Shown in pieces: positions 1 through 64,000 of a DNA stretch of 64,000 nt. The number at the start of each line of letters is the position of its first letter. Position 1 is the stretch's first letter. The notes below the pieces were generated by a model, which had not been told where the DNA came from, did no database searches, and was given only the letters and a program-made list of their open reading frames with translations. Origin of the DNA: Clostridiales bacterium (GTDB lineage Bacteria; Bacillota; Clostridia; Saccharofermentanales; Saccharofermentanaceae); NCBI GenBank assembly GCA_017513085.1, contig JAFWDK010000023.1, positions 24,343-88,342 of the forward strand. Reading direction: 5' to 3'. The position numbers were made by a program, and so were the translations under genes.

Positions 1-1684
1 CCTCATCCACGCAGATATCCGCGGTGCTGTCCTTGCTGATCGTTCCCTTGGAAACGAAACCGACATGACCGATGCGGCCTTCTGCGAGATGAATGGCTTC
101 TGTAACCGTGAACTCGCCACTTTCCGTCTTGATGATACCCTTATCACCGACCTGGCCACCCATAGTGCCGTAGAAAGTCGTGATATCCGTAATGATCGTA
201 CCCTTTTCACCTTCTGCGAGGGAATCTTTCAGTGCTGTTTCGTCAGCCAGCGCGACGATCTTACCCTTCGTATTCAGTCCTTCGTAACCGAGGAACTTAG
301 TCTTGATGCTCTCGTCCAGCGCATCGAAAACACCGGCAGCAGTATTAAGCTTCGCAGAGAAGTTCGCATTGTCACGCGCCTTCTGTTTCTGCTCTTCCAT
401 AGAAGCCTTGAAGCCTTCTTCATCTACCGTGAGGCCTTCTTCTTCGGCCAGCTCGACAGTCAGCTCGATCGGGAATCCGAATGTATCGTAAAGATAGAAT
501 GCAGACTTACCATCGATCGTCTTCTTACCGGAAGCCGCGCTCTCTTCGAGGATCTTCTTGAATTCCTTCATGCCGTTCTCAAGTGTGCTCTCGAAACGCT
601 CGATCTCCTTGGTCAGTTCGCTCAGGATGAACTCTCTGTTCTTAGTAAGAAGCGGATAACTGTTCTTATAGATCTCATCGATGAAGATCGTCGCGATCTT
701 CAGGATGTCTTCCTTCTTGAGATTCAGTGCGCGGGCATGACGGACGGCACGGCGGATCAGGCGGCGAAGTACGTAGCCTGCGCCAACATTGGCAGGAACA
801 AGTTTCGCTGCATCACCGATCAGCATGACAGAAGTTCTCGTATGGTCAGCCAGGATACGCATGGAACGTGTCTGCTTCTCATCTTCGTTATACTTCGCGC
901 CGGAGACTTTCTCGATGTAAGCGATGACCGGTGCAAAGAGATCGATCTGGTATACATCACGGGAACCGTTCAGGAAAGCCAGGATCCTCTCGAGGCCCCA
1001 TCCGGTATCGACGTTCTTCTGCTTCAACGGTGTCAGTGTGCCGTCCTTATGCTTCTCGTACTGCATGAAAACGTCGTTTCCAAGCTCGGTATACTTGCCG
1101 CAAGAGCAACCCGGGCCGCAATCCGGACCGCAATCCGGGCGATCGGCAATATAGAACATCTCACTGTCCGGACCACAAGGACCATACTCAAGTCCCCACC
1201 AGTTGTCGTCAGCGCCGAGGTAGTAAATGTTTTCTTTCTTAAAGCCGGAAGCGATACGGTACTCTGCGCCCTCTTCATCTCTCGGGGCATTCTCGTCACC
1301 GGCAAATACGGTTGCAGCCAGATGGTCCGCATCGAAACCGAACACCTGTGTCAGAAGTTCGAAGCTCCACTGGCATCTTTCTTTCTTAAAATAGTCACCC
1401 AGGCTCCAGGAACCCATCATCTCGAAGAAAGTAACGTGGCTCTTATCTCCGACGGAATCGATATCGTTGGTTCGTACACAGCCCTGGACATTGCAAAGTC
1501 TTGTTCCCAAAGGATGCTTCTGACCAAGAAGATAAGGCATCAGGGGCTGCATGCCGGCCACGTTGAACATAACACCTGTCGAACCATCGGATACCAGTGA
1601 AACGGCACCGACATCCACGTGTCCACGGTCTATATAGAACTGCTTCCATGTATTTCTCAATTCATCTGAGGTAAATTGTCTCAT
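1..1684 (-). CDS. alaS: Alanyl-tRNA synthetase (5' part; runs off the left edge of the window)
   Basis: Manual translation from ATG at 1684 (RBS AAGGAG) gives MRQFTSDELRNTW...FNVAGMQP...RLCNVQGCVRTNDIDSVGDKSHVTFFEMMGSWSLGDYFKKE, the AlaRS signature motifs. It is absent from the ORF track because its stop lies outside the window. Confidence 0.95.
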   Translation of the reverse strand, partial: MRQFTSDELRNTWKQFYIDRGHVDVGAVSLVSDGSTGVMFNVAGMQPLMPYLLGQKHPLGTRLCNVQGCVRTNDIDSVGDKSHVTFFEMMGSWSLGDYFKKERCQWSFELLTQVFGFDADHLAATVFAGDENAPRDEEGAEYRIASGFKKENIYYLGADDNWWGLEYGPCGPDSEMFYIADRPDCGPDCGPGCSCGKYTELGNDVFMQYEKHKDGTLTPLKQKNVDTGWGLERILAFLNGSRDVYQIDLFAPVIAYIEKVSGAKYNEDEKQTRSMRILADHTRTSVMLIGDAAKLVPANVGAGYVLRRLIRRAVRHARALNLKKEDILKIATIFIDEIYKNSYPLLTKNREFILSELTKEIERFESTLENGMKEFKKILEESAASGKKTIDGKSAFYLYDTFGFPIELTVELAEEEGLTVDEEGFKASMEEQKQKARDNANFSAKLNTAAGVFDALDESIKTKFLGYEGLNTKGKIVALADETALKDSLAEGEKGTIITDITTFYGTMGGQVGDKGIIKTESGEFTVTEAIHLAEGRIGHVGFVSKGTISKDSTADICVDE

Positions 1685-1727
1685 TCTTCTTTGTCTCCTT
1701 TGTCAACAAAGCCATCCGAAAAAACGG

Positions 1728-1764
1728 AAAAAGCAAGGCACGCGCATGTATTTCGCGTGCCTTG
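1728..1764 (-). terminator. Rho-independent terminator-like hairpin between the transglutaminase gene and alaS
   Basis: Minus strand reads CAAGGCACGCG-N9-CGCGTGCCTTG followed by CTTTTT. Confidence 0.6.
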
Positions 1765-1855
1765 TAATTTTACATGATTTAGGCGAGAAAATCTATATAT
1801 AGGTAAGGTAAAACAAGAAAAAGATATGCTCGCCGTCTCATGTATCCCGAAAGAC

Positions 1856-4243
1856 TCAAAATGGTAGCTTTTTTCTGATCCGGATCAGATCGAAAAGGTT
1901 TCTTCTGTATCGCCTGGATTTCACATACAGCGCATCCAGATGCTTCTCTTCTGCCTCGACCAGCTGCTTTCGTTCTTCCTCCGTGATGCCTTCTCTACTG
2001 AATGCCGCCTTCATCGCGACCAGTTCACCCTTTTCGGAAGATCTGCCCTTTAATATCTTCGCCATTATCCGGAAGTATTTGTAGTATGCCCGGCTACTGA
2101 GGTTGATATCCTTGTTCCGCATCTTCGTTTTCCAATACAACTGGAATCCGAACCGAATCCCCAACACCAGCACAAGCAGAGCACCCACGATGATCAGGAA
2201 GTGGATCATGAATGCGAACAATTTATTGAAGATCCCTTCAATAAATCTCGAACCGCTAAATGACTCATCCTCCTCTTGCCAGATTCCGTTGCCTGCCCCC
2301 TCGCTATGGCTGTCGGGATTGGCCGCTGTATTTTCCGTTACCGGCGTTGGCGTCGCACGCGGTCTTGGCGTGACAAAAGTCGTTTCCGATCCGTACTTAT
2401 ATGCGATCGCATTGAAATTATAGTAACTTGCCGCTGTTTTATTTCCCGGAGTCGGGTCATCCATCACCCATCCGTAGTCCGGGTGGAAATACTCGATCCA
2501 TGCATGTGCGTTGGCAGTCGTGACCTCATGGCTGACGCCATCTTCCACATCTGTCAGAAGATATCCTCTGACATAACGGGCAGGTATCCCGAGCAGACGC
2601 AGAAGTACAACCGCTGTCGTCGCATAGTGCACACAAAAACCGGTCTTACTGTCGTGCAGGAACCAGCCGACAAAATCCATGTCTGAGGGAGGGAATGGCG
2701 TTTCCGCATCATATTCCCGCAAGGTCCGGACATAGGAAACGACCTTCTCCACGATCGTTTCTGTCGGCATGTTCACGCTTCCCGTCAGGATCTCCTGGTA
2801 CCAATCCGGAAGCATGCCCGAGTCTAACACGCTTTTGAGTGTCTCGTCCGGGATCGACAGGCAGTCCTCATAGATAAGATCCAGATATTCTTGCGTCCAC
2901 TTCGGTGTATAGCGGACCGGCGCGTTATCGTAGGCATAGATATACTCTTTACCGCCATCGTCCAGATGCACTTTCTCATTCATGTTATATGCTTCTCTTA
3001 CCGAAATCTCCGGGGATTCCACATATGCACGGCTTTCCGGATCCAGGTGATACTGATCGACATAATACGGAATAAAAGCGTAGTCCGCATCAAATTCAGA
3101 AGTGACGTGCAGCGTATATCTTGCTTCCCGCTGCGTGATCGGGATTTCCGTAAAATAATCGGCAGGAACCAGATCCGCGGCCCTGGAGGCCCATGAATAT
3201 CCGTCAAACCAACTCATGGAGGAAGTTTTCAGATAAAGGAACGGCGTATTGTTCGCGTTAGATTCCGGGTACCGGTCGTTCTTTTCACGCACGACTGACA
3301 TAAATCTCACACTTGGAGGCGTAAAGTTTCCGGCCTTCAGAAGGTCTTCGGTCTCCACCGACAGACGAAGCACATCATTAGCAAGATGGTCGATCCTCAC
3401 GCTGCCAAAATATGTTGTTTCATAGACTTTGCTTAACCCTTCTCGGGTGACGCCGTTTCCCCACGGGATACGACGCGAAACGGATTCAACAAAATCCCGC
3501 ACCGAGGCGAAACGCTTCCGCGCAATCTCATCGTTTCTGTACTTGCTTTGCGGATTCAAAAGCACCAGAAACAGAAGTACTGCAAGGATCGGAAGGAACA
3601 AGACCGTCAGGTTCTGATAGGTGTTCTCCTTAGCGCTTTTCCTAACGTTACGGAAAAGGAAAAGCATCAGGATCCCGCATATCATGCCCACGCTCGAGGC
3701 GGTCGTCGGGGACCGGTAATTCAAGGAAAACGAGCATACGAGGAATGGAAGATAGCCCAGAAGCGCAAAGATGATCGGTTTCTTCCGAATGATCACCCAG
3801 GTAGTCAGAAATGCCGGGATCGTCGAAACCATCGACAGGAAGAACGTCATGCCGAAAGGATTTTCCATATAGTCCCCACCGGATCCTGGCAAGAAGCTGA
3901 GAGCATCATTTCCGAGTTTCGTGATAAATTGTGCCGCTGCGTCCTGGATCATCATGATATTCAGCATCATAGATCCTCCGAGCAGCAACACCAGCGCACC
4001 TATAACGATCAAGGTCAGGCGTATATCTTTTCTGGCGTGGATATAACTGAATCCGAAAGAAAAGATCGGGATAAAGAATATGAAACCGAATGTATCTGTC
4101 GCCAGATCATAGACACTCGTGAGCAACGACACGCTTGCAATGCCCAGAAGCGATGCCATAAATCCCGCGAAGAAAAACGCCCATGGCGGAAGGCTTTCGC
4201 CCTGAGGGAAAGATAGGGTAAGAGGTGCTTTTTCATTGTTCAT
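1856..4243 (-). CDS. Membrane-anchored transglutaminase-like domain protein (TgpA-like)
   Basis: Multiple N-terminal TM helices. Cys-His core GFCVHYAT..LLRLLGIPARYVRGY..AHAWIEY..DPT. C-terminal TM helix. Confidence 0.85.
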   Translation of the reverse strand: MNNEKAPLTLSFPQGESLPPWAFFFAGFMASLLGIASVSLLTSVYDLATDTFGFIFFIPIFSFGFSYIHARKDIRLTLIVIGALVLLLGGSMMLNIMMIQDAAAQFITKLGNDALSFLPGSGGDYMENPFGMTFFLSMVSTIPAFLTTWVIIRKKPIIFALLGYLPFLVCSFSLNYRSPTTASSVGMICGILMLFLFRNVRKSAKENTYQNLTVLFLPILAVLLFLVLLNPQSKYRNDEIARKRFASVRDFVESVSRRIPWGNGVTREGLSKVYETTYFGSVRIDHLANDVLRLSVETEDLLKAGNFTPPSVRFMSVVREKNDRYPESNANNTPFLYLKTSSMSWFDGYSWASRAADLVPADYFTEIPITQREARYTLHVTSEFDADYAFIPYYVDQYHLDPESRAYVESPEISVREAYNMNEKVHLDDGGKEYIYAYDNAPVRYTPKWTQEYLDLIYEDCLSIPDETLKSVLDSGMLPDWYQEILTGSVNMPTETIVEKVVSYVRTLREYDAETPFPPSDMDFVGWFLHDSKTGFCVHYATTAVVLLRLLGIPARYVRGYLLTDVEDGVSHEVTTANAHAWIEYFHPDYGWVMDDPTPGNKTAASYYNFNAIAYKYGSETTFVTPRPRATPTPVTENTAANPDSHSEGAGNGIWQEEDESFSGSRFIEGIFNKLFAFMIHFLIIVGALLVLVLGIRFGFQLYWKTKMRNKDINLSSRAYYKYFRIMAKILKGRSSEKGELVAMKAAFSREGITEEERKQLVEAEEKHLDALYVKSRRYRRNLFDLIRIRKKLPF

Positions 4244-5135
4244 TCGGAAGCCCTCCTTCTATCTTCATCCGCAATATGCGACGCATCGTACGGTCCATCT
4301 CCTGCTTGGAACGGACTTCGAAGACCTGTGATTTTTTGTATCGGGAAACGATCTTGACACTCACCGGAATATCCTTGGCAAGAAAATACCGGATCGTAAA
4401 AAGCACTTCGCCCAGATTTTGATCCACGGTATCTCTTGTGCCCACGAGCGGCATCTCGACGCGTGCCCGGCCGTGTGTCTCTTCTTGTGGCTCTCGAACC
4501 AGGATCTCGTCTTTTTTGGCAGACATCTTCCAGTGTACGTTTTTGATCGGGTCGCCAGGTATATATTCCCGGATGTCATATAGTTCGGAATAAGGTGAAA
4601 CAGACTTCGACAATATCTTGGCCCGGAAGCCGTTCGAATCCGTCACGATCTCCGGCATGCGCTGTATCGGCAATACCGGGATCTCGCCCTTAAGGTCAGC
4701 TTTTCTTGGGATCGGGATCAGACCGAACATGTCATAGACGCGCACCTTAAGCGACTCGATCATATACGTACCGCAATGCTCTGTGTTGAGATTCACGGAA
4801 TAATCCGTGCCGATCTGACAGACAAAGTGGTACTTTTGTATTTCGCCGCTCATCAGTTCTATGATAGTCATACGTACGGAATAAAGCTGTCCGGGAAGAT
4901 TCTTTCCGCTCTTCGTGGAAAACACGATATCCGTTTCCATATTCATGGTGATCATCGGAGGAACTTTCAGGCGCACCTGAAAAAAGAGCGCCGTGCAGAA
5001 GCTGAAAACTATGGCGATCACCGGAATGGCGCCCAAAACCAGAAGCCAATACCAGGCAAACCACTGCTCATACACCAGGAAAAAAGCGATGGACCCTAAA
5101 ACGGTAAGAATATAGATGATCCAATTCTTTACCAT
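4233..5135 (-). CDS. DUF58 domain protein
   Basis: Two N-terminal TM helices and the motif IREYIPGDPIKNVHWKMSAK. Lies between MoxR and the transglutaminase gene. Confidence 0.88.
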   Translation of the reverse strand: MVKNWIIYILTVLGSIAFFLVYEQWFAWYWLLVLGAIPVIAIVFSFCTALFFQVRLKVPPMITMNMETDIVFSTKSGKNLPGQLYSVRMTIIELMSGEIQKYHFVCQIGTDYSVNLNTEHCGTYMIESLKVRVYDMFGLIPIPRKADLKGEIPVLPIQRMPEIVTDSNGFRAKILSKSVSPYSELYDIREYIPGDPIKNVHWKMSAKKDEILVREPQEETHGRARVEMPLVGTRDTVDQNLGEVLFTIRYFLAKDIPVSVKIVSRYKKSQVFEVRSKQEMDRTMRRILRMKIEGGLPNEQ

Positions 5136-5137
5136 TT

Positions 5138-6070
5138 TTATTTCCCCGAAACGCGTGTCTTCTTTACGATCTCTTCGGCAATCTTTTCCGTCTTCACTTC
5201 ATTGAATTCTGCTTCCGGTGTCAGGATAAAACGGTGACTCATGACCGGAACAAATACTCTTTGCACATCTTCATCCGAAACGAAATCCCGGCCATCCATA
5301 TATGCATAAGCTCTCGCCATTGCCGTCATGGCCAGCGTCGCACGAGGACTCGCGCCACGTTCCAGGTCCGGGTGATTTCTGGTTGCATCCGCAAGCGCAA
5401 CGATATAATCGAAAAGACGGTCGCGGATATGCACCTTGGAAGCTTCCTGCTGCATACGCACAAGATCTTCCGCGCTGCAGACCCGTTCTATGGTCTTCAT
5501 CGGATCATTTCCATCCTGGCGGCTCATCAGCATGGCTTTTTCATCTTCATTTTTCGGATATCCCATGGAAATGCGCACGGAGAAGCGGTCCATCTGCGAG
5601 TCAGGCAGAAGTGACGTTCCCGAGGCTCCGGACGGGTTCTGTGTGGCAAATACGATAAACGGGCTCGGGAGCGGATATGTTTTCTCATCCACCGTAACCT
5701 GCCCCTCTTCCATAGCTTCCAGGAACGCGGACTGCGTACGTGAGGAAGCACGGTTCAGCTCATCGGCAAGGAAAAGATTGTGGAATATCGCACCTTTCTG
5801 ATAGTGCATCTCCTTAGTGTCTTTATCGAAAACGGAAAAACCGGTAATATCGGAAGGCAGTACGTCCGGCGTAAACTGCACGCGTCCGTAGTCCAGGCCC
5901 ATGGTCTTGGAAAAGGCCAATACCATCGAAGTCTTACCCACTCCCGGCACATCCTCGATAAGGATATGTCCTCCGGACAGCATCGCCGTCATTACCAAAC
6001 GGATCACTTCATCTTTTCCGCAAATAACTTTTTTAACTTCTTCAATGACCTGATTCTTTACATCCGACAT
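5138..6070 (-). CDS. MoxR family AAA+ ATPase
   Basis: GHILIEDVPGVGKT, RVQFTPDVLPSDITG, LADELNRA, ATQNP, GASPRA. Confidence 0.95.
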   Translation of the reverse strand: MSDVKNQVIEEVKKVICGKDEVIRLVMTAMLSGGHILIEDVPGVGKTSMVLAFSKTMGLDYGRVQFTPDVLPSDITGFSVFDKDTKEMHYQKGAIFHNLFLADELNRASSRTQSAFLEAMEEGQVTVDEKTYPLPSPFIVFATQNPSGASGTSLLPDSQMDRFSVRISMGYPKNEDEKAMLMSRQDGNDPMKTIERVCSAEDLVRMQQEASKVHIRDRLFDYIVALADATRNHPDLERGASPRATLAMTAMARAYAYMDGRDFVSDEDVQRVFVPVMSHRFILTPEAEFNEVKTEKIAEEIVKKTRVSGK

Positions 6071-6194
6071 AGATCTACCCGCCGTTTCCTGCTATTCTGC
6101 CAGTCTCATTCAGAAGACGTCGCACTATATAAGCATTGTAACGAATGGAGGCGGCAAAAAATACGGACAGGTTAAAGACAATACAGGGAGAAAA

Positions 6195-7193
6195 TTAAGT
6201 TTCCAGAGCTTTTCTCAGGTGCTCGTGATACTGTTTGACGACGCTTTCCGGCCCGTATATTCCAAAAGCACCTTCGTACTGACTTACCCACGAGAAAAAC
6301 GTCGGACTGATGCTGGCCGTGACGTTGGCAATCAGGTAATCCGCATTTTCAGGATCGGGGAAGATCGAAACATCCTGACTGAAACGATCGTAAAACTGTG
6401 TCAGCATATCCTTCCGGAACCGAAGCTGTACAGGTTCCGGCTTATTTCCATACATGCTGAAGGATGCTTCCACATAGCGGGCCACCTGGAAGTTCTTCGG
6501 CGGAGACACGAGTTTCTTCTTGGATTCGACGTGCACTTCCTTCATACGGTCGATACGGAAATGCCAGATCGCATCTTCCTTGCCGGCCGGATCCTTGTCC
6601 GGTCTCGCGCCGATGCAGTAATAGAAGCCGTTATGCCAGATCAGCGCAAAAGGATGCAGGACGTATCTTTGCCCGTCATGCTTATAGACTTCGCCTTCGC
6701 CGAAGCGGTATTCGATATACAGAAAAGAGACCGGGTGACCTTCATGCATGGCCTTTCGGATCCGGTTCGTGGTATAGATAAAATCGTTATTGGAAGAATG
6801 GTGACGCCCAATATAGTGGATCTGTTCATTTAATTCCGCCGCATGCCCTTTCGAAGTCAGGCTCTTCAGTTTCCGGATCAGCGTCGCCTTCTTCTTCTCG
6901 GTCATGAATCCGGCTGATTCCACGGCATCGATGAGGATCATGATCTCTTCCACTTCAAAATCTCTTTGTTCAATATAATAGCGGGGCGGACGGCCGAAAC
7001 TTTCCAGCGCGGTCGAAGACGCCTTGATAGCTTCAAAGTCTTTGTAAAGCGCTTTGCGCTCAACGGAAAAGCCGCGCTCTTCAAGCTTCCCGAGTATCTC
7101 CTGGGTAGAAAGGCCATGATTCTCATCTGTCTCTTTGAGAAGGATCTCCAGAAGACTCAAAAGTCTTCCTCTGCCGTTTTCTGTATTGCCCAT
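6195..7193 (-). CDS. WYL-domain transcriptional regulator (HTH-WYL-WCX)
   Basis: N-terminal wHTH (VERKALYKDF), WYL-like HPFALIWHNGFYYCIG and HFRIDRM, C-terminal GPESVV. Confidence 0.88.
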   Translation of the reverse strand: MGNTENGRGRLLSLLEILLKETDENHGLSTQEILGKLEERGFSVERKALYKDFEAIKASSTALESFGRPPRYYIEQRDFEVEEIMILIDAVESAGFMTEKKKATLIRKLKSLTSKGHAAELNEQIHYIGRHHSSNNDFIYTTNRIRKAMHEGHPVSFLYIEYRFGEGEVYKHDGQRYVLHPFALIWHNGFYYCIGARPDKDPAGKEDAIWHFRIDRMKEVHVESKKKLVSPPKNFQVARYVEASFSMYGNKPEPVQLRFRKDMLTQFYDRFSQDVSIFPDPENADYLIANVTASISPTFFSWVSQYEGAFGIYGPESVVKQYHEHLRKALET

Positions 7194-7446
7194 TGTCCTT
7201 CCTCCCTTGCTATATATTATTTATTCTTTTCTAATTATATCTTTTTTCCTTCATAAATAGAACTTTGCTAACTACCGTGATATAATTATTAGGCTTATGC
7301 GCCATCGTAAGTTACGGGGATATTCCAACGAAGGGTTCCCCCCTTTCCGTCGGCATTTTCTCCCCTTAGAAAAGCCCATCTGTTCCGACCGGCATCCGGG
7401 ATACCGGCGGAGTTTTTACGGGTAAGATATGAAAAGAGGACGTTCA

Positions 7447-8751
7447 ATGAATTCAATTTATGCAGATATTGCTGTCGCTGCGCCGAAGATCCTTCTTCCG
7501 AAAAAGGGAGTCGACCTTTCCAAATGGGCGGTCATCGCATGCGACCAGTTTACTTCTGAGCCGAAATACTGGGAACAGGTCGAGGAGATCGTCGGCACGA
7601 AGCCGTCCACGCTCCGTATGTTTCTGCCGGAGGTTTATCTCGAGAAGTGTCCGGTAGAAGAGATCGAGAAGAAGCTTTCCGATATCTCTTCTTCCATCAA
7701 TGAATATCTGTCCGAGGGTATCCTGGAGGAGCTTGCTCCGGGTTTCATCCTTCTGGACAGAAAGACCAAGTATAACGATTCCCGCCGCGGTCTGATGCTG
7801 GCGCTGGACCTGGAACAATATGATTTTACTCCGGGCAACAAGAGCCGCATCCGCGCAACAGAGGGTACCGTTCTTTCCCGTATTCCCCCGAGAGTCCGCA
7901 TCCGTGAGCGCGCTCCGATCGAGATGCCGCACATCATGGTGCTCATCGATGACCCGAACCGCACGGTCATTGAGCCGGCGTGGGATGCACTTTCTTCCGA
8001 CCCTGACAATCTCGTGTACGATACCGATCTCATGATGGAAGGCGGCCACGTCAAGGGCTACTTCACTAAGGACGGTTCTGATGTGGCCAATAAGATCGTC
8101 GAGGCACTTCGCGACCTTCTTGCTGCTTCTGATGACGGATTCCTTTTTGCCGTCGGCGACGGAAACCATTCCCTTGCTACAGCAAAGACGCATTGGGAAA
8201 ACATCCGCGAGAAGCTTTCCGCCGAAGACCGCCTGACACATCCGGCACGTTACTGCCTGGTCGAGATCGTGAATATCCATGATGAGGGATTGAAATTCGA
8301 ACCGATCCATCGTGTTACCTTCGGTCTTTCCGTAGAGGAATTCAAGAAGCGTGCCGCTTCCTATTTCGCCGACCAGCAAGTCTCCTTTACCGACGCAAGT
8401 GCTTTTGCCAAGGAAGGCAGAAACGATGGTTCGCAGGCGATCCTGGTGACAAACGGCAAAGAAGATCTGTGTCTTTTGATCGGGAAACCGAAGCATACTT
8501 TGGCTGTCGGAACTCTTGCCGGATTCCTGGATTCGATCGAAGAAACCGATAAGATCCATACGGACTATATCCACGGCGAAGACTCCGTCCGTTCTCTGGC
8601 CAACGAGAACTGTCTGGGATTCCTTCTTCCGGATGTTTCCAAGAATTCTTTCTTTGAGACGATCTCCCGGGAAGGCGTATTCCCGAGAAAGACTTTCTCC
8701 ATGGGCGAAGCTCCGGAGAAGCGTTACTATCTGGAAGCAAAGATGATCTGA
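7447..8751 (+). CDS. DUF1015 family protein
   Basis: WAVIACDQFTS, IRATEGT, AVGDGNHSLATAK, PIHR, PRKTFSMG. RBS AGAGGA precedes ATG 7447 (the ORF track starts it at 7429). Confidence 0.85.
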   Translation: MNSIYADIAVAAPKILLPKKGVDLSKWAVIACDQFTSEPKYWEQVEEIVGTKPSTLRMFLPEVYLEKCPVEEIEKKLSDISSSINEYLSEGILEELAPGFILLDRKTKYNDSRRGLMLALDLEQYDFTPGNKSRIRATEGTVLSRIPPRVRIRERAPIEMPHIMVLIDDPNRTVIEPAWDALSSDPDNLVYDTDLMMEGGHVKGYFTKDGSDVANKIVEALRDLLAASDDGFLFAVGDGNHSLATAKTHWENIREKLSAEDRLTHPARYCLVEIVNIHDEGLKFEPIHRVTFGLSVEEFKKRAASYFADQQVSFTDASAFAKEGRNDGSQAILVTNGKEDLCLLIGKPKHTLAVGTLAGFLDSIEETDKIHTDYIHGEDSVRSLANENCLGFLLPDVSKNSFFETISREGVFPRKTFSMGEAPEKRYYLEAKMI

Positions 8752-8803
8752 TGGTTGCTTTGTCCTTTGGGGCAAGACCGTAAGTTTTAGAGGTAGAGGG
8801 TAC

Positions 8804-9877
8804 ATGGCTGAGAAAACGTCTATTTGTGTAATCGGCGCCGGGCTTTCCGGTCTGGTTTGTGCATATAAGCTTGCACAGGCCGGTTTTCGCGTACAAGTCG
8901 TCGAGCAGCAATCCACGCCGGGTGGCATGCTGGCCTGTTCCCGTCTCGGCTCTGATTACATCGAGCTTCTGCCTCACCATATCCGCAAAAGCGATCGTGC
9001 GCTGATAGCTCTTCTGAAGGACCTTGGTCTTTCCGACGAACTGCAATGGTACGATTCTCTTTGGTATGGGCGTGCAAGCAAAAAGAAACTGGGATATCTC
9101 AACAACGGGTTTCACTCCCTGCTTTCCGCTCTGGTTCAGGAGATCACTGATAACGAGGGTATCATCCAGTACGGATATACTGTGACGGAGATTGCCGAGA
9201 GCGAGGATCCGACGAGACCGAAATACCGTGTCCGCTGCATTCTGGCCGACACCACATCGATCATACTGGAATGTGATACGATCCTTTATACCGGTTCCTG
9301 CCGTAACCTCGTGCACATCACCCATCCGTTGAATATGCCGACCGACTTCCGCGATTCTCTCATGGACGTAACCTATCAGGCCAACATGTGCCTTCTGATG
9401 CTGATGAAGTATCCTTTCACGGAATGTTACTCTCGAATGATCGATGATGATGAGCCATTTCAGCGGATCATCCAGCACACCAGCATGGTCGGTGAACGCC
9501 GTTACGGCGGTCACGTGCTGTATCTGTCCGGAAGTTTCCAGACATCCGCTCCGCTCTGGACCGCATCTGACGCAGACGTGTTTAAGTCATTTTTCAAGCG
9601 TCTTCAGTATATGAATCCCAGCGTTTCCCGCTCAGCTGTCCGCACCTGGCGTTTGACCCGGACACGCTATGCCAAACCGCTCAACCGGCCTTCGGACGAA
9701 CTGCTCGAGCCGGTTCCGCGCCTTTTTGTGTGCAGTCTGGCCATGTCTGAGATTGCCCAGCAGGATGACTCGAAATACCGCATGGACACATGTGTTGCCC
9801 AGGCAAACCTTACCGTTAACAAAATCAAGGAGGTTTTTTCTCATGAAAAAGAACTCAAGAACTTCGAAGAGCAGTAA
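8804..9877 (+). CDS. FAD-dependent oxidoreductase (amine oxidase/HemY-like superfamily)
   Basis: N-terminal dinucleotide-binding motif VIGAGLSGLVCAYKL..VVE..PGG. Confidence 0.75.
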   Translation: MAEKTSICVIGAGLSGLVCAYKLAQAGFRVQVVEQQSTPGGMLACSRLGSDYIELLPHHIRKSDRALIALLKDLGLSDELQWYDSLWYGRASKKKLGYLNNGFHSLLSALVQEITDNEGIIQYGYTVTEIAESEDPTRPKYRVRCILADTTSIILECDTILYTGSCRNLVHITHPLNMPTDFRDSLMDVTYQANMCLLMLMKYPFTECYSRMIDDDEPFQRIIQHTSMVGERRYGGHVLYLSGSFQTSAPLWTASDADVFKSFFKRLQYMNPSVSRSAVRTWRLTRTRYAKPLNRPSDELLEPVPRLFVCSLAMSEIAQQDDSKYRMDTCVAQANLTVNKIKEVFSHEKELKNFEEQ

Positions 9878-12800
9878 TGCTTCGAAGTCAGGAAAGCGCT
9901 CCGGAAAAGCTTCGTTTTCCAACCAGACTGCCTACGAACCTGATCTGGATGTTTTGGGAAAGATGCCGACGATCTCGGCGACAGATATGCTTCTGCGTTT
10001 CCTGACACTTCTTGTGCCGGCTCTGGTTGCCTTGCTTGCCGGGCTTATTTTAAAAAATGATCTCAGCAGTTTCTTTACCTGGTGGGCAGCTTTCTATCTT
10101 TACAGTTGGGCGACCTTTCCACTCGTTGCCTATTTCTTCCGCGGGTTTGTCTCAACAGGATATGGTCTTTCCAAGAGTCTCGGTATCCTTTTGACGACCG
10201 GACCGGTTTGGCTGATCTCTTATCTCGGCATCTGGCAGAGTTTTAACCGTCCTATGACCTTTGTCATGTTTGCCATTCTTGTCGCGGTCTGCTGGGGAAT
10301 CCCGAAGACACGACGCGCAGCTTTGATCTCGATCTGTGATAACAAAAACATCCGCCACATTCTTCTTGAAGAAATCATCTTTACGATCGTCTTTGTCTTC
10401 CTTCTCTTCTGCAAGGGTATCGAACCGAAGATCAATGGTGAAGAGAAATTCATGAACTTCGGCTTTATGAATTCCATGGTCCGCTACGACGGTCTTCCGG
10501 CGAAAGACCAGTGGCTGTCCGGTTATTCCATCAATTACTATTACTACGGACAATATATCTTCTCCTATTTGACCAAGATGCTGGGCACCACGACCGGCGT
10601 GGCATACAACATTTCCATGTGTGCCGCTATCGCATTGCCTTTCTCGTCCGCTTTTACACTCGGTCAGATGTTTATCGACGGACTCATGCAAAAGCGCGAT
10701 TGTCCTGTATCCAAGTGGTACCTGCCTTTTGCAGGACTTCTTTCTTCTGCCTGCGTTATCTTTTTCGGTAACTCCCACTCTTTCTTTTACGATGAACAGA
10801 GCTTCGGAAATAAGATCCTGAGCTGGGGACTGTGGCAGAAGCTCGGCATCCACATCGGTAAAACAACAGAATTTTTCTACCCGGATTCCACCCGTTTTAT
10901 CGGACACAATCCTGACCTTATCCAGGAAGGCCTTTCAACAGTTGGAGATAAGACGATCCACGAATTCCCGTTTTACTCGTATCTGATCGGCGACCTGCAC
11001 GCGCACGTAGTCAGCATGACAATCGTCCTTCTGATCACCGCATTTATCTTCGTAGCCGTATTCCGGGCCAAATACGATAATGACCGGGATCAGAAGATCG
11101 TTCGCTTCCGTGGATTTAAGAAAAACATTGTCGGCGAGATGGGGCATCTCTTCCGTCCGGAATTCTTCTTTGCCGCTTATCTTCTGGGTCTGGCCCAGAT
11201 GTGCAACTACTGGGATTTCCTGATCTACTTTATTTTCTGCTCAATGGGACTTCTGGTCTATAACGCGAGGCGCTCGACTTACCTTTGTTCCTTTACGAGT
11301 TTCCTTGTCTTTATCTTCGAAGTCGGCGGAATCCTGGGTGTCTATCTGAAGTTTAACAGCAATGTTTTTGTTCACCTTTGCCTACAGATCGCAATCTTTG
11401 TGATCGCTTATCTGTTAACGACAGTCTTCCCGACTGCGATTTCCAGAACAGGCCTCGCCATGTCGATGCTGTTCTCGATCGCCAGCTTGATCTCTCTGTC
11501 TTTCAACCTCAAATTCGAGATGATCTCCAATTTCATCGCACTCACAGACAGACATACTTCTCTGTTCCAGTTCACAATCCTCTGGCTGATCCATTTCCTG
11601 ATCCCGCTTGCCTTGATCGTGCTTGTCGTTTCAACCAAACGTCACAAATACAAGAAGAATCTCCTCCCCATCCTTCCTGCACCGCTTCCATTGGTAAAAC
11701 CTGCGATGGACTTTAAGAAGGAAAAGAATAGCGACACTACTTCTTCGGAAGACGAAGACAGCCATATCGAGAAGAGTGATTCTGATGATCGTTCTGCGGA
11801 TCCGGACCTCGACTTCGACCCGGATACAGTCGTCAATAAAGCGCATATTCATCGTGCCCAGGACGCTTCGTCCGATCCTGATGTGAACGGCGGCACTTCT
11901 GATGAGGATGCAGATCCGAGTTTCCTGGCCCGTATCGCTTTACTGTTCCGCACACTGGATTACTATTTCGCTAAGTTCGGTGATTTCCTGCTTTGCAAAT
12001 TCTTCCGTCTGCGTTCCATCGTGGATATCTTCATGGTAGGCATGAGTTTTGTCGGCATGATGATGATCCTCGCTCCGGAGATCATCTATGTACGCGATAT
12101 CTATGGAGATGAATACCAGCGTTCCAACACCATGTTTAAGTTTACCTTTGCCGGATTCATCATGCTGTCACTGGTTATCGGTTATACCGTATTCCGCTTT
12201 ATGGCACATGTCACCCGGAAAGGAAATCTTTCCAACTGGGGTTTGACCGTTTCCATCATCATGATCGTCCTGATCATCTTTATCCCGGGACACTATACAT
12301 TACGTTCTCTCGATCAGCGCTCCGGCGAGATCAGCTCCGAACGCTATCAAGGTCTCGATGGTACCGCATACTTGACCACCTACCAGTCTTCCTACTGGTT
12401 TGATGACCACAGGTATGATGACGACCGGGATCTCAAGAGCTACGAAGGAAATCTGATGGCCTATAAAGAAGCCATTGATTGGTTTAACTCCAATGTCAAG
12501 GGCAGCAAGAACATCTGCGAAGCCCATGGATTAAGCTATTCGGATAAATGTATCATCTCATCGTACACAGGTCTTCCGACCATTGCCGGCTGGCAGACAC
12601 ACGAGCAGTTGTGGCACTTCCAGGGCATGATCGATGACGAAGGAAATTTCGTGGCAGATCCGGAAAGGGACGGCTGGAATAATATCGTCGGCCCGCGTTA
12701 TGGTGATCTGCAGACCATCTACTCCTCTGCTGATGTCGATGAGGTCAGCAGACTACTGCACCTCTACGATGTAACTTATGTTATCTGCGGTGACATGGAA

Positions 12801-12902
12801 CTGAGTCAGATGCATATCGTCAATTACTCCGTCTTCGATCAGATCGGCCAGGTGGTCTTCACTTCTTCTGACGGATCCCTGAAGATCTATAAGGTTCAGT
12901 AA
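9843..12902 (+). CDS. DUF2298 (YYY-motif) polytopic membrane protein, putative GT-C-like transferase
   Basis: GEEKFMNFGFMNS, PAKDQWLSG..INYYYYGQ, TIHEFPFYSYLIGDLHAH, NTMFKF, GLPTIAGW, with many TM helices. Start taken at ATG 9843, overlapping the end of the upstream gene. Confidence 0.82.
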   Translation: MKKNSRTSKSSNASKSGKRSGKASFSNQTAYEPDLDVLGKMPTISATDMLLRFLTLLVPALVALLAGLILKNDLSSFFTWWAAFYLYSWATFPLVAYFFRGFVSTGYGLSKSLGILLTTGPVWLISYLGIWQSFNRPMTFVMFAILVAVCWGIPKTRRAALISICDNKNIRHILLEEIIFTIVFVFLLFCKGIEPKINGEEKFMNFGFMNSMVRYDGLPAKDQWLSGYSINYYYYGQYIFSYLTKMLGTTTGVAYNISMCAAIALPFSSAFTLGQMFIDGLMQKRDCPVSKWYLPFAGLLSSACVIFFGNSHSFFYDEQSFGNKILSWGLWQKLGIHIGKTTEFFYPDSTRFIGHNPDLIQEGLSTVGDKTIHEFPFYSYLIGDLHAHVVSMTIVLLITAFIFVAVFRAKYDNDRDQKIVRFRGFKKNIVGEMGHLFRPEFFFAAYLLGLAQMCNYWDFLIYFIFCSMGLLVYNARRSTYLCSFTSFLVFIFEVGGILGVYLKFNSNVFVHLCLQIAIFVIAYLLTTVFPTAISRTGLAMSMLFSIASLISLSFNLKFEMISNFIALTDRHTSLFQFTILWLIHFLIPLALIVLVVSTKRHKYKKNLLPILPAPLPLVKPAMDFKKEKNSDTTSSEDEDSHIEKSDSDDRSADPDLDFDPDTVVNKAHIHRAQDASSDPDVNGGTSDEDADPSFLARIALLFRTLDYYFAKFGDFLLCKFFRLRSIVDIFMVGMSFVGMMMILAPEIIYVRDIYGDEYQRSNTMFKFTFAGFIMLSLVIGYTVFRFMAHVTRKGNLSNWGLTVSIIMIVLIIFIPGHYTLRSLDQRSGEISSERYQGLDGTAYLTTYQSSYWFDDHRYDDDRDLKSYEGNLMAYKEAIDWFNSNVKGSKNICEAHGLSYSDKCIISSYTGLPTIAGWQTHEQLWHFQGMIDDEGNFVADPERDGWNNIVGPRYGDLQTIYSSADVDEVSRLLHLYDVTYVICGDMELSQMHIVNYSVFDQIGQVVFTSSDGSLKIYKVQ

Positions 12903-12919
12903 GCTGAACTCCGATAGAA

Positions 12920-12966
12920 CAAAAAAAGAACGAAGCTGTCTCAAATGAGACAGCTTCGTTTTCTTT
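12920..12966. terminator. Bidirectional intrinsic terminator
   Basis: AACGAAGCTGTCTCA-AA-TGAGACAGCTTCGTT, flanked by an A-run and a T-rich tail, between convergent genes. Confidence 0.85.
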
Positions 12967-12989
12967 GTCCTTCGTTATATTCAACTGCA

Positions 12990-13169
12990 TCAGTTGCCGC
13001 TAATGTCGACCTGGGCTTCTACGACCGATTCACCACGTATAGGAAGGATCGGTTCATTAGAAGTGGCATTGTATTCATAAAACCAAAGGACGATACCTCC
13101 GATGATAAATGCCAGGATCAACAAGCTCGCAACGATCTCGCCGATCAACTCAGATATTCGGATACTCAT
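12990..13169 (-). CDS. Small single-TM protein (59 aa), hypothetical
   Basis: GAGGGG RBS before ATG 13169. Hydrophobic stretch IVASLLILAFIIGGIVLWFY. A terminator follows. Confidence 0.6.
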   Translation of the reverse strand: MSIRISELIGEIVASLLILAFIIGGIVLWFYEYNATSNEPILPIRGESVVEAQVDISGN

Positions 13170-13353
13170 TTTCACCCCTCAAAATATTAAAAGATATGAC
13201 ATCCTCCGATATCTGAGTTCAGAATATACTAAACTTATCGGAAAAACAACCTTTTTCGAAGGAATGTCAGCAATTCAAGCAGAAGTCACAAACTTATCGT
13301 GCTTTTTGCCTGAAATATCGTGGAAGGCTCCATATCCGCTCGTCATACGGAGA

Positions 13354-14085
13354 TTACTGAATGTAGCCGATCTCCTGAGCCAGCTTCTTCTCGATCACAA
13401 CGGTCGCATCACGATGCATGCGCATGAATGTTGCCGGGCACATCGGATCGATACGGTCACTCATAAGAAGCTTGCTTGCCGCTTCTTTCTTGTTTCCGTT
13501 GATGATCATGATCAAAGCCTTGGCGCGCATGATGTTACCCATACCCATCGTTACGGCATAGCGCGGAACCTCGTCACGATTTGCAAAGAAACGTGCATTG
13601 GCATCGATCGTAGACTCATCCAGGACCTCCTTGTGTGCGCCATCGATCAGAACCGGACCCGGCTCATTAAATGCCAGATGTCCATCCGGGCCAACACCCA
13701 GGACCTGAATCTCGATTTCTGTCTTATCCAAAAGAGCATTGAACTCCTTGAGGTTCTCGTCCACATCACCGATTCCCTTGGCAACGTAGGTATTCGCTTT
13801 ATCAATGTTGATATGGTCGAATAGATTGCTGTCCATAAAATAACGGTAGCTCTGATTATGAGTCGGCTCCAGACCTACATACTCATCAAGGTTGACGGTA
13901 TGGATCTTGGAAAAGTCCAGACCTTCTTCTTTGCATCGACGGGAAAGTTCCTGATACATGCCTACCGGGCTGGATCCTGTTGCCAGGCCGAGTGTGCACT
14001 CCGGCTTCTCACGTACGACTTTCTCAATGATGTCTGCCGCTTTCTTGCTGGCGTCCTGATAATTTTCTGCAATAATTACTTTCAT
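13354..14085 (-). CDS. nagB: Glucosamine-6-phosphate deaminase
   Basis: LGLATGSSP, NLDEYVGL, GVGPDGHLAFNEPG, TMGMG. Confidence 0.95.
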   Translation of the reverse strand: MKVIIAENYQDASKKAADIIEKVVREKPECTLGLATGSSPVGMYQELSRRCKEEGLDFSKIHTVNLDEYVGLEPTHNQSYRYFMDSNLFDHINIDKANTYVAKGIGDVDENLKEFNALLDKTEIEIQVLGVGPDGHLAFNEPGPVLIDGAHKEVLDESTIDANARFFANRDEVPRYAVTMGMGNIMRAKALIMIINGNKKEAASKLLMSDRIDPMCPATFMRMHRDATVVIEKKLAQEIGYIQ

Positions 14086-14128
14086 AGATGTGCCTCCTTT
14101 GGCCTGAATGATTCATCTTTCTGGTTCA

Positions 14129-14797
14129 TTATTTCTGCTTGATCACGATATTTCCCTGATCCTTGTAGATGCTGTTCTCAGGGATCACACCACGGACACA
14201 GGATGTCGGATACACATTGCTGTTTCTTCCGATCACCGTACCCGGATTCAATACACTGTTACAGCCGACTTCTACAAAGTCACCCAGCATCGCGCCGACT
14301 TTCTTTCTTCCTGTCTCGATCATCTCGTCACCGTTCTTGATCACAACAGGCAGCTTGTCGCTCTTGACGTTACTGGTGATGGAACCGGCGCCCATATGGG
14401 ACTTATAACCCAGGATAGAGTCGCCGACATAGTTATAATGCGGAACCTGCACACTATTGAACAGGATCACATTCTTCAATTCAGTAGAGTTTCCGACCAC
14501 GCATCCTTCGCCGACAAGCGCGGAGCCTCTGACAAAAGCACACTGGCGGACTTCTGTTTTATGTCCGATGATGCACGGACCTCCGATATATGCAGTAGCA
14601 AAAACTTTGGCATCTTTCGCGATCCAGACATCATCCGACGGATGGTCGAACTCATCTTCCGGAAGTGTTTTACCGATCTCCAGGATCAGATCCGAGATAC
14701 CGGCGAGCGCTTCCCAAGGATATGTGAACTTTCCGAGATATTTTGCTACCTGCGGATAAGTCTGTGTTAGATCGTAAAGGTCATTGATCGTATACAT
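14129..14797 (-). CDS. GlmU-like hexapeptide-repeat acetyltransferase (acetyltransferase half only)
   Basis: Left-handed beta-helix repeats, GNSTELKN, HYNYVGDSILG, GAGSITSN. ATG 14797 overlaps the glmM stop (TAATG). Confidence 0.8.
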   Translation of the reverse strand: MYTINDLYDLTQTYPQVAKYLGKFTYPWEALAGISDLILEIGKTLPEDEFDHPSDDVWIAKDAKVFATAYIGGPCIIGHKTEVRQCAFVRGSALVGEGCVVGNSTELKNVILFNSVQVPHYNYVGDSILGYKSHMGAGSITSNVKSDKLPVVIKNGDEMIETGRKKVGAMLGDFVEVGCNSVLNPGTVIGRNSNVYPTSCVRGVIPENSIYKDQGNIVIKQK

Positions 14798-16173
14798 TAT
14801 TTCTTCACCTCCACAAGATGGCCGCTCTTTTCCATCGCAGCGATGATCGCATCCACCTGCTTCTCGCATTCTTCATAAGAACCTGCCTCAGACATTACGC
14901 GGAGAACCGGTTCCGTACCGCTCTTTCTAAGAAGAACACGTCCATTATCGCCGAGTTCTGCCGTGCAGGCATCCACCTGGGCTTTAACCGTCGGATCTGC
15001 GAGAGTTCCGTCCTTATCGTCAACGACAACATTCTTAAGGACCTGCGGATACATCTTGCAGCCGGAAGCCAGAACGGAAAGCGGCAGATTCGTCGCAAGA
15101 AGCACTTCCATCAGCATGATTGCTGTGATCAGGCCGTCTCCTGTGTGGGCATACTTTCTGAAAATAACATGTCCGGACTGTTCGCCGCCGATCATGTGAT
15201 CGTTTTCTTTCATGTTCTCATATACGTAACGGTCACCTACCGCGGTCTTCTCATAAGCGATACCTGCTTCATCCAGTGCTTTGTAAAGACCGAAGTTGGA
15301 CATGACCGTAGTAACTACAGTGTTATTCGTAAGCTGGCCCTTCTCCTTGAGATACTTCGCGCAAATGTACATGATCTTGTCGCCATTTACGACGTTTCCA
15401 AGTTCATCTACTGCCAGGCAACGGTCCGCATCGCCGTCAAAAGCAAAGCCCAGATCCAGTTTGTTATCCACAACATACTTCTGAAGACCTTCGATGTGTG
15501 TGGAACCGCATCCGGTATTGATGTTCACTCCGTCCGGTGTGTTGTTGATCACGTAGGTCTTCGCGCCCAGGGCATCAAATACGGCACGGCCGATCATCCA
15601 GGAACTGCCGTTCGCGCAATCCAATCCGACCTTATGCTTAGCATAGGACTTTGTTGCCAGTCCGGTAAGATAACCGATATAGCGGTTTCTTCCGGAATAA
15701 TAGTCGATCGTCTTACCGATCTTATCTTCAGATGCAAATGGAAGTTCTGCGATCTCGCCATCGATATACTTCTCGATCTGGTCCTGAAGATCGTCATCCA
15801 TCTTCTCGCCTTCCACATTCATCAGCTTGATACCATTATCGTAATACGGGTTGTGGCTGGCTGAGATCATCACGCCGCAATCAAAATCCTCCGTGCGGGT
15901 AATGTAGCTGACGCAAGGTGTTGTTGTAACATGTAATAAATAAGCATCAGCGCCCGAAGACGTGATGCCTGCTGCTAACGCGTTCTCATACATGTAAGAA
16001 GAACGACGTGTATCTTTTCCAATCACGATTTTCGCGGAACAATCCGCGCCTTTTTCCTGATGTTGTTGCATGTAGTACCAACCGAGAAAACGACCGGTCT
16101 TAAATGCATGTTCCGCCGTCAAAACTACCCCTGCTTTTCCACGGAATCCATCTGTTCCAAAATATTTTCCCAT
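14797..16173 (-). CDS. glmM: Phosphoglucosamine mutase
   Basis: YFGTDGFRG, ISASHNP, FDGDADR, GGEQSGH, RKSGTEP. Confidence 0.96.
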   Translation of the reverse strand: MGKYFGTDGFRGKAGVVLTAEHAFKTGRFLGWYYMQQHQEKGADCSAKIVIGKDTRRSSYMYENALAAGITSSGADAYLLHVTTTPCVSYITRTEDFDCGVMISASHNPYYDNGIKLMNVEGEKMDDDLQDQIEKYIDGEIAELPFASEDKIGKTIDYYSGRNRYIGYLTGLATKSYAKHKVGLDCANGSSWMIGRAVFDALGAKTYVINNTPDGVNINTGCGSTHIEGLQKYVVDNKLDLGFAFDGDADRCLAVDELGNVVNGDKIMYICAKYLKEKGQLTNNTVVTTVMSNFGLYKALDEAGIAYEKTAVGDRYVYENMKENDHMIGGEQSGHVIFRKYAHTGDGLITAIMLMEVLLATNLPLSVLASGCKMYPQVLKNVVVDDKDGTLADPTVKAQVDACTAELGDNGRVLLRKSGTEPVLRVMSEAGSYEECEKQVDAIIAAMEKSGHLVEVKK

Positions 16174-16345
16174 GCGAAAATCTCCTTATTTTCGAATATA
16201 CGGTAAAATTTTACACTTACGAAGACGAAATTAAAATACTTTCTCGTTGAATTTTACATTTCAATATCGATACATCTTTGAACTTCAAAACAAAAAACGC
16301 CGCTACAAGCGGCATTTTTGCGATACTGTTTCGGTTTCGGAAGAA

Positions 16346-16909
16346 TCATTTCTTTCCTTTGGCAACAGGCTTTTTCGCAACTTTGGCATTCTTGGCCGAA
16401 GCCGCTCCTGAAGCAACACCCAGGATCTTCTGTTTTCTGTGCTGGCTGGTACCGCAGTCCACACGCACGCCACGCATCAGATCACGTCCGTAAACCTTGA
16501 CCTGTCTTCCGCAAGAGCATCTGCAAAACCACTGCAGATTCTTACCACTCTTGATTCCGGTCATAGCCTCTACGGTAAGTTCTCCAAATACCTGTCCGGT
16601 CAAATCATCCATGGCCGCCGTCTCTCTTCTTGACTGGCCCTGAAAATCTTCCTCTTTTAACGGTTTTCTTGTCGTATCACGATAAGGGCAATTCTCATCA
16701 AAACAGTTGCTCACTTCCGTGTGAAGCAAACGATGGGAAGTGATCCGGATCTCATTTCCGCAATCACACTTGCACTTCCACACAACTTTCCCGTTAAATC
16801 TCTCTGCCGTCTCCTCCAAAGCGACCAGATGCCCAAACCGTTCACCCGCAATGTTCTTAACTTTACGGCCACGGCCCTCATTTTTTTTGTCTCTGATAAT
16901 TGTCGGCAT
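16346..16909 (-). CDS. Small basic protein with two 'G.RFG.L.V..W.C.C.CG' repeats (module seen in phage HNH/AP2 proteins)
   Basis: IAGERFGHLVAL..WKCKCDCGN and DLTGQVFGELTV..WFCRCSCGR, followed by a Lys/Ala-rich tail. Confidence 0.7.
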   Translation of the reverse strand: MPTIIRDKKNEGRGRKVKNIAGERFGHLVALEETAERFNGKVVWKCKCDCGNEIRITSHRLLHTEVSNCFDENCPYRDTTRKPLKEEDFQGQSRRETAAMDDLTGQVFGELTVEAMTGIKSGKNLQWFCRCSCGRQVKVYGRDLMRGVRVDCGTSQHRKQKILGVASGAASAKNAKVAKKPVAKGKK

Positions 16910-17031
16910 TCTTTGTGTTTCCTTTCCAAAAAAACACCATAATCGGTGTTCAACATGAATATTTTACCATGATATATCAGAATCTCAATATAAAATTCTC
17001 TGACTTTTTAAAGGACAGGAAGTCCACGAAA

Positions 17032-17075
17032 AAGCTGTCTCCTTCCGATGAAAAACACCTTCTGGAGACAGCCTT
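17032..17075 (-). terminator. Terminator-like hairpin downstream of the ABC exporter genes
   Basis: GCTGTCTCC..GGAGACAGC stem with a T-run on the minus strand. Confidence 0.55.
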
Positions 17076-17102
17076 GTTCATGTTCCGGAATATCCGAAAC
17101 GA

Positions 17103-19058
17103 TCATTCTAATTCAAAAGCACCTGTGTACAGTTGATAATATTTTCCTTTTTCGGCGATCAGGGATTCGTGGTCACCACGCTCAATGATGTGTCCGTTTT
17201 CGAGTACCATGATCGCTTTACTGTTCTGTACGGTAGACAGACGGTGTGCAATAACGAATACCGTTCTGTTTTCCATGAGCGCATCCATACCTCGCTGAAC
17301 GATAGCCTCGGTACGGGTATCGATGGAACTCGTCGCCTCGTCCAGGATCATGACCGGCGGATCGGCAACCGCTGCTCTGGCAATCGCGATCAACTGACGC
17401 TGACCCTGCGAAAGCTCTGCGCCGTTGGCGGTCAGGACCGTATCGTAGCCTTGCGGAAGCTTGCTGATAAAGTCATGGGCATTCGCCAGCTTGGCCGCCT
17501 CGATGCACTCCTCGTCCGTTGCTTTCAGGTTACCATAGCGGATGTTATCCATGACCGAACCTGTGAAAAGATTCGTCTCCTGAAGCACGATACCCAATGA
17601 GTGTCGAAGATCCGCTTTCTTGATCTTGTTGATGTTGATATCATCGTATCGGATCTTACCATCCGCAATATCGTAGAAACGGTTGATCAGGTTCGTGATC
17701 GTCGTCTTGCCGGCACCTGTCGCGCCAACAAAAGCGATCTTCTGTCCTGGTTTGGCAAAGAGCGATACATCATAGAGGACCTGCTTCTTGCCATCATAAC
17801 TGAAGTCCACATCGAACAACCGGACATCGCCGCTTACCTCTTTATAGGTCAGAGTGCCATCTCCATGAGGATGCTTCCAGGCCCAGACATAGTCTTTACT
17901 GTGCTTATGGGCGAGTGCCTCCTCCTCGGAAACTTCGGTCAGTTCTTCACCATTCTTCTTGCAGTGTACCAGCGTAACATATCCTTCATCCGTCTCGGAC
18001 TTTTCATCCATCAGTTTGAAGATACGACCGGCTCCGGCCATCGCCATGATGATTGCATTCATCTGCTGGGAAACCTGGGATACCGGCATAACAAATGCTT
18101 TGGTAAGTTGCAGGAAGGAAGCGATAACACCGACTGTAATGGCCTTTACCCCACACTGAATAGCCAGGAATCCACCTACGAAAGCCACGAGTACATAAAG
18201 GACATTTCCGATATTACCCATGATCGGCATCAGGATGTTGGCAAAGATGTTAGCCTTTGTCGCATTCTCGCAAAGTTCTCCGTTCTTCTTGTCAAAAGCA
18301 TCTTTCGCGCGATCTTCGTATGTGAAAACTTTTACGACCTTCTGTCCGTTGACCATCTCTTCGATGTAACCGTTTACATCGCCAAGCGATGCCTGCTGCT
18401 TCACAAAATACGTTGCACTCTTTCCACCGATCTTGCCCATAAAGAAGATCATGGCAAATGTGCCAAGCAAAACCATGATCGTCAGCTGCCAGCAGGTCAC
18501 GATCATACCGACCAGCGTGGCAATGATCGTAATGGCGGAAGAAACCATGGACGGGAAACTCTGGGAGATCATCTGCCGCAAGGTGTCTACGTCGTTGGTA
18601 TAGTGGCTCATGACATCTCCGTGCGAGTGTGTATCGAAATAGGAGATCGGAAGAGTCTGCATATGCTTGAACATGTCGTCACGCACATTCTGCAATACAT
18701 TCTGCGAGATCACCAGCATGATCTGACCCTGGAAAAGGTTGGCGATCACGCCGAAGCCGAACAATACGGCGACGATCCGGATCCATGTCAGAAGACTGGA
18801 GAAATCCACCGCGTCTCTTCCCGAGATCGTTGCCCGTGTCAGAAGCGGATCGATATAGTCATCGATCAGGTTCTTGATGAACATATTTCCCAGAACAGAA
18901 GTTACTGAAGCGACAATAATACATATAAATACGATACCCAGAAGGATCTTGTATTTTCCTGTCAGATACGAAAGCAGTCTCTTGACCAGTTTCATGGAGA
19001 TCGGGTTTTTCTTTAAGTCCTCCCGATTCATAGGACGTGCTCCTCTCGGCGGCGGCAT
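17103..19058 (-). CDS. Type IV ABC exporter, fused TMD-NBD subunit
   Basis: TM domain, then GATGAGKT, LSQGQRQ, ILDEATS, IAHRLS. Confidence 0.93.
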   Translation of the reverse strand: MPPPRGARPMNREDLKKNPISMKLVKRLLSYLTGKYKILLGIVFICIIVASVTSVLGNMFIKNLIDDYIDPLLTRATISGRDAVDFSSLLTWIRIVAVLFGFGVIANLFQGQIMLVISQNVLQNVRDDMFKHMQTLPISYFDTHSHGDVMSHYTNDVDTLRQMISQSFPSMVSSAITIIATLVGMIVTCWQLTIMVLLGTFAMIFFMGKIGGKSATYFVKQQASLGDVNGYIEEMVNGQKVVKVFTYEDRAKDAFDKKNGELCENATKANIFANILMPIMGNIGNVLYVLVAFVGGFLAIQCGVKAITVGVIASFLQLTKAFVMPVSQVSQQMNAIIMAMAGAGRIFKLMDEKSETDEGYVTLVHCKKNGEELTEVSEEEALAHKHSKDYVWAWKHPHGDGTLTYKEVSGDVRLFDVDFSYDGKKQVLYDVSLFAKPGQKIAFVGATGAGKTTITNLINRFYDIADGKIRYDDININKIKKADLRHSLGIVLQETNLFTGSVMDNIRYGNLKATDEECIEAAKLANAHDFISKLPQGYDTVLTANGAELSQGQRQLIAIARAAVADPPVMILDEATSSIDTRTEAIVQRGMDALMENRTVFVIAHRLSTVQNSKAIMVLENGHIIERGDHESLIAEKGKYYQLYTGAFELE

Positions 19059-20785
19059 TACTGATCGCCTCCTTTCTTCTGGGATTCATACACTTCTTTA
19101 TAGATCTCATTATTCGCCAGCAGCTCCTCATGAGTACCCACCGCATTAATCTTACCGTTATCGATAACGATGATCTTGTCGGCATGTTCCACAGAGGAAA
19201 TACGCTGTGCAATGATCAGCTTGGTCGTACCCGGGATATACTCGGCAAACCCTTTCTGGATCTGTGCGTCGGTAGCTGTATCGACTGCGCTCGTAGAGTC
19301 ATCGAGGATCAGGATCTTCGGATTCTTAAGAAGCGCTCTGGCAATACAGAGTCTCTGCTTCTGTCCACCGGAAACATTGGTACCGCCCTGCTCGATATAG
19401 GTATCATATCCATCCGGAAAAGCACTGATAAACGAGTCTGCCTGTGCGATCTTGCATGCGTGGATCATCTCTTCATCTGTCGCATTCGGATTACCCCAAC
19501 GGAGATTTTCCTTGATCGTTCCGGAAAATAATACGTTCTTCTGCAGCACCATCGCCACATTATCACGGATGACATTCAAGTCGTACTCCCGTACATCCAC
19601 ACCGCCGACCTTGACAGATCCGTCGGTAACATCGTAAAGACGCGGGATCAACTGTACGAAAGATGATTTTCCGCTTCCTGTACCACCGATGATACCTACG
19701 GTCTCACCGGACTTGATATGCAGATCGATATCTGACAGGCAGCTCTTCTCTTTTTTCTTGGAATAGCTGAAGAATACGTCATTAAAATCAATGGAACCAT
19801 CCTTGACTTCCATGACCGGATTCTCCGGATTCGTGATATCCGGCTGCTCGTTCAGGATCTCCGAGATACGTTCGGCCGAAGCACGTGAAATAACGATCAT
19901 AACAATGATCATGGAAACCATCATAAGACTCATCAGGATCTGCATGGTATAGGAGAACATACTGCTGAGCTCACCTGTCGTCATATCTTTATTCACGACC
20001 AGTCTTGCGCCGACCCAGGAGATCAGAAGCATCGCGGAATAGATGCTGGCCATCATAAGCGGTCCGTTGAAATTCAGGGCTCGTTCAGCTTTGACCGAAT
20101 CATCGCGGATGCTTTTGGAAACGGAAGTAAACTTCTCGATCTCATGATCCTCTCTTACGAAAGACTTGACCACGCGGATGCCACGGACATTCTCCTGCAC
20201 AACATTGTTCATCAGGTCAAACTTCTTAAACATACGGACAAAAATCGGATGCGCATAGCGGAAGATCAGGACCAGACCGATCATCAGGACCGGAGCGATG
20301 CCAAGAAGGATCAACGCCACTTTCGCATTGATATAAAAGCTCGCGCACATGGCAAAGATCAGCATGATCGGTGCACGGACAGCAATACGGATCACCATCT
20401 GGTAAGCATTCTGAACGTTCGTGACATCTGTCGTCAGTCTCGTGATAATGCTTGATGTCTTGAACTTATCGATATTGGAAAACGAGAAGTTCTGAAGATT
20501 ATGGAACATATCATGTCGTAAATTCTTCGCAAAACCGGCGCTGGCTTTGGCCGCTTCTTTTCCGGAAAGCGCGCCGAACGCCATGGATGCAAACATACAA
20601 ACGAGAAGCAGAACGCCCATCTTCCAGACGTACCCCATATCACTCTTCTCGATACCATTGTCGATCAGTTTCGACATTAGAAGCGGCATAAGAACTTCCA
20701 TTACCACTTCGCAGGAAACGAGGATCGGCGCAAGAAGCGAGGATCTCTTGTATTCCCTTACGGATTTTAACAGTCGTTTTATCAT
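19058..20785 (-). CDS. Type IV ABC exporter, fused TMD-NBD subunit (degenerate-site partner of a heterodimer)
   Basis: GGTGSGKS, VSGGQKQR, ILDDSTS (D in place of the catalytic E), IAQR (Q in place of H). Confidence 0.93.
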   Translation of the reverse strand: MIKRLLKSVREYKRSSLLAPILVSCEVVMEVLMPLLMSKLIDNGIEKSDMGYVWKMGVLLLVCMFASMAFGALSGKEAAKASAGFAKNLRHDMFHNLQNFSFSNIDKFKTSSIITRLTTDVTNVQNAYQMVIRIAVRAPIMLIFAMCASFYINAKVALILLGIAPVLMIGLVLIFRYAHPIFVRMFKKFDLMNNVVQENVRGIRVVKSFVREDHEIEKFTSVSKSIRDDSVKAERALNFNGPLMMASIYSAMLLISWVGARLVVNKDMTTGELSSMFSYTMQILMSLMMVSMIIVMIVISRASAERISEILNEQPDITNPENPVMEVKDGSIDFNDVFFSYSKKKEKSCLSDIDLHIKSGETVGIIGGTGSGKSSFVQLIPRLYDVTDGSVKVGGVDVREYDLNVIRDNVAMVLQKNVLFSGTIKENLRWGNPNATDEEMIHACKIAQADSFISAFPDGYDTYIEQGGTNVSGGQKQRLCIARALLKNPKILILDDSTSAVDTATDAQIQKGFAEYIPGTTKLIIAQRISSVEHADKIIVIDNGKINAVGTHEELLANNEIYKEVYESQKKGGDQ

Positions 20786-21270
20786 TCTTCTAAATTCCTT
20801 ATCATTCTTTGTGTCAGTTCAATGTAAGTCTGTATTTCTTCTTCACTAAGTCCCCGGACCAGTTTTTTCTCCACACCTGCGATGGTCGAATCGACCTTTT
20901 TCTTCGCCTGTCGTGCCTGCTCGGTCACGATGATCCTCTTCATCCGGGCATCTTTCTCTTCGCACTCACGGCGGATCGCGCCACGCTGCTCCAAAAGTTT
21001 CAAGATTCCGGTCGCTGTGCTGCGCTGGATATGAAACTCCTGCTCGATGTCCTTCTGATAGACGGCATTTCCGAGTTCAAACTGGTAATTCAAATACCCC
21101 ATAACGTGTGCCTGGACTGCAGTCAGCCTTCCCTCTGCGCAAGAAGCAAATTCCTGATCCAATGCTTCATCAATGGTCAGACGGATCGACTTGGATAAAT
21201 GGCGCACATAAGGTCCCATCCGGATCTCTTTTCCGAGGCCGTTAGGTAAAGACCTATTCTCAATCGGCAT
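20782..21270 (-). CDS. MarR family transcriptional regulator
   Basis: VYQKDIEQEFHIQRSTATGILKLLEQRGAI..DARMKRI. The start codon is uncertain (21270 chosen). Confidence 0.9.
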   Translation of the reverse strand: MPIENRSLPNGLGKEIRMGPYVRHLSKSIRLTIDEALDQEFASCAEGRLTAVQAHVMGYLNYQFELGNAVYQKDIEQEFHIQRSTATGILKLLEQRGAIRRECEEKDARMKRIIVTEQARQAKKKVDSTIAGVEKKLVRGLSEEEIQTYIELTQRMIRNLEE

Positions 21271-21322
21271 ATTGTCTGATACACTCCCCCTCTTTTCCAA
21301 AATGGATCGTGCCTTCAAAATT

Positions 21323-21386
21323 GTTAGGATGCTAACTTATTTTGTTAGGACGCTAACATAATATCTCTTTTGCCGATTCAAGTCAA
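21323..21386 (-). promoter_or_regulatory. Sigma-A promoter with two tandem palindromic MarR operators
   Basis: TTGACT(21386-21381)-17 nt-TATTAT(21363-21358). Palindromes GTTAGGATGCTAAC (21323-21336) and GTTAGGACGCTAAC (21344-21357). Confidence 0.8.
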
Positions 21387-21411
21387 CATGAAAAACTACT
21401 GATCCTGACTG

Positions 21412-22074
21412 TCAGAGGATCTCCCAGATGATCGTGACAGTGTCTGCCACGTCAATATCTTCCGGTTCCATATCTATTCCAAGCGCGCAGTCTTCGGAAA
21501 TACCCGTCATAAATACTTTAGAGCGCTGCATCGTCGTAACTTCCATTCTTACATCTTCAAAGGAATAATCTATATGACGGATCTCTCCCAGAGTCACACC
21601 CGAAGCCGAAGCCAGGATCGTTGCTTTGTTTCTGGCATCGGCGACGGCTCCGGCCAGAAGAAGGTTCTTGGCCGCTTCCTGGTCTTTCACCCTGTAACTG
21701 ACGCGGAATTCAGGTTCTGCCGGACACTTGGCCAGGCAGGTAAATACTTTTCCCAATATCTCCTTATCGGAATCAAAGACAAGACGCAGCTCATGACAAA
21801 AGCGGTATCCCTTGAAACGCTGTTTCCAGACACCATTCTCGTCATAACCCTCGTACTCGGGTTCAATATCAAATCGTACCGTCTTGATCTCCGAAGCGGA
21901 AAAGCCGGCTGCTGCCAGAGATGCTTTCACGGCTTCACTATCTTCGGAAGCACGACGTACCGCTTTTTCATAGTTTTTCTCGACATCACACACAGTAATA
22001 CCGATACAAGTCTGATCCGGTTTAACCTTGATCAAGCCTCTTCCTGTTACACGCATCGTTTTTCTGGCATTCAT
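21412..22074 (-). CDS. SIMPL (DUF541) domain protein
   Basis: VTGRGLIKVKPD, AVADARNKA..LA..GVTLG, and a C-terminal TVTIIWEI pattern. Confidence 0.85.
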   Translation of the reverse strand: MNARKTMRVTGRGLIKVKPDQTCIGITVCDVEKNYEKAVRRASEDSEAVKASLAAAGFSASEIKTVRFDIEPEYEGYDENGVWKQRFKGYRFCHELRLVFDSDKEILGKVFTCLAKCPAEPEFRVSYRVKDQEAAKNLLLAGAVADARNKATILASASGVTLGEIRHIDYSFEDVRMEVTTMQRSKVFMTGISEDCALGIDMEPEDIDVADTVTIIWEIL

Positions 22075-22087
22075 AGCTTCTCCTCCT

Positions 22088-22834
22088 TTAGCTTATGTTA
22101 TTCACGATCCCGATGGAAACATATCCGTCGATCAGAGCCTGAAGGTCGGTCCCTTCCTCCGCATGATCCCTATCGATCCAGTGGATCGAATATTCTCTGG
22201 TACCGTCAGCATACTCCTGCTCCAGACGATAGTAATCAACATACGGCGTGCCCATACCGACCCTTCTGTCCCGAAGGATGCCCTTGCAATCAGCAAGCGC
22301 GCAATCCGTAAAGTTGACATTGATCACCTTTCCCGGCATCAGATCCGAACCGAAGATCTCTTCCAGAACGATCGGCAGATAGTGATCTGTTACAGCGTGG
22401 CCGGCCCCGCTTGCCCGCTTGTCGAACGCAAAGCCTTCGGAAAAAGCAACGGCCGGATATCCTGTCATCGCTGCATCCAGTGCGGCGGCTACTGTGGCCG
22501 AGTACTGTATATCCGTTCCCACATTAAACCCGTTATTGATTCCCGAGAATACGATGTCCGGCTTCTGCGGCAGGATGCATTGGCATCCGATGCGCACACA
22601 ATCTGAAGGCTGCCCGGAACATGAGAAGGCGTGTACGCCTTCAATGCCCAAATCATAAGGTTTCACCTTAAGCGGAACGTCGATCGTAAGACTGTGCGAA
22701 GCAGCACTGCGCTGTGTATCCGGTGCCACGACCCAGACCTCTCCATAGTTCAAAGCCGCCTGTGCAAGGCGCGCTAAACCGTCGGATCCGATCCCGTCAT
22801 CGTTGACAATAAGTATCCTTCTGTTTTTTCCCAT
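22088..22834 (-). CDS. surE: 5'/3'-nucleotidase SurE
   Basis: ILIVNDDGI, VVAPDTQRSAASHS, SGINNGFN..YSATV. Confidence 0.93.
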   Translation of the reverse strand: MGKNRRILIVNDDGIGSDGLARLAQAALNYGEVWVVAPDTQRSAASHSLTIDVPLKVKPYDLGIEGVHAFSCSGQPSDCVRIGCQCILPQKPDIVFSGINNGFNVGTDIQYSATVAAALDAAMTGYPAVAFSEGFAFDKRASGAGHAVTDHYLPIVLEEIFGSDLMPGKVINVNFTDCALADCKGILRDRRVGMGTPYVDYYRLEQEYADGTREYSIHWIDRDHAEEGTDLQALIDGYVSIGIVNNIS

Positions 22835-22852
22835 GATTTTTCCCTGACCCGC

Positions 22853-23155
22853 TCAGACTTCAAAATCGAAGCAGCTTCTGATCTTCGCATATGGGCGGAC
22901 TTTTCCGCTCGCTACGGCTACGTGATCCGGATGCACGGCATAGCCGGCAAGCGCCGCTTCATCTTCAAAAGTGGAATCCAGCATCAGGTCTGTATTCGAG
23001 CTTGCCAATCCTTCGGTCAGCACTTTGATCTCGATCAGCCCCGGAATTTTTCCGGCAAGGCCCTCAAGACCCTCTTTAATATTCTTCTTTACTTCCGCTT
23101 TCTCCTCATGAGAAAGCTCTTCCTTTAACGTCCAGATGATCACATGTTTTACCAT
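22853..23155 (-). CDS. Dabb family (stress-responsive A/B barrel) protein
   Basis: MVKHVIIW..L..KIPGL..YAVHPDH..DFE. Confidence 0.88.
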   Translation of the reverse strand: MVKHVIIWTLKEELSHEEKAEVKKNIKEGLEGLAGKIPGLIEIKVLTEGLASSNTDLMLDSTFEDEAALAGYAVHPDHVAVASGKVRPYAKIRSCFDFEV

Positions 23156-23353
23156 AGTAAATTCGCTCCGTTTTTCTGTGTGTTGTTCTTTTTCATCTTA
23201 TCATATACTGCGTCGGAAATGGGATCTTCTTTTTCCGTAATTTCATCCGCAATAGCCGACAGTCAGGTTCTTCTGATAAAGAGTATCATATATATATACT
23301 ATGATATAATAGTTTGACATAAAGAATGAGGAGTTCTTTTTAAAAGGAGGAAA

Positions 23354-24418
23354 ATGAATATGTTGAATACGATTTTACGGGTCCTGGGCTTTGCTTTGGT
23401 CCTTGGTGGAATTATTTTATTGGGCTGGAAGTCTTTCCAGAATACCGGAACGGTACCGCAGGGGGTTCCGGCTGCTAAAAAGAAGAGTTTCAAAAAACCG
23501 GCTCTGATTCTGGTTCTGCTCGGCGCTCTGTCTATCATTGCGTCTTTGGCTTTTACCATTATCCCGACGGGTTATACCGGTGTTCGTGTAACTTTCGGTC
23601 AGGTTGAACAGCGCACGCTGAATAACGGTATCAATTTCCAGATCCCCTTGATCCAGGAGATCGTGCTGGTCAACAACAAGCAGCAGGATATCAAGTTTAA
23701 CGATAATGCCATCTCTTCCGAGACCAGCGAGCGTAACACGGTAAACTTCCGCGGCATTACTGTTACCTATCAGATCAATCCGGAAAAGTCCGCTTGGATC
23801 TTCGCTAATGTCACAAACTACGAAGCCGGTCTGGTCAGCGAGTCTCTGGTAGCTTCCGCGATCAAGACCACTTCCAAGACTTTGTCTCCGAACGACTGTA
23901 CCAACCGAAGCATCATTGAGCCGAAAGCCAAGGATAATATTCAAAAATCACTGGATGAGAAATACGGCCCGGATGTCGTATATGTCAACAAAGTCGTAAT
24001 CAACGACGCCGCTTTTGACTCGGAATACGACGAAAAGATCGCTAAGAAACAGCAGGCTCAGATCGATTACGAGACACAGCAGATCGAGAATAAGAAGAAT
24101 ATTGAAAAGGCAGAAGCGGATGCCGCTGTCATGAAGACACAGGCGCAGGCAAAGGCGGAGGCAAAAGTTATTGCTGCACAGGCTGAAGCGGATTCCAACA
24201 AGCTCATCAGCGACTCGATCGATGAGAACGTATTGCGCAACAAGTATTATGAGATCTGGGACGGTAAGCTCCCGGCTACCATTGTCGGCGCCGATGCAGC
24301 AGCTTCAATCCTGATCAATGCAATGCCGACAAACAACTCTACGTCCGGTTCAGGTTCATCCAGTGTAACACCTACACCTGCACCGACGCCTACACCAACT
24401 CCGGCACCGGAGTCCTGA
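23354..24418 (+). CDS. SPFH/prohibitin family membrane protein
   Basis: Two TM helices, IIPTGYTGVRVTFGQV, AEA-rich coiled coil, WDGKLP, Pro-Thr tail. Confidence 0.88.
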   Translation: MNMLNTILRVLGFALVLGGIILLGWKSFQNTGTVPQGVPAAKKKSFKKPALILVLLGALSIIASLAFTIIPTGYTGVRVTFGQVEQRTLNNGINFQIPLIQEIVLVNNKQQDIKFNDNAISSETSERNTVNFRGITVTYQINPEKSAWIFANVTNYEAGLVSESLVASAIKTTSKTLSPNDCTNRSIIEPKAKDNIQKSLDEKYGPDVVYVNKVVINDAAFDSEYDEKIAKKQQAQIDYETQQIENKKNIEKAEADAAVMKTQAQAKAEAKVIAAQAEADSNKLISDSIDENVLRNKYYEIWDGKLPATIVGADAAASILINAMPTNNSTSGSGSSSVTPTPAPTPTPTPAPES

Positions 24419-24446
24419 TCAATTATATGAATGGGAGATTAATCTT

Positions 24447-26255
24447 ATGAAACGCAGCATAGCAGCGATTCTTTCACTTTCCATCGTTCTTGGACTTGCC
24501 GGATGCAAGAATAAGGGCGACGAAACCAGAACAGAGAGAAGCACCAGAACGAAAAAGACTGAAATCACCGAGACCGAAGATACGGAGAGTTCTGAAGAAC
24601 CTACTGAAACAGAAAGCGAAACCGAGCCTTCCGAATCATCGGAAACTTCTGAAACAACTGAATCCGAGACATCTGTCGAGTCTGACACATCGGAAACATC
24701 GGATTCTTCCGAGTCTTCGGAATCCTCTAAAGAATCCGAAAGTTCGGAGACTTCAGATACATCCGCGCCCACACCTACACCGGCTTCGATTCCGAAGATC
24801 ACTTTTTCCAACAACCTGAAGAGCCTCGACTTGAAGCGCAGCAACAGGATCCGTGCATATTCCGAACTCTGCCCTTCTGCCGGAGAAAACTCGATGGCTG
24901 AGCTGAAAGAAGAGTTGGAATTCTACCAGATCGGATCCTCTGATTTCTCTAAACTCACTACAGTGACCGATGCTATTTTTGATGGAAGAGCCAGACGCAT
25001 GGATTCCTATTACGATCAGGCGCTTGCAACTTTCCACGACGACGTGCAAGGCCTTACCAGCGATGAGTTCTGGGATTATCGTACGAGAATGTTCCAAACC
25101 CACACCCGCGTTGCTCGGGCAGACAGCCAGATCTATTCTTTTGAGCTGACCGATGGTGTTTCGGACAGTTATTCAACACAGTATTTCAATCTGGATTCTT
25201 CCACCGGAGATTCAATCAAACTTGATGATGTCGTTTTAGACAGAGCCACGATGGCTAAGATCGTCGAGACTCTCCCGATCGGCGAAGGCTACGAAAAAGA
25301 AAACCTTCAACTGGCCTATGCCTCGATCGCTGATGCGCTTTCCAATAATAAAGAGGTAGACTTCCTTCTTTATCCGAACGCGATCCAATTCGCCTACACG
25401 ATCAGAGTATACGATTATGATCAGACATACTTCTGCACCATTCCGACAGTTCTTCTGGGCGGAGTCGTGGATCTGAAATACTTCGGCGCCACCACCAAAA
25501 ACTATTCTCTGGTTTTCGGTTCCAATAATACCTGCGTTTGGGATTTCGACGGTGACAGTACACCCGATGTTTTAAGCATCAACTGTGGAGATGACAACAG
25601 CAAGACGATCGACTTCATGTTCAACAACACCGCCTCGTCCATAACCAAGGAAAACAAAATCTATTCGGACAATGGTTTCTATCCTTTGTACGTAAGCGTT
25701 ACAGATAATGGTACATTTATCTACGTCGGATGTTCCAATGAGGATCCGGTCGATGGTTGCCTGGTCTTCTGTCTTCGCGCAGATGAAAAGATCGAGTTTA
25801 TTGACGAGTGTGAAATTTTTGATTCTATCCCGTACGATCCTTCCAACTGCCGGATCACCCCCAGATGTGATCTCCTCGGGACAGGCCATATGACCGTAAA
25901 CGCTTCTATATTGGGTAATAACGGAATTCCTAAACCTATCGATCCTTTCTACGAAAAGAGCGGCGTGGGTGTTACCGTCAAGGAAATGAAGCTTGCCGGA
26001 TACAGTGAAGAGGGACCTTTGGCCGGCGATACCGTCACGATCCCCAAGGGCACGTCCGTCCGCATGATCGGCATTGATTCCGCAAACGAAATGGCGCTTT
26101 TCACGACATTAAACGAAAATGAATCCGAGAACGTGATGTTCTATATGGCTTGCTGGAAAGAACATTACGATTACTCGGATGAGTATGACTTCTCGATCCA
26201 TTACGATGGCGATTCTGCATATCAGCTCTTTGTCGGCCCAATGTATGCTGACTAA
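24447..26255 (+). CDS. Lipoprotein with Ser/Thr/Glu-rich linker, hypothetical
   Basis: Lipobox LAGC, long S/T/E low-complexity region, then an acidic globular region. Confidence 0.7.
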   Translation: MKRSIAAILSLSIVLGLAGCKNKGDETRTERSTRTKKTEITETEDTESSEEPTETESETEPSESSETSETTESETSVESDTSETSDSSESSESSKESESSETSDTSAPTPTPASIPKITFSNNLKSLDLKRSNRIRAYSELCPSAGENSMAELKEELEFYQIGSSDFSKLTTVTDAIFDGRARRMDSYYDQALATFHDDVQGLTSDEFWDYRTRMFQTHTRVARADSQIYSFELTDGVSDSYSTQYFNLDSSTGDSIKLDDVVLDRATMAKIVETLPIGEGYEKENLQLAYASIADALSNNKEVDFLLYPNAIQFAYTIRVYDYDQTYFCTIPTVLLGGVVDLKYFGATTKNYSLVFGSNNTCVWDFDGDSTPDVLSINCGDDNSKTIDFMFNNTASSITKENKIYSDNGFYPLYVSVTDNGTFIYVGCSNEDPVDGCLVFCLRADEKIEFIDECEIFDSIPYDPSNCRITPRCDLLGTGHMTVNASILGNNGIPKPIDPFYEKSGVGVTVKEMKLAGYSEEGPLAGDTVTIPKGTSVRMIGIDSANEMALFTTLNENESENVMFYMACWKEHYDYSDEYDFSIHYDGDSAYQLFVGPMYAD

Positions 26256-26282
26256 GCAAATCTGAACCATACGCATCAAATC

Positions 26283-26313
26283 AAAAGGCGCTGCCATTGA
26301 GACAGCGCCTTTT
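26283..26313. terminator. Bidirectional intrinsic terminator
   Basis: AAAAGGCGCTG..CAGCGCCTTTT between convergent genes. Confidence 0.8.
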
Positions 26314-26352
26314 ATTTGTCATGTATCTGATCCGTCAATGATGTGATGCTTC

Positions 26353-27957
26353 TCAGAAGAAGAGCTGGGTTACACGCAGCACTCCATCAATGGCACGAAG
26401 CTCGCTGAGAACATCCTCACTGAGTTCTTCGCTGACAGCCAGGAAAGACTGTGCTTTGGTGGATCCAGGCTTTACGCCCCAGTGCATCGCATTGATATTG
26501 ATGTTGTGATCGCCGATCTTGGTCGCGATCTTACCAATGATGCCCGGAACATCTTCGTTCTGCATAGCTACTACGATCGGTGCCAGAGCAAAATCTGCCT
26601 GGTAGCCGAAGAAGCTTACGAGGACTTCTGTATCTTCACCGACGATCGTACCGGAAACACTGAGTTCGCGGCCTTCATCCGTTACGAAGTTTACTACGAT
26701 CATGCTGGTATAGCGCTCGCACTGTGCACTCTTGCTCTCAACTACCTCGATGCCGCGGCTTTCGACGCCCTGACGGACGTTGACGAAGCTTACACGCTCA
26801 TCGGAATGCACAGAAAGGAAACCCTTGAGGACCGAAAGTGTCAGGATACCTGTTTCCTGGCTGGCAAGTGCGCCACGGAATTCAACTTCGATCTTCTTAA
26901 CCGGAACAGTCTCTGCCTGATAGTAGATCTTACCGAGTTTCTCAGCCAGATCCGCATAAGGACGGATCGCAGCCATATCGCCACTGAAAGCAGGCATGTT
27001 GATTGCAGCAACCAGTTCACCACGAAGTGCTTTTGCAACAAGAGAAGTAACAGCAGAACCAACATTGTGGTTAGCTTCCTGCGTCGAAGCACCCAGGTGC
27101 GGTGTTACAACACAGTTCGGAAGTGTCAGAAGCGGGTTCTGATACTGCTGTTCGCCCGGAGCCTTATCGTAAGAAGGCTCCTTATCGAATACGTCGATTG
27201 CTGCTGCAGCAACCTGACCGGATTTAAGCGCATCATAAAGAGCGGCTTCGTTAACAAGACCACCACGGGCAGCATTGACGATACGAACGCCCTTCTTGCA
27301 CTTGGCAAGTTCTTCTGCGCCGACCATGCCGACGGTCTCTTTATTCTTCGGTGTATGGAAAGTAATGAGATCCGCAACAGCAAGAAGATCTTCGAGCTTC
27401 GCGCAACGCTTTACGCCAACTGTATCAAACTTCTCCTGTGTAATGTACGGGTCATAAGCAACAACTGTCATGCCGATTCCCTTGAGCTTTCTGGCTACGA
27501 TAGAACCGATACGGCCAAGACCGATGATACCTGCTGTCTTACCTTCGAGTTCGTTACCGATCATCTGAGCACGACGGAAATCATCGTTATGGGCAGCCTC
27601 ATTGGCATGGCAGAGATTTCTGAAAATCGAGAAAGCATGAGCTACTGCAAGCTCACCTGCAGCCATGATGTTAGCTTCCGGAGTATTCACGGCAATGATG
27701 CCCTTCTCTGTGCAGGCTGCTACGTCGATATTATCGATACCGTTGCCGGCACGTCCGACAACTTTCAGGTTCTTGGCATTCGCCAGCAGATCCTTGTTGA
27801 CCTGGGTAACGGAACGTACGATCAATGCATCGTAATCACCGATAAATCCCTTGATCTCGTCCTGGGAGCAACCCAGACGCTCGTCTACTTCAAAACCTTC
27901 GTCTTTAAGATACTGGATCGCATCTGCAGCGATCTTTTCTGCTACCAAAATCTTCAT
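26353..27957 (-). CDS. serA: D-3-phosphoglycerate dehydrogenase (long form with ACT domain)
   Basis: GRAGNGIDNID, GIIGLGRIG, NAARGGLV, TPHLGAST, C-terminal NEDVPGIIG. Confidence 0.93.
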   Translation of the reverse strand: MKILVAEKIAADAIQYLKDEGFEVDERLGCSQDEIKGFIGDYDALIVRSVTQVNKDLLANAKNLKVVGRAGNGIDNIDVAACTEKGIIAVNTPEANIMAAGELAVAHAFSIFRNLCHANEAAHNDDFRRAQMIGNELEGKTAGIIGLGRIGSIVARKLKGIGMTVVAYDPYITQEKFDTVGVKRCAKLEDLLAVADLITFHTPKNKETVGMVGAEELAKCKKGVRIVNAARGGLVNEAALYDALKSGQVAAAAIDVFDKEPSYDKAPGEQQYQNPLLTLPNCVVTPHLGASTQEANHNVGSAVTSLVAKALRGELVAAINMPAFSGDMAAIRPYADLAEKLGKIYYQAETVPVKKIEVEFRGALASQETGILTLSVLKGFLSVHSDERVSFVNVRQGVESRGIEVVESKSAQCERYTSMIVVNFVTDEGRELSVSGTIVGEDTEVLVSFFGYQADFALAPIVVAMQNEDVPGIIGKIATKIGDHNININAMHWGVKPGSTKAQSFLAVSEELSEDVLSELRAIDGVLRVTQLFF

Positions 27958-27974
27958 ATCTCGTTCCTCCCAAA

Positions 27975-29072
27975 TTATGCGTTCTGAGCTTTCAGCTCTG
28001 CTACTACTTCATCGAGATCCTTAAGCATTGCTTTGATCTCATCGATCGTTGTATCTGCCATGTGCGCGATACGGAATGTGGTTTCTTTTAAAGCACCATA
28101 ACCACCGGACAGGAGGTATCCTCTCTCACCCATCTTCTTGTTGATCTCAGCAAACGGGATGCCCAGTGTGTTCTTGATACATGTAACGGTTACGGAAAGA
28201 TTATCCGGATCCGAGTACAGTTCTGCATTCTTTCTGGCCCAGTCACGAACCAGTTCCGCCATTTCGCAATGTCTCTTGTAACGGTTCTCCATGCCCTCTG
28301 CAAGGATGCAGTCAAGCTGGTAATCCAGAGCAAACATGTGGGATTCCGACGGAGTGGACGGATACTGGAACGGCTTCTCGTTTACAAACTTTGCCAGTTC
28401 CACATAGTCGAAGTACAGACCTCTGTTCGGGATCGTCTTGGCTTTTTCCAGTGCACGGTCCGAAACGGATGCAATAGACATTCCCGGAGGCAGACCCAGA
28501 CACTTCTGAGTGGATGTGATGCAGACATCGATGCCCCACTCGTCAACCGGAATATAGTCGCCACACATGGAACTTACTGTATCCACGCAAAGGATCACGT
28601 CCGGATACTTTGCCTTTAAGACTTTGGAGATCTCGCCGACAGGGTTGTGGACACCTGTGGAGGTCTCGTTATGTGTAACGGTGATCATGTCATACTCGCC
28701 GGAAGATAGAGCCTCATCGACCATTTCCGGTGTTGTGATCTGTCCCAGTTCGGAACGGAAAATATCTGCCGGAACGCCATTGGATGTTGCCATCTTATAC
28801 CAGCGTTCACCAAAAGCACCAATGGAGAAGATCGCCGCCTTCTTCGCTGTGAAACATCGAACCGCGCCTTCCATAAGACCGCTGCCTGATGAAGTGGAAA
28901 GAATAATCGTGTTCTTTGTTCCCATAACCTTCTGAAGCTTCTCGGAAATTCCCTGCTGCAGGGCGGAAGCATCCTTGGTACGGTGGCCGATCATCGGCGT
29001 AGACATCTTTTCCAATACTTCACGGCGGACTTCTACCGGGCCCGGAATGAAAAGTTTCTTATGCGTACTCAT
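27975..29072 (-). CDS. Class V PLP aminotransferase (serine-pyruvate/AGAT type; likely phosphoserine aminotransferase)
   Basis: LFIPGPV, HNETSTG, VDTVSS, STQKCLGLPPG. Lies directly upstream of serA. RBS GGAGGA precedes ATG 29072. Confidence 0.87.
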   Translation of the reverse strand: MSTHKKLFIPGPVEVRREVLEKMSTPMIGHRTKDASALQQGISEKLQKVMGTKNTIILSTSSGSGLMEGAVRCFTAKKAAIFSIGAFGERWYKMATSNGVPADIFRSELGQITTPEMVDEALSSGEYDMITVTHNETSTGVHNPVGEISKVLKAKYPDVILCVDTVSSMCGDYIPVDEWGIDVCITSTQKCLGLPPGMSIASVSDRALEKAKTIPNRGLYFDYVELAKFVNEKPFQYPSTPSESHMFALDYQLDCILAEGMENRYKRHCEMAELVRDWARKNAELYSDPDNLSVTVTCIKNTLGIPFAEINKKMGERGYLLSGGYGALKETTFRIAHMADTTIDEIKAMLKDLDEVVAELKAQNA

Positions 29073-29270
29073 CGTCAATTCCTCCATGTAATATATATAA
29101 TTACGTACCGTACTATTGTAGACGTATTTTCCCTATTTTTCTAGTGCCAATCCATCTGCTTTTCCATTTTCGGCAAATTACCAAAAAAACCCCTCTGCTT
29201 TCCTGCTTTGCCGACAACCTGCCATGAACTTTAGCGAAATGATTTTTATTCGGGTTATTTCTAAAAAACG

Positions 29271-29302
29271 AAAAAAAGAGGCTGTCTATGTAAGACAGCC
29301 TC
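29271..29302 (-). terminator. Intrinsic terminator
   Basis: GAGGCTGTCT-N5-AGACAGCCTC followed by a T-run on the minus strand. Confidence 0.8.
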
Positions 29303-29331
29303 GTAAGATCTGTTTCTTCTGTTACGCGGGA

Positions 29332-32300
29332 TCAGCCACCCTGCGGGAGCATGACTGCCGGCGGGAGCTTGACTGAATCGCCTGCCTTCGGCGTGTAGGA
29401 TGCATCTAAGTTATTGTACTCCTTGATGAATGCTACTCGCTTATCCGACTCACTATCGATCTTGGTTCCGTATACGTGATAGAACAGATCCCACCATGTA
29501 CGGCATCCGCTATTGTCTGAGAATGTATAAACACCGATTGGAGCATCTGCCGGAACTGCTGTGGTTTCTGCCGCTGTCGTCGTGGTGTCTTCAGTCGCGG
29601 ACGTATCGGAAGTCTCCTCAATCGATGTTGAAGATTCGCTGGTCTCGACCGGCTTCTTCTTACTGCTTCCGCAAGAGTGCACGATCAGAATAATGATCAC
29701 GATCAAACAGATCACGGAGATCGCTGCCAGAATGAACGGCAGGTAGTTGGTCTCCTCGCCTTCCTCATCATCAAATCCATCGTCTACTTCTTCTACACGA
29801 CGGCGAGGCGGGGCAACATTCGGTCTTCCACCCGGTCTTCTGTATTCTCCGCCCTGCTGACGCTTCGGCACACCAGGGACTTCACTCGAGGATACACTAT
29901 TCTGCTGCATGTAAGCCGGAACCGAAGAAGCAGCGCCAGCCGCAGCATTGCTGTATGAATCATCACTTCTTCCGGATGGTGCAAAATCAAACAGGTCTGC
30001 AACAGCCGGAGGCGGATTATCGAAATCGTACTGTTCTTCTGCCGGAGAAGCTCCCTCAAGGGATGCCGCATAATCGGCCGGTTCATCGAAAGAAGTATAA
30101 CTGTTCACATTCTCGGCCGGTGCCTGATATTCCGGAACTTCTGCCTGTGGGGCAACATAATCCTGTACGGCACTGACCGGTTCTTCCACATAGGGTGCCG
30201 GTTCAACAGAAGGTACCTCGTAGCCCGCCGGATCTCCGAAGCTCGGGGCAGCGTCTGCAACGAATGGAGAAACCGGTGTTCCGGCTGCCTTCGCTCCGCT
30301 GATCAGATCATCTTCATCAACCGTGTAAGAACCACGAGCATATACACCTGTGTCTTCGTAACCGATCGGCGTATCGCTGTTCGTCGGATATGTCGGAGGC
30401 GTATAACTCGGTGCCTCGTAAAGCGGCATTTCCGGAACATCGTTGGCGGAAGACTGTGCGGCTTGCGGAATATCGTTCGATGCGAAAGGAATTACGAAAT
30501 CATCGCCCACTGCCGGTTCAGGCTGTTGCGGGGCCGGTATCGAAGAAGCCGGTTCGTAATCCGACGGATACTCCAGATGCGACTCATACTCTTCATCTGC
30601 AGACGGTTCTGCGTCCCCAAAGAAAAGAGGAGTTTCGTCAAACTTCTTCGGATCGTTCTCAGATTCATTGCTCATAGGCGATTTCACCTCATCATCTGCC
30701 TCGAAGACAAGCGGGATCGTCTCGTCTGTCTCCGCAACCGCGCCAGAAGGAGCAATCTCGGGTTTCGCCGTCTCCTCCGCCGCCTGTTCGGCTTTAGCCG
30801 GCTCCGTCTTTTCAGTTGCCACGATTCCGCCAAACGGATCGTCACCGAGGAATAACGGTGCCTCATCCTTAGCTTCGTTCCTGGCCGGTTCAGAAGCCTT
30901 GTCTACAGGCGCCTGTCCACCCACTTCAAAAGAAACGTTCGCCGGTTCTTCTGTCTTCTTTTCTTCAACCTTATTTTCTTCGTTCTGTGCCTTAATAGCA
31001 GCCTTAAAGAACGGATTCTCACTATTTTTCACAGCTACGAAAGGTTCTTCCTTTTTCGGTGCCGGAGTTGCCGCCTGGGGCATAAGCGCACTCGCGGAAG
31101 GCATTTCCGTAACATCTTTGAGCACCGGAGTCTCCGGAGTTTTCGGCTGTACAAAAGGACTGGACGCCGGAGCCGTCTGCATTGCCGGAGTTACCGGGAG
31201 AACGCCGGTATCACCGAAAGACGGAAGAGATGCAGATTTTGCATCCACTACCGGAAGGACCTTTGTCGCGCCATCGTCAACCAGAGAAGATATCGTCGGA
31301 GCTGCCGGTTTCTGTGCAGCAACCGGTGCCGCCGGTACGACCGGAGCAGTAGGCGCCGCCGGAGTTGCCGGCTTCGCAGAAGAGTTCGCATTCGCTTCTT
31401 CTTTCATCAGATCATGGATATCGCCAAATACCAGCGGCGGTTCCGGAATCGGTGTTTCAATAGCTGTCTTCACGGCGTCAGCACTCTCTTTGGCAATGTC
31501 TGCGCCCTTGGAAGATGCCGCACCTGCCGCTCCCGCTACTGCACCTGCTACGGCACCTGCAGCAACGCCTGCGCCGGAAGCTCCAGCGCCGGCAGCCTCT
31601 GTTGTCGCATTGACCTGAGCCGCCACCTGGGAAGCAAATGTATTGATACGTCTTCTTTCTGTCTTATCAGTAACTGTAGTTTGCGGGACTTTCGGCTGAG
31701 CCGGGACCGCTGGTTCTTTCTTCGGCTCGACATCCTCGTCTTCGAAGAGCAGAGCATCCTTCGGAAGCGGCTTCTCTTCCTTCTTCGGGGATTCAAGCGG
31801 GATAGCCGGAGCGATGTCGTAATCGTCCACCTCTTCGCCATTATCTTCTTCCACTTCCTGAACGGCTTTCTTCTTCTTTCTTCCGAAGCCGAAGAAACCG
31901 CCACGGTCACTGGACGTAATGTCTTCAACAAAAGAGATCATGAACTGAAGCGGCACACCCGGAAGTTTTGCCGCTGCTTCGGTCATTACTACGCTGGCCG
32001 CATCGCTCTGGTCTTCCGCATCGTAAAGGATACGGAGAAGTTCCTGCTGTCCCAAGGCCTCATAGACCTCGCGGTTACAAAGGATGATGCAGTCATCCAG
32101 TTTCAGCTGGGCAATATTGGAACACAATGCCGGCGCGGTCTTGGTCGCGCAGAAATTGAAAAAGTTATCGACTTTCTGTCTTTGTGTGTTGATCGCATCG
32201 ATACGGATATCTGCCGCGGTCATCGGATACAGAGTATCGTCACGGTAAAGGAATGCCAGGCCCTTACCGATCGTGATCGCGAAAGCCTCTGCATCTTTGA

Positions 32301-32673
32301 CGATTACGCCCGCAAAAAAAGGCGCGCGTGCATTATCCTGCTGAATCTTCATTCTTCCGGTAATGGAAGTTGCTGTATTGACCATCTCACCGATCTGGTC
32401 ATCCAGAGATCTTCTTCCTGACTTCAATTCCGTGCCCAGGCGGCGCAATACCGGCTCATAGGGCGGCAACACATTCGGATCCTGATCCGGATTCGTCTGG
32501 TGCGAAAAAATCGAAAAGAAAAAGCCTCTATCTTCTTTATCATTAGTCAGATCCGCCGAACGGGCCACGGTCTTGCTGGTCACGCGGCCATCCATGTAAA
32601 AGGCGTCTGTCAGTTCCGCTGTCGGGAAATATCTAGCTGTTAAAGTAGTCGCTAGACGAGTCTGCTTAGCCAT
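29332..32673 (-). CDS. Large single-pass membrane protein: PP2C-like domain, long disordered linker, TM helix, LysM-like C-terminus
   Basis: N-terminal PP2C-fold pattern, ~700 aa acidic Pro/Ala-rich region, TM FILAAISVICLIVIIILIV, terminal TWWDL..IKEYNNL..PKAGDSVKLP. RBS GGAGG precedes ATG 32673. Confidence 0.7.
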   Translation of the reverse strand: MAKQTRLATTLTARYFPTAELTDAFYMDGRVTSKTVARSADLTNDKEDRGFFFSIFSHQTNPDQDPNVLPPYEPVLRRLGTELKSGRRSLDDQIGEMVNTATSITGRMKIQQDNARAPFFAGVIVKDAEAFAITIGKGLAFLYRDDTLYPMTAADIRIDAINTQRQKVDNFFNFCATKTAPALCSNIAQLKLDDCIILCNREVYEALGQQELLRILYDAEDQSDAASVVMTEAAAKLPGVPLQFMISFVEDITSSDRGGFFGFGRKKKKAVQEVEEDNGEEVDDYDIAPAIPLESPKKEEKPLPKDALLFEDEDVEPKKEPAVPAQPKVPQTTVTDKTERRRINTFASQVAAQVNATTEAAGAGASGAGVAAGAVAGAVAGAAGAASSKGADIAKESADAVKTAIETPIPEPPLVFGDIHDLMKEEANANSSAKPATPAAPTAPVVPAAPVAAQKPAAPTISSLVDDGATKVLPVVDAKSASLPSFGDTGVLPVTPAMQTAPASSPFVQPKTPETPVLKDVTEMPSASALMPQAATPAPKKEEPFVAVKNSENPFFKAAIKAQNEENKVEEKKTEEPANVSFEVGGQAPVDKASEPARNEAKDEAPLFLGDDPFGGIVATEKTEPAKAEQAAEETAKPEIAPSGAVAETDETIPLVFEADDEVKSPMSNESENDPKKFDETPLFFGDAEPSADEEYESHLEYPSDYEPASSIPAPQQPEPAVGDDFVIPFASNDIPQAAQSSANDVPEMPLYEAPSYTPPTYPTNSDTPIGYEDTGVYARGSYTVDEDDLISGAKAAGTPVSPFVADAAPSFGDPAGYEVPSVEPAPYVEEPVSAVQDYVAPQAEVPEYQAPAENVNSYTSFDEPADYAASLEGASPAEEQYDFDNPPPAVADLFDFAPSGRSDDSYSNAAAGAASSVPAYMQQNSVSSSEVPGVPKRQQGGEYRRPGGRPNVAPPRRRVEEVDDGFDDEEGEETNYLPFILAAISVICLIVIIILIVHSCGSSKKKPVETSESSTSIEETSDTSATEDTTTTAAETTAVPADAPIGVYTFSDNSGCRTWWDLFYHVYGTKIDSESDKRVAFIKEYNNLDASYTPKAGDSVKLPPAVMLPQGG

Positions 32674-32785
32674 AAAAAAGCTCCTCCAAATTATGGGTAA
32701 ACCCACTACTTCCTGTTAATTATATCATAATGTCTTTTTATGCAAGCAGATGGAGTCTGAAAATTTCAACAAATTTCCAACTTTT

Positions 32786-34612
32786 TCACGACATTTCCTT
32801 AACATAGCTCTCCATATCTCTGGAAAGGGCGTCAAACGGTGCGCAGCCGAGGTCCAGATAGGCTGTTATAACGTCTTCCGGAGAAACTTTTCCGTCCAGT
32901 TTTTCGATAGCAGTATTGATGATCTCGGACGTAAAAAGATACCCGAAAGCATACTCGAGCGCATAACCCTGGCTTCCCGTGATCCGGGTCCAGTATTCGT
33001 CCATGACTTTATCATCCTGTCCGTATTTCTTTATGTATGTCAGACAACGGTCATAATCCCATCCTTCGTACTCTACGCCCATGGAAAGTCTGGCAGAGAC
33101 CAGCGCGGAATAGAAAAGATCCGCCATCCACGCCGATTGCGCTAATTCCTGCTCGAACGGGGCATATTGGATCATCCTCCATTCGGAATACTGCGCCCAG
33201 CCTTCCGCGTACGGCAGACTGGCAGCAAACGCCTGATATTTGTTACCCAGCGTCTCCGCCTGATACTGATGCTGGTAGAGGTGACCCGGATACATCTCGT
33301 GGCTGACAATCGTAAACATATCGTAGCGCGAATCTTCAAAAAGTCCGGTATTCACCCAAACCTGGTGCTTCGTATAGTTATCGATCGGAGATACATAGTA
33401 CATCGCCGGTGGCATGGACTCCGCGAATTCCTTCGGCACTTCATAGACAGCCACCGTATTGCTGCCGATCGCCGGATAATGCTCCTTGGTAAACCGCTCA
33501 CACCAGTCTCTCGCCTCATCAAAAGACAAGCCTCCGAACTGGAACAGTGTACCCTTTTGTTTCCATGTCGGATAGTAAGTATCGTAGATCTCATCGATCG
33601 ACTTCTGTAAAAACTTGATGCCCTCTTCCGGCGTCATGGATGTACCTGACTTCGTCCGGAAAAGCGCTTCATAGTAATCTTTTCCTCCCGGAGCAGAGAT
33701 CATGGTCTTGTTTCCTTTGGAGGATCCCTTCAAGGCAGTAAGCCTCTCGATCAGCATCTCATATGTCGGGAAGTACTTCTCTTCAAGTAATTCCGAATTC
33801 TTCCGGATGAAGGATTTAGATTCCGTAGAAGAAAGTTTCAGCGCGCCCACCCGGCTTTCAAATGTAGTGCGCATGAAGTGAACATCCTTGTCCTCGATCA
33901 TCTTCTTGCAATCCTTGATGATCAGATCAAGTGTTTCATCCGACCAGCCGGCTCCCATTGAACTTCTGGTCTCCTCGATAGTCATTGCATTATCGAAATA
34001 CTCGTAGAAATCTTCCAGGATCTTCAAATACCGGTCGACATCCGACTTGCTCTTGAACTGGATCAAGGACATAAGGAGCGGGTAAGAGATCTGTTGTCCG
34101 GAAGACGGATTCAATGCAGGGATGAACTGATGGTGTTTGTAAACTTCCATCTTGTTCTGAAAATCAAAAAGCATATCCTCTCTCAGCCTGTTTTCACTTT
34201 CACTGAGATTGGAAGTATCCAGTTTTTCCAGATAATCGATACACTCCTTGTACGAAGCCACAGCCTGATCATAGATCGCATCACTGTTCGCGGCCAGACC
34301 TTTGGTCGGCCAATCCGTATAATACCTTGTCGGGTCGTCAAAGGAGTAGTATGTATTCAGAATATCCGGTGAGCCGACAAAAAGGCTCATGTCCAGATCG
34401 CGCAGTTTTTTCGCGTCTTCTGTCATGTCGTCATCCGTCGGTACCACGATACCCCACGGATCAGACGGTTCCTGTCCTTTTTTGGTGGTCAGCGTCGGCG
34501 GCGTGGCCACAGCCCTCTGTCCGGAACTTCCGGAACAGGCTGCTAATGGCATTATAAAGGAGGCAACAGTCAGAACAAGCGCCCCTCCTCGTAGTGTCTT
34601 TTTACTTTTCAT
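32786..34612 (-). CDS. DUF885 family lipoprotein (putative metallopeptidase)
   Basis: Lipobox LAAC, HEMYPGHLYQ, YAEGWAQYSE. The start is uncertain (34612, 34627 or 34666). Confidence 0.85.
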   Translation of the reverse strand: MKSKKTLRGGALVLTVASFIMPLAACSGSSGQRAVATPPTLTTKKGQEPSDPWGIVVPTDDDMTEDAKKLRDLDMSLFVGSPDILNTYYSFDDPTRYYTDWPTKGLAANSDAIYDQAVASYKECIDYLEKLDTSNLSESENRLREDMLFDFQNKMEVYKHHQFIPALNPSSGQQISYPLLMSLIQFKSKSDVDRYLKILEDFYEYFDNAMTIEETRSSMGAGWSDETLDLIIKDCKKMIEDKDVHFMRTTFESRVGALKLSSTESKSFIRKNSELLEEKYFPTYEMLIERLTALKGSSKGNKTMISAPGGKDYYEALFRTKSGTSMTPEEGIKFLQKSIDEIYDTYYPTWKQKGTLFQFGGLSFDEARDWCERFTKEHYPAIGSNTVAVYEVPKEFAESMPPAMYYVSPIDNYTKHQVWVNTGLFEDSRYDMFTIVSHEMYPGHLYQHQYQAETLGNKYQAFAASLPYAEGWAQYSEWRMIQYAPFEQELAQSAWMADLFYSALVSARLSMGVEYEGWDYDRCLTYIKKYGQDDKVMDEYWTRITGSQGYALEYAFGYLFTSEIINTAIEKLDGKVSPEDVITAYLDLGCAPFDALSRDMESYVKEMS

Positions 34613-34691
34613 ATCCCCAAAATGCATAGTGTTATGTGCTTCCGCCACGGCACCGGACTTTGGCACCGTGGCAGAAGATTCGTCTATAGTA

Positions 34692-36647
34692 TTATTTCTG
34701 CTCGTCTACATAGAGCTGCATGTACTTGGACAAAAGGTCGAAATTGCTCGGGCCCATGTTCAGGTAAGCGGCATGGATCTTATCTACGCTGACATCCGGA
34801 TTATTCTTGATCGCATCGTTAATGATCTGGGTGCAGTTCATGTTTCCGAAGCAGTAAGGCGTAATGTAGCAAGGAATCTCCACGTCCATGTCATAGAAGA
34901 ACTCCGCTGCCTCGCTTGCCTGTCCGCCGAAAAGAGGAGTCAGATATTTCACCACATCATCATAGCTCCAATCCTCGTAGTGGATACCGATATCCACGCG
35001 AGCATGGATATAGTAATTGACAAGATCTTTGTTCAGCTTGAAATAACGGTAAATATTCTGGCTATAATCGGTAAGACCCATGATGTAGTTCTCGCAATAT
35101 GTGGACCAGCCCTCTTTATATGCCGTGGATCCGCCGGTCTTCTGATAATAGTTGTTCAGATGGGCAATGTGGTAAACCGCCTCATAAAGGTGGCCCGGGT
35201 ATGCCTCGTGCGCAACGGTCGGGATCATATCGCCCAATCCGGTGCTGTTGTCATTCAGAAGCAGCTGGTTCTTCTTAAGGTTATCAAGCTGTGTGGTCAT
35301 ATAGGCAGCCGGTGAGAAGTTCTCTGACATTTCCTTCGGAACATGGAATGTGTAGTACTCATGATCCGGAAGCGCCGGGAAATCGGTTTTGATCTTATCT
35401 TTACAGAATTCGATGTCTTTTTCAAAAGAACCCGTCGTGTATTCGTCCGACTGATTCGACATGATCTGCTGCTGTTCCTGCGGAGTCATCTTGAATACAA
35501 GCTGAGTCATCTCCTTCGTCGTGGAGTCGATCTTATCCTCGAGAATCTTGATGGCTTCTTCTACTGTCAGCGAAGTACCGGAACGAAGCTGGAAGTAATA
35601 CTCGTAGAATTCTTTTCCGTCTTTCAGTTCACAAAGATGGCCTTGTGTCTTCGCGGTACCGTAAAGATCCTTGATGCCCTTCTCCAACATCTGGTATGCC
35701 GGGAAGAAGGCTTCCTCAAGTGCTTTTTTATTCTCATCGATCAGACGTGTCTTCTCAGCCTGATCGATATCCAGTGCATTGATCTTCTCATCAAATGTCG
35801 TGAAAAGATAGTTTCCGTCGTGGTCTTTATAAACAGCCACGCAGGAATCCGCAATATTTTCCAGATACTTGTCTGGAAGAGAATTGCCCAATTCTGCTCT
35901 CTTCTGCTCATACTTCAGAAGGGACTCGAAGTAAGGATAGGTATCTCTCAGCATTTTGATATAGCGCTCGGCAGATTCAACATCTTCGATCTGAAGTGTC
36001 GCGAAAAGGAGCGGTAACTCCGTCTGAACGCCTGTCAAAGAGTTCAGTGTGGCCGTCATGTACTCGAATTTTTCGCCTCTCTTAGAGAACTCGATATCAG
36101 CTTTGATGGTCTCATAGAGCATCTTGTCTTCCAGACTCAGATCATCAACATTGATCTTTGCCAGTTCTTTTTCAATCTCTTCGACTTCTTTCTTATCGTT
36201 CTCGTCGTCTTCTTCCGACCAGCATTCCAGTCCCTGTTCCGGCCATTCGATTCCAAGATTTTCAGGATGGTCGAGTGTAAACTCCAGGTCAATGATGTCA
36301 CTGAAACTCTCCTTAAAGAGCTTCTCGTCCAGATCGTGAAGGATCTTGGCGGATTCACCGGAAGGTGCAGCGGTGGACGATGGAGTAGTATCTTTGGTAG
36401 TATCGTCTGCAGTAGTATCATCTGTGGTATCTGCAGTGGTGTCATCTGTGGTATCTGCAGTGGTGTCATCCGTGGTTTCGTCAGTTGTGTCGTCCGTGGT
36501 TTCTTCCGTAGTTTCCTTCGGCTCGTTAGTTTCACGGCTCGTTCTTGTTTTGCTGGTTCTTCTCGAGCATGCACAGCTGAAGATCAAAGCTGTCGCCAAC
36601 ACAACACAGCCCAGTTTGCGCATGATCGTTCGAATTGATTTTTTCAT
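34692..36647 (-). CDS. DUF885 family lipoprotein (putative metallopeptidase)
   Basis: Lipobox SCAC, HEAYPGHLYE, YKEGWSTYCE, ARVDIGIH. Confidence 0.87.
   Translation of the reverse strand: MKKSIRTIMRKLGCVVLATALIFSCACSRRTSKTRTSRETNEPKETTEETTDDTTDETTDDTTADTTDDTTADTTDDTTADDTTKDTTPSSTAAPSGESAKILHDLDEKLFKESFSDIIDLEFTLDHPENLGIEWPEQGLECWSEEDDENDKKEVEEIEKELAKINVDDLSLEDKMLYETIKADIEFSKRGEKFEYMTATLNSLTGVQTELPLLFATLQIEDVESAERYIKMLRDTYPYFESLLKYEQKRAELGNSLPDKYLENIADSCVAVYKDHDGNYLFTTFDEKINALDIDQAEKTRLIDENKKALEEAFFPAYQMLEKGIKDLYGTAKTQGHLCELKDGKEFYEYYFQLRSGTSLTVEEAIKILEDKIDSTTKEMTQLVFKMTPQEQQQIMSNQSDEYTTGSFEKDIEFCKDKIKTDFPALPDHEYYTFHVPKEMSENFSPAAYMTTQLDNLKKNQLLLNDNSTGLGDMIPTVAHEAYPGHLYEAVYHIAHLNNYYQKTGGSTAYKEGWSTYCENYIMGLTDYSQNIYRYFKLNKDLVNYYIHARVDIGIHYEDWSYDDVVKYLTPLFGGQASEAAEFFYDMDVEIPCYITPYCFGNMNCTQIINDAIKNNPDVSVDKIHAAYLNMGPSNFDLLSKYMQLYVDEQK
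36405..36500 (-). repeat. Coding tandem repeat (12/24-bp units; TTDD/TTAD) in the DUF885 linker
   Basis: Repeated TCATCTGTGGTATCTGCAGTGGTG (plus-strand reading), encoding TTDDTTADTTDDTTAD. Confidence 0.75.
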
Positions 36648-36827
36648 CAGGTTTCTCCTTCCATCCGACTCTCTTCTGAGTCATTCCTTTCCTAAAGCAA
36701 ATACGGTCTTTTGACCGATAGTCTTATTCTCATGTGTCATTTAATCATATAATATTCTGCTTGTCATGACTAATTGATCACTCTTTATCAAATTTTTAAC
36801 TTTATTTTTTGCTCAATTAGACAGGTG

Positions 36828-37955
36828 TTATTCGGTAACTTTCTCACTTCGATAGCTGAGAAGCGTAATGGCCAGGAGAACAAATGCCATGACAAACAGC
36901 GATATGGCCACCATCATCATATTGGCAAGCTTTACTCTGGAATGCAATACATCCTGGAAAACAATACATATGTTATAGACCGGGATCAGATAGTGAAGGA
37001 TCGGCGAAGTCCCGAAGCGGAACATCGCCAGCATGGCCGCCATGGTACAGGCCAGCGTAACCGGAAGCTGTGCGATCTGCGCCTGATTTGCATTCTTGCA
37101 GAACAATGAGATCAGTATCCCCAGATTGGAGAACAGATAACAAAGAAGCAAGGCATAAAGCAGGATCAGCAGGAACTCTGCCGTACTCACCTTGATGCCG
37201 GCAAACCCGAATACATCCTCCCATCCATTCGCTTCACAGAGTTTACTGCCTAAGACATCCAACCCTATGTAGATGCCGCTGCTGAACAAACTGATGAGAG
37301 ACACCGACCAGATCTTGCCCATGATCAATGACAAAGGCGAGACCGGTGACAGAAGCGCCTGATAAAATGTCCCCCGCTGCTTTTCCCCGGCAATACTGTC
37401 CGAAGCAAAGTTTGAAATGTTCGCGGTAAGCGGGAGGATCAGCATGTACGGGAGAAGCATGGCGATCAGACGGTTGTCATCTTCTTTTTTGTTCAGATCC
37501 TCCGCAACGACTTTTCGGAAAGAAATGTCCGGATGCCTGCCCCGGAAAAGTTCGGAATAGATCTCTCTGACAAAAGAATCCGCCGTGGATTTGAGGTAGG
37601 ACGAGATCGTGTCTTCTTCGTGATAATAGATATTCACATTGTGCAGATCAGAAAAATCCACCAGAACATCGTATTTATGGAAAGACTCCGACTGCATAAA
37701 AACTGCCGGCTCTTCCGTGACAGATACCACATAGATCTGCTTTTCGTCGAGTTCTCCGATGTTGAGACGGTCCATATTGATCCCGTAAAAATACAGAGTA
37801 TACTCTTCCGCCTGGGTCGTTGTCGGGCGGATCACTGAGATGCCGACCGTGATCATCAGAGAAAGGATCGGCAGCACGAAAAAGCCGAAGATCATGCTTT
37901 TATCCTTGAAGATCTTCGCTATCTCATGTTGAAATATCAATCGTAATCCGTGCAT
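36828..37955 (-). CDS. ABC-2 type permease (NatB-like)
   Basis: N-terminal TM helix, SIAGEKQRGT..LLSPVS..GK, C-terminal TM bundle. Confidence 0.85.
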   Translation of the reverse strand: MHGLRLIFQHEIAKIFKDKSMIFGFFVLPILSLMITVGISVIRPTTTQAEEYTLYFYGINMDRLNIGELDEKQIYVVSVTEEPAVFMQSESFHKYDVLVDFSDLHNVNIYYHEEDTISSYLKSTADSFVREIYSELFRGRHPDISFRKVVAEDLNKKEDDNRLIAMLLPYMLILPLTANISNFASDSIAGEKQRGTFYQALLSPVSPLSLIMGKIWSVSLISLFSSGIYIGLDVLGSKLCEANGWEDVFGFAGIKVSTAEFLLILLYALLLCYLFSNLGILISLFCKNANQAQIAQLPVTLACTMAAMLAMFRFGTSPILHYLIPVYNICIVFQDVLHSRVKLANMMMVAISLFVMAFVLLAITLLSYRSEKVTE

Positions 37956-37982
37956 CTTTCGTCTTTTTCCTGTTCCTGGTTT

Positions 37983-38738
37983 TTACTTTTTCGTGATGAT
38001 GGCCTGCTCCACATGGTTTTCTTCATAAAGCTTTACGAATGCCTCATCGATCGTCGAAACATTCTGCGAGGAAGCCAGATCCGAAACATTGCCGCAATAG
38101 ACGCTTCGGCCGTCGACGATCACGCCGACACGATCCGCAAGACGGCTCACCAGATCCAGAATATGTGTGGAAAGAATGATACACTTTCCCTCCTGCTTCA
38201 ACCGAAGGATATACTTCTCGATCAGTTGTTGTGTCAGGATATCCAGACCGTTTGTGGGCTCATCGAATATGATCGTATCCGGATCATGCAAAAGACAGAT
38301 TGCAAGCGAAGTTTTCTGCTTCATGCCGGTCGAGAACGTCTCATAACGTCTTTGGGAGAATTCGGAGATCCCGAAATACTCAAAAAGCTCTTCCTTATTC
38401 TTCTTGATCTGTGATTCTTCCATCTCGTACAACCGTCCGTAGTAGTTCGCCAGCTCGTCCGGTGTAAATTGCCCGTCAAGACGGATCTCATTCGTCAAGA
38501 AGGCGATACGGCGACGTACTGCCAGAAGATCCTCATTGATGTCTTTTCCATCGTACGTGATCTTACCGGATGTCGGGATCAAAAGCGTGGAAAGCATCCT
38601 CATCGTCGTGGTCTTACCCGCGCCGTTCGGTCCGAGGAGCGCGAATATCTCGCCGTCGTTCACTTCCAGAGATACATCTTTGACCGCCTCGACTTTGTTC
38701 TTTTTAAATGTTTTTTTCAGATGTTCGATGGTAATCAT
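37983..38738 (-). CDS. ABC transporter ATP-binding protein (NatA-like)
   Basis: GPNGAGKT, FSTGMKQK, FDEPTNGLD. ATG overlaps the upstream stop (ATGA). Confidence 0.92.
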   Translation of the reverse strand: MITIEHLKKTFKKNKVEAVKDVSLEVNDGEIFALLGPNGAGKTTTMRMLSTLLIPTSGKITYDGKDINEDLLAVRRRIAFLTNEIRLDGQFTPDELANYYGRLYEMEESQIKKNKEELFEYFGISEFSQRRYETFSTGMKQKTSLAICLLHDPDTIIFDEPTNGLDILTQQLIEKYILRLKQEGKCIILSTHILDLVSRLADRVGVIVDGRSVYCGNVSDLASSQNVSTIDEAFVKLYEENHVEQAIITKK

Positions 38739-39856
38739 TCGTTCGTCCTTTCCCACAAAACAGATGACAGTAGAATACCCAGCGCAAAGATCAGCACGCT
38801 GATCAGAAAAGCCGTGCCGATCGCCATCAGATCTCCTTGTCCCCGACAGATCGACTTGATCGCGATGGACCAGTTCGCTACCGGAAAAAACTTGACGGCT
38901 TCATTTTTCGTAAAAGTCGGGATCATGGAGCTGATCGAGATCAGGACCATGCCTGCCGAAGAAAACAAAGATGCTTTTTTCGTCTGAGTAAACGCAGAAG
39001 CGATAGTCATAAAGATGGCCGTCGTCACGAGCGTTGCCGAAAGAAGAAGCAGGATCATAAGCGGGAGCCAGGATAGGTCTTTTCCGGCAAGGTCACAGAT
39101 CGTGCGGAACTGATCCGGATTCCATATACGGAATGCCAGGATCGACGTCAGCACACCAACCAGGCCGGAAAGGAAGATCTCCAGCATCAGGACCAGCGTT
39201 TTTCCCAGAAGGATCTTGCGCAGGCTTGCCGGGCAGAGTACCAGCGTATCAAAAGTGTGACGTTCTTTTTCACCGGTCACGGAATTGGCAGAAAGCGAAA
39301 GCGCATTGCTGGCCATGGTCAGGAAGATCAGCATGCCGATCAGCCCCGTCATACGATCCAGAAAAGACTCCAGTATATCTTCTTTGGACGAAAGATCGAT
39401 CATATTTCTTTCCGGGTAATACTCCATGACTTCGTAATAGATGTCTTCTCCTTCAAAAGCGAAGCAAAGCGCGTCCGCGAGGTCCGCAGCATCTTTTAGG
39501 CATTGGGCGGAAGACAGGATCTCCGAGTCATAATACAGGACTATGGTTTCCTGCGAAACCACGACCGCACAGTCGATCCTGCCCTCTTTGACCTCTGTCA
39601 GCGGATCTCCGCCGATGGCTTTGGAAAAGTTCGGATAGTCTTTCAGCACGATATCGGCCGTATGGTACTGCTCTTCATTCTCAACGTATACTGTCGCCTG
39701 ATATGTCGAGGTCTGGGAAATAACATAGTCCAGTCCCCACGAAATAAACATCACGGTAAGAAACGGTGTTAGAAGCAAAAGCAGGAGTTGCGTCTTGGTC
39801 TTCGACGTTTTGGCCCACTCATTCCTCATAACATGAAAAACGTGATCATTCCGCAT
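38735..39856 (-). CDS. ABC-2 type permease (NatB-like)
   Basis: SVTGEKERHT..LCPAS..GK and multiple TM helices. Confidence 0.85.
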   Translation of the reverse strand: MRNDHVFHVMRNEWAKTSKTKTQLLLLLLTPFLTVMFISWGLDYVISQTSTYQATVYVENEEQYHTADIVLKDYPNFSKAIGGDPLTEVKEGRIDCAVVVSQETIVLYYDSEILSSAQCLKDAADLADALCFAFEGEDIYYEVMEYYPERNMIDLSSKEDILESFLDRMTGLIGMLIFLTMASNALSLSANSVTGEKERHTFDTLVLCPASLRKILLGKTLVLMLEIFLSGLVGVLTSILAFRIWNPDQFRTICDLAGKDLSWLPLMILLLLSATLVTTAIFMTIASAFTQTKKASLFSSAGMVLISISSMIPTFTKNEAVKFFPVANWSIAIKSICRGQGDLMAIGTAFLISVLIFALGILLSSVLWERTNE

Positions 39857-40628
39857 CAGACACCTTCTTCGGACTGATCAAAGTTTTCAGGAACTCCGGC
39901 ATCTCTGCCGCCCGCTCCGAAGGGAAAGTCAGAAGCTTTCTGTCTTGACCCTCTTCCCGGACACAGACCATGATGACAGCCTCTTCCGGGCTGATCTTCG
40001 GAACAAATTTCTCTTTTTCTTTTTCCGGTCCTACTTCTTCAAAAGCACTTGGCCAATCGTAGGTATCGTTTATCTTTCCGGTGACGATCTCTTTTCCGAA
40101 TCGTCTCATCTGGATATACGTCGTATAGAAAGCATCTTTCGGGCACGCTGTCGTCCCCTCTTTATCGACCAGTTTACGGAAACGCTTCTTGGCAAAAGAA
40201 AAATAGTCCGTCTTTTTACAAACTACGACCATACCCGGATCAAGCACTGTCAGCATCTCTTTGTATTCGTCGATCATGCTGTCCATGATGACCAGACACT
40301 CGCTGCCCTGCTTTTTCATAAGATCCGAAAGTTCGGATGCCTCCACACCGGGCTCGATCAGATATGGAAATGCGCCGATCTTATTCAGTGCAAAGGTGCA
40401 AAAGAGTTTCTGAAGATTATCCGGAAGGCAGATCGTCACTACGGTCCGCTCCGAAACATTGCACTCTTCAAAAGCGGCAGCCAGAATATCTACTTCCGTC
40501 ATCACGTCCTCGTACGCAAAGTTTTCACCATCGAGTGAGACGGCCTTCGTCTCCGGGGATGTGTCCGCTATATTTCTCAATTGCTCATATATCGTCGGGA
40601 CAAGTATCTTTTCGGACTCTTCTTCCAT
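39846..40628 (-). CDS. Truncated, degenerate AMP-binding (acyl-CoA synthetase-like) N-terminal domain protein
   Basis: TIYEQL..AYEDV..LAAAF..VTICLPD..FALNKIGA matches the ANL N-terminus. The P-loop is degenerate and the protein ends at about 260 aa. The start may be 40628 or 40691. Confidence 0.65.
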   Translation of the reverse strand: MEEESEKILVPTIYEQLRNIADTSPETKAVSLDGENFAYEDVMTEVDILAAAFEECNVSERTVVTICLPDNLQKLFCTFALNKIGAFPYLIEPGVEASELSDLMKKQGSECLVIMDSMIDEYKEMLTVLDPGMVVVCKKTDYFSFAKKRFRKLVDKEGTTACPKDAFYTTYIQMRRFGKEIVTGKINDTYDWPSAFEEVGPEKEKEKFVPKISPEEAVIMVCVREEGQDRKLLTFPSERAAEMPEFLKTLISPKKVSDAE

Positions 40629-40795
40629 TCCTTTTCCTCGCGTTTTCTGCGCATCAAACCTCTGCACTAAGATCTTTTGTATTTTACTCAATTTCGCTTA
40701 AAAAAGGAATAGCAAGATGATATCATTAAGAGTACCGATACCAGGCAAAGAAGGAGGCGGGTCCTTTTTTTTGAAGCACCCGTCCAGGTGAATAT

Positions 40796-42172
40796 ATGGC
40801 CAAGAAAAAATCTACTTTTGTTTGCAGGAACTGCGGATACGAGACCTCCGGCTGGATGGGAAAGTGTCCTTCCTGTCAGCAGTACAACACTTTTGACGAA
40901 GTGAAAGAGGAACGGGTGATGCCGGAATCCGCCAAGCCATCCTTGAAGGCGGGCTGGATCGCCGAGCGAGGCACATCGAAGCTCTCCGAAGTTTCCAAAG
41001 AAGAGGAGCCGCGCTTTTCTTCCGGTATCAGCGAGCTGGACAGGATCCTTGGCGGCGGTTTTGTGGAAGGTTCCCTGACATTGGTCGGTGGTGATCCGGG
41101 CATCGGTAAATCCACTCTTCTCATGCAGGTATCCGGCGCCGCAAATGTTTCCGGCGAGATCCTTTATGTTTCCGGAGAGGAATCCAAATCCCAGATCCGT
41201 ATGCGCGCTGACCGTCTCGGCATCTCACGGGACAGCATCTCCCTTTGTTCCCAGACATCTTTCGAGCATATCTCCGACCTGATCACGGAGAGAAAGCCGG
41301 GGCTATGCATTATCGACTCGATTCAGACGTTATATAGCGAAGAGATCGCGTCCGCGCCCGGCTCGGTGACACAGACCCGTGAAGTCACGGCCGGTCTTCT
41401 CCGCCTGGCGAAGTCATTAAATGTACCGATCGTGCTGGTGGGTCATGTCACCAAAGATGGTGCGATTGCCGGTCCGCGCATCATCGAGCATATGGTAGAT
41501 ACCGTGCTCTACTTCGAGGGAGACGGTTCTTCTTCCTTGCGCATGCTCCGCGCGACGAAGAACCGTTTCGGCGCTACCGGTGAAATGGCTTTCTTTGAAA
41601 TGACGCAGTTGGGCCTTAAGTGTGTCGAGAACGCTTCTGCCCTGCTTCTTTCCGGACGTCCGCATATGGCTCCCGGATCCGTGATCACCGCGGTCGTCGA
41701 GGGCACTCGCGCGATCCTTCTGGAGATCCAGGCGCTGATGTCTCCGACGGCATACTCCAATCCGCAGCGCATGACGCAGGGTCTGGACAGAAATCGTGTT
41801 TCCATGCTTCTCGCCGTTTTGGAGAGCAAGTGCCGCGTAGGCATCTCCAATATGGATGCATACATAAATGTTGTCGGCGGCATGCGCATCGATGAAACAG
41901 CCTGTGATCTGGCCATTCTCTGTGCAGTCTTCTCTTCCTTCTCCGGAAAACCATTACGTGAGAACACTCTGGTCCTCGGAGAAGTCGGACTTACCGGGGA
42001 ACTTCGTCCGGTAAGCGATCTGGAAAAACGTGTTTCCGATGCGGCTCGTCTCGGCTTTTCCGCATGTGTCCTGCCCGGCGCATCCAAAAGCGCTGCCGAG
42101 CGTCTGCCTGTAAAAATCGAATATGTCTATGTCGACCGGCTTTCCGAAGCCATCGATATTCTTTTCTCATGA
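40796..42172 (+). CDS. radA: DNA repair protein RadA/Sms
   Basis: C4 zinc finger, GGDPGIGKST, KNRFG, GEVGLTGE. Confidence 0.97.
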   Translation: MAKKKSTFVCRNCGYETSGWMGKCPSCQQYNTFDEVKEERVMPESAKPSLKAGWIAERGTSKLSEVSKEEEPRFSSGISELDRILGGGFVEGSLTLVGGDPGIGKSTLLMQVSGAANVSGEILYVSGEESKSQIRMRADRLGISRDSISLCSQTSFEHISDLITERKPGLCIIDSIQTLYSEEIASAPGSVTQTREVTAGLLRLAKSLNVPIVLVGHVTKDGAIAGPRIIEHMVDTVLYFEGDGSSSLRMLRATKNRFGATGEMAFFEMTQLGLKCVENASALLLSGRPHMAPGSVITAVVEGTRAILLEIQALMSPTAYSNPQRMTQGLDRNRVSMLLAVLESKCRVGISNMDAYINVVGGMRIDETACDLAILCAVFSSFSGKPLRENTLVLGEVGLTGELRPVSDLEKRVSDAARLGFSACVLPGASKSAAERLPVKIEYVYVDRLSEAIDILFS

Positions 42173-42184
42173 GGAGGATCTACT

Positions 42185-42970
42185 ATGCAGCCTATCACTT
42201 TACCTTATACTCCGGTCATCCTGCAGCAGGACTTGTACGTGATCATTCCCGCAGCCGGGATGGGAACCCGAATGGGACTTTCCGAAAGCAAACAGTTTCT
42301 GAAGATCCAAGGGATCCCCGTGCTGGCGCGTACGCTTCTTGCTTTCGCCGGATTTCAGGAAAATTTCCGCAAAAAGGTACACGTTATCGTGGTCACGAAT
42401 CCGGATAATATCGAGCGCGTGTCCGGGCTTTGCCGGGAATATCACTGCGATCATGTCGAGAAAATCATTCCCGGAGGAGAAACACGCCAGGATTCAGTAG
42501 CCGCCGGGATCCGTGCTTTGGAAGGACTGTCACGTCCGCCGCTTCCCATCGACATCGTTTTTATTCATGACGGCGCACGCTGCCTCATCGACGAAGATAC
42601 CCTCGAGAAGTGCTTCTTGGGTGGCGTCGCATACGATGTCTGTGTAACCGGCACACCTTGCAAGAACACGATCAAGAGCATCGTGCCAGGACAAGCGGAA
42701 AGTGCGGATGATGCGCCTGTCGTCGATAAGACGCTTGACCGTTCGACACTCTACGAAGTGCAGACACCGCAAGTATTTAAATATTCCGTTCTGAAAGATG
42801 TTTCTGAAAAAGCAGAAGTTTCCGGCATTCAGGCTACCGACGATACTGCGCTTGCCGAAGCGCTGGGCATCCCGGTCCACATGATCGCCGGTTCTTACCA
42901 AAATATAAAAATCACGACGCCGGAAGACGCCGTGATCGCTGAATACTTTTTATCGTCAGGTAATGCCTGA
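42185..42970 (+). CDS. ispD: 2-C-methyl-D-erythritol 4-phosphate cytidylyltransferase
   Basis: PAAGMGTRMG..KQFL, GGETRQDSV, IHDGAR, VQTPQ, TDD, NIKITTPED. Confidence 0.94.
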   Translation: MQPITLPYTPVILQQDLYVIIPAAGMGTRMGLSESKQFLKIQGIPVLARTLLAFAGFQENFRKKVHVIVVTNPDNIERVSGLCREYHCDHVEKIIPGGETRQDSVAAGIRALEGLSRPPLPIDIVFIHDGARCLIDEDTLEKCFLGGVAYDVCVTGTPCKNTIKSIVPGQAESADDAPVVDKTLDRSTLYEVQTPQVFKYSVLKDVSEKAEVSGIQATDDTALAEALGIPVHMIAGSYQNIKITTPEDAVIAEYFLSSGNA

Positions 42971-43014
42971 TCCCGGGATCCAGGGACATTACGGGTTACG
43001 GGTTCACGAAGAAC

Positions 43015-43548
43015 TCAGGTTTCCATCTCCGGTCTTCGCATGGTAACGGAGCAGAATACCATGATGCCGTCGCCCTCACCGAAACGGGAAAGATGTTCTC
43101 CGGATGTGGCCGTAATACCGATCCGGTCCGAATCAATGCCGGTCAATTCACCGATGCGCATCTTCATGGGCCCGATCTTTGCCGCCATCTTCGGCTTCAG
43201 CGCCTCAATGCTGATAGAGATATGCGTCAGTTCCCAACCTTTTTCCGAAGCAAAAGAAAGTGCTTTTGCCAAATAGGCGGAACTGTCTTTGATCCCCTGG
43301 TCACGACACATATTGTCCGCGATCGTGCCCAGGATATTTACACCGGATACACCTGAGATCGCATTGGTCAGGGCATGCAGGACTACATCGCCATCACTGT
43401 TGGCCACTAAGGGGGTCTCTCCTTCGAACACCACGCCGCCCAAGATCAGTTGTTTCGGCCAGGCATCGGCTTTTTTCGATTGCCTTTCACAAGGCTGGAG
43501 AAAACGATGACTATCCTGTCCGATTCCGTTTGCGTATTCATACTGCAT
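43015..43548 (-). CDS. ispF: 2-C-methyl-D-erythritol 2,4-cyclodiphosphate synthase
   Basis: GIGQDSHRF, LILGGV, NSDGDVVLHALTNA, ITATSGE. Confidence 0.9.
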   Translation of the reverse strand: MQYEYANGIGQDSHRFLQPCERQSKKADAWPKQLILGGVVFEGETPLVANSDGDVVLHALTNAISGVSGVNILGTIADNMCRDQGIKDSSAYLAKALSFASEKGWELTHISISIEALKPKMAAKIGPMKMRIGELTGIDSDRIGITATSGEHLSRFGEGDGIMVFCSVTMRRPEMET

Positions 43549-43607
43549 ACTGTATATCCGCCTTTTCTAATCTGTTTTACGCGTTTCCATTATATCACAG
43601 GGGGCAG

Positions 43608-44162
43608 CTACTTGACCTGTGCCAGGATCCAGTTTGCCAGATCCGAGGCTGTCCACTCATCGCGCTCGCTTCCGTTAAAGCGGGCGGACTGCACACCATT
43701 ACGGATAATGATCGCTTCCGGCATGGATTCGATCTTATACGCTTTTGAAACATCCTTTTCCGCCAGACCATCGATCGTGACGATCAGGACTTTCTCGTGG
43801 TATTGTTCGACCAGTTCTTCGATGCAGGCGAAAAGGCCGTACACGTCAGCGTGCATACCGGAATAAAAGAGGTAACAGACCGGGATCGGGCAGGTCTTGA
43901 CCAGAGCATCCAGGTCCGTGACCTGACGGTACAGCACTCCCGGCATTTCTTCGCCGTCCGGGGTTTCGAAGACCATGGCACTGATCGTACAATCATAGTA
44001 GTAGTCGCCCAGGTATTTGTGGTAATCCCCCAGGTCTTTGTTCTTCGCGTTATCACTGCTGCACGCGCAAAAAAAGCCTGATATGCCGACTACCAGGAGC
44101 AGGCATATCAAGCTTCTTATTCTGTTTCGAAACGAACCGCGCATCTCGTACGACCTGTTCAT
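43608..44162 (-). CDS. Thioredoxin-fold lipoprotein lacking CxxC
   Basis: Lipobox FCAC. The C-terminal half follows the Trx pattern (PV..LFY..IEELVEQY..VTID..YKIESMP..IRNG). Confidence 0.65.
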   Translation of the reverse strand: MNRSYEMRGSFRNRIRSLICLLLVVGISGFFCACSSDNAKNKDLGDYHKYLGDYYYDCTISAMVFETPDGEEMPGVLYRQVTDLDALVKTCPIPVCYLFYSGMHADVYGLFACIEELVEQYHEKVLIVTIDGLAEKDVSKAYKIESMPEAIIIRNGVQSARFNGSERDEWTASDLANWILAQVK

Positions 44163-45013
44163 TCGCCGAGCATCTTCTCAACAAATTCCACAGTGCCGGA
44201 AAGAATGTCGGAAGGTACTTTTTCAATATGACCTTCGTCAACAAGTGCCGTAATATCCGGATCAAGCGGCAACTTGTCCAGAAGCGGAACACCCAGTTCG
44301 GTCGCAGCCTTCTGAACTTTTCCCTCTTCACCGAAAAGCGGCGTCTTCTCGCCACAATGCTTGCAGACTGTATAGCTCATGTTCTCGATGAAGCCGTAGA
44401 CCTTCACCTTCATGAGCAGCGCCATGTTGCGGGCCTTATTCACGATCATGGAAACAAGGTCTTGCGGTGTGGAAACAAGGAAGATACCATCCAGCGGAAT
44501 AGACTGGAATACGGTAAGCGGAACATCTCCGGTTCCCGGTGGCATATCGATGAGCATAACATCGATGTTATCCCAGATCACATCGGACCAGAATTGTTTT
44601 ACTACTCCGGAAATGACCGGACCACGCCATACTACCGGCGCCTCTTCATTCTCCATGACCAGGTTGACCGAGACGATCTGGATTCCGGAATGAGATACTT
44701 TCGGCAGAATACCGTTCTCATCTCCGCGGAGCTGACCTTTCAGGCCAAAAGCTTTCGGAATGGAAGGACCGGTTACATCCGCGTCCAAAATACCTACGCG
44801 ATATCCGTCTCTGGCAAGTCTTGCCGCAAGAACACTGGTAACGAAGGATTTACCGACTCCGCCCTTACCGCTGCATACACCGATGACTTTCTTGACGCTG
44901 GACTTCTCATGAAGAGGAGCGATCAAGGACTCCTGCTCGGAAGAATCGCAGGAACCACCGGCACTGGCAGAAGGACAAGAATCTTTTGATTTACAGGCAT
45001 CACAAGAACCCAT
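44159..45013 (-). CDS. Mrp/ApbC/NBP35 family Fe-S cluster carrier ATPase
   Basis: SGKGGVGKS, DADVTGPSIP, DMPPGTGD, ENMS..CKHC, Cys-rich N-terminus. Confidence 0.93.
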   Translation of the reverse strand: MGSCDACKSKDSCPSASAGGSCDSSEQESLIAPLHEKSSVKKVIGVCSGKGGVGKSFVTSVLAARLARDGYRVGILDADVTGPSIPKAFGLKGQLRGDENGILPKVSHSGIQIVSVNLVMENEEAPVVWRGPVISGVVKQFWSDVIWDNIDVMLIDMPPGTGDVPLTVFQSIPLDGIFLVSTPQDLVSMIVNKARNMALLMKVKVYGFIENMSYTVCKHCGEKTPLFGEEGKVQKAATELGVPLLDKLPLDPDITALVDEGHIEKVPSDILSGTVEFVEKMLGE

Positions 45014-45173
45014 ATACTTCACCTCAATTATTTGCTGTATTGTTCAGATCCACACGTGAGTGATCTACACTCCGCGCCTAAAGGTGTATTGTACGCTATG
45101 GGGAGAAGAAAAGCAAATATCGGGGCAACAGAGATTTTTGATCTGCACACTGCCCCGGCGCGAAAAAACGGAG

Positions 45174-45782
45174 TCATTTCACCGCCTTGAGTATCCAGTA
45201 TCCTGACTCTTTCGCAATTACTTCGCAATTTCCGAACTTTTCGAGGAGATATTTCTCAGACGAAGGCGCCCCCTGCTTCTTCTGTAGCACGACATAAAGC
45301 CAACCGCCCTCCGAAAGATGCTCCCATGCGCCGTCATAAAAAGCGAAAACAGTCTGCTTGCCCGCACGGACCGGCGGATTGGTCAATACCAGGTCAAAGG
45401 CACCTTCCACGGAGGCGCAGCCGTCCGACTGGTGTACGTCCACACATTTCACGCTGTTGTTCTCTGCGTTTTCTTTAGCCAGTCCGAGCGCCCTCTGGTT
45501 AATGTCCACCATAGTCACTTCCATTGACGGGAACACACGCTTCATGATGATGCCGATCGGTCCGTAGCCGCAACCCAGATCCAGAAGTTTTCCCTTCTTG
45601 CGTCCATGCTCCGAAAGGTCGGAGATCGCCGTCTCCAGCAAGACTCTCGACCCGAAATCCAGGAACTTCTTGGAGAACACTTCGGAATCGGTGGCAAAGT
45701 AAAAATCCATGCCATGCATACGCACCTGGATCAAATGCCGATCCGACTCACCTTGCGGGTTTTCTTCGTAATAATGTGCCAA
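45174..45782 (-). CDS. Class I SAM-dependent methyltransferase (RsmC/YbxB-like)
   Basis: VFSKKFLDFGSRVL, LDLGCGYGPIG, TNPPVRAGK, KKQGAPS. TTG start inferred from the GGAGG RBS. Confidence 0.9.
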   Translation of the reverse strand: MAHYYEENPQGESDRHLIQVRMHGMDFYFATDSEVFSKKFLDFGSRVLLETAISDLSEHGRKKGKLLDLGCGYGPIGIIMKRVFPSMEVTMVDINQRALGLAKENAENNSVKCVDVHQSDGCASVEGAFDLVLTNPPVRAGKQTVFAFYDGAWEHLSEGGWLYVVLQKKQGAPSSEKYLLEKFGNCEVIAKESGYWILKAVK

Positions 45783-45806
45783 AAGCACTCTCCTCCAAAC
45801 TTCGTC

Positions 45807-46307
45807 TTATTCTTCGATCTTTTCGAAACGGTGTACGCCGTCACCCACTATTTCCAGCCACATGGAAGCGGGTCTTACCCAGATCCGGTAGGGAGGCTGA
45901 AGTCCGCGATAGACCACCATCCAGTCCTTGTTCTCCGTATTCCGGCCGACACCGAGCACTTCGTAAGTGTTGCCCTTATAATGGCGATACTTTCCTTGCG
46001 AAAAACCGGCATATTCCACGACCGCGTCTGCCGCCTGATGCCGCACCGTATCATTCTCGGCCTGTGACAAGACCGAAAGCTGGAGCAAAGCCTCCTGGCA
46101 GATCACCTGTTTCAGACAAGGGATAAGAAGCAGATTCCACTCCGGTTCTTTTTCCTCCACGACACGGGCAAGATCATTCCAATCCGCCTCACTGTATGCC
46201 TGAAGATCCGTCACGATCTTCTTCTCGATCGAAGCTCTTCTTTCAGCTTCCGTGGTCGCGGCAAGTTCCTGAATCTTTTTGTCCAGCCATTCAATACTCG
46301 GCAGCAT
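45807..46307 (-). CDS. DUF1653 domain protein with helical N-terminal extension
   Basis: C-terminal GKYRHYKGNTYEV..MVVYRGL..WVRPASMW..RF. Confidence 0.8.
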   Translation of the reverse strand: MLPSIEWLDKKIQELAATTEAERRASIEKKIVTDLQAYSEADWNDLARVVEEKEPEWNLLLIPCLKQVICQEALLQLSVLSQAENDTVRHQAADAVVEYAGFSQGKYRHYKGNTYEVLGVGRNTENKDWMVVYRGLQPPYRIWVRPASMWLEIVGDGVHRFEKIEE

Positions 46308-46345
46308 CTTCTCACCCCCAATAATGTCTTTTCCTGATAACGTCC

Positions 46346-46933
46346 TTACGGGATCATGTATTCCAGTGAAACGATCGAATTATCCTTTAATGTTACCAGA
46401 AGTACCGACGTACCTCTCTTAAATGTCATCGTCACATCCGTTGACTCATCCGGCTCACCATACTTGGTCTTCGCATCGTCAGCACTCATGCCGATCTCCA
46501 GTCCCTCCGGTGTTTTCACCAGATCCGAAGTGATCAGGACATCCGACACATAACAAGTGTCGCTGCCCTTCGCCTGGTAGGTCGTCAGTACCATGTTGGT
46601 GTAAGTATAAACATGATCTGTGCCATCGTGCGCGCAGGACGGCACGTCCAGACTTGACTTTGCCTCTCCCAGAGAAGCGAGCAGAGCTTCTGTATCGGTC
46701 GATCCCAGAAGGATGTCCGTGTTTTCATACTTGAACGTAAAGTTTCCTGTTGTATCCAGCGTAACCTCGACACTTCCGGAAGATTCACCGGATGTCTGCG
46801 CATTCTCCGCTGTAGTACCCGCAGTGGTTTCCGCCGCGGAAGATTTTGTGCCTGACACAGTCTTACTGTCCGAGCACGCTGTCATGCCCAAAGCCAGCAC
46901 CAGTGTCAGTACCAAAGAGCCAATTTTCTTCAT
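46346..46933 (-). CDS. Lipoprotein, hypothetical
   Basis: Lipobox MTAC, S/T-rich linker, KTPEGLEIGMS..YGEP motif. Confidence 0.7.
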   Translation of the reverse strand: MKKIGSLVLTLVLALGMTACSDSKTVSGTKSSAAETTAGTTAENAQTSGESSGSVEVTLDTTGNFTFKYENTDILLGSTDTEALLASLGEAKSSLDVPSCAHDGTDHVYTYTNMVLTTYQAKGSDTCYVSDVLITSDLVKTPEGLEIGMSADDAKTKYGEPDESTDVTMTFKRGTSVLLVTLKDNSIVSLEYMIP

Positions 46934-46999
46934 GTGTTTCTCTCCATAGTTTTTCGTTTATTGTCGCATTTTTGAGAACGACTTTCAATCACGGATCTG

Positions 47000-49900
47000 T
47001 CACTTTCCTTCCTTGTCATCCTCATTCTGCTCCTGTGCCTTATGGATATTGCTGATATCTTCGAAAGTACCTCCGCCGTTGTCATCCTCCGCACGGAACT
47101 CACCTTTTTCCACCAGCCGCAGGAACGCATCGACCACATCCGACGTCAGTTGTGTACCGGAGACCTCACGGATGATCGAGATCGCTTTATCAAAATTCAT
47201 GCGTTTTCTGTACGGACGATCCGAATACATCGCGTCAAAAGTATCCGCCACGGCAATGATCTGCGCCACACGCGGGATCTCCTCTCCCGAAATGCCTTTC
47301 GGATAACCACGGCCATCCGGACGTTCGTGATGGTCACGCGCGCCGATCGCCAGTTCCGGCATGATGCTGATATCCTTCAATACGTTATAACCTTTTCCGG
47401 AATGGGACTTGATCTCCTTAAACTCCTCATCGGTCAGCCGGCCGGGTTTATTCAAAGTCTCGATGGAAATACCCACCTTGCCGATATCGTGGAGGAGGGC
47501 AATGTTATAGTATTTCTCCACCGTCTCCTCATCGTAACCGAGTTCACGCGCAAGTTTCGCCGTATATTCGGCCACGCGAGTCGAGTGACCGTTTGTATAA
47601 CGGTCCTTCATATCGATTACTTTGGCAAAAGCTTCGACGATCTCGCGGATCAAGAGTTTCTGTTCTGCGGACTTTTTCTTGAGTTTCTCGATTTTTTTGC
47701 GGATAAAGATCGCGGTAAAAAGTACAGTCAGGAATATCACGAAACAAATACCCAGGAGATTAAACCAGCGCGTCTCGATCACCGCCACTCTCTTATGGAT
47801 CTGCACGGTCAGTTCTTTTTGCACATCACCGTGAGAATTCAAAAGCTGCAAACGGAACGTGTATTTTCCTCCACTGAGATTGGTATAATCGATCGGCTTG
47901 ATCTCACTTCTGCGGAGCGTGGTCGGAGTGCGGTCAAATCCCTCCAGAGAGTATGTCAACATAGGATCGACCAGCGAATAGTTAAAGCAATAGACATAGA
48001 TCGTCGTTTTCTGCGCATGCGGCTGTAATGTGAAAGCACCATCATGATCCGGATAGATCTTTTCTCCATCCACCTCAATATATGGTACAGAAATCAGAAT
48101 ATCGTCATCCACATCTTTACTTTCATCGATATTGGTCAGCACCACGCCGCTCGATCCGCTGATATAAAGGTCTCCGTTCTCCATAAGATCACTATAGGAG
48201 TTGGATGTGGCATAGCACGACAAGCCGTTTCTCATTCCATAGAAGAACGTCTGGATCTCTTCGTTTTTGATCATCGTTTCAGTACTGGTCACATATATTC
48301 CGTTACTGCTCAATACCCATATATCATCCGCCTTGTTCTGGTATATGTCGAAGTTGTTGGAATACGGGAAATTCTTGATCGTGATGACCTCGTAGTCCGA
48401 ATTCAGGTAAGCAATCGAATTACTGGTCACGACCCAGTACAGATCGCGGCGATGGTCCTTCTTGATGCGCATCACGACATCCGATCTCAGACCGTTGTCG
48501 GTATTGATATGCTTTACCCCGGAACCGGACAGCACATAGATACCGTCGCCGTCAGTTCCGATAAGGAAATCGCCGTTTTGAGCCTGGATCACGGTCAGGA
48601 TCTCGTCGTTATGGACGCCTTCGTTCTCGGAGTATACCTTCTCCACTTTGTTTCCGGAAACAATCGCCACACCACCCGTACAAGCTACGGCAAAAGCACC
48701 GTCCGCGCATTCGTATACCGTTCTTACACGGTTTGACGGAAGACCTTGGTCCATATCGAACACGACCGCGTTCCGGCCATCATAGCGCACAAGCGGATAT
48801 TCGCCAAATGAAGAGATCCAAAGGTTATTCTTAGAATCTCTTATGATGGATCGGATCTTCGATGTGGATAATAGTTTGATCAGGTCTTTCTCGGGCAGTT
48901 CCCCTCCGGATGCGTACACCGCTTGGGAAAGCGGTATCGAATCCACGATCGATCTGTTTTCCATAATAACCAGACCAGATGTCTTCGTGCCGATGAAAAG
49001 GCGGTCATTGTACATACAGGTCGAATATACAACATCGTTTTTCAGATCGTACTGTTCGTAAAGATTGCAGAAGCGGTTGGGCACGATCTTCATGACACCC
49101 TGCTGGGAAGAGACGAACCAGAGATTCTTCTGGTAATCGTCCATCATGCCTTCGATGGAAGTCGTCATCGGTATGTTTTCAAGCGGGATACATTTCCCGT
49201 CCGAAATACGACCGATGCCATTGTCGGTGCAGACCCAAATTTCCTCTCCGAGTTTTTGAATGGCATTAACGTATCCCAGAGGCGCAATATCGGCAATTGG
49301 TTCGGAGAATCCTTCAGACAGCAATCCGTAGTAGACCTGGGAACCTTTCGTCGCGCAATAGATATGATCCGGGTTTTCCGGATCCGGAAGGATCGCATGA
49401 ATGTCCGAAACACCCAGATCCTTAGGGGTTTTATACGATGTCAGCTCGCCGTCGCGCAGCGTAAAGATCGTTCCGTCGATCGTTAATGCGTAGATGGTAT
49501 TGTCCTGTCCGAGTTTGATCTGGCGGACATAGGCCCCCTTGATCTGCGGCGCATCCGCGCTCCGGATATTCATATTCCGGTCCACGATCGCCACGCCCTC
49601 CGTGGTCGCCAGATAGATCATACCGTTCTCGTCTTCCGCGATATCCTTTATCGAGAGAGACTGAAGGCCGTTCTGTTTATTAAAAATGTACCATTTTTCT
49701 CTTTCCAGCACACCCACACCGTTGTCGTTTGTGCCGACCCACAAGCGGTTCCGGGAATCGACGAACAACGTTACCACACTCGTGATCTGAGTTTTCGCTG
49801 AATCGATGCGCTCAAAGGTGTTTCCGTCATAGCGGATCAGACCGCTATAACTGCCGATCCACAAAAATCCGTCCGGAGTCTGCACGATCGCATTTGCTTC

Positions 49901-50149
49901 CGAAGTCGGAAGTCCATTGGAATTGTTATACAAAACAGGAGAATACCCTCGCGATATTCCGGAAAGTGATGTATCATCCGTTCCCGGCTTCGCGCTTTCC
50001 TCCACCAAAGCGGACATGCTCTCTATAGGATCACTCTCATCCGCCGCCAAGTGTCTGGGAAAAGCAAAAGGAAAAAGCCCGGACAACCCCACAAGCAAAG
50101 CAAGGCAGGCACTTCCAAGTGCTTCTGCATAAGATCTATTCCGTTTCAT
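47000..50149 (-). CDS. Membrane sensor: beta-propeller (Reg_prop) and Y_Y_Y domains fused to an HD-GYP phosphodiesterase
   Basis: Signal/TM segment, repeated 'D..G.LWIGT..G' blades, YSLEGFD..DYTNLSGGKYTF, TM helix, then HSTRVA, LLHDIGK, HHERPDGRGYP, VADTFDAM. Confidence 0.9.
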   Translation of the reverse strand: MKRNRSYAEALGSACLALLVGLSGLFPFAFPRHLAADESDPIESMSALVEESAKPGTDDTSLSGISRGYSPVLYNNSNGLPTSEANAIVQTPDGFLWIGSYSGLIRYDGNTFERIDSAKTQITSVVTLFVDSRNRLWVGTNDNGVGVLEREKWYIFNKQNGLQSLSIKDIAEDENGMIYLATTEGVAIVDRNMNIRSADAPQIKGAYVRQIKLGQDNTIYALTIDGTIFTLRDGELTSYKTPKDLGVSDIHAILPDPENPDHIYCATKGSQVYYGLLSEGFSEPIADIAPLGYVNAIQKLGEEIWVCTDNGIGRISDGKCIPLENIPMTTSIEGMMDDYQKNLWFVSSQQGVMKIVPNRFCNLYEQYDLKNDVVYSTCMYNDRLFIGTKTSGLVIMENRSIVDSIPLSQAVYASGGELPEKDLIKLLSTSKIRSIIRDSKNNLWISSFGEYPLVRYDGRNAVVFDMDQGLPSNRVRTVYECADGAFAVACTGGVAIVSGNKVEKVYSENEGVHNDEILTVIQAQNGDFLIGTDGDGIYVLSGSGVKHINTDNGLRSDVVMRIKKDHRRDLYWVVTSNSIAYLNSDYEVITIKNFPYSNNFDIYQNKADDIWVLSSNGIYVTSTETMIKNEEIQTFFYGMRNGLSCYATSNSYSDLMENGDLYISGSSGVVLTNIDESKDVDDDILISVPYIEVDGEKIYPDHDGAFTLQPHAQKTTIYVYCFNYSLVDPMLTYSLEGFDRTPTTLRRSEIKPIDYTNLSGGKYTFRLQLLNSHGDVQKELTVQIHKRVAVIETRWFNLLGICFVIFLTVLFTAIFIRKKIEKLKKKSAEQKLLIREIVEAFAKVIDMKDRYTNGHSTRVAEYTAKLARELGYDEETVEKYYNIALLHDIGKVGISIETLNKPGRLTDEEFKEIKSHSGKGYNVLKDISIMPELAIGARDHHERPDGRGYPKGISGEEIPRVAQIIAVADTFDAMYSDRPYRKRMNFDKAISIIREVSGTQLTSDVVDAFLRLVEKGEFRAEDDNGGGTFEDISNIHKAQEQNEDDKEGK

Positions 50150-50296
50150 TCAAACAGTATGCCACCTCGTTTCCCATTTATACCACTTTCCTAAAATTCA
50201 CTTTATCACTATGAAAATGCATGTGCAAAGGTTTCTAGCGATTGTTAATGGAAAGTTCTTATTTACGTTCGGGACACGGGCGTTTGTACACGGATC

Positions 50297-51340
50297 CTAC
50301 GCGTTTTTCGCCTCATCATATCTTTTTTCGACTTCCGCCCAGTATGCTTCCAGCTTCTTGTCTCCACGCGCGCTCGTAATGCCGTACTTTTCCACAAGGA
50401 TCTTTCCCAGGAAAGAGGCACATTTTTCCGCACCGGTGACGTTCATGTGAAGTCCGGCGTCGTAGGTATCCACGTTATAGTCGATGCCGATCTCAGACTC
50501 GGCAATATTCAGCATGTTAATGTAAAGAAGGTCATGTGCCTTCGCATACTCCACCATCTGCTCGTCCCACTCCTCGTACCAGTGCGGATACAGCGACGGC
50601 GACTTGATCAGGACCAGCTTGATCCCCTTCTCCTGACAAAGTTCCGTCATTAAATCGAGATAGGCCATGGCATAGTCACCAAACTTCGGGTCTGCCAAAG
50701 GTCTTGCCGGCGGCATCTCCCCGGCCGGCATGATCTCCGTTCGCAGGTAGTATCCGTTGAAAGACACCGTATCTTTCGTAAACCAATACTTGAAATCCTC
50801 GGACGTCAGCTCGTTCCAGCGGCTGTGATAGCGAAGGATCGGGAAGATATAGTCGATCATGTTCTCATCCTCGCACATGGACGCCTTGATCGCATTCCAT
50901 TTGCTCGAATTCCAGCGCATGCCGTCCAGCGCCATGCGGTTATAGGCCTCATTTTGCGGTTCATTATACATCAGGGAAAGAACATTGAACACCACTACAT
51001 CAGGCGTTTCATAGCGAAGCGCATCCTCAAGAAGGTAGTATGACTGCCATACCAGCTGCTGCGCGCCCCCCCGGATGAAACTGTTAATGCCGAATTCCCG
51101 CCAAAGCTGCACGGTCGAGAAATTCTCATATACTTCACAATCCCCGACGAAAAGCACTTGATGCCGGCCTTTTGCCTGATAATATTCGGCGGTGAGCGCG
51201 CCTTCCGTTACCTCGCCCATATATTTCGGGCGCAGGAGCAGATCTACCGCATACGTCAGCAAGGCAGAGAGGACCAGCAGCGCCAGGACCAGCGCCACAC
51301 GCTTGCATTTATTCTTTCTTGTATTCTGCTCTTCTGACAT
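50297..51340 (-). CDS. Membrane-anchored SGNH/DltD-like acyltransferase
   Basis: N-terminal TM helix, block I VLFVGDCE, late YDAGLHMNVTGA. Lies directly after the MBOAT gene. Confidence 0.75.
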   Translation of the reverse strand: MSEEQNTRKNKCKRVALVLALLVLSALLTYAVDLLLRPKYMGEVTEGALTAEYYQAKGRHQVLFVGDCEVYENFSTVQLWREFGINSFIRGGAQQLVWQSYYLLEDALRYETPDVVVFNVLSLMYNEPQNEAYNRMALDGMRWNSSKWNAIKASMCEDENMIDYIFPILRYHSRWNELTSEDFKYWFTKDTVSFNGYYLRTEIMPAGEMPPARPLADPKFGDYAMAYLDLMTELCQEKGIKLVLIKSPSLYPHWYEEWDEQMVEYAKAHDLLYINMLNIAESEIGIDYNVDTYDAGLHMNVTGAEKCASFLGKILVEKYGITSARGDKKLEAYWAEVEKRYDEAKNA

Positions 51341-51354
51341 ATCTCAACCTCGAT

Positions 51355-52980
51355 TCAGAATTGATTGTAAATGAACTGGGCGGCATCGTAGCCAAGACCG
51401 TACGCGCCGAACACGATAATGACAAGCGTCAGCACGTAAAAGATCGCCCAGCGCCCTGCAAACGGGATCTTCTTCTCCATTTTGTCACGGACAGAACCGG
51501 AACGTCCGATCATGCTGACAACGATCAGAAGGATCGTGCCAAGTCCCAGGATCACGTAGTCCGAACGGACAAGACCAAGTTCCAGAAGCGTACCGTTTCC
51601 GAAAGACTTCCAGTTCCATGTCGTAAACATCGTGCCGAACATCTTGAAGGTCAGCGGCACATCGCGGTAACAGTCGAATAATCGAAGCGCGCTCATGAGA
51701 AGGACAGTACGTCCGACCTGAAATGTCTTGTACGTCGTACTTCCGTCTGTGTGAAATCTCTTATGGAAACGGCGGTACAGCGGTTCCAGTTCCTGTGAGA
51801 TCATGATGACCACGAAGTTCCCAAGTCCCCATACTATGAAGTTCCAGGAAGCCCCGTGCCAGATACCGGTCGTGAACCAGACGATAAAGGAAGCCAGATA
51901 TACCGGAATACGTTTCCCGACCTTCTCACCAAGGTGTTTGCGGCTCCACTTGCCGAGCTTCAGCATCGGTCCACTGACCGAGATCGGGTAGAAAATATAA
52001 TCCGTAAACCACGTTCCCATCGTGATATGCCAGCGCCGCCAGTACTCCGCAATATTCTTACTGAAGAATGGCCGCTCGAAGTTTTCTTTCATCGGAATAC
52101 CAAGCATTTCCGCGATACCGATCGTAATGTCGATGCCACCCGTAAAATCCGCATAAAGCTCAAGTGCATAAAACATCATGACCAGAAATACATAGACACC
52201 TTTATAGTTTTCCGGCGTATCGATCATGGTATTCACCGCAGTCAGGATACGGTCAGCAATGACAACTTTCTTGAAATATCCCCAGATCACACGCTCAAGT
52301 CCACGCTCCAGCACCCGGCCGTTGAACGGATGCGGCGTGAAAAGCTCTTTGGCCAGATCACCATACCGGCTGATCGGGCCTTGCACCAGCTGGGGAAAGA
52401 AACCTACGAACAATGCATATTTGAAAAAGTTCTTCTGCGCTTCATGGCGTTCCCGGTAAACATCAATCACATAGCTGACCGCCTGGAATGTATAAAAAGA
52501 AATACCCATCGGCAGCGCGATCGTCAGAAAGCCGATCCTTTGGGAAGATCCGAATGCCGACAGAAGGCCGTTAATGTTGTGGATCGTAAAATTCGTGTAT
52601 TTTACTACCGCCAGGATCAGGAGAGCGATCGTAATGCCCACTCCCATGATGCGGCGGCGCTTCTTCTTCTGCGATTCTTTGTAACGTTTTCGCGCCTCCT
52701 TGCCGCACTCTTCCGGGGCACCTTCTCCACTTTTCTCCAGTGCTTTCAGCTCGGCAAAACGCGCATCAGCGCGGTTCTTGTTCCGCGAGATCAGAAGCGC
52801 GGCAACGTACGTGATCACAGTCACGCCGGCAATATAAAAGAGGAACTTCCATCCTGCGAAGAAATAAAACACATATGACCCCAGCAGAAGCAAGGGCCAC
52901 TTTGCCTTCTTCGGCAGCACGTAGTAAAGTGCCACCAGAAGGATCACAAATCCGATAAATTGGTAGGAAGTAAACAGCAT
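51355..52980 (-). CDS. MBOAT family membrane O-acyltransferase (DltB/AlgI type)
   Basis: LPMGISFYTFQ, FFPQLVQGPI, YWRRWHITMG, catalytic GIWHG, C-terminal FIYNQF. Confidence 0.93.
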   Translation of the reverse strand: MLFTSYQFIGFVILLVALYYVLPKKAKWPLLLLGSYVFYFFAGWKFLFYIAGVTVITYVAALLISRNKNRADARFAELKALEKSGEGAPEECGKEARKRYKESQKKKRRRIMGVGITIALLILAVVKYTNFTIHNINGLLSAFGSSQRIGFLTIALPMGISFYTFQAVSYVIDVYRERHEAQKNFFKYALFVGFFPQLVQGPISRYGDLAKELFTPHPFNGRVLERGLERVIWGYFKKVVIADRILTAVNTMIDTPENYKGVYVFLVMMFYALELYADFTGGIDITIGIAEMLGIPMKENFERPFFSKNIAEYWRRWHITMGTWFTDYIFYPISVSGPMLKLGKWSRKHLGEKVGKRIPVYLASFIVWFTTGIWHGASWNFIVWGLGNFVVIMISQELEPLYRRFHKRFHTDGSTTYKTFQVGRTVLLMSALRLFDCYRDVPLTFKMFGTMFTTWNWKSFGNGTLLELGLVRSDYVILGLGTILLIVVSMIGRSGSVRDKMEKKIPFAGRWAIFYVLTLVIIVFGAYGLGYDAAQFIYNQF

Positions 52981-53021
52981 ACTTTATCTCATCGTGAGGA
53001 ACATCGCATCCGCAGTGTTAT

Positions 53022-53252
53022 TTAATCGTCGTCCTCAAGCGTTAGGATCAGGTTCCACAGAGCCTGTGCCGAGTTAAAGTTCTCGGGGATCATGTGTTCC
53101 GCCGAGATCACGACATCGAACTTATCTGCAATTTCTCCCACGAGGGAGATAATATCGAAAGAATCCAGGATCTTGCCGTCCACCAGATTCGTTGCTGTCT
53201 CATAGTCCACATCCGGGTGAATCTCTTGTAATATCGCAATCAGTTCGTCCAT
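53022..53252 (-). CDS. Acyl/aminoacyl carrier protein (DltC-like)
   Basis: 76 aa and acidic, with phosphopantetheine site ILDSFDII and PENFNS. RBS GAGGTG precedes ATG 53252. Confidence 0.88.
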   Translation of the reverse strand: MDELIAILQEIHPDVDYETATNLVDGKILDSFDIISLVGEIADKFDVVISAEHMIPENFNSAQALWNLILTLEDDD

Positions 53253-53369
53253 AACTTGCACCTCATAAGGATCATTCATTCGGTATAATATCATTTTTCA
53301 AGCATTTAGAAAACTCACTTTGCCTTGGCACTCCCCGGGCATAGCGTCTTCATCATGCCAATATCCGGC

Positions 53370-54881
53370 TTACACCATGGCGGCCAGTGTCACCCGGTCC
53401 GTCTTTCCATTACTGGTCAGCGGGATCGTGTCCAGTTTCTTCGTGACATTCGGTACCATGTACCGCGGCAGGCTCTCCTTGAGAAGGACCTTCATGTCGG
53501 CTTCCTCTTTGTCTCCGCTATAGAAAAGCACTATCTTCTCTTTGGCTTTGTCATAGATGCAGGCCGCGCCCGTAATGCCATTGATCATCTGCGCATTGAC
53601 CTCGATCTCACCAAGTTCAATACGGTGTCCCATATGCTTGATCTGAAAATCTTTTCTCGACACGAACATCAGCTCACCACGCTCGTTGTAACGGCCGATA
53701 TCACCGGTCCGGTAGATGAGCTCCGGCCACGCCGTCTGAAGCGGGTTGCGCGTAAAAGCTTCCGATGTTTTTTCGGGATTATTCATATAACCCAGCGTCA
53801 AAGATGTACCGCGAATGCAGATCTCGCCCTGCTCTCCGCTTTCACGCGTGACTTCACGGTTATCCTCATCAAGCAGGATGATGTCCGTGTTATCGAACGG
53901 CCGTCCGATCGGGATCGCTTCACCATCTTCAAAATCTCTGTCCACCCGATAGTAACAGCACATGCCTGTGCCTTCCGTCGGTCCATAAAGGTTGGTAAAA
54001 GTCGCCTCCGGAAGCGCCTGACGCCACATTCTGAATTGTTTGATCGGAAATACTTCGGAGCCGAAAGCAATCGTCCGCAAGTATTTCGGGATCTCGGTCT
54101 TGAAGGTTTGAAACTTCGAAATGATCGTCAAAGCCGATACGACCCAGCACACCGTGTTGATCTTGTGTTCGTTCAGATACTGCACCAGTTTCAATGGCTG
54201 CATGAAGAGCGGCTTTGGAACAAAATACGTCGTCGCGCCAAAACGGATCGTCGGGAAAAGCTCTTTGAAACAAGCATCGAGATATAGTGGTGTCTGGTTG
54301 CCAAACACCGTTTCCGAAGAAAAACCGAGCACTTCGGAGAGCTGGTCGATATAGTCATTCACGGCACGATGGCAGCCCACCACGCCTTTCGGCACGCCTG
54401 TGGAACCGGATGTAAAAACAACATAGAGCGGATCCGTATCGATCGAGGAACGATACACTTCGTTCAGCGCCGCATCGTCGATCGTCTCATCCTCTAAGAT
54501 CTCCGAATACTTCACGATCCTGCCCTGAAACCCCAGTTCAAGTGCTTTTTCCGATGTAAAATCATCACAGATCAGCAGAGGCGCCTGAACATTTTCCAGG
54601 ATCAAGTGGATGCGGACGGATGGCATCTCTGCATCGATCGGCACATAGAAACTTCCGGCGCGGATCACACCGAAAAAAGCAGCCACTTCTTCAGGGGACT
54701 TCTCCATATAAATCACGATCGGGCTTTTTCTGATCCCGCAAGACAGAATGAATGTCCCGATCCGATCTACGGCGTGATCCAGCTGTTGAAACGTCAGGAT
54801 CGAGTTTTCTCCGCAAAAAGCAGCCTTGTCCGGGAAGCGTCCCGCGGTATTTTTCAGGTTTTGAAGCACATGATTATGCAT
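53370..54881 (-). CDS. Stand-alone amino acid adenylation enzyme (DltA-like)
   Basis: YVVFTSGSTGVPKG, NLYGPTE, GEICI, YRTGD, QIKHMGHRIELGEIE, LTSNGKTDR. Confidence 0.92.
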   Translation of the reverse strand: MHNHVLQNLKNTAGRFPDKAAFCGENSILTFQQLDHAVDRIGTFILSCGIRKSPIVIYMEKSPEEVAAFFGVIRAGSFYVPIDAEMPSVRIHLILENVQAPLLICDDFTSEKALELGFQGRIVKYSEILEDETIDDAALNEVYRSSIDTDPLYVVFTSGSTGVPKGVVGCHRAVNDYIDQLSEVLGFSSETVFGNQTPLYLDACFKELFPTIRFGATTYFVPKPLFMQPLKLVQYLNEHKINTVCWVVSALTIISKFQTFKTEIPKYLRTIAFGSEVFPIKQFRMWRQALPEATFTNLYGPTEGTGMCCYYRVDRDFEDGEAIPIGRPFDNTDIILLDEDNREVTRESGEQGEICIRGTSLTLGYMNNPEKTSEAFTRNPLQTAWPELIYRTGDIGRYNERGELMFVSRKDFQIKHMGHRIELGEIEVNAQMINGITGAACIYDKAKEKIVLFYSGDKEEADMKVLLKESLPRYMVPNVTKKLDTIPLTSNGKTDRVTLAAMV

Positions 54882-54890
54882 ATTATTCTC

Positions 54891-55580
54891 CTATCGCATA
54901 CATTCGCGCACACAGGCCGCCGCCAAAACGTCGATGATGTCGATGTATTTTTCATCCAGATCCAGGTCCAGTTTCGCTTCGGAAAGTTCGGTACATCCGA
55001 GAACGATAGATTCCGCGCCACTCTCGAAAAGGCCGATCGCCACTCGGGAGAACGTTTTCGGAGAGATTGGGATGCCTTGCTTAACGCACTTATAGATCAT
55101 GTCCATCACATCCTGCTGCCCTTCTTTTTCCGGCCAGAAGCAAGTCACACCATATCCTGTCAGTACGTCGTCATAGATCCTGCTGATCCTGGCTCCGTCA
55201 GTGGCCATGATACCGACTTTCGTCACGCCTTTTTCCCAGCAGACTTCGCCGAGTTCCCGGATTGCGTGCAGAACAGAAAGCCCGATCCCTTCCTCCAGCT
55301 CGCTATGAAAAGCGTGTGCAGTAATGCATGGGATCGCCAGAACCTCCGCTCCGTTTTCACGGAGTGTCCGTCCGACTTTGATCAGAGCCGGCCGCGGATC
55401 CTCTGCCGCAGGATCCCGCGAAAGCAGGAATGCTGTACGATCCGGTATTTGCGGCATTGAGTAGATCAAGGTCTCAATATGATCCTGGTCTCGTTTAGCG
55501 GGCGTCAGATCGACGACCCGACGGTAGAAATACGCAGTCGCCCATGGTCCTAAGCCTCCGATGATCCCTAACTTTTTCAA
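54891..55580 (-). CDS. Aspartate/glutamate racemase family protein (aspartate racemase-like)
   Basis: LGIIGGLGPWAT, DQDH, IPDRT, with two catalytic Cys motifs IPCITAH and LGCTEL. TTG start. Confidence 0.92.
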   Translation of the reverse strand: MKKLGIIGGLGPWATAYFYRRVVDLTPAKRDQDHIETLIYSMPQIPDRTAFLLSRDPAAEDPRPALIKVGRTLRENGAEVLAIPCITAHAFHSELEEGIGLSVLHAIRELGEVCWEKGVTKVGIMATDGARISRIYDDVLTGYGVTCFWPEKEGQQDVMDMIYKCVKQGIPISPKTFSRVAIGLFESGAESIVLGCTELSEAKLDLDLDEKYIDIIDVLAAACVRECMR

Positions 55581-55625
55581 TTCGTTTTTTCCTCTTCTCT
55601 TCTTCGATCCGTCCGATGCAACGCT

Positions 55626-57293
55626 TTACGGCACCTGGATCTCATATTTGCTTTCGTCATAGTAGAAATATCCCCTATGTGAATCAGAATATTCTTTCAT
55701 CTGTTTGGATGTCCACATGAAGAAACGTGTACCGTCCTCCTTTGTCAGTGCATCACAGAAATACCAGACACCTTCGATCTTGACGGCGTTCCAGAAGTGC
55801 TGGGCATATGTGATCGGATATCTTTCCACCATAAAGGTCTCAATTCCGGCGCGAGTATAAAGCGCATGGCAAGCTGAAGCAACATTGAAACAGTCTCCGA
55901 TCCGGTTCTTGATACCATCGTAAGCACCCTGCACCCAGGTCACTTTCTCCGCATGGCCCTTGTAAGTGATGCTCCAGTCAACCCAGTTAAAGATTGCTTC
56001 CACCTTTTCCTTCTCGGACATACCATCGCGCAGGATCTGATCCAGTACCTGATCGCAAAGCGCCCAGAGATCATCTTCCGTATACGGGCGATACACGACG
56101 GTCACGGTGATTTCTTCTTTCGTCTCATTTCCGGCGCCGTCCACCGCGCTGTAAACAACTTTATATGTTCCTTCCTGCGTCAGATCCACCTGGGAATTAT
56201 CTACGGTAAACGTAATATCCGGATCCGCGTTATCTGTAACGGTAATTCCTTCTTTGTAGGCGATGCTCTGGTTCGTCAGAACCGTGATATTCTTCATACC
56301 GGTAAGAACCGGCGGCTCTGTATCAGCTGTAAGCACGATATGCGCCGTTACGATCTTTTCATTGCCGCCCTGGTCGGTCAGCCGGATCTGCACATCCCTT
56401 TCTCCGGGCTGTTCGAAATGCGGATCTTCCACGAATTCCACATTTACATTGGTAGCGTCAGACAAGCCCTCGATCAGATCCTTCGCTTCGCGCGGATAAG
56501 AAGCGAACCCTTCGTAGCGAATACCTTTCGCTTCCGGCGGCTTCGTATCTTTCAGGTGTAAAACACTGTCGTATCTGACTCCGTCAACGGTAAACGAGAT
56601 CGTATAATCTCCAGGCACATTCATGTCGATACCCGCAAGCGACGTCTCTATTTTTGCCGTTTTTTCCCCGAAGGCAAAATCACTCTCGCCCGGTCTTGTA
56701 TCGCCGGTCTCCATCGTGATCTCCGGGTAAATGCCGATCACACGCAAAGATGTGCGGACCTGCGTCAGATTGTTTCCTTTATCGGTACAGTTGATCAGGA
56801 CATCCTGTTCGCCGACTTTTTGAAAGTCCGGAGTCTGGACAAATGTTGTCGAGCACTCACTCTCATCTACCACGCTCGTGATGAAATCCTCCACGTTAAG
56901 CGTCTGGCCAAACATGACCACCTGTGGCTTTGCTTCCAGTTTCGGCGCGATAGTGTCCGTCACGATCAGTTTCGACTTATAGGAACGGCTGCCCAACTGG
57001 ATCTCGACCGGGTATTCGCCCGGAACATGGACATCAAAAGCAGACGTACCATACTTAAACGAAGCCGATTTCCGATCGAAACCGAACCGCACGAATTCTT
57101 CCGCGGAAACCGCCGTTCCGGCCTCCACACAGCACTCTTTATACACACGTTTTTCGAAATAAATATACAAGAAAACACCGGCCAGGACACATAACAACGC
57201 CAATGTGATCCCGATTGCGACCGGGAGCTTTCTTGAGCGCTTTTTCTTCTTGGCAAAAGGATCTCTTACTGGATTCGGATTACGATGTTTCAC
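55626..57293 (-). CDS. Membrane-anchored Ig-like repeat protein with C-terminal transglutaminase-like domain
   Basis: TM helix, repeats marked by DT.(A/P)P, then GDCFNVA..AGI..HFWNAV..WYFCD (Cys-His-Asp). Confidence 0.8.
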   Translation of the reverse strand: MKHRNPNPVRDPFAKKKKRSRKLPVAIGITLALLCVLAGVFLYIYFEKRVYKECCVEAGTAVSAEEFVRFGFDRKSASFKYGTSAFDVHVPGEYPVEIQLGSRSYKSKLIVTDTIAPKLEAKPQVVMFGQTLNVEDFITSVVDESECSTTFVQTPDFQKVGEQDVLINCTDKGNNLTQVRTSLRVIGIYPEITMETGDTRPGESDFAFGEKTAKIETSLAGIDMNVPGDYTISFTVDGVRYDSVLHLKDTKPPEAKGIRYEGFASYPREAKDLIEGLSDATNVNVEFVEDPHFEQPGERDVQIRLTDQGGNEKIVTAHIVLTADTEPPVLTGMKNITVLTNQSIAYKEGITVTDNADPDITFTVDNSQVDLTQEGTYKVVYSAVDGAGNETKEEITVTVVYRPYTEDDLWALCDQVLDQILRDGMSEKEKVEAIFNWVDWSITYKGHAEKVTWVQGAYDGIKNRIGDCFNVASACHALYTRAGIETFMVERYPITYAQHFWNAVKIEGVWYFCDALTKEDGTRFFMWTSKQMKEYSDSHRGYFYYDESKYEIQVP

Positions 57294-57316
57294 TTGTTCA
57301 TTCCTCGATTAACGGA

Positions 57317-58033
57317 TCACTGCTTCTTGATCTCAGACTCCAACACTTTTGCAGTCCATTTCGCATCGATCAGTTCATAGCAGGCAGTCTTCTTCTTTGG
57401 CAGCTTATCTTCAAACAACCGGATCATTTCTTCATACAACCCGTCCGGAATAGCGGCAAACAGCGTCTTCTCATCTCTGGTAATGATGACGAATCCGTCT
57501 TTGCCATCTTTCTTCTCATAAAGCACCTGCACGGCTTTGATGTCCGGATTCTGCTTGGTGAACTGTGAGAACACGAAAGCTTTTGTCAATTCAATATAGC
57601 GGTCATCCAGGCCATTGTCGAAGATCTTGATCTTCTCACAGAGTTCATTCGGATTTCTAACGGCACGCATAGTGCAAACCATCGCGGCCTTAAGCATATC
57701 CGGCGACCATGTGTTCTGCTGGGCATTCATCTTCTCCAGAGCATCTTCTGTGTTTCCCGGAAGCAGATACACCATCAAGGTCTGCCCCATGTCGTCGTAA
57801 AGGCACGGATAAACGATTGAAACCTTCTCTCCGCATTCCTTGCAAGTGTACTTAAAGAAAGAGCCATCCAGAACCTGCTGCTTCTCTTCCGGGTGAAGAG
57901 ATACGTTTATGCAAGCACGCAACTGTATCTTCTTCTTCGTTTTGCACTTCGGGCAAGTGATCTCTGCCTCGACCGGCTTATATCTTTCCTGCTCATTAGG
58001 AAGTAATGGATGCGGTGTAGATTTGTTTGTCAT
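57317..58033 (-). CDS. CpXC domain protein
   Basis: ITCPKC..INV..P..K..LDGSFF..CKECG..YPCLYDD, ELCEKIKIF. Confidence 0.82.
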   Translation of the reverse strand: MTNKSTPHPLLPNEQERYKPVEAEITCPKCKTKKKIQLRACINVSLHPEEKQQVLDGSFFKYTCKECGEKVSIVYPCLYDDMGQTLMVYLLPGNTEDALEKMNAQQNTWSPDMLKAAMVCTMRAVRNPNELCEKIKIFDNGLDDRYIELTKAFVFSQFTKQNPDIKAVQVLYEKKDGKDGFVIITRDEKTLFAAIPDGLYEEMIRLFEDKLPKKKTACYELIDAKWTAKVLESEIKKQ

Positions 58034-58036
58034 AAA

Positions 58037-59992
58037 TTATTCTCCTTTATTTTTCATCTTAAAACAGAAATCAGCGATTCCTTCACAGATCTTGTCCTGA
58101 TATTCCGGATCCGACAAAAGCCGGTCGTCTTCTTCGTTAGACATATAGCCCATCTCCAGAAGGAACGACGGCACGGTATTCGCCCAGTTCAATCCGCTAT
58201 AGGTCGTCGAAGCATTACATCCGCGATATTTTGCTCCGGTTGCTTCCGCATAGCACTTGCCCAGCATCTCGCCCCATTCCACCTGCTTGTCCGCAAGATC
58301 GCCCTTGCTGCATACAAAAACGCCTACGCCACGGACATCGGCACTATCTGCGGCATCGCAGTGCAGGCGCAGGAACACGTCCGCATTACAATCCACGGCG
58401 ATCTTCGCTCTCTGGATATTAGAAACATCCACATCCGCCGTTTCCCGCGTCATAACCACTTTGGCACCCAAAGAGACCAGATGGTCACGAAGTTTCAGTC
58501 CGATCTCCAGATTGACTTCATGTTCAGGACGCTTGGTAGCCACTCCACTGGTTCCGGCAGAAACCTTCGCCTTCTGCTCATCCGACCAAGGTGCCAACGG
58601 TTCCGTATCGCTATTTGCCTTCGCCTGATGACCCGGGTCAATACAAATAACCATTCCCGAAAGATCGAACTTCGCGTCCGGAGCCGAAACCGTCTCCGTA
58701 CCGGACTCCGAAGTCTCAGTGCTCAGCGGACTCGGCACAACTTCAAAGCTCACTTTCCAGTATTCTTCGCCGCGCATATCGTAGACCACAAAGTAATACT
58801 TGCCCTCCGGCAATACTTTGGCATCTTCCGGCTTCAGCGGAAGGATGTACTCCTGATCCTCTTGTCCGTCCGGCGGCAACAAAGAACCTTCACAAGCCGC
58901 AGGGCCCTGTTCCTTATAGTCCTTGTCGGTAAAGACCTTATAGTCTAACCTGATATCTTTATATTTTACCTCAGAGCTGAGTTTGGCGGCGATATATTCC
59001 GTCCCGTAAGGATACTCCTGCACTTTCGCGCCGGCCTCATCGATCATGGCGATCTCGGTGAATTCAAACGCGATCGGGATCCTCGTTCCATCAGGGAAAA
59101 CTTCGATCGTTCCTTCAATGAAGCACTTGTTATTCGGATCGTACATTTTACACGTTAACAAGCCGACAGGAAGTTTTCCCGACGGATTGAGCGCCACGTC
59201 GATAATATCCGAATTGCCATCCATCGTGCACGTTCCGCCTTCCAGAATATTACCCTTGTCGTCAATAAACTCATATCGGATATTGATATCGTTATAATAG
59301 TCCCATGTCGTCACATAATATCTGACTTCGTCGACCGTCTCGTGCAGACCCGGTATAAGGTTGTATTTCCCATCGTACCAATAGGTCTCATACACAGAAA
59401 TCGGAACAAAGCTCTTCGAGACGGAAGCGACCGTTTCCGTCGTACTAAAGTTCAGTTTCTCGATAAAGCCGAATAGTCCTTCCAAAAAAGCACTTGCGTC
59501 GGCAGCTGCGATCTTCCACTGTGTTTCTTTGAGTCCGGCGTGGAAAGAATACTCACATTTCTTCTTTTCCGCATTCTGAATCAGTCCGATCACGTCCGAA
59601 ACCGTAGCATCCTGAGGAATCGCTCCCAGAAGCGCATCCGTATCGATGTAGGACACGGATAATGCAGAAACAGTATCTGTTCCGTCTTCCTTCACATCAT
59701 CTACAGAGTATGAAAACTTTTTCAGGCATGCATCCAGGATTCCGGATACCTCGGATCTGGAAAATGTACGGATCTTATCGATTTCATTACAGGAACCATC
59801 TACCAGAACAGCCATTTTATCGTATTTACTGCTCTTCAAATAGGCGCAAAAATCGTCCAGCAGCGCCTCTGTCTGTTCAACGGGACTTTTCTCGCGTTTT
59901 CCGCCTTTCTTCTCATTCTTCCGGCAACCGCAAACGCAAGTCAGCAATAAAAGCACAACAAGTAATCCTGCTGTGATCCTCTTGGCAAACAT
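58037..59992 (-). CDS. Lipoprotein with C-terminal N-acetylmuramoyl-L-alanine amidase (Amidase_3)
   Basis: Lipobox VCGC, IDPGHQ, EHEVNL, MTRE, RLHCDA, LLEMGYMSN. Confidence 0.88.
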   Translation of the reverse strand: MFAKRITAGLLVVLLLLTCVCGCRKNEKKGGKREKSPVEQTEALLDDFCAYLKSSKYDKMAVLVDGSCNEIDKIRTFSRSEVSGILDACLKKFSYSVDDVKEDGTDTVSALSVSYIDTDALLGAIPQDATVSDVIGLIQNAEKKKCEYSFHAGLKETQWKIAAADASAFLEGLFGFIEKLNFSTTETVASVSKSFVPISVYETYWYDGKYNLIPGLHETVDEVRYYVTTWDYYNDINIRYEFIDDKGNILEGGTCTMDGNSDIIDVALNPSGKLPVGLLTCKMYDPNNKCFIEGTIEVFPDGTRIPIAFEFTEIAMIDEAGAKVQEYPYGTEYIAAKLSSEVKYKDIRLDYKVFTDKDYKEQGPAACEGSLLPPDGQEDQEYILPLKPEDAKVLPEGKYYFVVYDMRGEEYWKVSFEVVPSPLSTETSESGTETVSAPDAKFDLSGMVICIDPGHQAKANSDTEPLAPWSDEQKAKVSAGTSGVATKRPEHEVNLEIGLKLRDHLVSLGAKVVMTRETADVDVSNIQRAKIAVDCNADVFLRLHCDAADSADVRGVGVFVCSKGDLADKQVEWGEMLGKCYAEATGAKYRGCNASTTYSGLNWANTVPSFLLEMGYMSNEEDDRLLSDPEYQDKICEGIADFCFKMKNKGE

Positions 59993-60190
59993 TTCTTTCT
60001 CCTTTTCCGTATAAAAATCCGTTTATAGTTTGCGCCTTTCCTGTTAAATTGGCAAGCACGACTATTTCTTTTCGGTTAATTCTTTTTTAAATTACATGAT
60101 TCTGCTATGAATCCTCTTTTTTCTGATACCGCTCCTGTGTTATTATTTGTTTGTTGAGTTTTCTTATTTGGTTTGGGAGGAGCTCCGCGC

Positions 60191-61687
60191 ATGAAACTGT
60201 CGGATTTGACAAAATACCAGAATATCACCATTCAGTGTCATGATAATCCGGATCCAGATGCCATCGCATCAGGCTTTGCTTTGTATAGATATTTCAGCAG
60301 CCACCGTTGCAATGTCCGTCTGATTTACAGTGGACGGTATAAAATCACGAAAGTAAATCTGACCATGATGATCGAGATGTTCCGCATCCCGATCGAGTAT
60401 TGTGTATCCGACTTCGGGTCCTGTGATCTTCTGATCACTACCGACTGTCAGTACCGTTCCGGAAACGTGCGTTTCTTTCCGGCTCCAACCGTAGCCGTCA
60501 TCGATCATCACCAATTCTGCGGGATTGATGTGGACTACTCTTTTATCCAATCCAATGTCGGCAGCTGTTGTACTCTTGTCTGGCAGCTTTTCCGTAACGA
60601 AGGTATCGACATCAATAAAGATCCGCTTTGCGCGACCGCGCTTTACTATGGACTTTACTGTGATACGAACCAATTCTCCGAGCTTTATCACCCGCTCGAT
60701 CGTGATATGCGTGATGCGCTGGCTTTTGACCAGGCTGCGCTGGTGCGTCTTTCCAACTCCAATCTTTCTTTGAGCGAGCTTTCTATTGCCGCACAGGCAA
60801 TGAACGATTTCACTTTCGACAGCGACCTTCGCTTAGCTCTTGTCCAGGTTCAGCCTTGCGATCCGAATATTCTCGGTCTCATCAGTGATTTTCTGATCCA
60901 GGTCGACCGGGTGGATATCTGTATCGCCTTTAATGAGACTTATACCGGTTATAAACTCTCCATTCGAAGCTGTATCAAGGAAACCAAGGCCAGCGAGCTT
61001 GCTGAATACATCACGGAAGATGTCGGCTATGGTGGTGGTCATAAGAATAAGGCCGGTGGCTTTATTTCCAAAGACGATTACTCTGCCCAGTACGGACAGA
61101 TGCGCATGATGCAGTTCCTGCGAAGCAAACTTATGAAGTACTCCGGCGAGTGCACGATCCTGCGCGCCGGCATCGACAAGATGAGTACCGAAGGCACGAA
61201 GCGTTACCGCAAGAAGAGAATTCCGATCGGTGTTGTTTTCTGCAAAGATTTCGTTACTACCAATACTCCTCTGCTCGTCCGTACGCTTGAGGGAGATATC
61301 GATATCAATGCCAGCGCGGATACATGCATCATGGTTGGCATCCAGGGAGAGATCACTCCGATCTCCGCTTCGAAGTTCAAAGAAACTTACGATATGTGCA
61401 ATGCCAAGTCTCATGTTTCTTCGGAATACCGCCCGACGATCAAGAATCTGCGTAGTGGCGAGAGCTTCGATCTTGCCAAGCATATCCGCTCTTGCGTATC
61501 CAAGGGTACCGAATATGTTTACGTTAAACCAATCACCAATTCCGTCAAGATATTCACACTCTGGGATGCGAACAACTATGTTCGTGGAATCGAGGGCGAC
61601 TATATCGCTGTTCGTGAGAATGATCTTTCCGACTTTTATATCATTGAGAAGAACCTGTTTGCCAGAACCTACGAACTGGCCGAGTAA
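60191..61687 (+). CDS. DHH/DHHA1 family phosphoesterase with C-terminal extension
   Basis: HDNPDPDAIAS, TDCQ, IDHH, YCDT, GGGHKNKAGG. RBS GGAGGA precedes ATG 60191. Confidence 0.88.
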   Translation: MKLSDLTKYQNITIQCHDNPDPDAIASGFALYRYFSSHRCNVRLIYSGRYKITKVNLTMMIEMFRIPIEYCVSDFGSCDLLITTDCQYRSGNVRFFPAPTVAVIDHHQFCGIDVDYSFIQSNVGSCCTLVWQLFRNEGIDINKDPLCATALYYGLYCDTNQFSELYHPLDRDMRDALAFDQAALVRLSNSNLSLSELSIAAQAMNDFTFDSDLRLALVQVQPCDPNILGLISDFLIQVDRVDICIAFNETYTGYKLSIRSCIKETKASELAEYITEDVGYGGGHKNKAGGFISKDDYSAQYGQMRMMQFLRSKLMKYSGECTILRAGIDKMSTEGTKRYRKKRIPIGVVFCKDFVTTNTPLLVRTLEGDIDINASADTCIMVGIQGEITPISASKFKETYDMCNAKSHVSSEYRPTIKNLRSGESFDLAKHIRSCVSKGTEYVYVKPITNSVKIFTLWDANNYVRGIEGDYIAVRENDLSDFYIIEKNLFARTYELAE

Positions 61688-61718
61688 ATCTTTTCATTGT
61701 CTTGATCCGCATATAAGG

Positions 61719-61749
61719 ACAGCCGCCTTACAAAAGGGCGGCTGTTTTG
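61719..61749 (+). terminator. Intrinsic terminator after the DHH gene
   Basis: ACAGCCGCC..GGCGGCTGT followed by TTTGT. Confidence 0.75.
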
Positions 61750-61785
61750 TTTCTATGAATTATTGCCCGTGACTCGACTTTGGGC

Positions 61786-61818
61786 AAAAAAACAGTTGCC
61801 ACGGGGGGGTAGCAACCG
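61786..61818 (-). terminator. Intrinsic terminator of the candidate sRNA
   Basis: Minus strand reads CGGTTGCTAC-C6-GTGGCAACTG-TTTTTTT. Its G-U pairs work only on this strand. Confidence 0.8.
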
Positions 61819-62054
61819 TCTCATATGCACAGCGTGCTTCTGACAACGCGTCAGACAATTTTAGTTTGGGTAAAGTGGTTTGGCCAGTATGCATGGTTGG
61901 CTGATGCATGCTTTTATGCAGAAGAAGGAGATACATCATAAACGTCTTAAAGGGTGGAGACTCCTTTTAAGATTGATGACGGTTAGAGTGCATACTGCCA
62001 AACAACTTCACTCCCACATTTTCACAGAGTTTCATAGAAACATCTGTGTGACAC
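61786..62054 (-). ncRNA. Candidate structured small RNA (~270 nt), family not recognised (6S-like rod or trans-acting sRNA)
   Basis: Has its own promoter and terminator, extensive self-complementarity (61867-61893 with 61989-62016), and no credible ORF. Confidence 0.6.
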
Positions 62055-62060
62055 AACTGA

Positions 62061-62124
62061 ATAATAACATATACAAAACCATTGTCAATACTGCATTGCC
62101 AGTAATTATCAAAACTGATATAAT
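62061..62124. promoter_or_regulatory. Back-to-back sigma-A promoters (sRNA leftward, lacI rightward)
   Basis: Minus: TTGACA(62088-62083)-16-TATTAT(62066-62061) with extended TG. Plus: TTGCCA(62096-62101)-17-TATAAT(62119-62124) with extended TG. Confidence 0.8.
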
Positions 62125-62226
62125 AATGGAAGTTACACGATTACATTTCAGTAATCACCGTTTGTTACACTGGTTGTTACATGAAAATCATTTTGTTTCA
62201 ATCATCGATTGAAGGAGAGAATTATC

Positions 62227-63228
62227 ATGACTACTATACGCGATGTTGCAGAATATGCTCACGTTTCCGTTGCCACCGTCTCACGCGTCTTGAAGAAGAA
62301 TGGTCCGGTTTCACCTGAAACAGAGGCTCGTGTTTACGAGGCCATTGAAAAACTCGGTTATCTTCCCCCGCACTCAGGCAAGAAATCAAACGAAAACAAG
62401 AAACTCAGCGTGCTGGTGCTTTTCCCGAATTCGATCCGCAGCATGCATTCTGAGATGCTGTCCGGAATACGTGATGCCGCCAAAGAAGAAGGCATCCTTC
62501 TTTATTACGCAGTTTGCGATAATGACGTTCAACTGGAGGAAAGCTACGTTAATGAGCTTCGTCGTGGTATGTTCGATGGATTAGTCTTTATGGGAACGTT
62601 TCTCCAGGTCAATGATCTTCTCCAACTCAAGAAGACCTGTCAGATCGCGCTTTGCGGTGAATATGTCGAAGGGGCCAAAGTTCTCTCCGTTACTGTCGAT
62701 TACGAGCAGGCTGCCTACGATGCGGTTTCTCATCTGATTTCTTTAGGTCATAAGAAGATCGCCATCATCACCACACATCAGCGTGTCTGGTCCTCTGTAC
62801 AAAAAGAGAACGGTTATCGTAAGGCTCTTCTGGATCATGGTCTTCCGGTCGAGGATGAATACCTCTTCTATGGCCGTTTTACATCAAACAACTCCCGTTA
62901 CATACTCAACTACTTTGAATCGATGGATGAGCCGCCTACGGCGTATTTCTGCATCTCGGATGACATTGCAAGAAGCATCTGCAATTGTCTGATGGAAAGG
63001 AACTATGAAATCGGCAACGAACTTTCCGTATGCGGGTTTGATGATTCTGAATCGAGTACATCCGCCTACCCACGTCTGACAACGGTCAATCAGCCTTTCT
63101 ATGATATCGGTTTCAAGGTGATCGGTCTATTAAAAAACAATATGACAAGCGTGCTGGAACACAACGAGATGTGCTATCTCCCGCATAAGCTATATATCCG
63201 GGAATCAACAAGTCAGAAGGAAGTGTGA
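62227..63228 (+). CDS. LacI family transcriptional regulator
   Basis: TIRDVAEYAHVSVATVSRVL, then a periplasmic-binding-like domain with SVCGFDD and LTTVNQP. Confidence 0.94.
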   Translation: MTTIRDVAEYAHVSVATVSRVLKKNGPVSPETEARVYEAIEKLGYLPPHSGKKSNENKKLSVLVLFPNSIRSMHSEMLSGIRDAAKEEGILLYYAVCDNDVQLEESYVNELRRGMFDGLVFMGTFLQVNDLLQLKKTCQIALCGEYVEGAKVLSVTVDYEQAAYDAVSHLISLGHKKIAIITTHQRVWSSVQKENGYRKALLDHGLPVEDEYLFYGRFTSNNSRYILNYFESMDEPPTAYFCISDDIARSICNCLMERNYEIGNELSVCGFDDSESSTSAYPRLTTVNQPFYDIGFKVIGLLKNNMTSVLEHNEMCYLPHKLYIRESTSQKEV

Positions 63229-63278
63229 TCCCTCTGAGAGAGACTGGAAGATTTATTATAAATGAGAAAAAAGACAAA

Positions 63279-63311
63279 CAAAAAACCGAATCCATAAGGA
63301 TTCGGTTTATT
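63279..63311. terminator. Bidirectional terminator between lacI and the rRNA operon tail
   Basis: AAACCGAATCC-ATAA-GGATTCGGTTT. Confidence 0.8.
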
Positions 63312-63387
63312 TGGCTCCCCCAGTAAGACTCGAACTTACGACCCTGCGGTTAACAGCCGCATGCTCTACCGACTGAGCTATAGAGGA
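63312..63387 (-). tRNA. tRNA-Asn (GTT)
   Basis: TCCTCTATAGCTCAGTCGGTAGAGC..CTGTTAA..GTTCGAGTC..GCCA; 76 nt with encoded CCA. Confidence 0.97.
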
Positions 63388-63392
63388 ATTTA

Positions 63393-63510
<118 letters not shown>

Positions 63511-63640
63511 TGGTTGAGGGTCTTTAAGCTGCACCCTCAAGACTGCATAGAAAACTATAACATGTTTTCAAGAAGATTGGAAGAGATATCTTAAAAATGT
63601 TCTGGTTAAAGATGATTTCATCTAGAGAATCTTAACTTGT

Positions 63641-64000
<360 letters not shown>

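Follow-up and report, generated by a model that had tools for sequence, protein, structure and literature searches.

The 64,000-nucleotide stretch of DNA analysed here (the window) carries a gene cluster that represents a novel variation on MBOAT-SGNH acylation, for which we found no published description. In the reading we favor, to which we assign a probability of roughly 0.55, the cluster would encode a carrier-dependent MBOAT-SGNH aminoacyl transfer pathway that is Dlt-like but belongs to a separate family, with D-aspartate as the most likely amino acid. The five co-oriented genes described in the first-pass annotation are present as minus-strand open reading frames (ORFs) with exactly the limits given in Table 1. 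The adenylation (A) enzyme is encoded 9 bp downstream of the racemase, as had been noted (9 nt between stop and start, 54882-54890), and the gaps inside the five-gene run are 9-117 nt. That annotation had read the run as a Dlt-like pathway with its own racemase. This reading is supported in part: the gene set is larger than proposed, the DltX function appears to be fused to the MBOAT, and a Cys probably occupies the SGNH nucleophile position.

Table 1. Features of the cluster and its surroundings in the window
Feature	Position	Strand	Length	Basis
Racemase, Asp type	54891-55580	minus	229 aa	ORF list
Stand-alone adenylation (A) enzyme	53370-54881	minus	503 aa	ORF list
Carrier protein	53022-53294	minus	90 aa as listed	ORF list
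MBOAT	51355-52980	minus	541 aa	ORF list
Membrane-anchored SGNH-fold protein	50297-51340	minus	347 aa	ORF list
Transglutaminase-like exoprotein, core member	55626-57293	minus		Pfam and co-occurrence
Small lipoprotein, accessory	46346-46933	minus		Co-occurrence
Sensor gene, inserted, non-core	47000-50149	minus		Pfam

The cluster is conserved in gut and rumen Clostridia. We surveyed 80 loci with 54-91% A-domain identity, selected among 584 relatives that had been confirmed in genomes of Clostridia, and 47 related loci with at least 3 kb of upstream and at least 6 kb of downstream sequence formed the full-flank set. Within this set the transglutaminase-like gene was present in 47 loci, the carrier and MBOAT genes in 46 each, the SGNH gene in 43, the racemase gene in 39, and the lipoprotein gene in 37. 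The gene arrangement is not due to chance, and the Dlt-like logic seen earlier (adenylation enzyme, carrier, MBOAT, and SGNH protein) is real and kept across the related loci. However, the conserved unit is bigger than the five genes first proposed and includes the transglutaminase-like exoprotein and the small lipoprotein, the exoprotein being linked to the cluster more tightly than the racemase (47/47 versus 39/47). In L076-L080 only the transglutaminase-like and A genes were present; the carrier, MBOAT, and SGNH genes were not found in the locus sequence examined.

Two Pfam models match the exoprotein, Bact_surface_Ig-like at 36.7 bits and Transglut_core (PF01841) at 38.6 bits (cut-off 23). 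Its Ig-like domains are followed by a C-terminal transglutaminase-like core with a Cys468-His499-Asp514 triad that is kept in 78/78 rows. Of these 78 rows, 71 have a signal peptide, a lipobox, or a hydrophobic anchor at the N terminus, and the protein, a core member encoded outside 50297..55580, is predicted to be membrane-anchored and extracytoplasmic. The lipoprotein gave no family match in the family-model scans. Its AF2 model (pLDDT of 82.1, and above 90 across residues 61-195) matched YjgB/DUF4309, YfeY, and BLIP-like chains in Foldseek (E values of 3e-4 to 6e-3), so that its predicted fold is BLIP/DUF4309-like. The mature part contains one invariant Cys, C100, within SCAxxG (37/37 rows).

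Against a cut-off of 31, the racemase scored 111.4 bits with Pfam Asp_Glu_race (PF01177), and with TIGR00035 it reached 181.9 bits (cut-off 93.1). Over residues 1-226 it aligned with the aspartate racemase of P. horikoshii of solved structure 1JFL (174 bits, E value of 2.6e-50). This full-length match bears out an aspartate-type enzyme, and both catalytic cysteines of the earlier description, C85 and C196, are invariant in 60/60 rows, as are R48 and K167, which we take to bind the side-chain carboxylate. Matches to glutamate racemase models were only 25-30 bits (cut-offs of 146-328). A point against aspartate as the substrate is that the CuyB cysteate-racemase model scored 193.7 bits, just over its cut-off of 190, and 190.7-205.2 bits in nine relatives, which in most of them was no better than the score of the general model TIGR00035. 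The context expected for CuyB in the parts of PMC11193023 dealing with this enzyme is a nearby CuyA sulfo-lyase, and the scanned ORFs around the cluster included no PLP-dependent lyase. We describe the enzyme as a putative aspartate-type racemase that is independent of PLP and uses two cysteines, and we propose it as the supplier of the D-amino acid of the cluster.

The claim that the racemase is conserved with the cluster held for most lineages (58 of 75 assessable loci) but not throughout. In 53 of the 75 loci the racemase gene lies immediately upstream of the A gene, between it and the transglutaminase-like gene, and in the loci with a rearranged gene order (L063 and L066) it travels together with the transglutaminase-like gene. 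It was missing from 17/75 loci, comprising two clades and four single loci, and none of the 44 flanking ORFs scanned in the racemase-less loci was a racemase. The A-domain code is identical in these loci. This absence speaks against the favored reading: either another part of the genome would supply the D-form, or the pathway would use the L-form. Its presence on the tree requires at least six gains or losses. The same distribution could mean that the racemase is merely a metabolic neighbor and that an L-amino acid is loaded, as the unchanged A-domain code in the two whole clades and the four single loci would suggest. We give this explanation little credence. Both the position of the racemase gene directly between two cluster genes in 53 loci and its joint movement in L063 and L066 argue against it, as does a D-aminoacyl-tRNA deacylase gene located after the SGNH gene in three loci (L029, L030, and L036), a neighbor that fits a cell making a cytoplasmic D-amino acid.

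The A enzyme matched Pfam AMP-binding (222.8 bits) and the amino-acid adenylation model TIGR01733 (325.8 bits, cut-off 317.4). From motif anchors and an alignment with LgrA, its pocket code was derived as DAKCAGLGMK; the mapping of pocket positions by the anchors was checked against that alignment. The code is identical in 74/81 rows, of the others three being truncated and four having one or two conservative changes. D202 (position 235, the alpha-amine-binding Asp) is present in 81/81 rows and K493 (position 517, the carboxylate-binding Lys) in 78/81, the remaining three being truncated, while a Lys at pocket position 239 is present in all 81. The kept Asp and Lys and the invariant Lys239 point, as far as a predicted code can, to an acidic side chain rather than to D-Ala or a fatty acid. 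The amino acid handled is probably D-aspartate, although the case is indirect, and glutamate would be compatible with the same machinery, as L-Glu or as D-Glu made by the glutamate racemase of the cell, with the linked racemase being accessory or acting on Glu. An NRPS Glu code, DAKDLGVVDK, equals the window code at positions 235, 236, and 239 (D, A, and K) and at G301, and by such reference codes DAKCAGLGMK agrees at more positions with a Glu code (D, A, K, G, and K) than with the Asp code. Moreover, D-Glu can be drawn on by any cell that makes peptidoglycan, and this would account for the 17 loci that have no linked racemase. We nevertheless consider glutamate rather unlikely, given the full-length similarity of the racemase to aspartate racemase, the low scores of the glutamate racemase models, and the recurrent neighbors of the cluster, which are Asn/Asp genes rather than Glu genes.

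These neighbors count among the evidence for D-aspartate and also raise a further alternative to it. AsnB (439 bits against TIGR01536, cut-off 267) is encoded right after the SGNH gene, inside the cluster, in L014, L020, L023, and L026. In four other loci the pair of transglutaminase-like and A genes is flanked by AsnA and/or AsnRS, with AsnA upstream in L076, L077, and L080 and AsnRS downstream in L076, L077, L078, and L080. AsnB and AsnA are unrelated asparagine synthetases that use Asp as the substrate, and they adjoin the cluster in separate clades. A precedent exists in Lactococcus, whose D-Asp cross-bridge is amidated by an enzyme of the AsnB type. The displayed group might be asparagine or D-asparagine, either loaded as Asn or formed when an aspartyl group is amidated by the neighboring synthetases, and the adduct would then be cationic, as with D-Ala. 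We regard this as improbable, since a Lys at pocket position 239 is better suited to a carboxylate than to an amide, and Asn genes occur in only 8/80 loci, with none among the window ORFs scanned. Counting Asn-gene and deacylase neighbors together, they occur in only 11/80 loci and represent few independent events.

The carrier gene probably starts at 53252, giving 76 aa, because its homologues are 75-81 aa long. ACP models of Pfam and NCBIfam, among them PP-binding_2 and DltC, matched its product weakly and in all cases under cut-off. The phosphopantetheine serine lies within LDSFD, where D44 and S45 are kept in 68/68 rows. The MBOAT protein matched Pfam MBOAT (PF03062; 60.5 bits, cut-off 27), and H375, kept in 67/67 rows, is taken to be the catalytic His because of where it lies in the domain. 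The protein ends in FIYNQF (codons 51358-51375), which matches the FxYxxF acyl-shuttle motif as defined in the sections of PMC12148441 that treat it; F536, Y538, and F541 are kept in 66/67 rows, the exception being cut by the contig end. Because FxYxxF is C-terminal in the MBOAT itself, the DltX function appears to be fused to this protein. No separate DltX microprotein was found, the gaps between the five genes being too short to hold another one.

The SGNH-fold protein gave no family match in Pfam or NCBIfam. Foldseek searches with its AF2 model (pLDDT of 90.3) returned GDSL/SGNH hydrolases (probability of 1.0, E value of about 1e-4), with DltD (6pfx) at rank 48 (E value of 8e-3), and a profile search of PDB sequences did not find DltD. 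The assignment to SGNH is thus a prediction by fold only. The protein has an N-terminal membrane anchor and a GDCE motif with Cys68, and C68, G91, N119, D291, D294, and H298 are kept in 61/61 rows; of the Ser, Gly, Asn, and His blocks of SGNH proteins, G91, N119, and H298 would represent the last three. Motif order and predicted fold would place Cys68 at the site of the usual nucleophile Ser, although a second invariant Cys, C235, could pair with it instead. We propose that this protein is the extracytoplasmic transferase. A Cys at the nucleophile position weakens the assumption of a simple teichoic-acid ester. The argument on charge in the earlier reading, a net-neutral zwitterionic ester in place of the cationic D-Ala, is conjectural.

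We compared the cluster with Dlt. The D-alanylation mechanism of Dlt and the shuttle-motif mechanism of DltX and PatA are taken here as set out in the relevant parts of PMC12148441. As in Dlt (DltA, DltC, DltB, DltX, and DltD), the order would be adenylation, carrier, MBOAT, the Tyr of FxYxxF, and a membrane-anchored SGNH protein outside the membrane. An ordinary but divergent Dlt D-alanylation operon could account for this order, and DltA, DltB, and DltC are indeed among the named NCBIfam models that score highest with the A enzyme, MBOAT, and carrier. These scores are, however, far under the equivalog cut-offs: 271.4 bits for TIGR01734 (cut-off 559.85) and 274.5 for NF003417 (476) with the A enzyme, 153.3 for TIGR04091 (375) with the MBOAT, and 17.4 for TIGR01688 (52.35) and 24.7 for NF003464 (68) with the carrier. 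Orthology to Dlt was therefore rejected, and the A enzyme is best described as a putative, non-orthologous DltA analogue. In contrast to Dlt, which has its shuttle on the DltX microprotein and an SGNH partner of the DltD family, the cluster has the motif fused to the MBOAT, no DltD family match, and a Cys at the predicted SGNH nucleophile site. It also has the pocket Lys239, a racemase of its own that is of the Asp type and not an alanine racemase, and two added extracytoplasmic partners, the transglutaminase-like enzyme and the lipoprotein. A D-alanylation operon is thus very improbable.

The PatA/PatB, AlgI/AlgJ/AlgX, and related MBOAT-SGNH O-acetyltransferase pairs resemble the cluster in having a C-terminal FxYxxF fused to the MBOAT and a separate SGNH-fold partner, the fold of the partner in the cluster being predicted. 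Non-Dlt MBOAT-SGNH systems use an acyl-CoA donor without a carrier protein, as they are presented in the pertinent parts of PMC12148441. Unlike PatA/PatB-type pairs, the cluster has an adenylation enzyme and a carrier beside the MBOAT (46/47 full-flank loci) and a Cys at the predicted Ser position of its SGNH-fold protein. Because a dedicated adenylation enzyme and carrier are joined to an MBOAT-fused motif, the cluster is a hybrid of the Dlt and acyl-CoA MBOAT-SGNH layouts.

Two known uses of Asp/Glu-family racemases are also comparable. In enterococci and lactococci, an aspartate racemase and an ATP-grasp D-aspartate ligase form the route to D-Asp cross-bridges of peptidoglycan, and the cluster is similar in that an aspartate-type racemase would feed a cell-envelope pathway. 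However, a Pfam scan of 47 window ORFs gave no ATP-grasp domain, in agreement with the absence of such a ligase noted before, and the cluster would instead activate the amino acid by adenylation and thioesterification and transfer it outside the membrane. In microcystin synthesis the McyF racemase makes D-(methyl)aspartate for an NRPS module, and there too an Asp/Glu-family racemase is paired with an A domain that would take the D-acid directly. That system is a cytoplasmic secondary-metabolite assembly line, whereas export via the MBOAT is proposed here, and the window racemase is far nearer the archaeal aspartate racemase (174 bits) than McyF, the structures of which gave a weak match of 48 bits.

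In the D-aspartate pathway that we favor, the cytoplasmic two-cysteine racemase would convert L-Asp to D-Asp, a substrate suggested by its family. The A enzyme, with the domains and pocket residues described above, would activate the alpha-carboxyl and load the amino acid on the carrier (76 aa), whose phosphopantetheine arm would be attached to a serine. By analogy with the published DltX and PatA mechanism, the MBOAT would then carry the aminoacyl group across the membrane onto its own Tyr538 within FIYNQF. The SGNH-fold protein would next accept the group, presumably through a thioester to Cys68, and hand it to an envelope acceptor, for which teichoic acid, wall polysaccharide, peptidoglycan, or protein are candidates. 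The transglutaminase-like Cys-His-Asp enzyme and the lipoprotein may act at or after the last transfer, with roles as final transferase, editor, or adaptor all being possible. A more specific version, possible but doubtful, is an extracytoplasmic relay that would run without external ATP, from the MBOAT Tyr ester to a thioester on the SGNH Cys, to the Cys of the transglutaminase-like enzyme, and on to an amide on a wall amine, possibly with the involvement of the lipoprotein. The amine may be, for example, a side chain of the peptidoglycan stem peptide or part of a surface protein. If true, this relay would be a second route for D-Asp into Gram-positive walls, located outside the membrane, and the first MBOAT-SGNH system to perform N-acylation rather than O-acylation.

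The lipoprotein gene directly follows the SGNH gene in most of the distant loci, whereas a sensor gene is inserted between the two in the window. Its product is of a beta-propeller, Y_Y_Y, transmembrane, HD-GYP type, with Pfam matches to HD_5 (108.2 bits) and Reg_prop (73.9 bits). Only the nearest relatives of the window among the 80 loci (L001, L002, L003, L006, and L007) had a homologue of full length, and in L042 and L043 the match was weak and partial, at 36-37% identity across 15% of the query. The sensor gene is lineage specific and lies outside the core.

The Dlt-like cluster contains five co-oriented genes, for a racemase, an adenylation (A) enzyme, a carrier protein, an MBOAT, and an SGNH-fold protein. 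Minus-strand ORFs were found at exactly the limits that the first-pass annotation had given for them, with gaps of 9, 75 to 117, 41, and 14 nt inside the run in the ORF listing. Between positions 44000 and 61000, a scan gave 16 promoter-like sites (19.2 expected) and 22 terminator-like sites (15.3 expected), and was uninformative on the operon limits. We additionally scanned the A enzyme against species-representative genomes, which gave at least 584 confirmed relatives. The best 80 loci (54 to 91% A-domain identity) were kept, and their gene content was read by tblastn and blastp with the window proteins. The conserved unit exceeds five genes, with a transglutaminase-like gene upstream and a small lipoprotein gene as further members (see the table). 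Three of the four full-flank loci lacking an SGNH gene (L010 to L012) have several kilobases of opposite-strand genes past the MBOAT gene, and in their closest relatives, L002 to L004, such genes separate the MBOAT gene from the SGNH gene; the SGNH gene of L010 to L012 probably lies past the end of the flank. The lipoprotein gene is directly 3' of the SGNH gene in most distant loci, and in L076 to L080 the transglutaminase-like and A genes stand alone in the available sequence.

Features of the window and presence of the cluster genes in the 47 full-flank loci (those of the best 80 with flanks of at least 3 kb on the upstream side of the A gene and at least 6 kb on the downstream side)
Feature	Position	Strand	Assignment	Full-flank loci
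CpXC zinc-ribbon protein and 651-aa amidase	57317-59992	-	lipoprotein-type N-acetylmuramoyl-L-alanine amidase	
Transglutaminase-like protein	55626-57293			47/47
Racemase	54891-55580	-	Asp_Glu_race and TIGR00035, both above cut-off	39/47
A enzyme	53370-54881	-	AMP-binding; TIGR01733 amino-acid adenylation, 325.8 bits (cut-off 317.4)	
Carrier protein	53022-53294	-	weak carrier-protein family matches	46/47
MBOAT	51355-52980	-	Pfam MBOAT family	46/47
SGNH-fold protein, 347 aa	50297-51340	-	fold search, without family match	43/47
Propeller/HD-GYP sensor, 1049 aa	47000-50149	-	beta-propeller (Reg_prop), Y_Y_Y, transmembrane, HD-GYP-type HD_5	
Small lipoprotein	46346-46933			37/47
281-aa ORF	39846-40691	-	partial AMP-binding match	
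ABC-2 transporter genes	36828-39856			
Two tandem DUF885 proteins	32786-36647	-	DUF885	
1124-aa ORF	29332-32706	-	no Pfam match at E 1e-5	
Second transglutaminase-core membrane protein (795 aa) and neighbors	1856-6070	-		

Labels among the best 80 loci are Clostridia or Bacillota except for L005 (Spirochaetales) and L014 (no taxon label), and among the at least 584 relatives the cluster is found in many Lachnospiraceae and Oscillospiraceae, as well as in related Clostridia of gut and rumen. Agathobacter, Pseudobutyrivibrio, Intestinimonas, and Flavonifractor are among the labels of the loci. The Spirochaetales-labelled MAG contains the entire cluster at 87% A-domain identity and nests within the window's Clostridia clade, a placement that likely results from a binning error or a recent transfer. 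Extra genes interrupt the cluster between the A and SGNH genes in L002 to L004 and L006 to L012. In most of these loci they are opposite-strand genes of about 213 to 465 aa after the MBOAT gene; L007 also has a same-strand 483-aa ORF among them, and in L004, L009, and L012 the A and carrier genes are separated by a MutS-domain gene (tested against Pfam in L004 and L012 only). Two MatE transporter genes and an opposite-strand ORF occupy the same position in L015, and in L023 the main MBOAT-SGNH-lipoprotein set has another one upstream of it.

Dlt D-alanylation is the textbook means by which Gram-positive bacteria tune envelope charge, cationic-peptide resistance, autolysis, and phage binding. 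DltA, DltB, and DltC are the best named matches of the A enzyme, MBOAT, and carrier protein, respectively, and the Dlt models score 271, 153, and 17 bits against equivalog cut-offs of 560, 375, and 52. By these sequence scores, the cluster proteins are assigned to a family separate from Dlt. In the now accepted mechanism, as described in PMC12148441, the MBOAT hands its acyl group on to the Tyr of a C-terminal "acyl shuttle" motif, FxYxxF. Dlt carries this motif on the microprotein DltX, and acetyl-CoA-using systems such as PatA have it fused to the MBOAT; the fused-motif systems covered there use acyl-CoA and have no carrier protein. The window MBOAT ends in FIYNQF, and FxYxxF is C-terminal in 66 of 67 aligned sequences, the exception being cut by the contig end. 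As in Dlt, the cluster MBOAT adjoins a carrier protein and an adenylation enzyme. In contrast to Dlt, the shuttle motif is fused to the MBOAT, as in PatA, and in contrast to the PatA-type systems described there, the cluster has a carrier protein. Because its MBOAT combines a fused motif with an adjoining carrier protein and adenylation enzyme, the cluster is a hybrid between the two published layouts. Its logic would match that of Dlt, with another cargo and another end chemistry.

In a tblastn search of a plasmid collection with the A domain (1541 records), no record reached 60% identity. The best, at 36%, was a plasmid-labelled Paenibacillus record (L081), which was rejected as a relative of the system, as it has no MBOAT, SGNH, or racemase gene. 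Its A enzyme (36% identity) and carrier protein (42% identity), at 8977 to 12667 of that record, are encoded together with SDR, GNAT, KAS III, and metallo-beta-lactamase genes and belong to a different, cytoplasmic pathway.

The A domain retains both the Asp that binds the amine of an alpha-amino acid and the Lys that binds its carboxylate, and its predicted cargo is an amino acid of this kind. Ten pocket positions, taken from motif anchors and checked against an LgrA alignment, read DAKCAGLGMK. This code is identical in 74 of 81 A domains (three of the others are truncated and four have one or two conservative changes) and is unchanged with or without a linked racemase. By reference codes, it is nearer to a Glu code than to the Asp code. 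Position 239 of the pocket is Lys in all 81, and a basic residue here would suit an acidic side chain. The racemase aligns over its full length with the solved aspartate racemase of P. horikoshii (174 bits; E 2.6e-50), and its invariant residues in 60/60 aligned sequences include R48, K167, and both cysteines; these matches assign it to the aspartate type. It also narrowly exceeds the cut-off of the cysteate-racemase model, and so do the nine relatives tested. CuyB is a member of the aspartate racemase family, according to PMC11193023, and no CuyA-type lyase was seen near the cluster.

Neighboring genes bear on the same question. Genes whose products use Asp are found repeatedly beside the cluster. 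Two unrelated asparagine synthetases adjoin it, in separate clades: an AsnB gene lies 3' of the SGNH gene in L014, L020, L023, and L026, and in L076, L077, L078, and L080 the pair of transglutaminase-like and A genes is preceded by AsnA (seen in three) and followed by AsnRS (in all four). L076 and L080 are two contigs of one MAG, each with the asnA, transglutaminase-like, A, asnS arrangement. A D-aminoacyl-tRNA deacylase gene, a linked D-amino-acid safeguard, is located 3' of the SGNH gene in L029, L030, and L036. Taken jointly, the pocket, the racemase, and the Asn-gene and deacylase neighbors point to D-Asp as the cargo, although indirectly, since these neighbors involve 11 of the best 80 loci and few independent events.

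Racemase linkage was assessed in those 75 of the best 80 loci whose sequence extends 1 kb or more upstream of the A gene. A racemase gene was present in 58, immediately upstream of the A gene in 53. On an A-domain tree of 77 of the 81 sequences (four truncated or split sequences omitted and read-through extensions trimmed), the 17 racemase-less loci comprise two clades and four long-branch single loci, with at least six changes on the tree. One clade is labelled Oscillibacter, Flavonifractor, and Intestinimonas, and the other consists of L074 and L076 to L080. Of 44 ORFs scanned in the flanks of racemase-less loci, none encodes a substitute racemase.

The fifth protein had no matches in family scans. 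Its AlphaFold2 model (pLDDT 90.3), for which the window protein was aligned with the 53 of its 60 homologues that passed a length filter of 330 to 400 aa, retrieved GDSL/SGNH hydrolases from the PDB by fold search with probability 1.0 (E about 1e-4), and DltD (6pfx) was at rank 48 (E 8e-3). The earlier designation of the fifth gene as SGNH is thus borne out by the predicted fold, without a sequence match. A profile of the family searched against PDB sequences gave one chance-level match and did not find DltD, so it is the fold search that carries the assignment. The first strand is followed by GDCE, compared to GDS in SGNH enzymes, and Cys68, Gly91, Asn119, Asp291, Asp294, and His298 are invariant in 61/61 aligned sequences. 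From the motif order and predicted secondary structure, we infer that Cys68 is the nucleophile; alternatively, it may be paired in a disulfide with the second invariant Cys, C235. The nearest clusters in a protein atlas were unnamed or auto-named "SGNH/GDSL hydrolase" or "lipoprotein" and gave no new lead.

By family scan, the transglutaminase-like protein combines an N-terminal membrane anchor with Ig-like domains and a transglutaminase-like core, and its Cys-His-Asp triad is invariant in all 78 aligned sequences. An N-terminal anchor, signal peptide, or lipobox is found in 71 of the 78, indicating that the protein acts outside the membrane. When it was searched by sequence against the PDB, the core was unmatched, and an Ig-like domain gave the sole match (E 1e-4). 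The lipoprotein had no match in family scans. Its model, for which the window protein was combined with 36 of 44 homologues (eight with long N-terminal extensions omitted), resembles YjgB/DUF4309, YfeY, and BLIP-like proteins by fold search, and one Cys of the mature lipoprotein is invariant in 37/37 sequences.

A predicted complex of the SGNH ectodomain and the lipoprotein domain scored 0.57, compared to 0.19 for the best of three controls, with at least 80% of contacts in agreement among runs and partner pLDDT of at least 90. Of 80 solved complexes, 58 reached the mark applied, as did 2 of 110 mismatched pairs, but those reaching it with scores of 0.60 or below were just 7 of the 80 solved complexes and both mismatches. 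The prediction was graded "weak support" and is not counted as evidence of binding. Also set aside were in-frame SGNH-lipoprotein read-throughs in L027 (7292 to 9103; 604 aa) and L034 (12233 to 13882; 550 aa), which may be an ORF-calling effect; a real fusion is topologically doubtful because the lipoprotein signal peptide is kept mid-product. In the window, the propeller/HD-GYP sensor gene is inserted between the SGNH and lipoprotein genes. Among the best 80 loci this insertion is confined to the window's nearest relatives (L001 to L003, L006, and L007), and its domains suggest that it may couple the cluster to cyclic-di-GMP signalling in this lineage.

The domains, motifs, conservation, and linkage observed here are most likely those of a five-step pathway. 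The racemase would convert L-Asp to D-Asp, which would be adenylated by the A enzyme and then loaded on the carrier protein. The MBOAT would move D-Asp to Tyr538 of its own C-terminus, at the outer membrane face, and Cys68 of the SGNH-fold protein would accept the group. An envelope acceptor would then receive it; the transglutaminase-like enzyme and the lipoprotein would act during or after this delivery. We infer the chemical steps, the acceptor, and which amino acid is carried and in which chiral form. With a putative Cys nucleophile and an acyl-transfer enzyme of papain fold on the outside of the membrane, transfer to an amine, giving an amide product, is a live possibility alongside the teichoic-acid ester proposed in the first-pass annotation. 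If the cargo is D-Asp, abundant commensals would coat their surface with an acidic D-amino acid, with bearing on how the host recognizes them, on phage adsorption and cation binding, and on where gut D-aspartate originates.

Our literature search returned no description of such a cluster, although an earlier bioinformatic mention is possible, for example in the survey or supplements of Schultz et al. 2023. It likewise returned no link between an aspartate racemase or transglutaminase-like protein and a DltA/MBOAT-type pathway, and the terms D-aspartylation and D-glutamylation were absent from its results. The cluster is the first case found of a carrier-protein-fed MBOAT with its own shuttle motif. 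It is also the first found with an SGNH-fold partner bearing Cys at the nucleophile position. New within MBOAT-SGNH envelope acylation would be the type of cargo, the fused shuttle together with a carrier protein, the Cys, and the two conserved partners.

The CpXC and amidase genes directly upstream of the cluster share its strand (gaps of 3 and 23 nt), and among the best 80 loci are kept in this position only in the 14 closest relatives. The adjoining peptidoglycan hydrolase could hint at a peptidoglycan link of the cluster. Elsewhere in the window, the second transglutaminase-core membrane protein is unrelated to that of the cluster and is accompanied by a 300-aa ORF without family match and a MoxR-type AAA ATPase. 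The 281-aa ORF adjoining the ABC-2 transporter genes may encode an acyl-adenylate enzyme that is truncated or atypical; its match to the AMP-binding profile covers only the first 110 or so positions. The 1124-aa ORF, with the DUF885 pair next after it, lies in the most G+C-rich stretch of the window (0.546 at 30001 to 32000).
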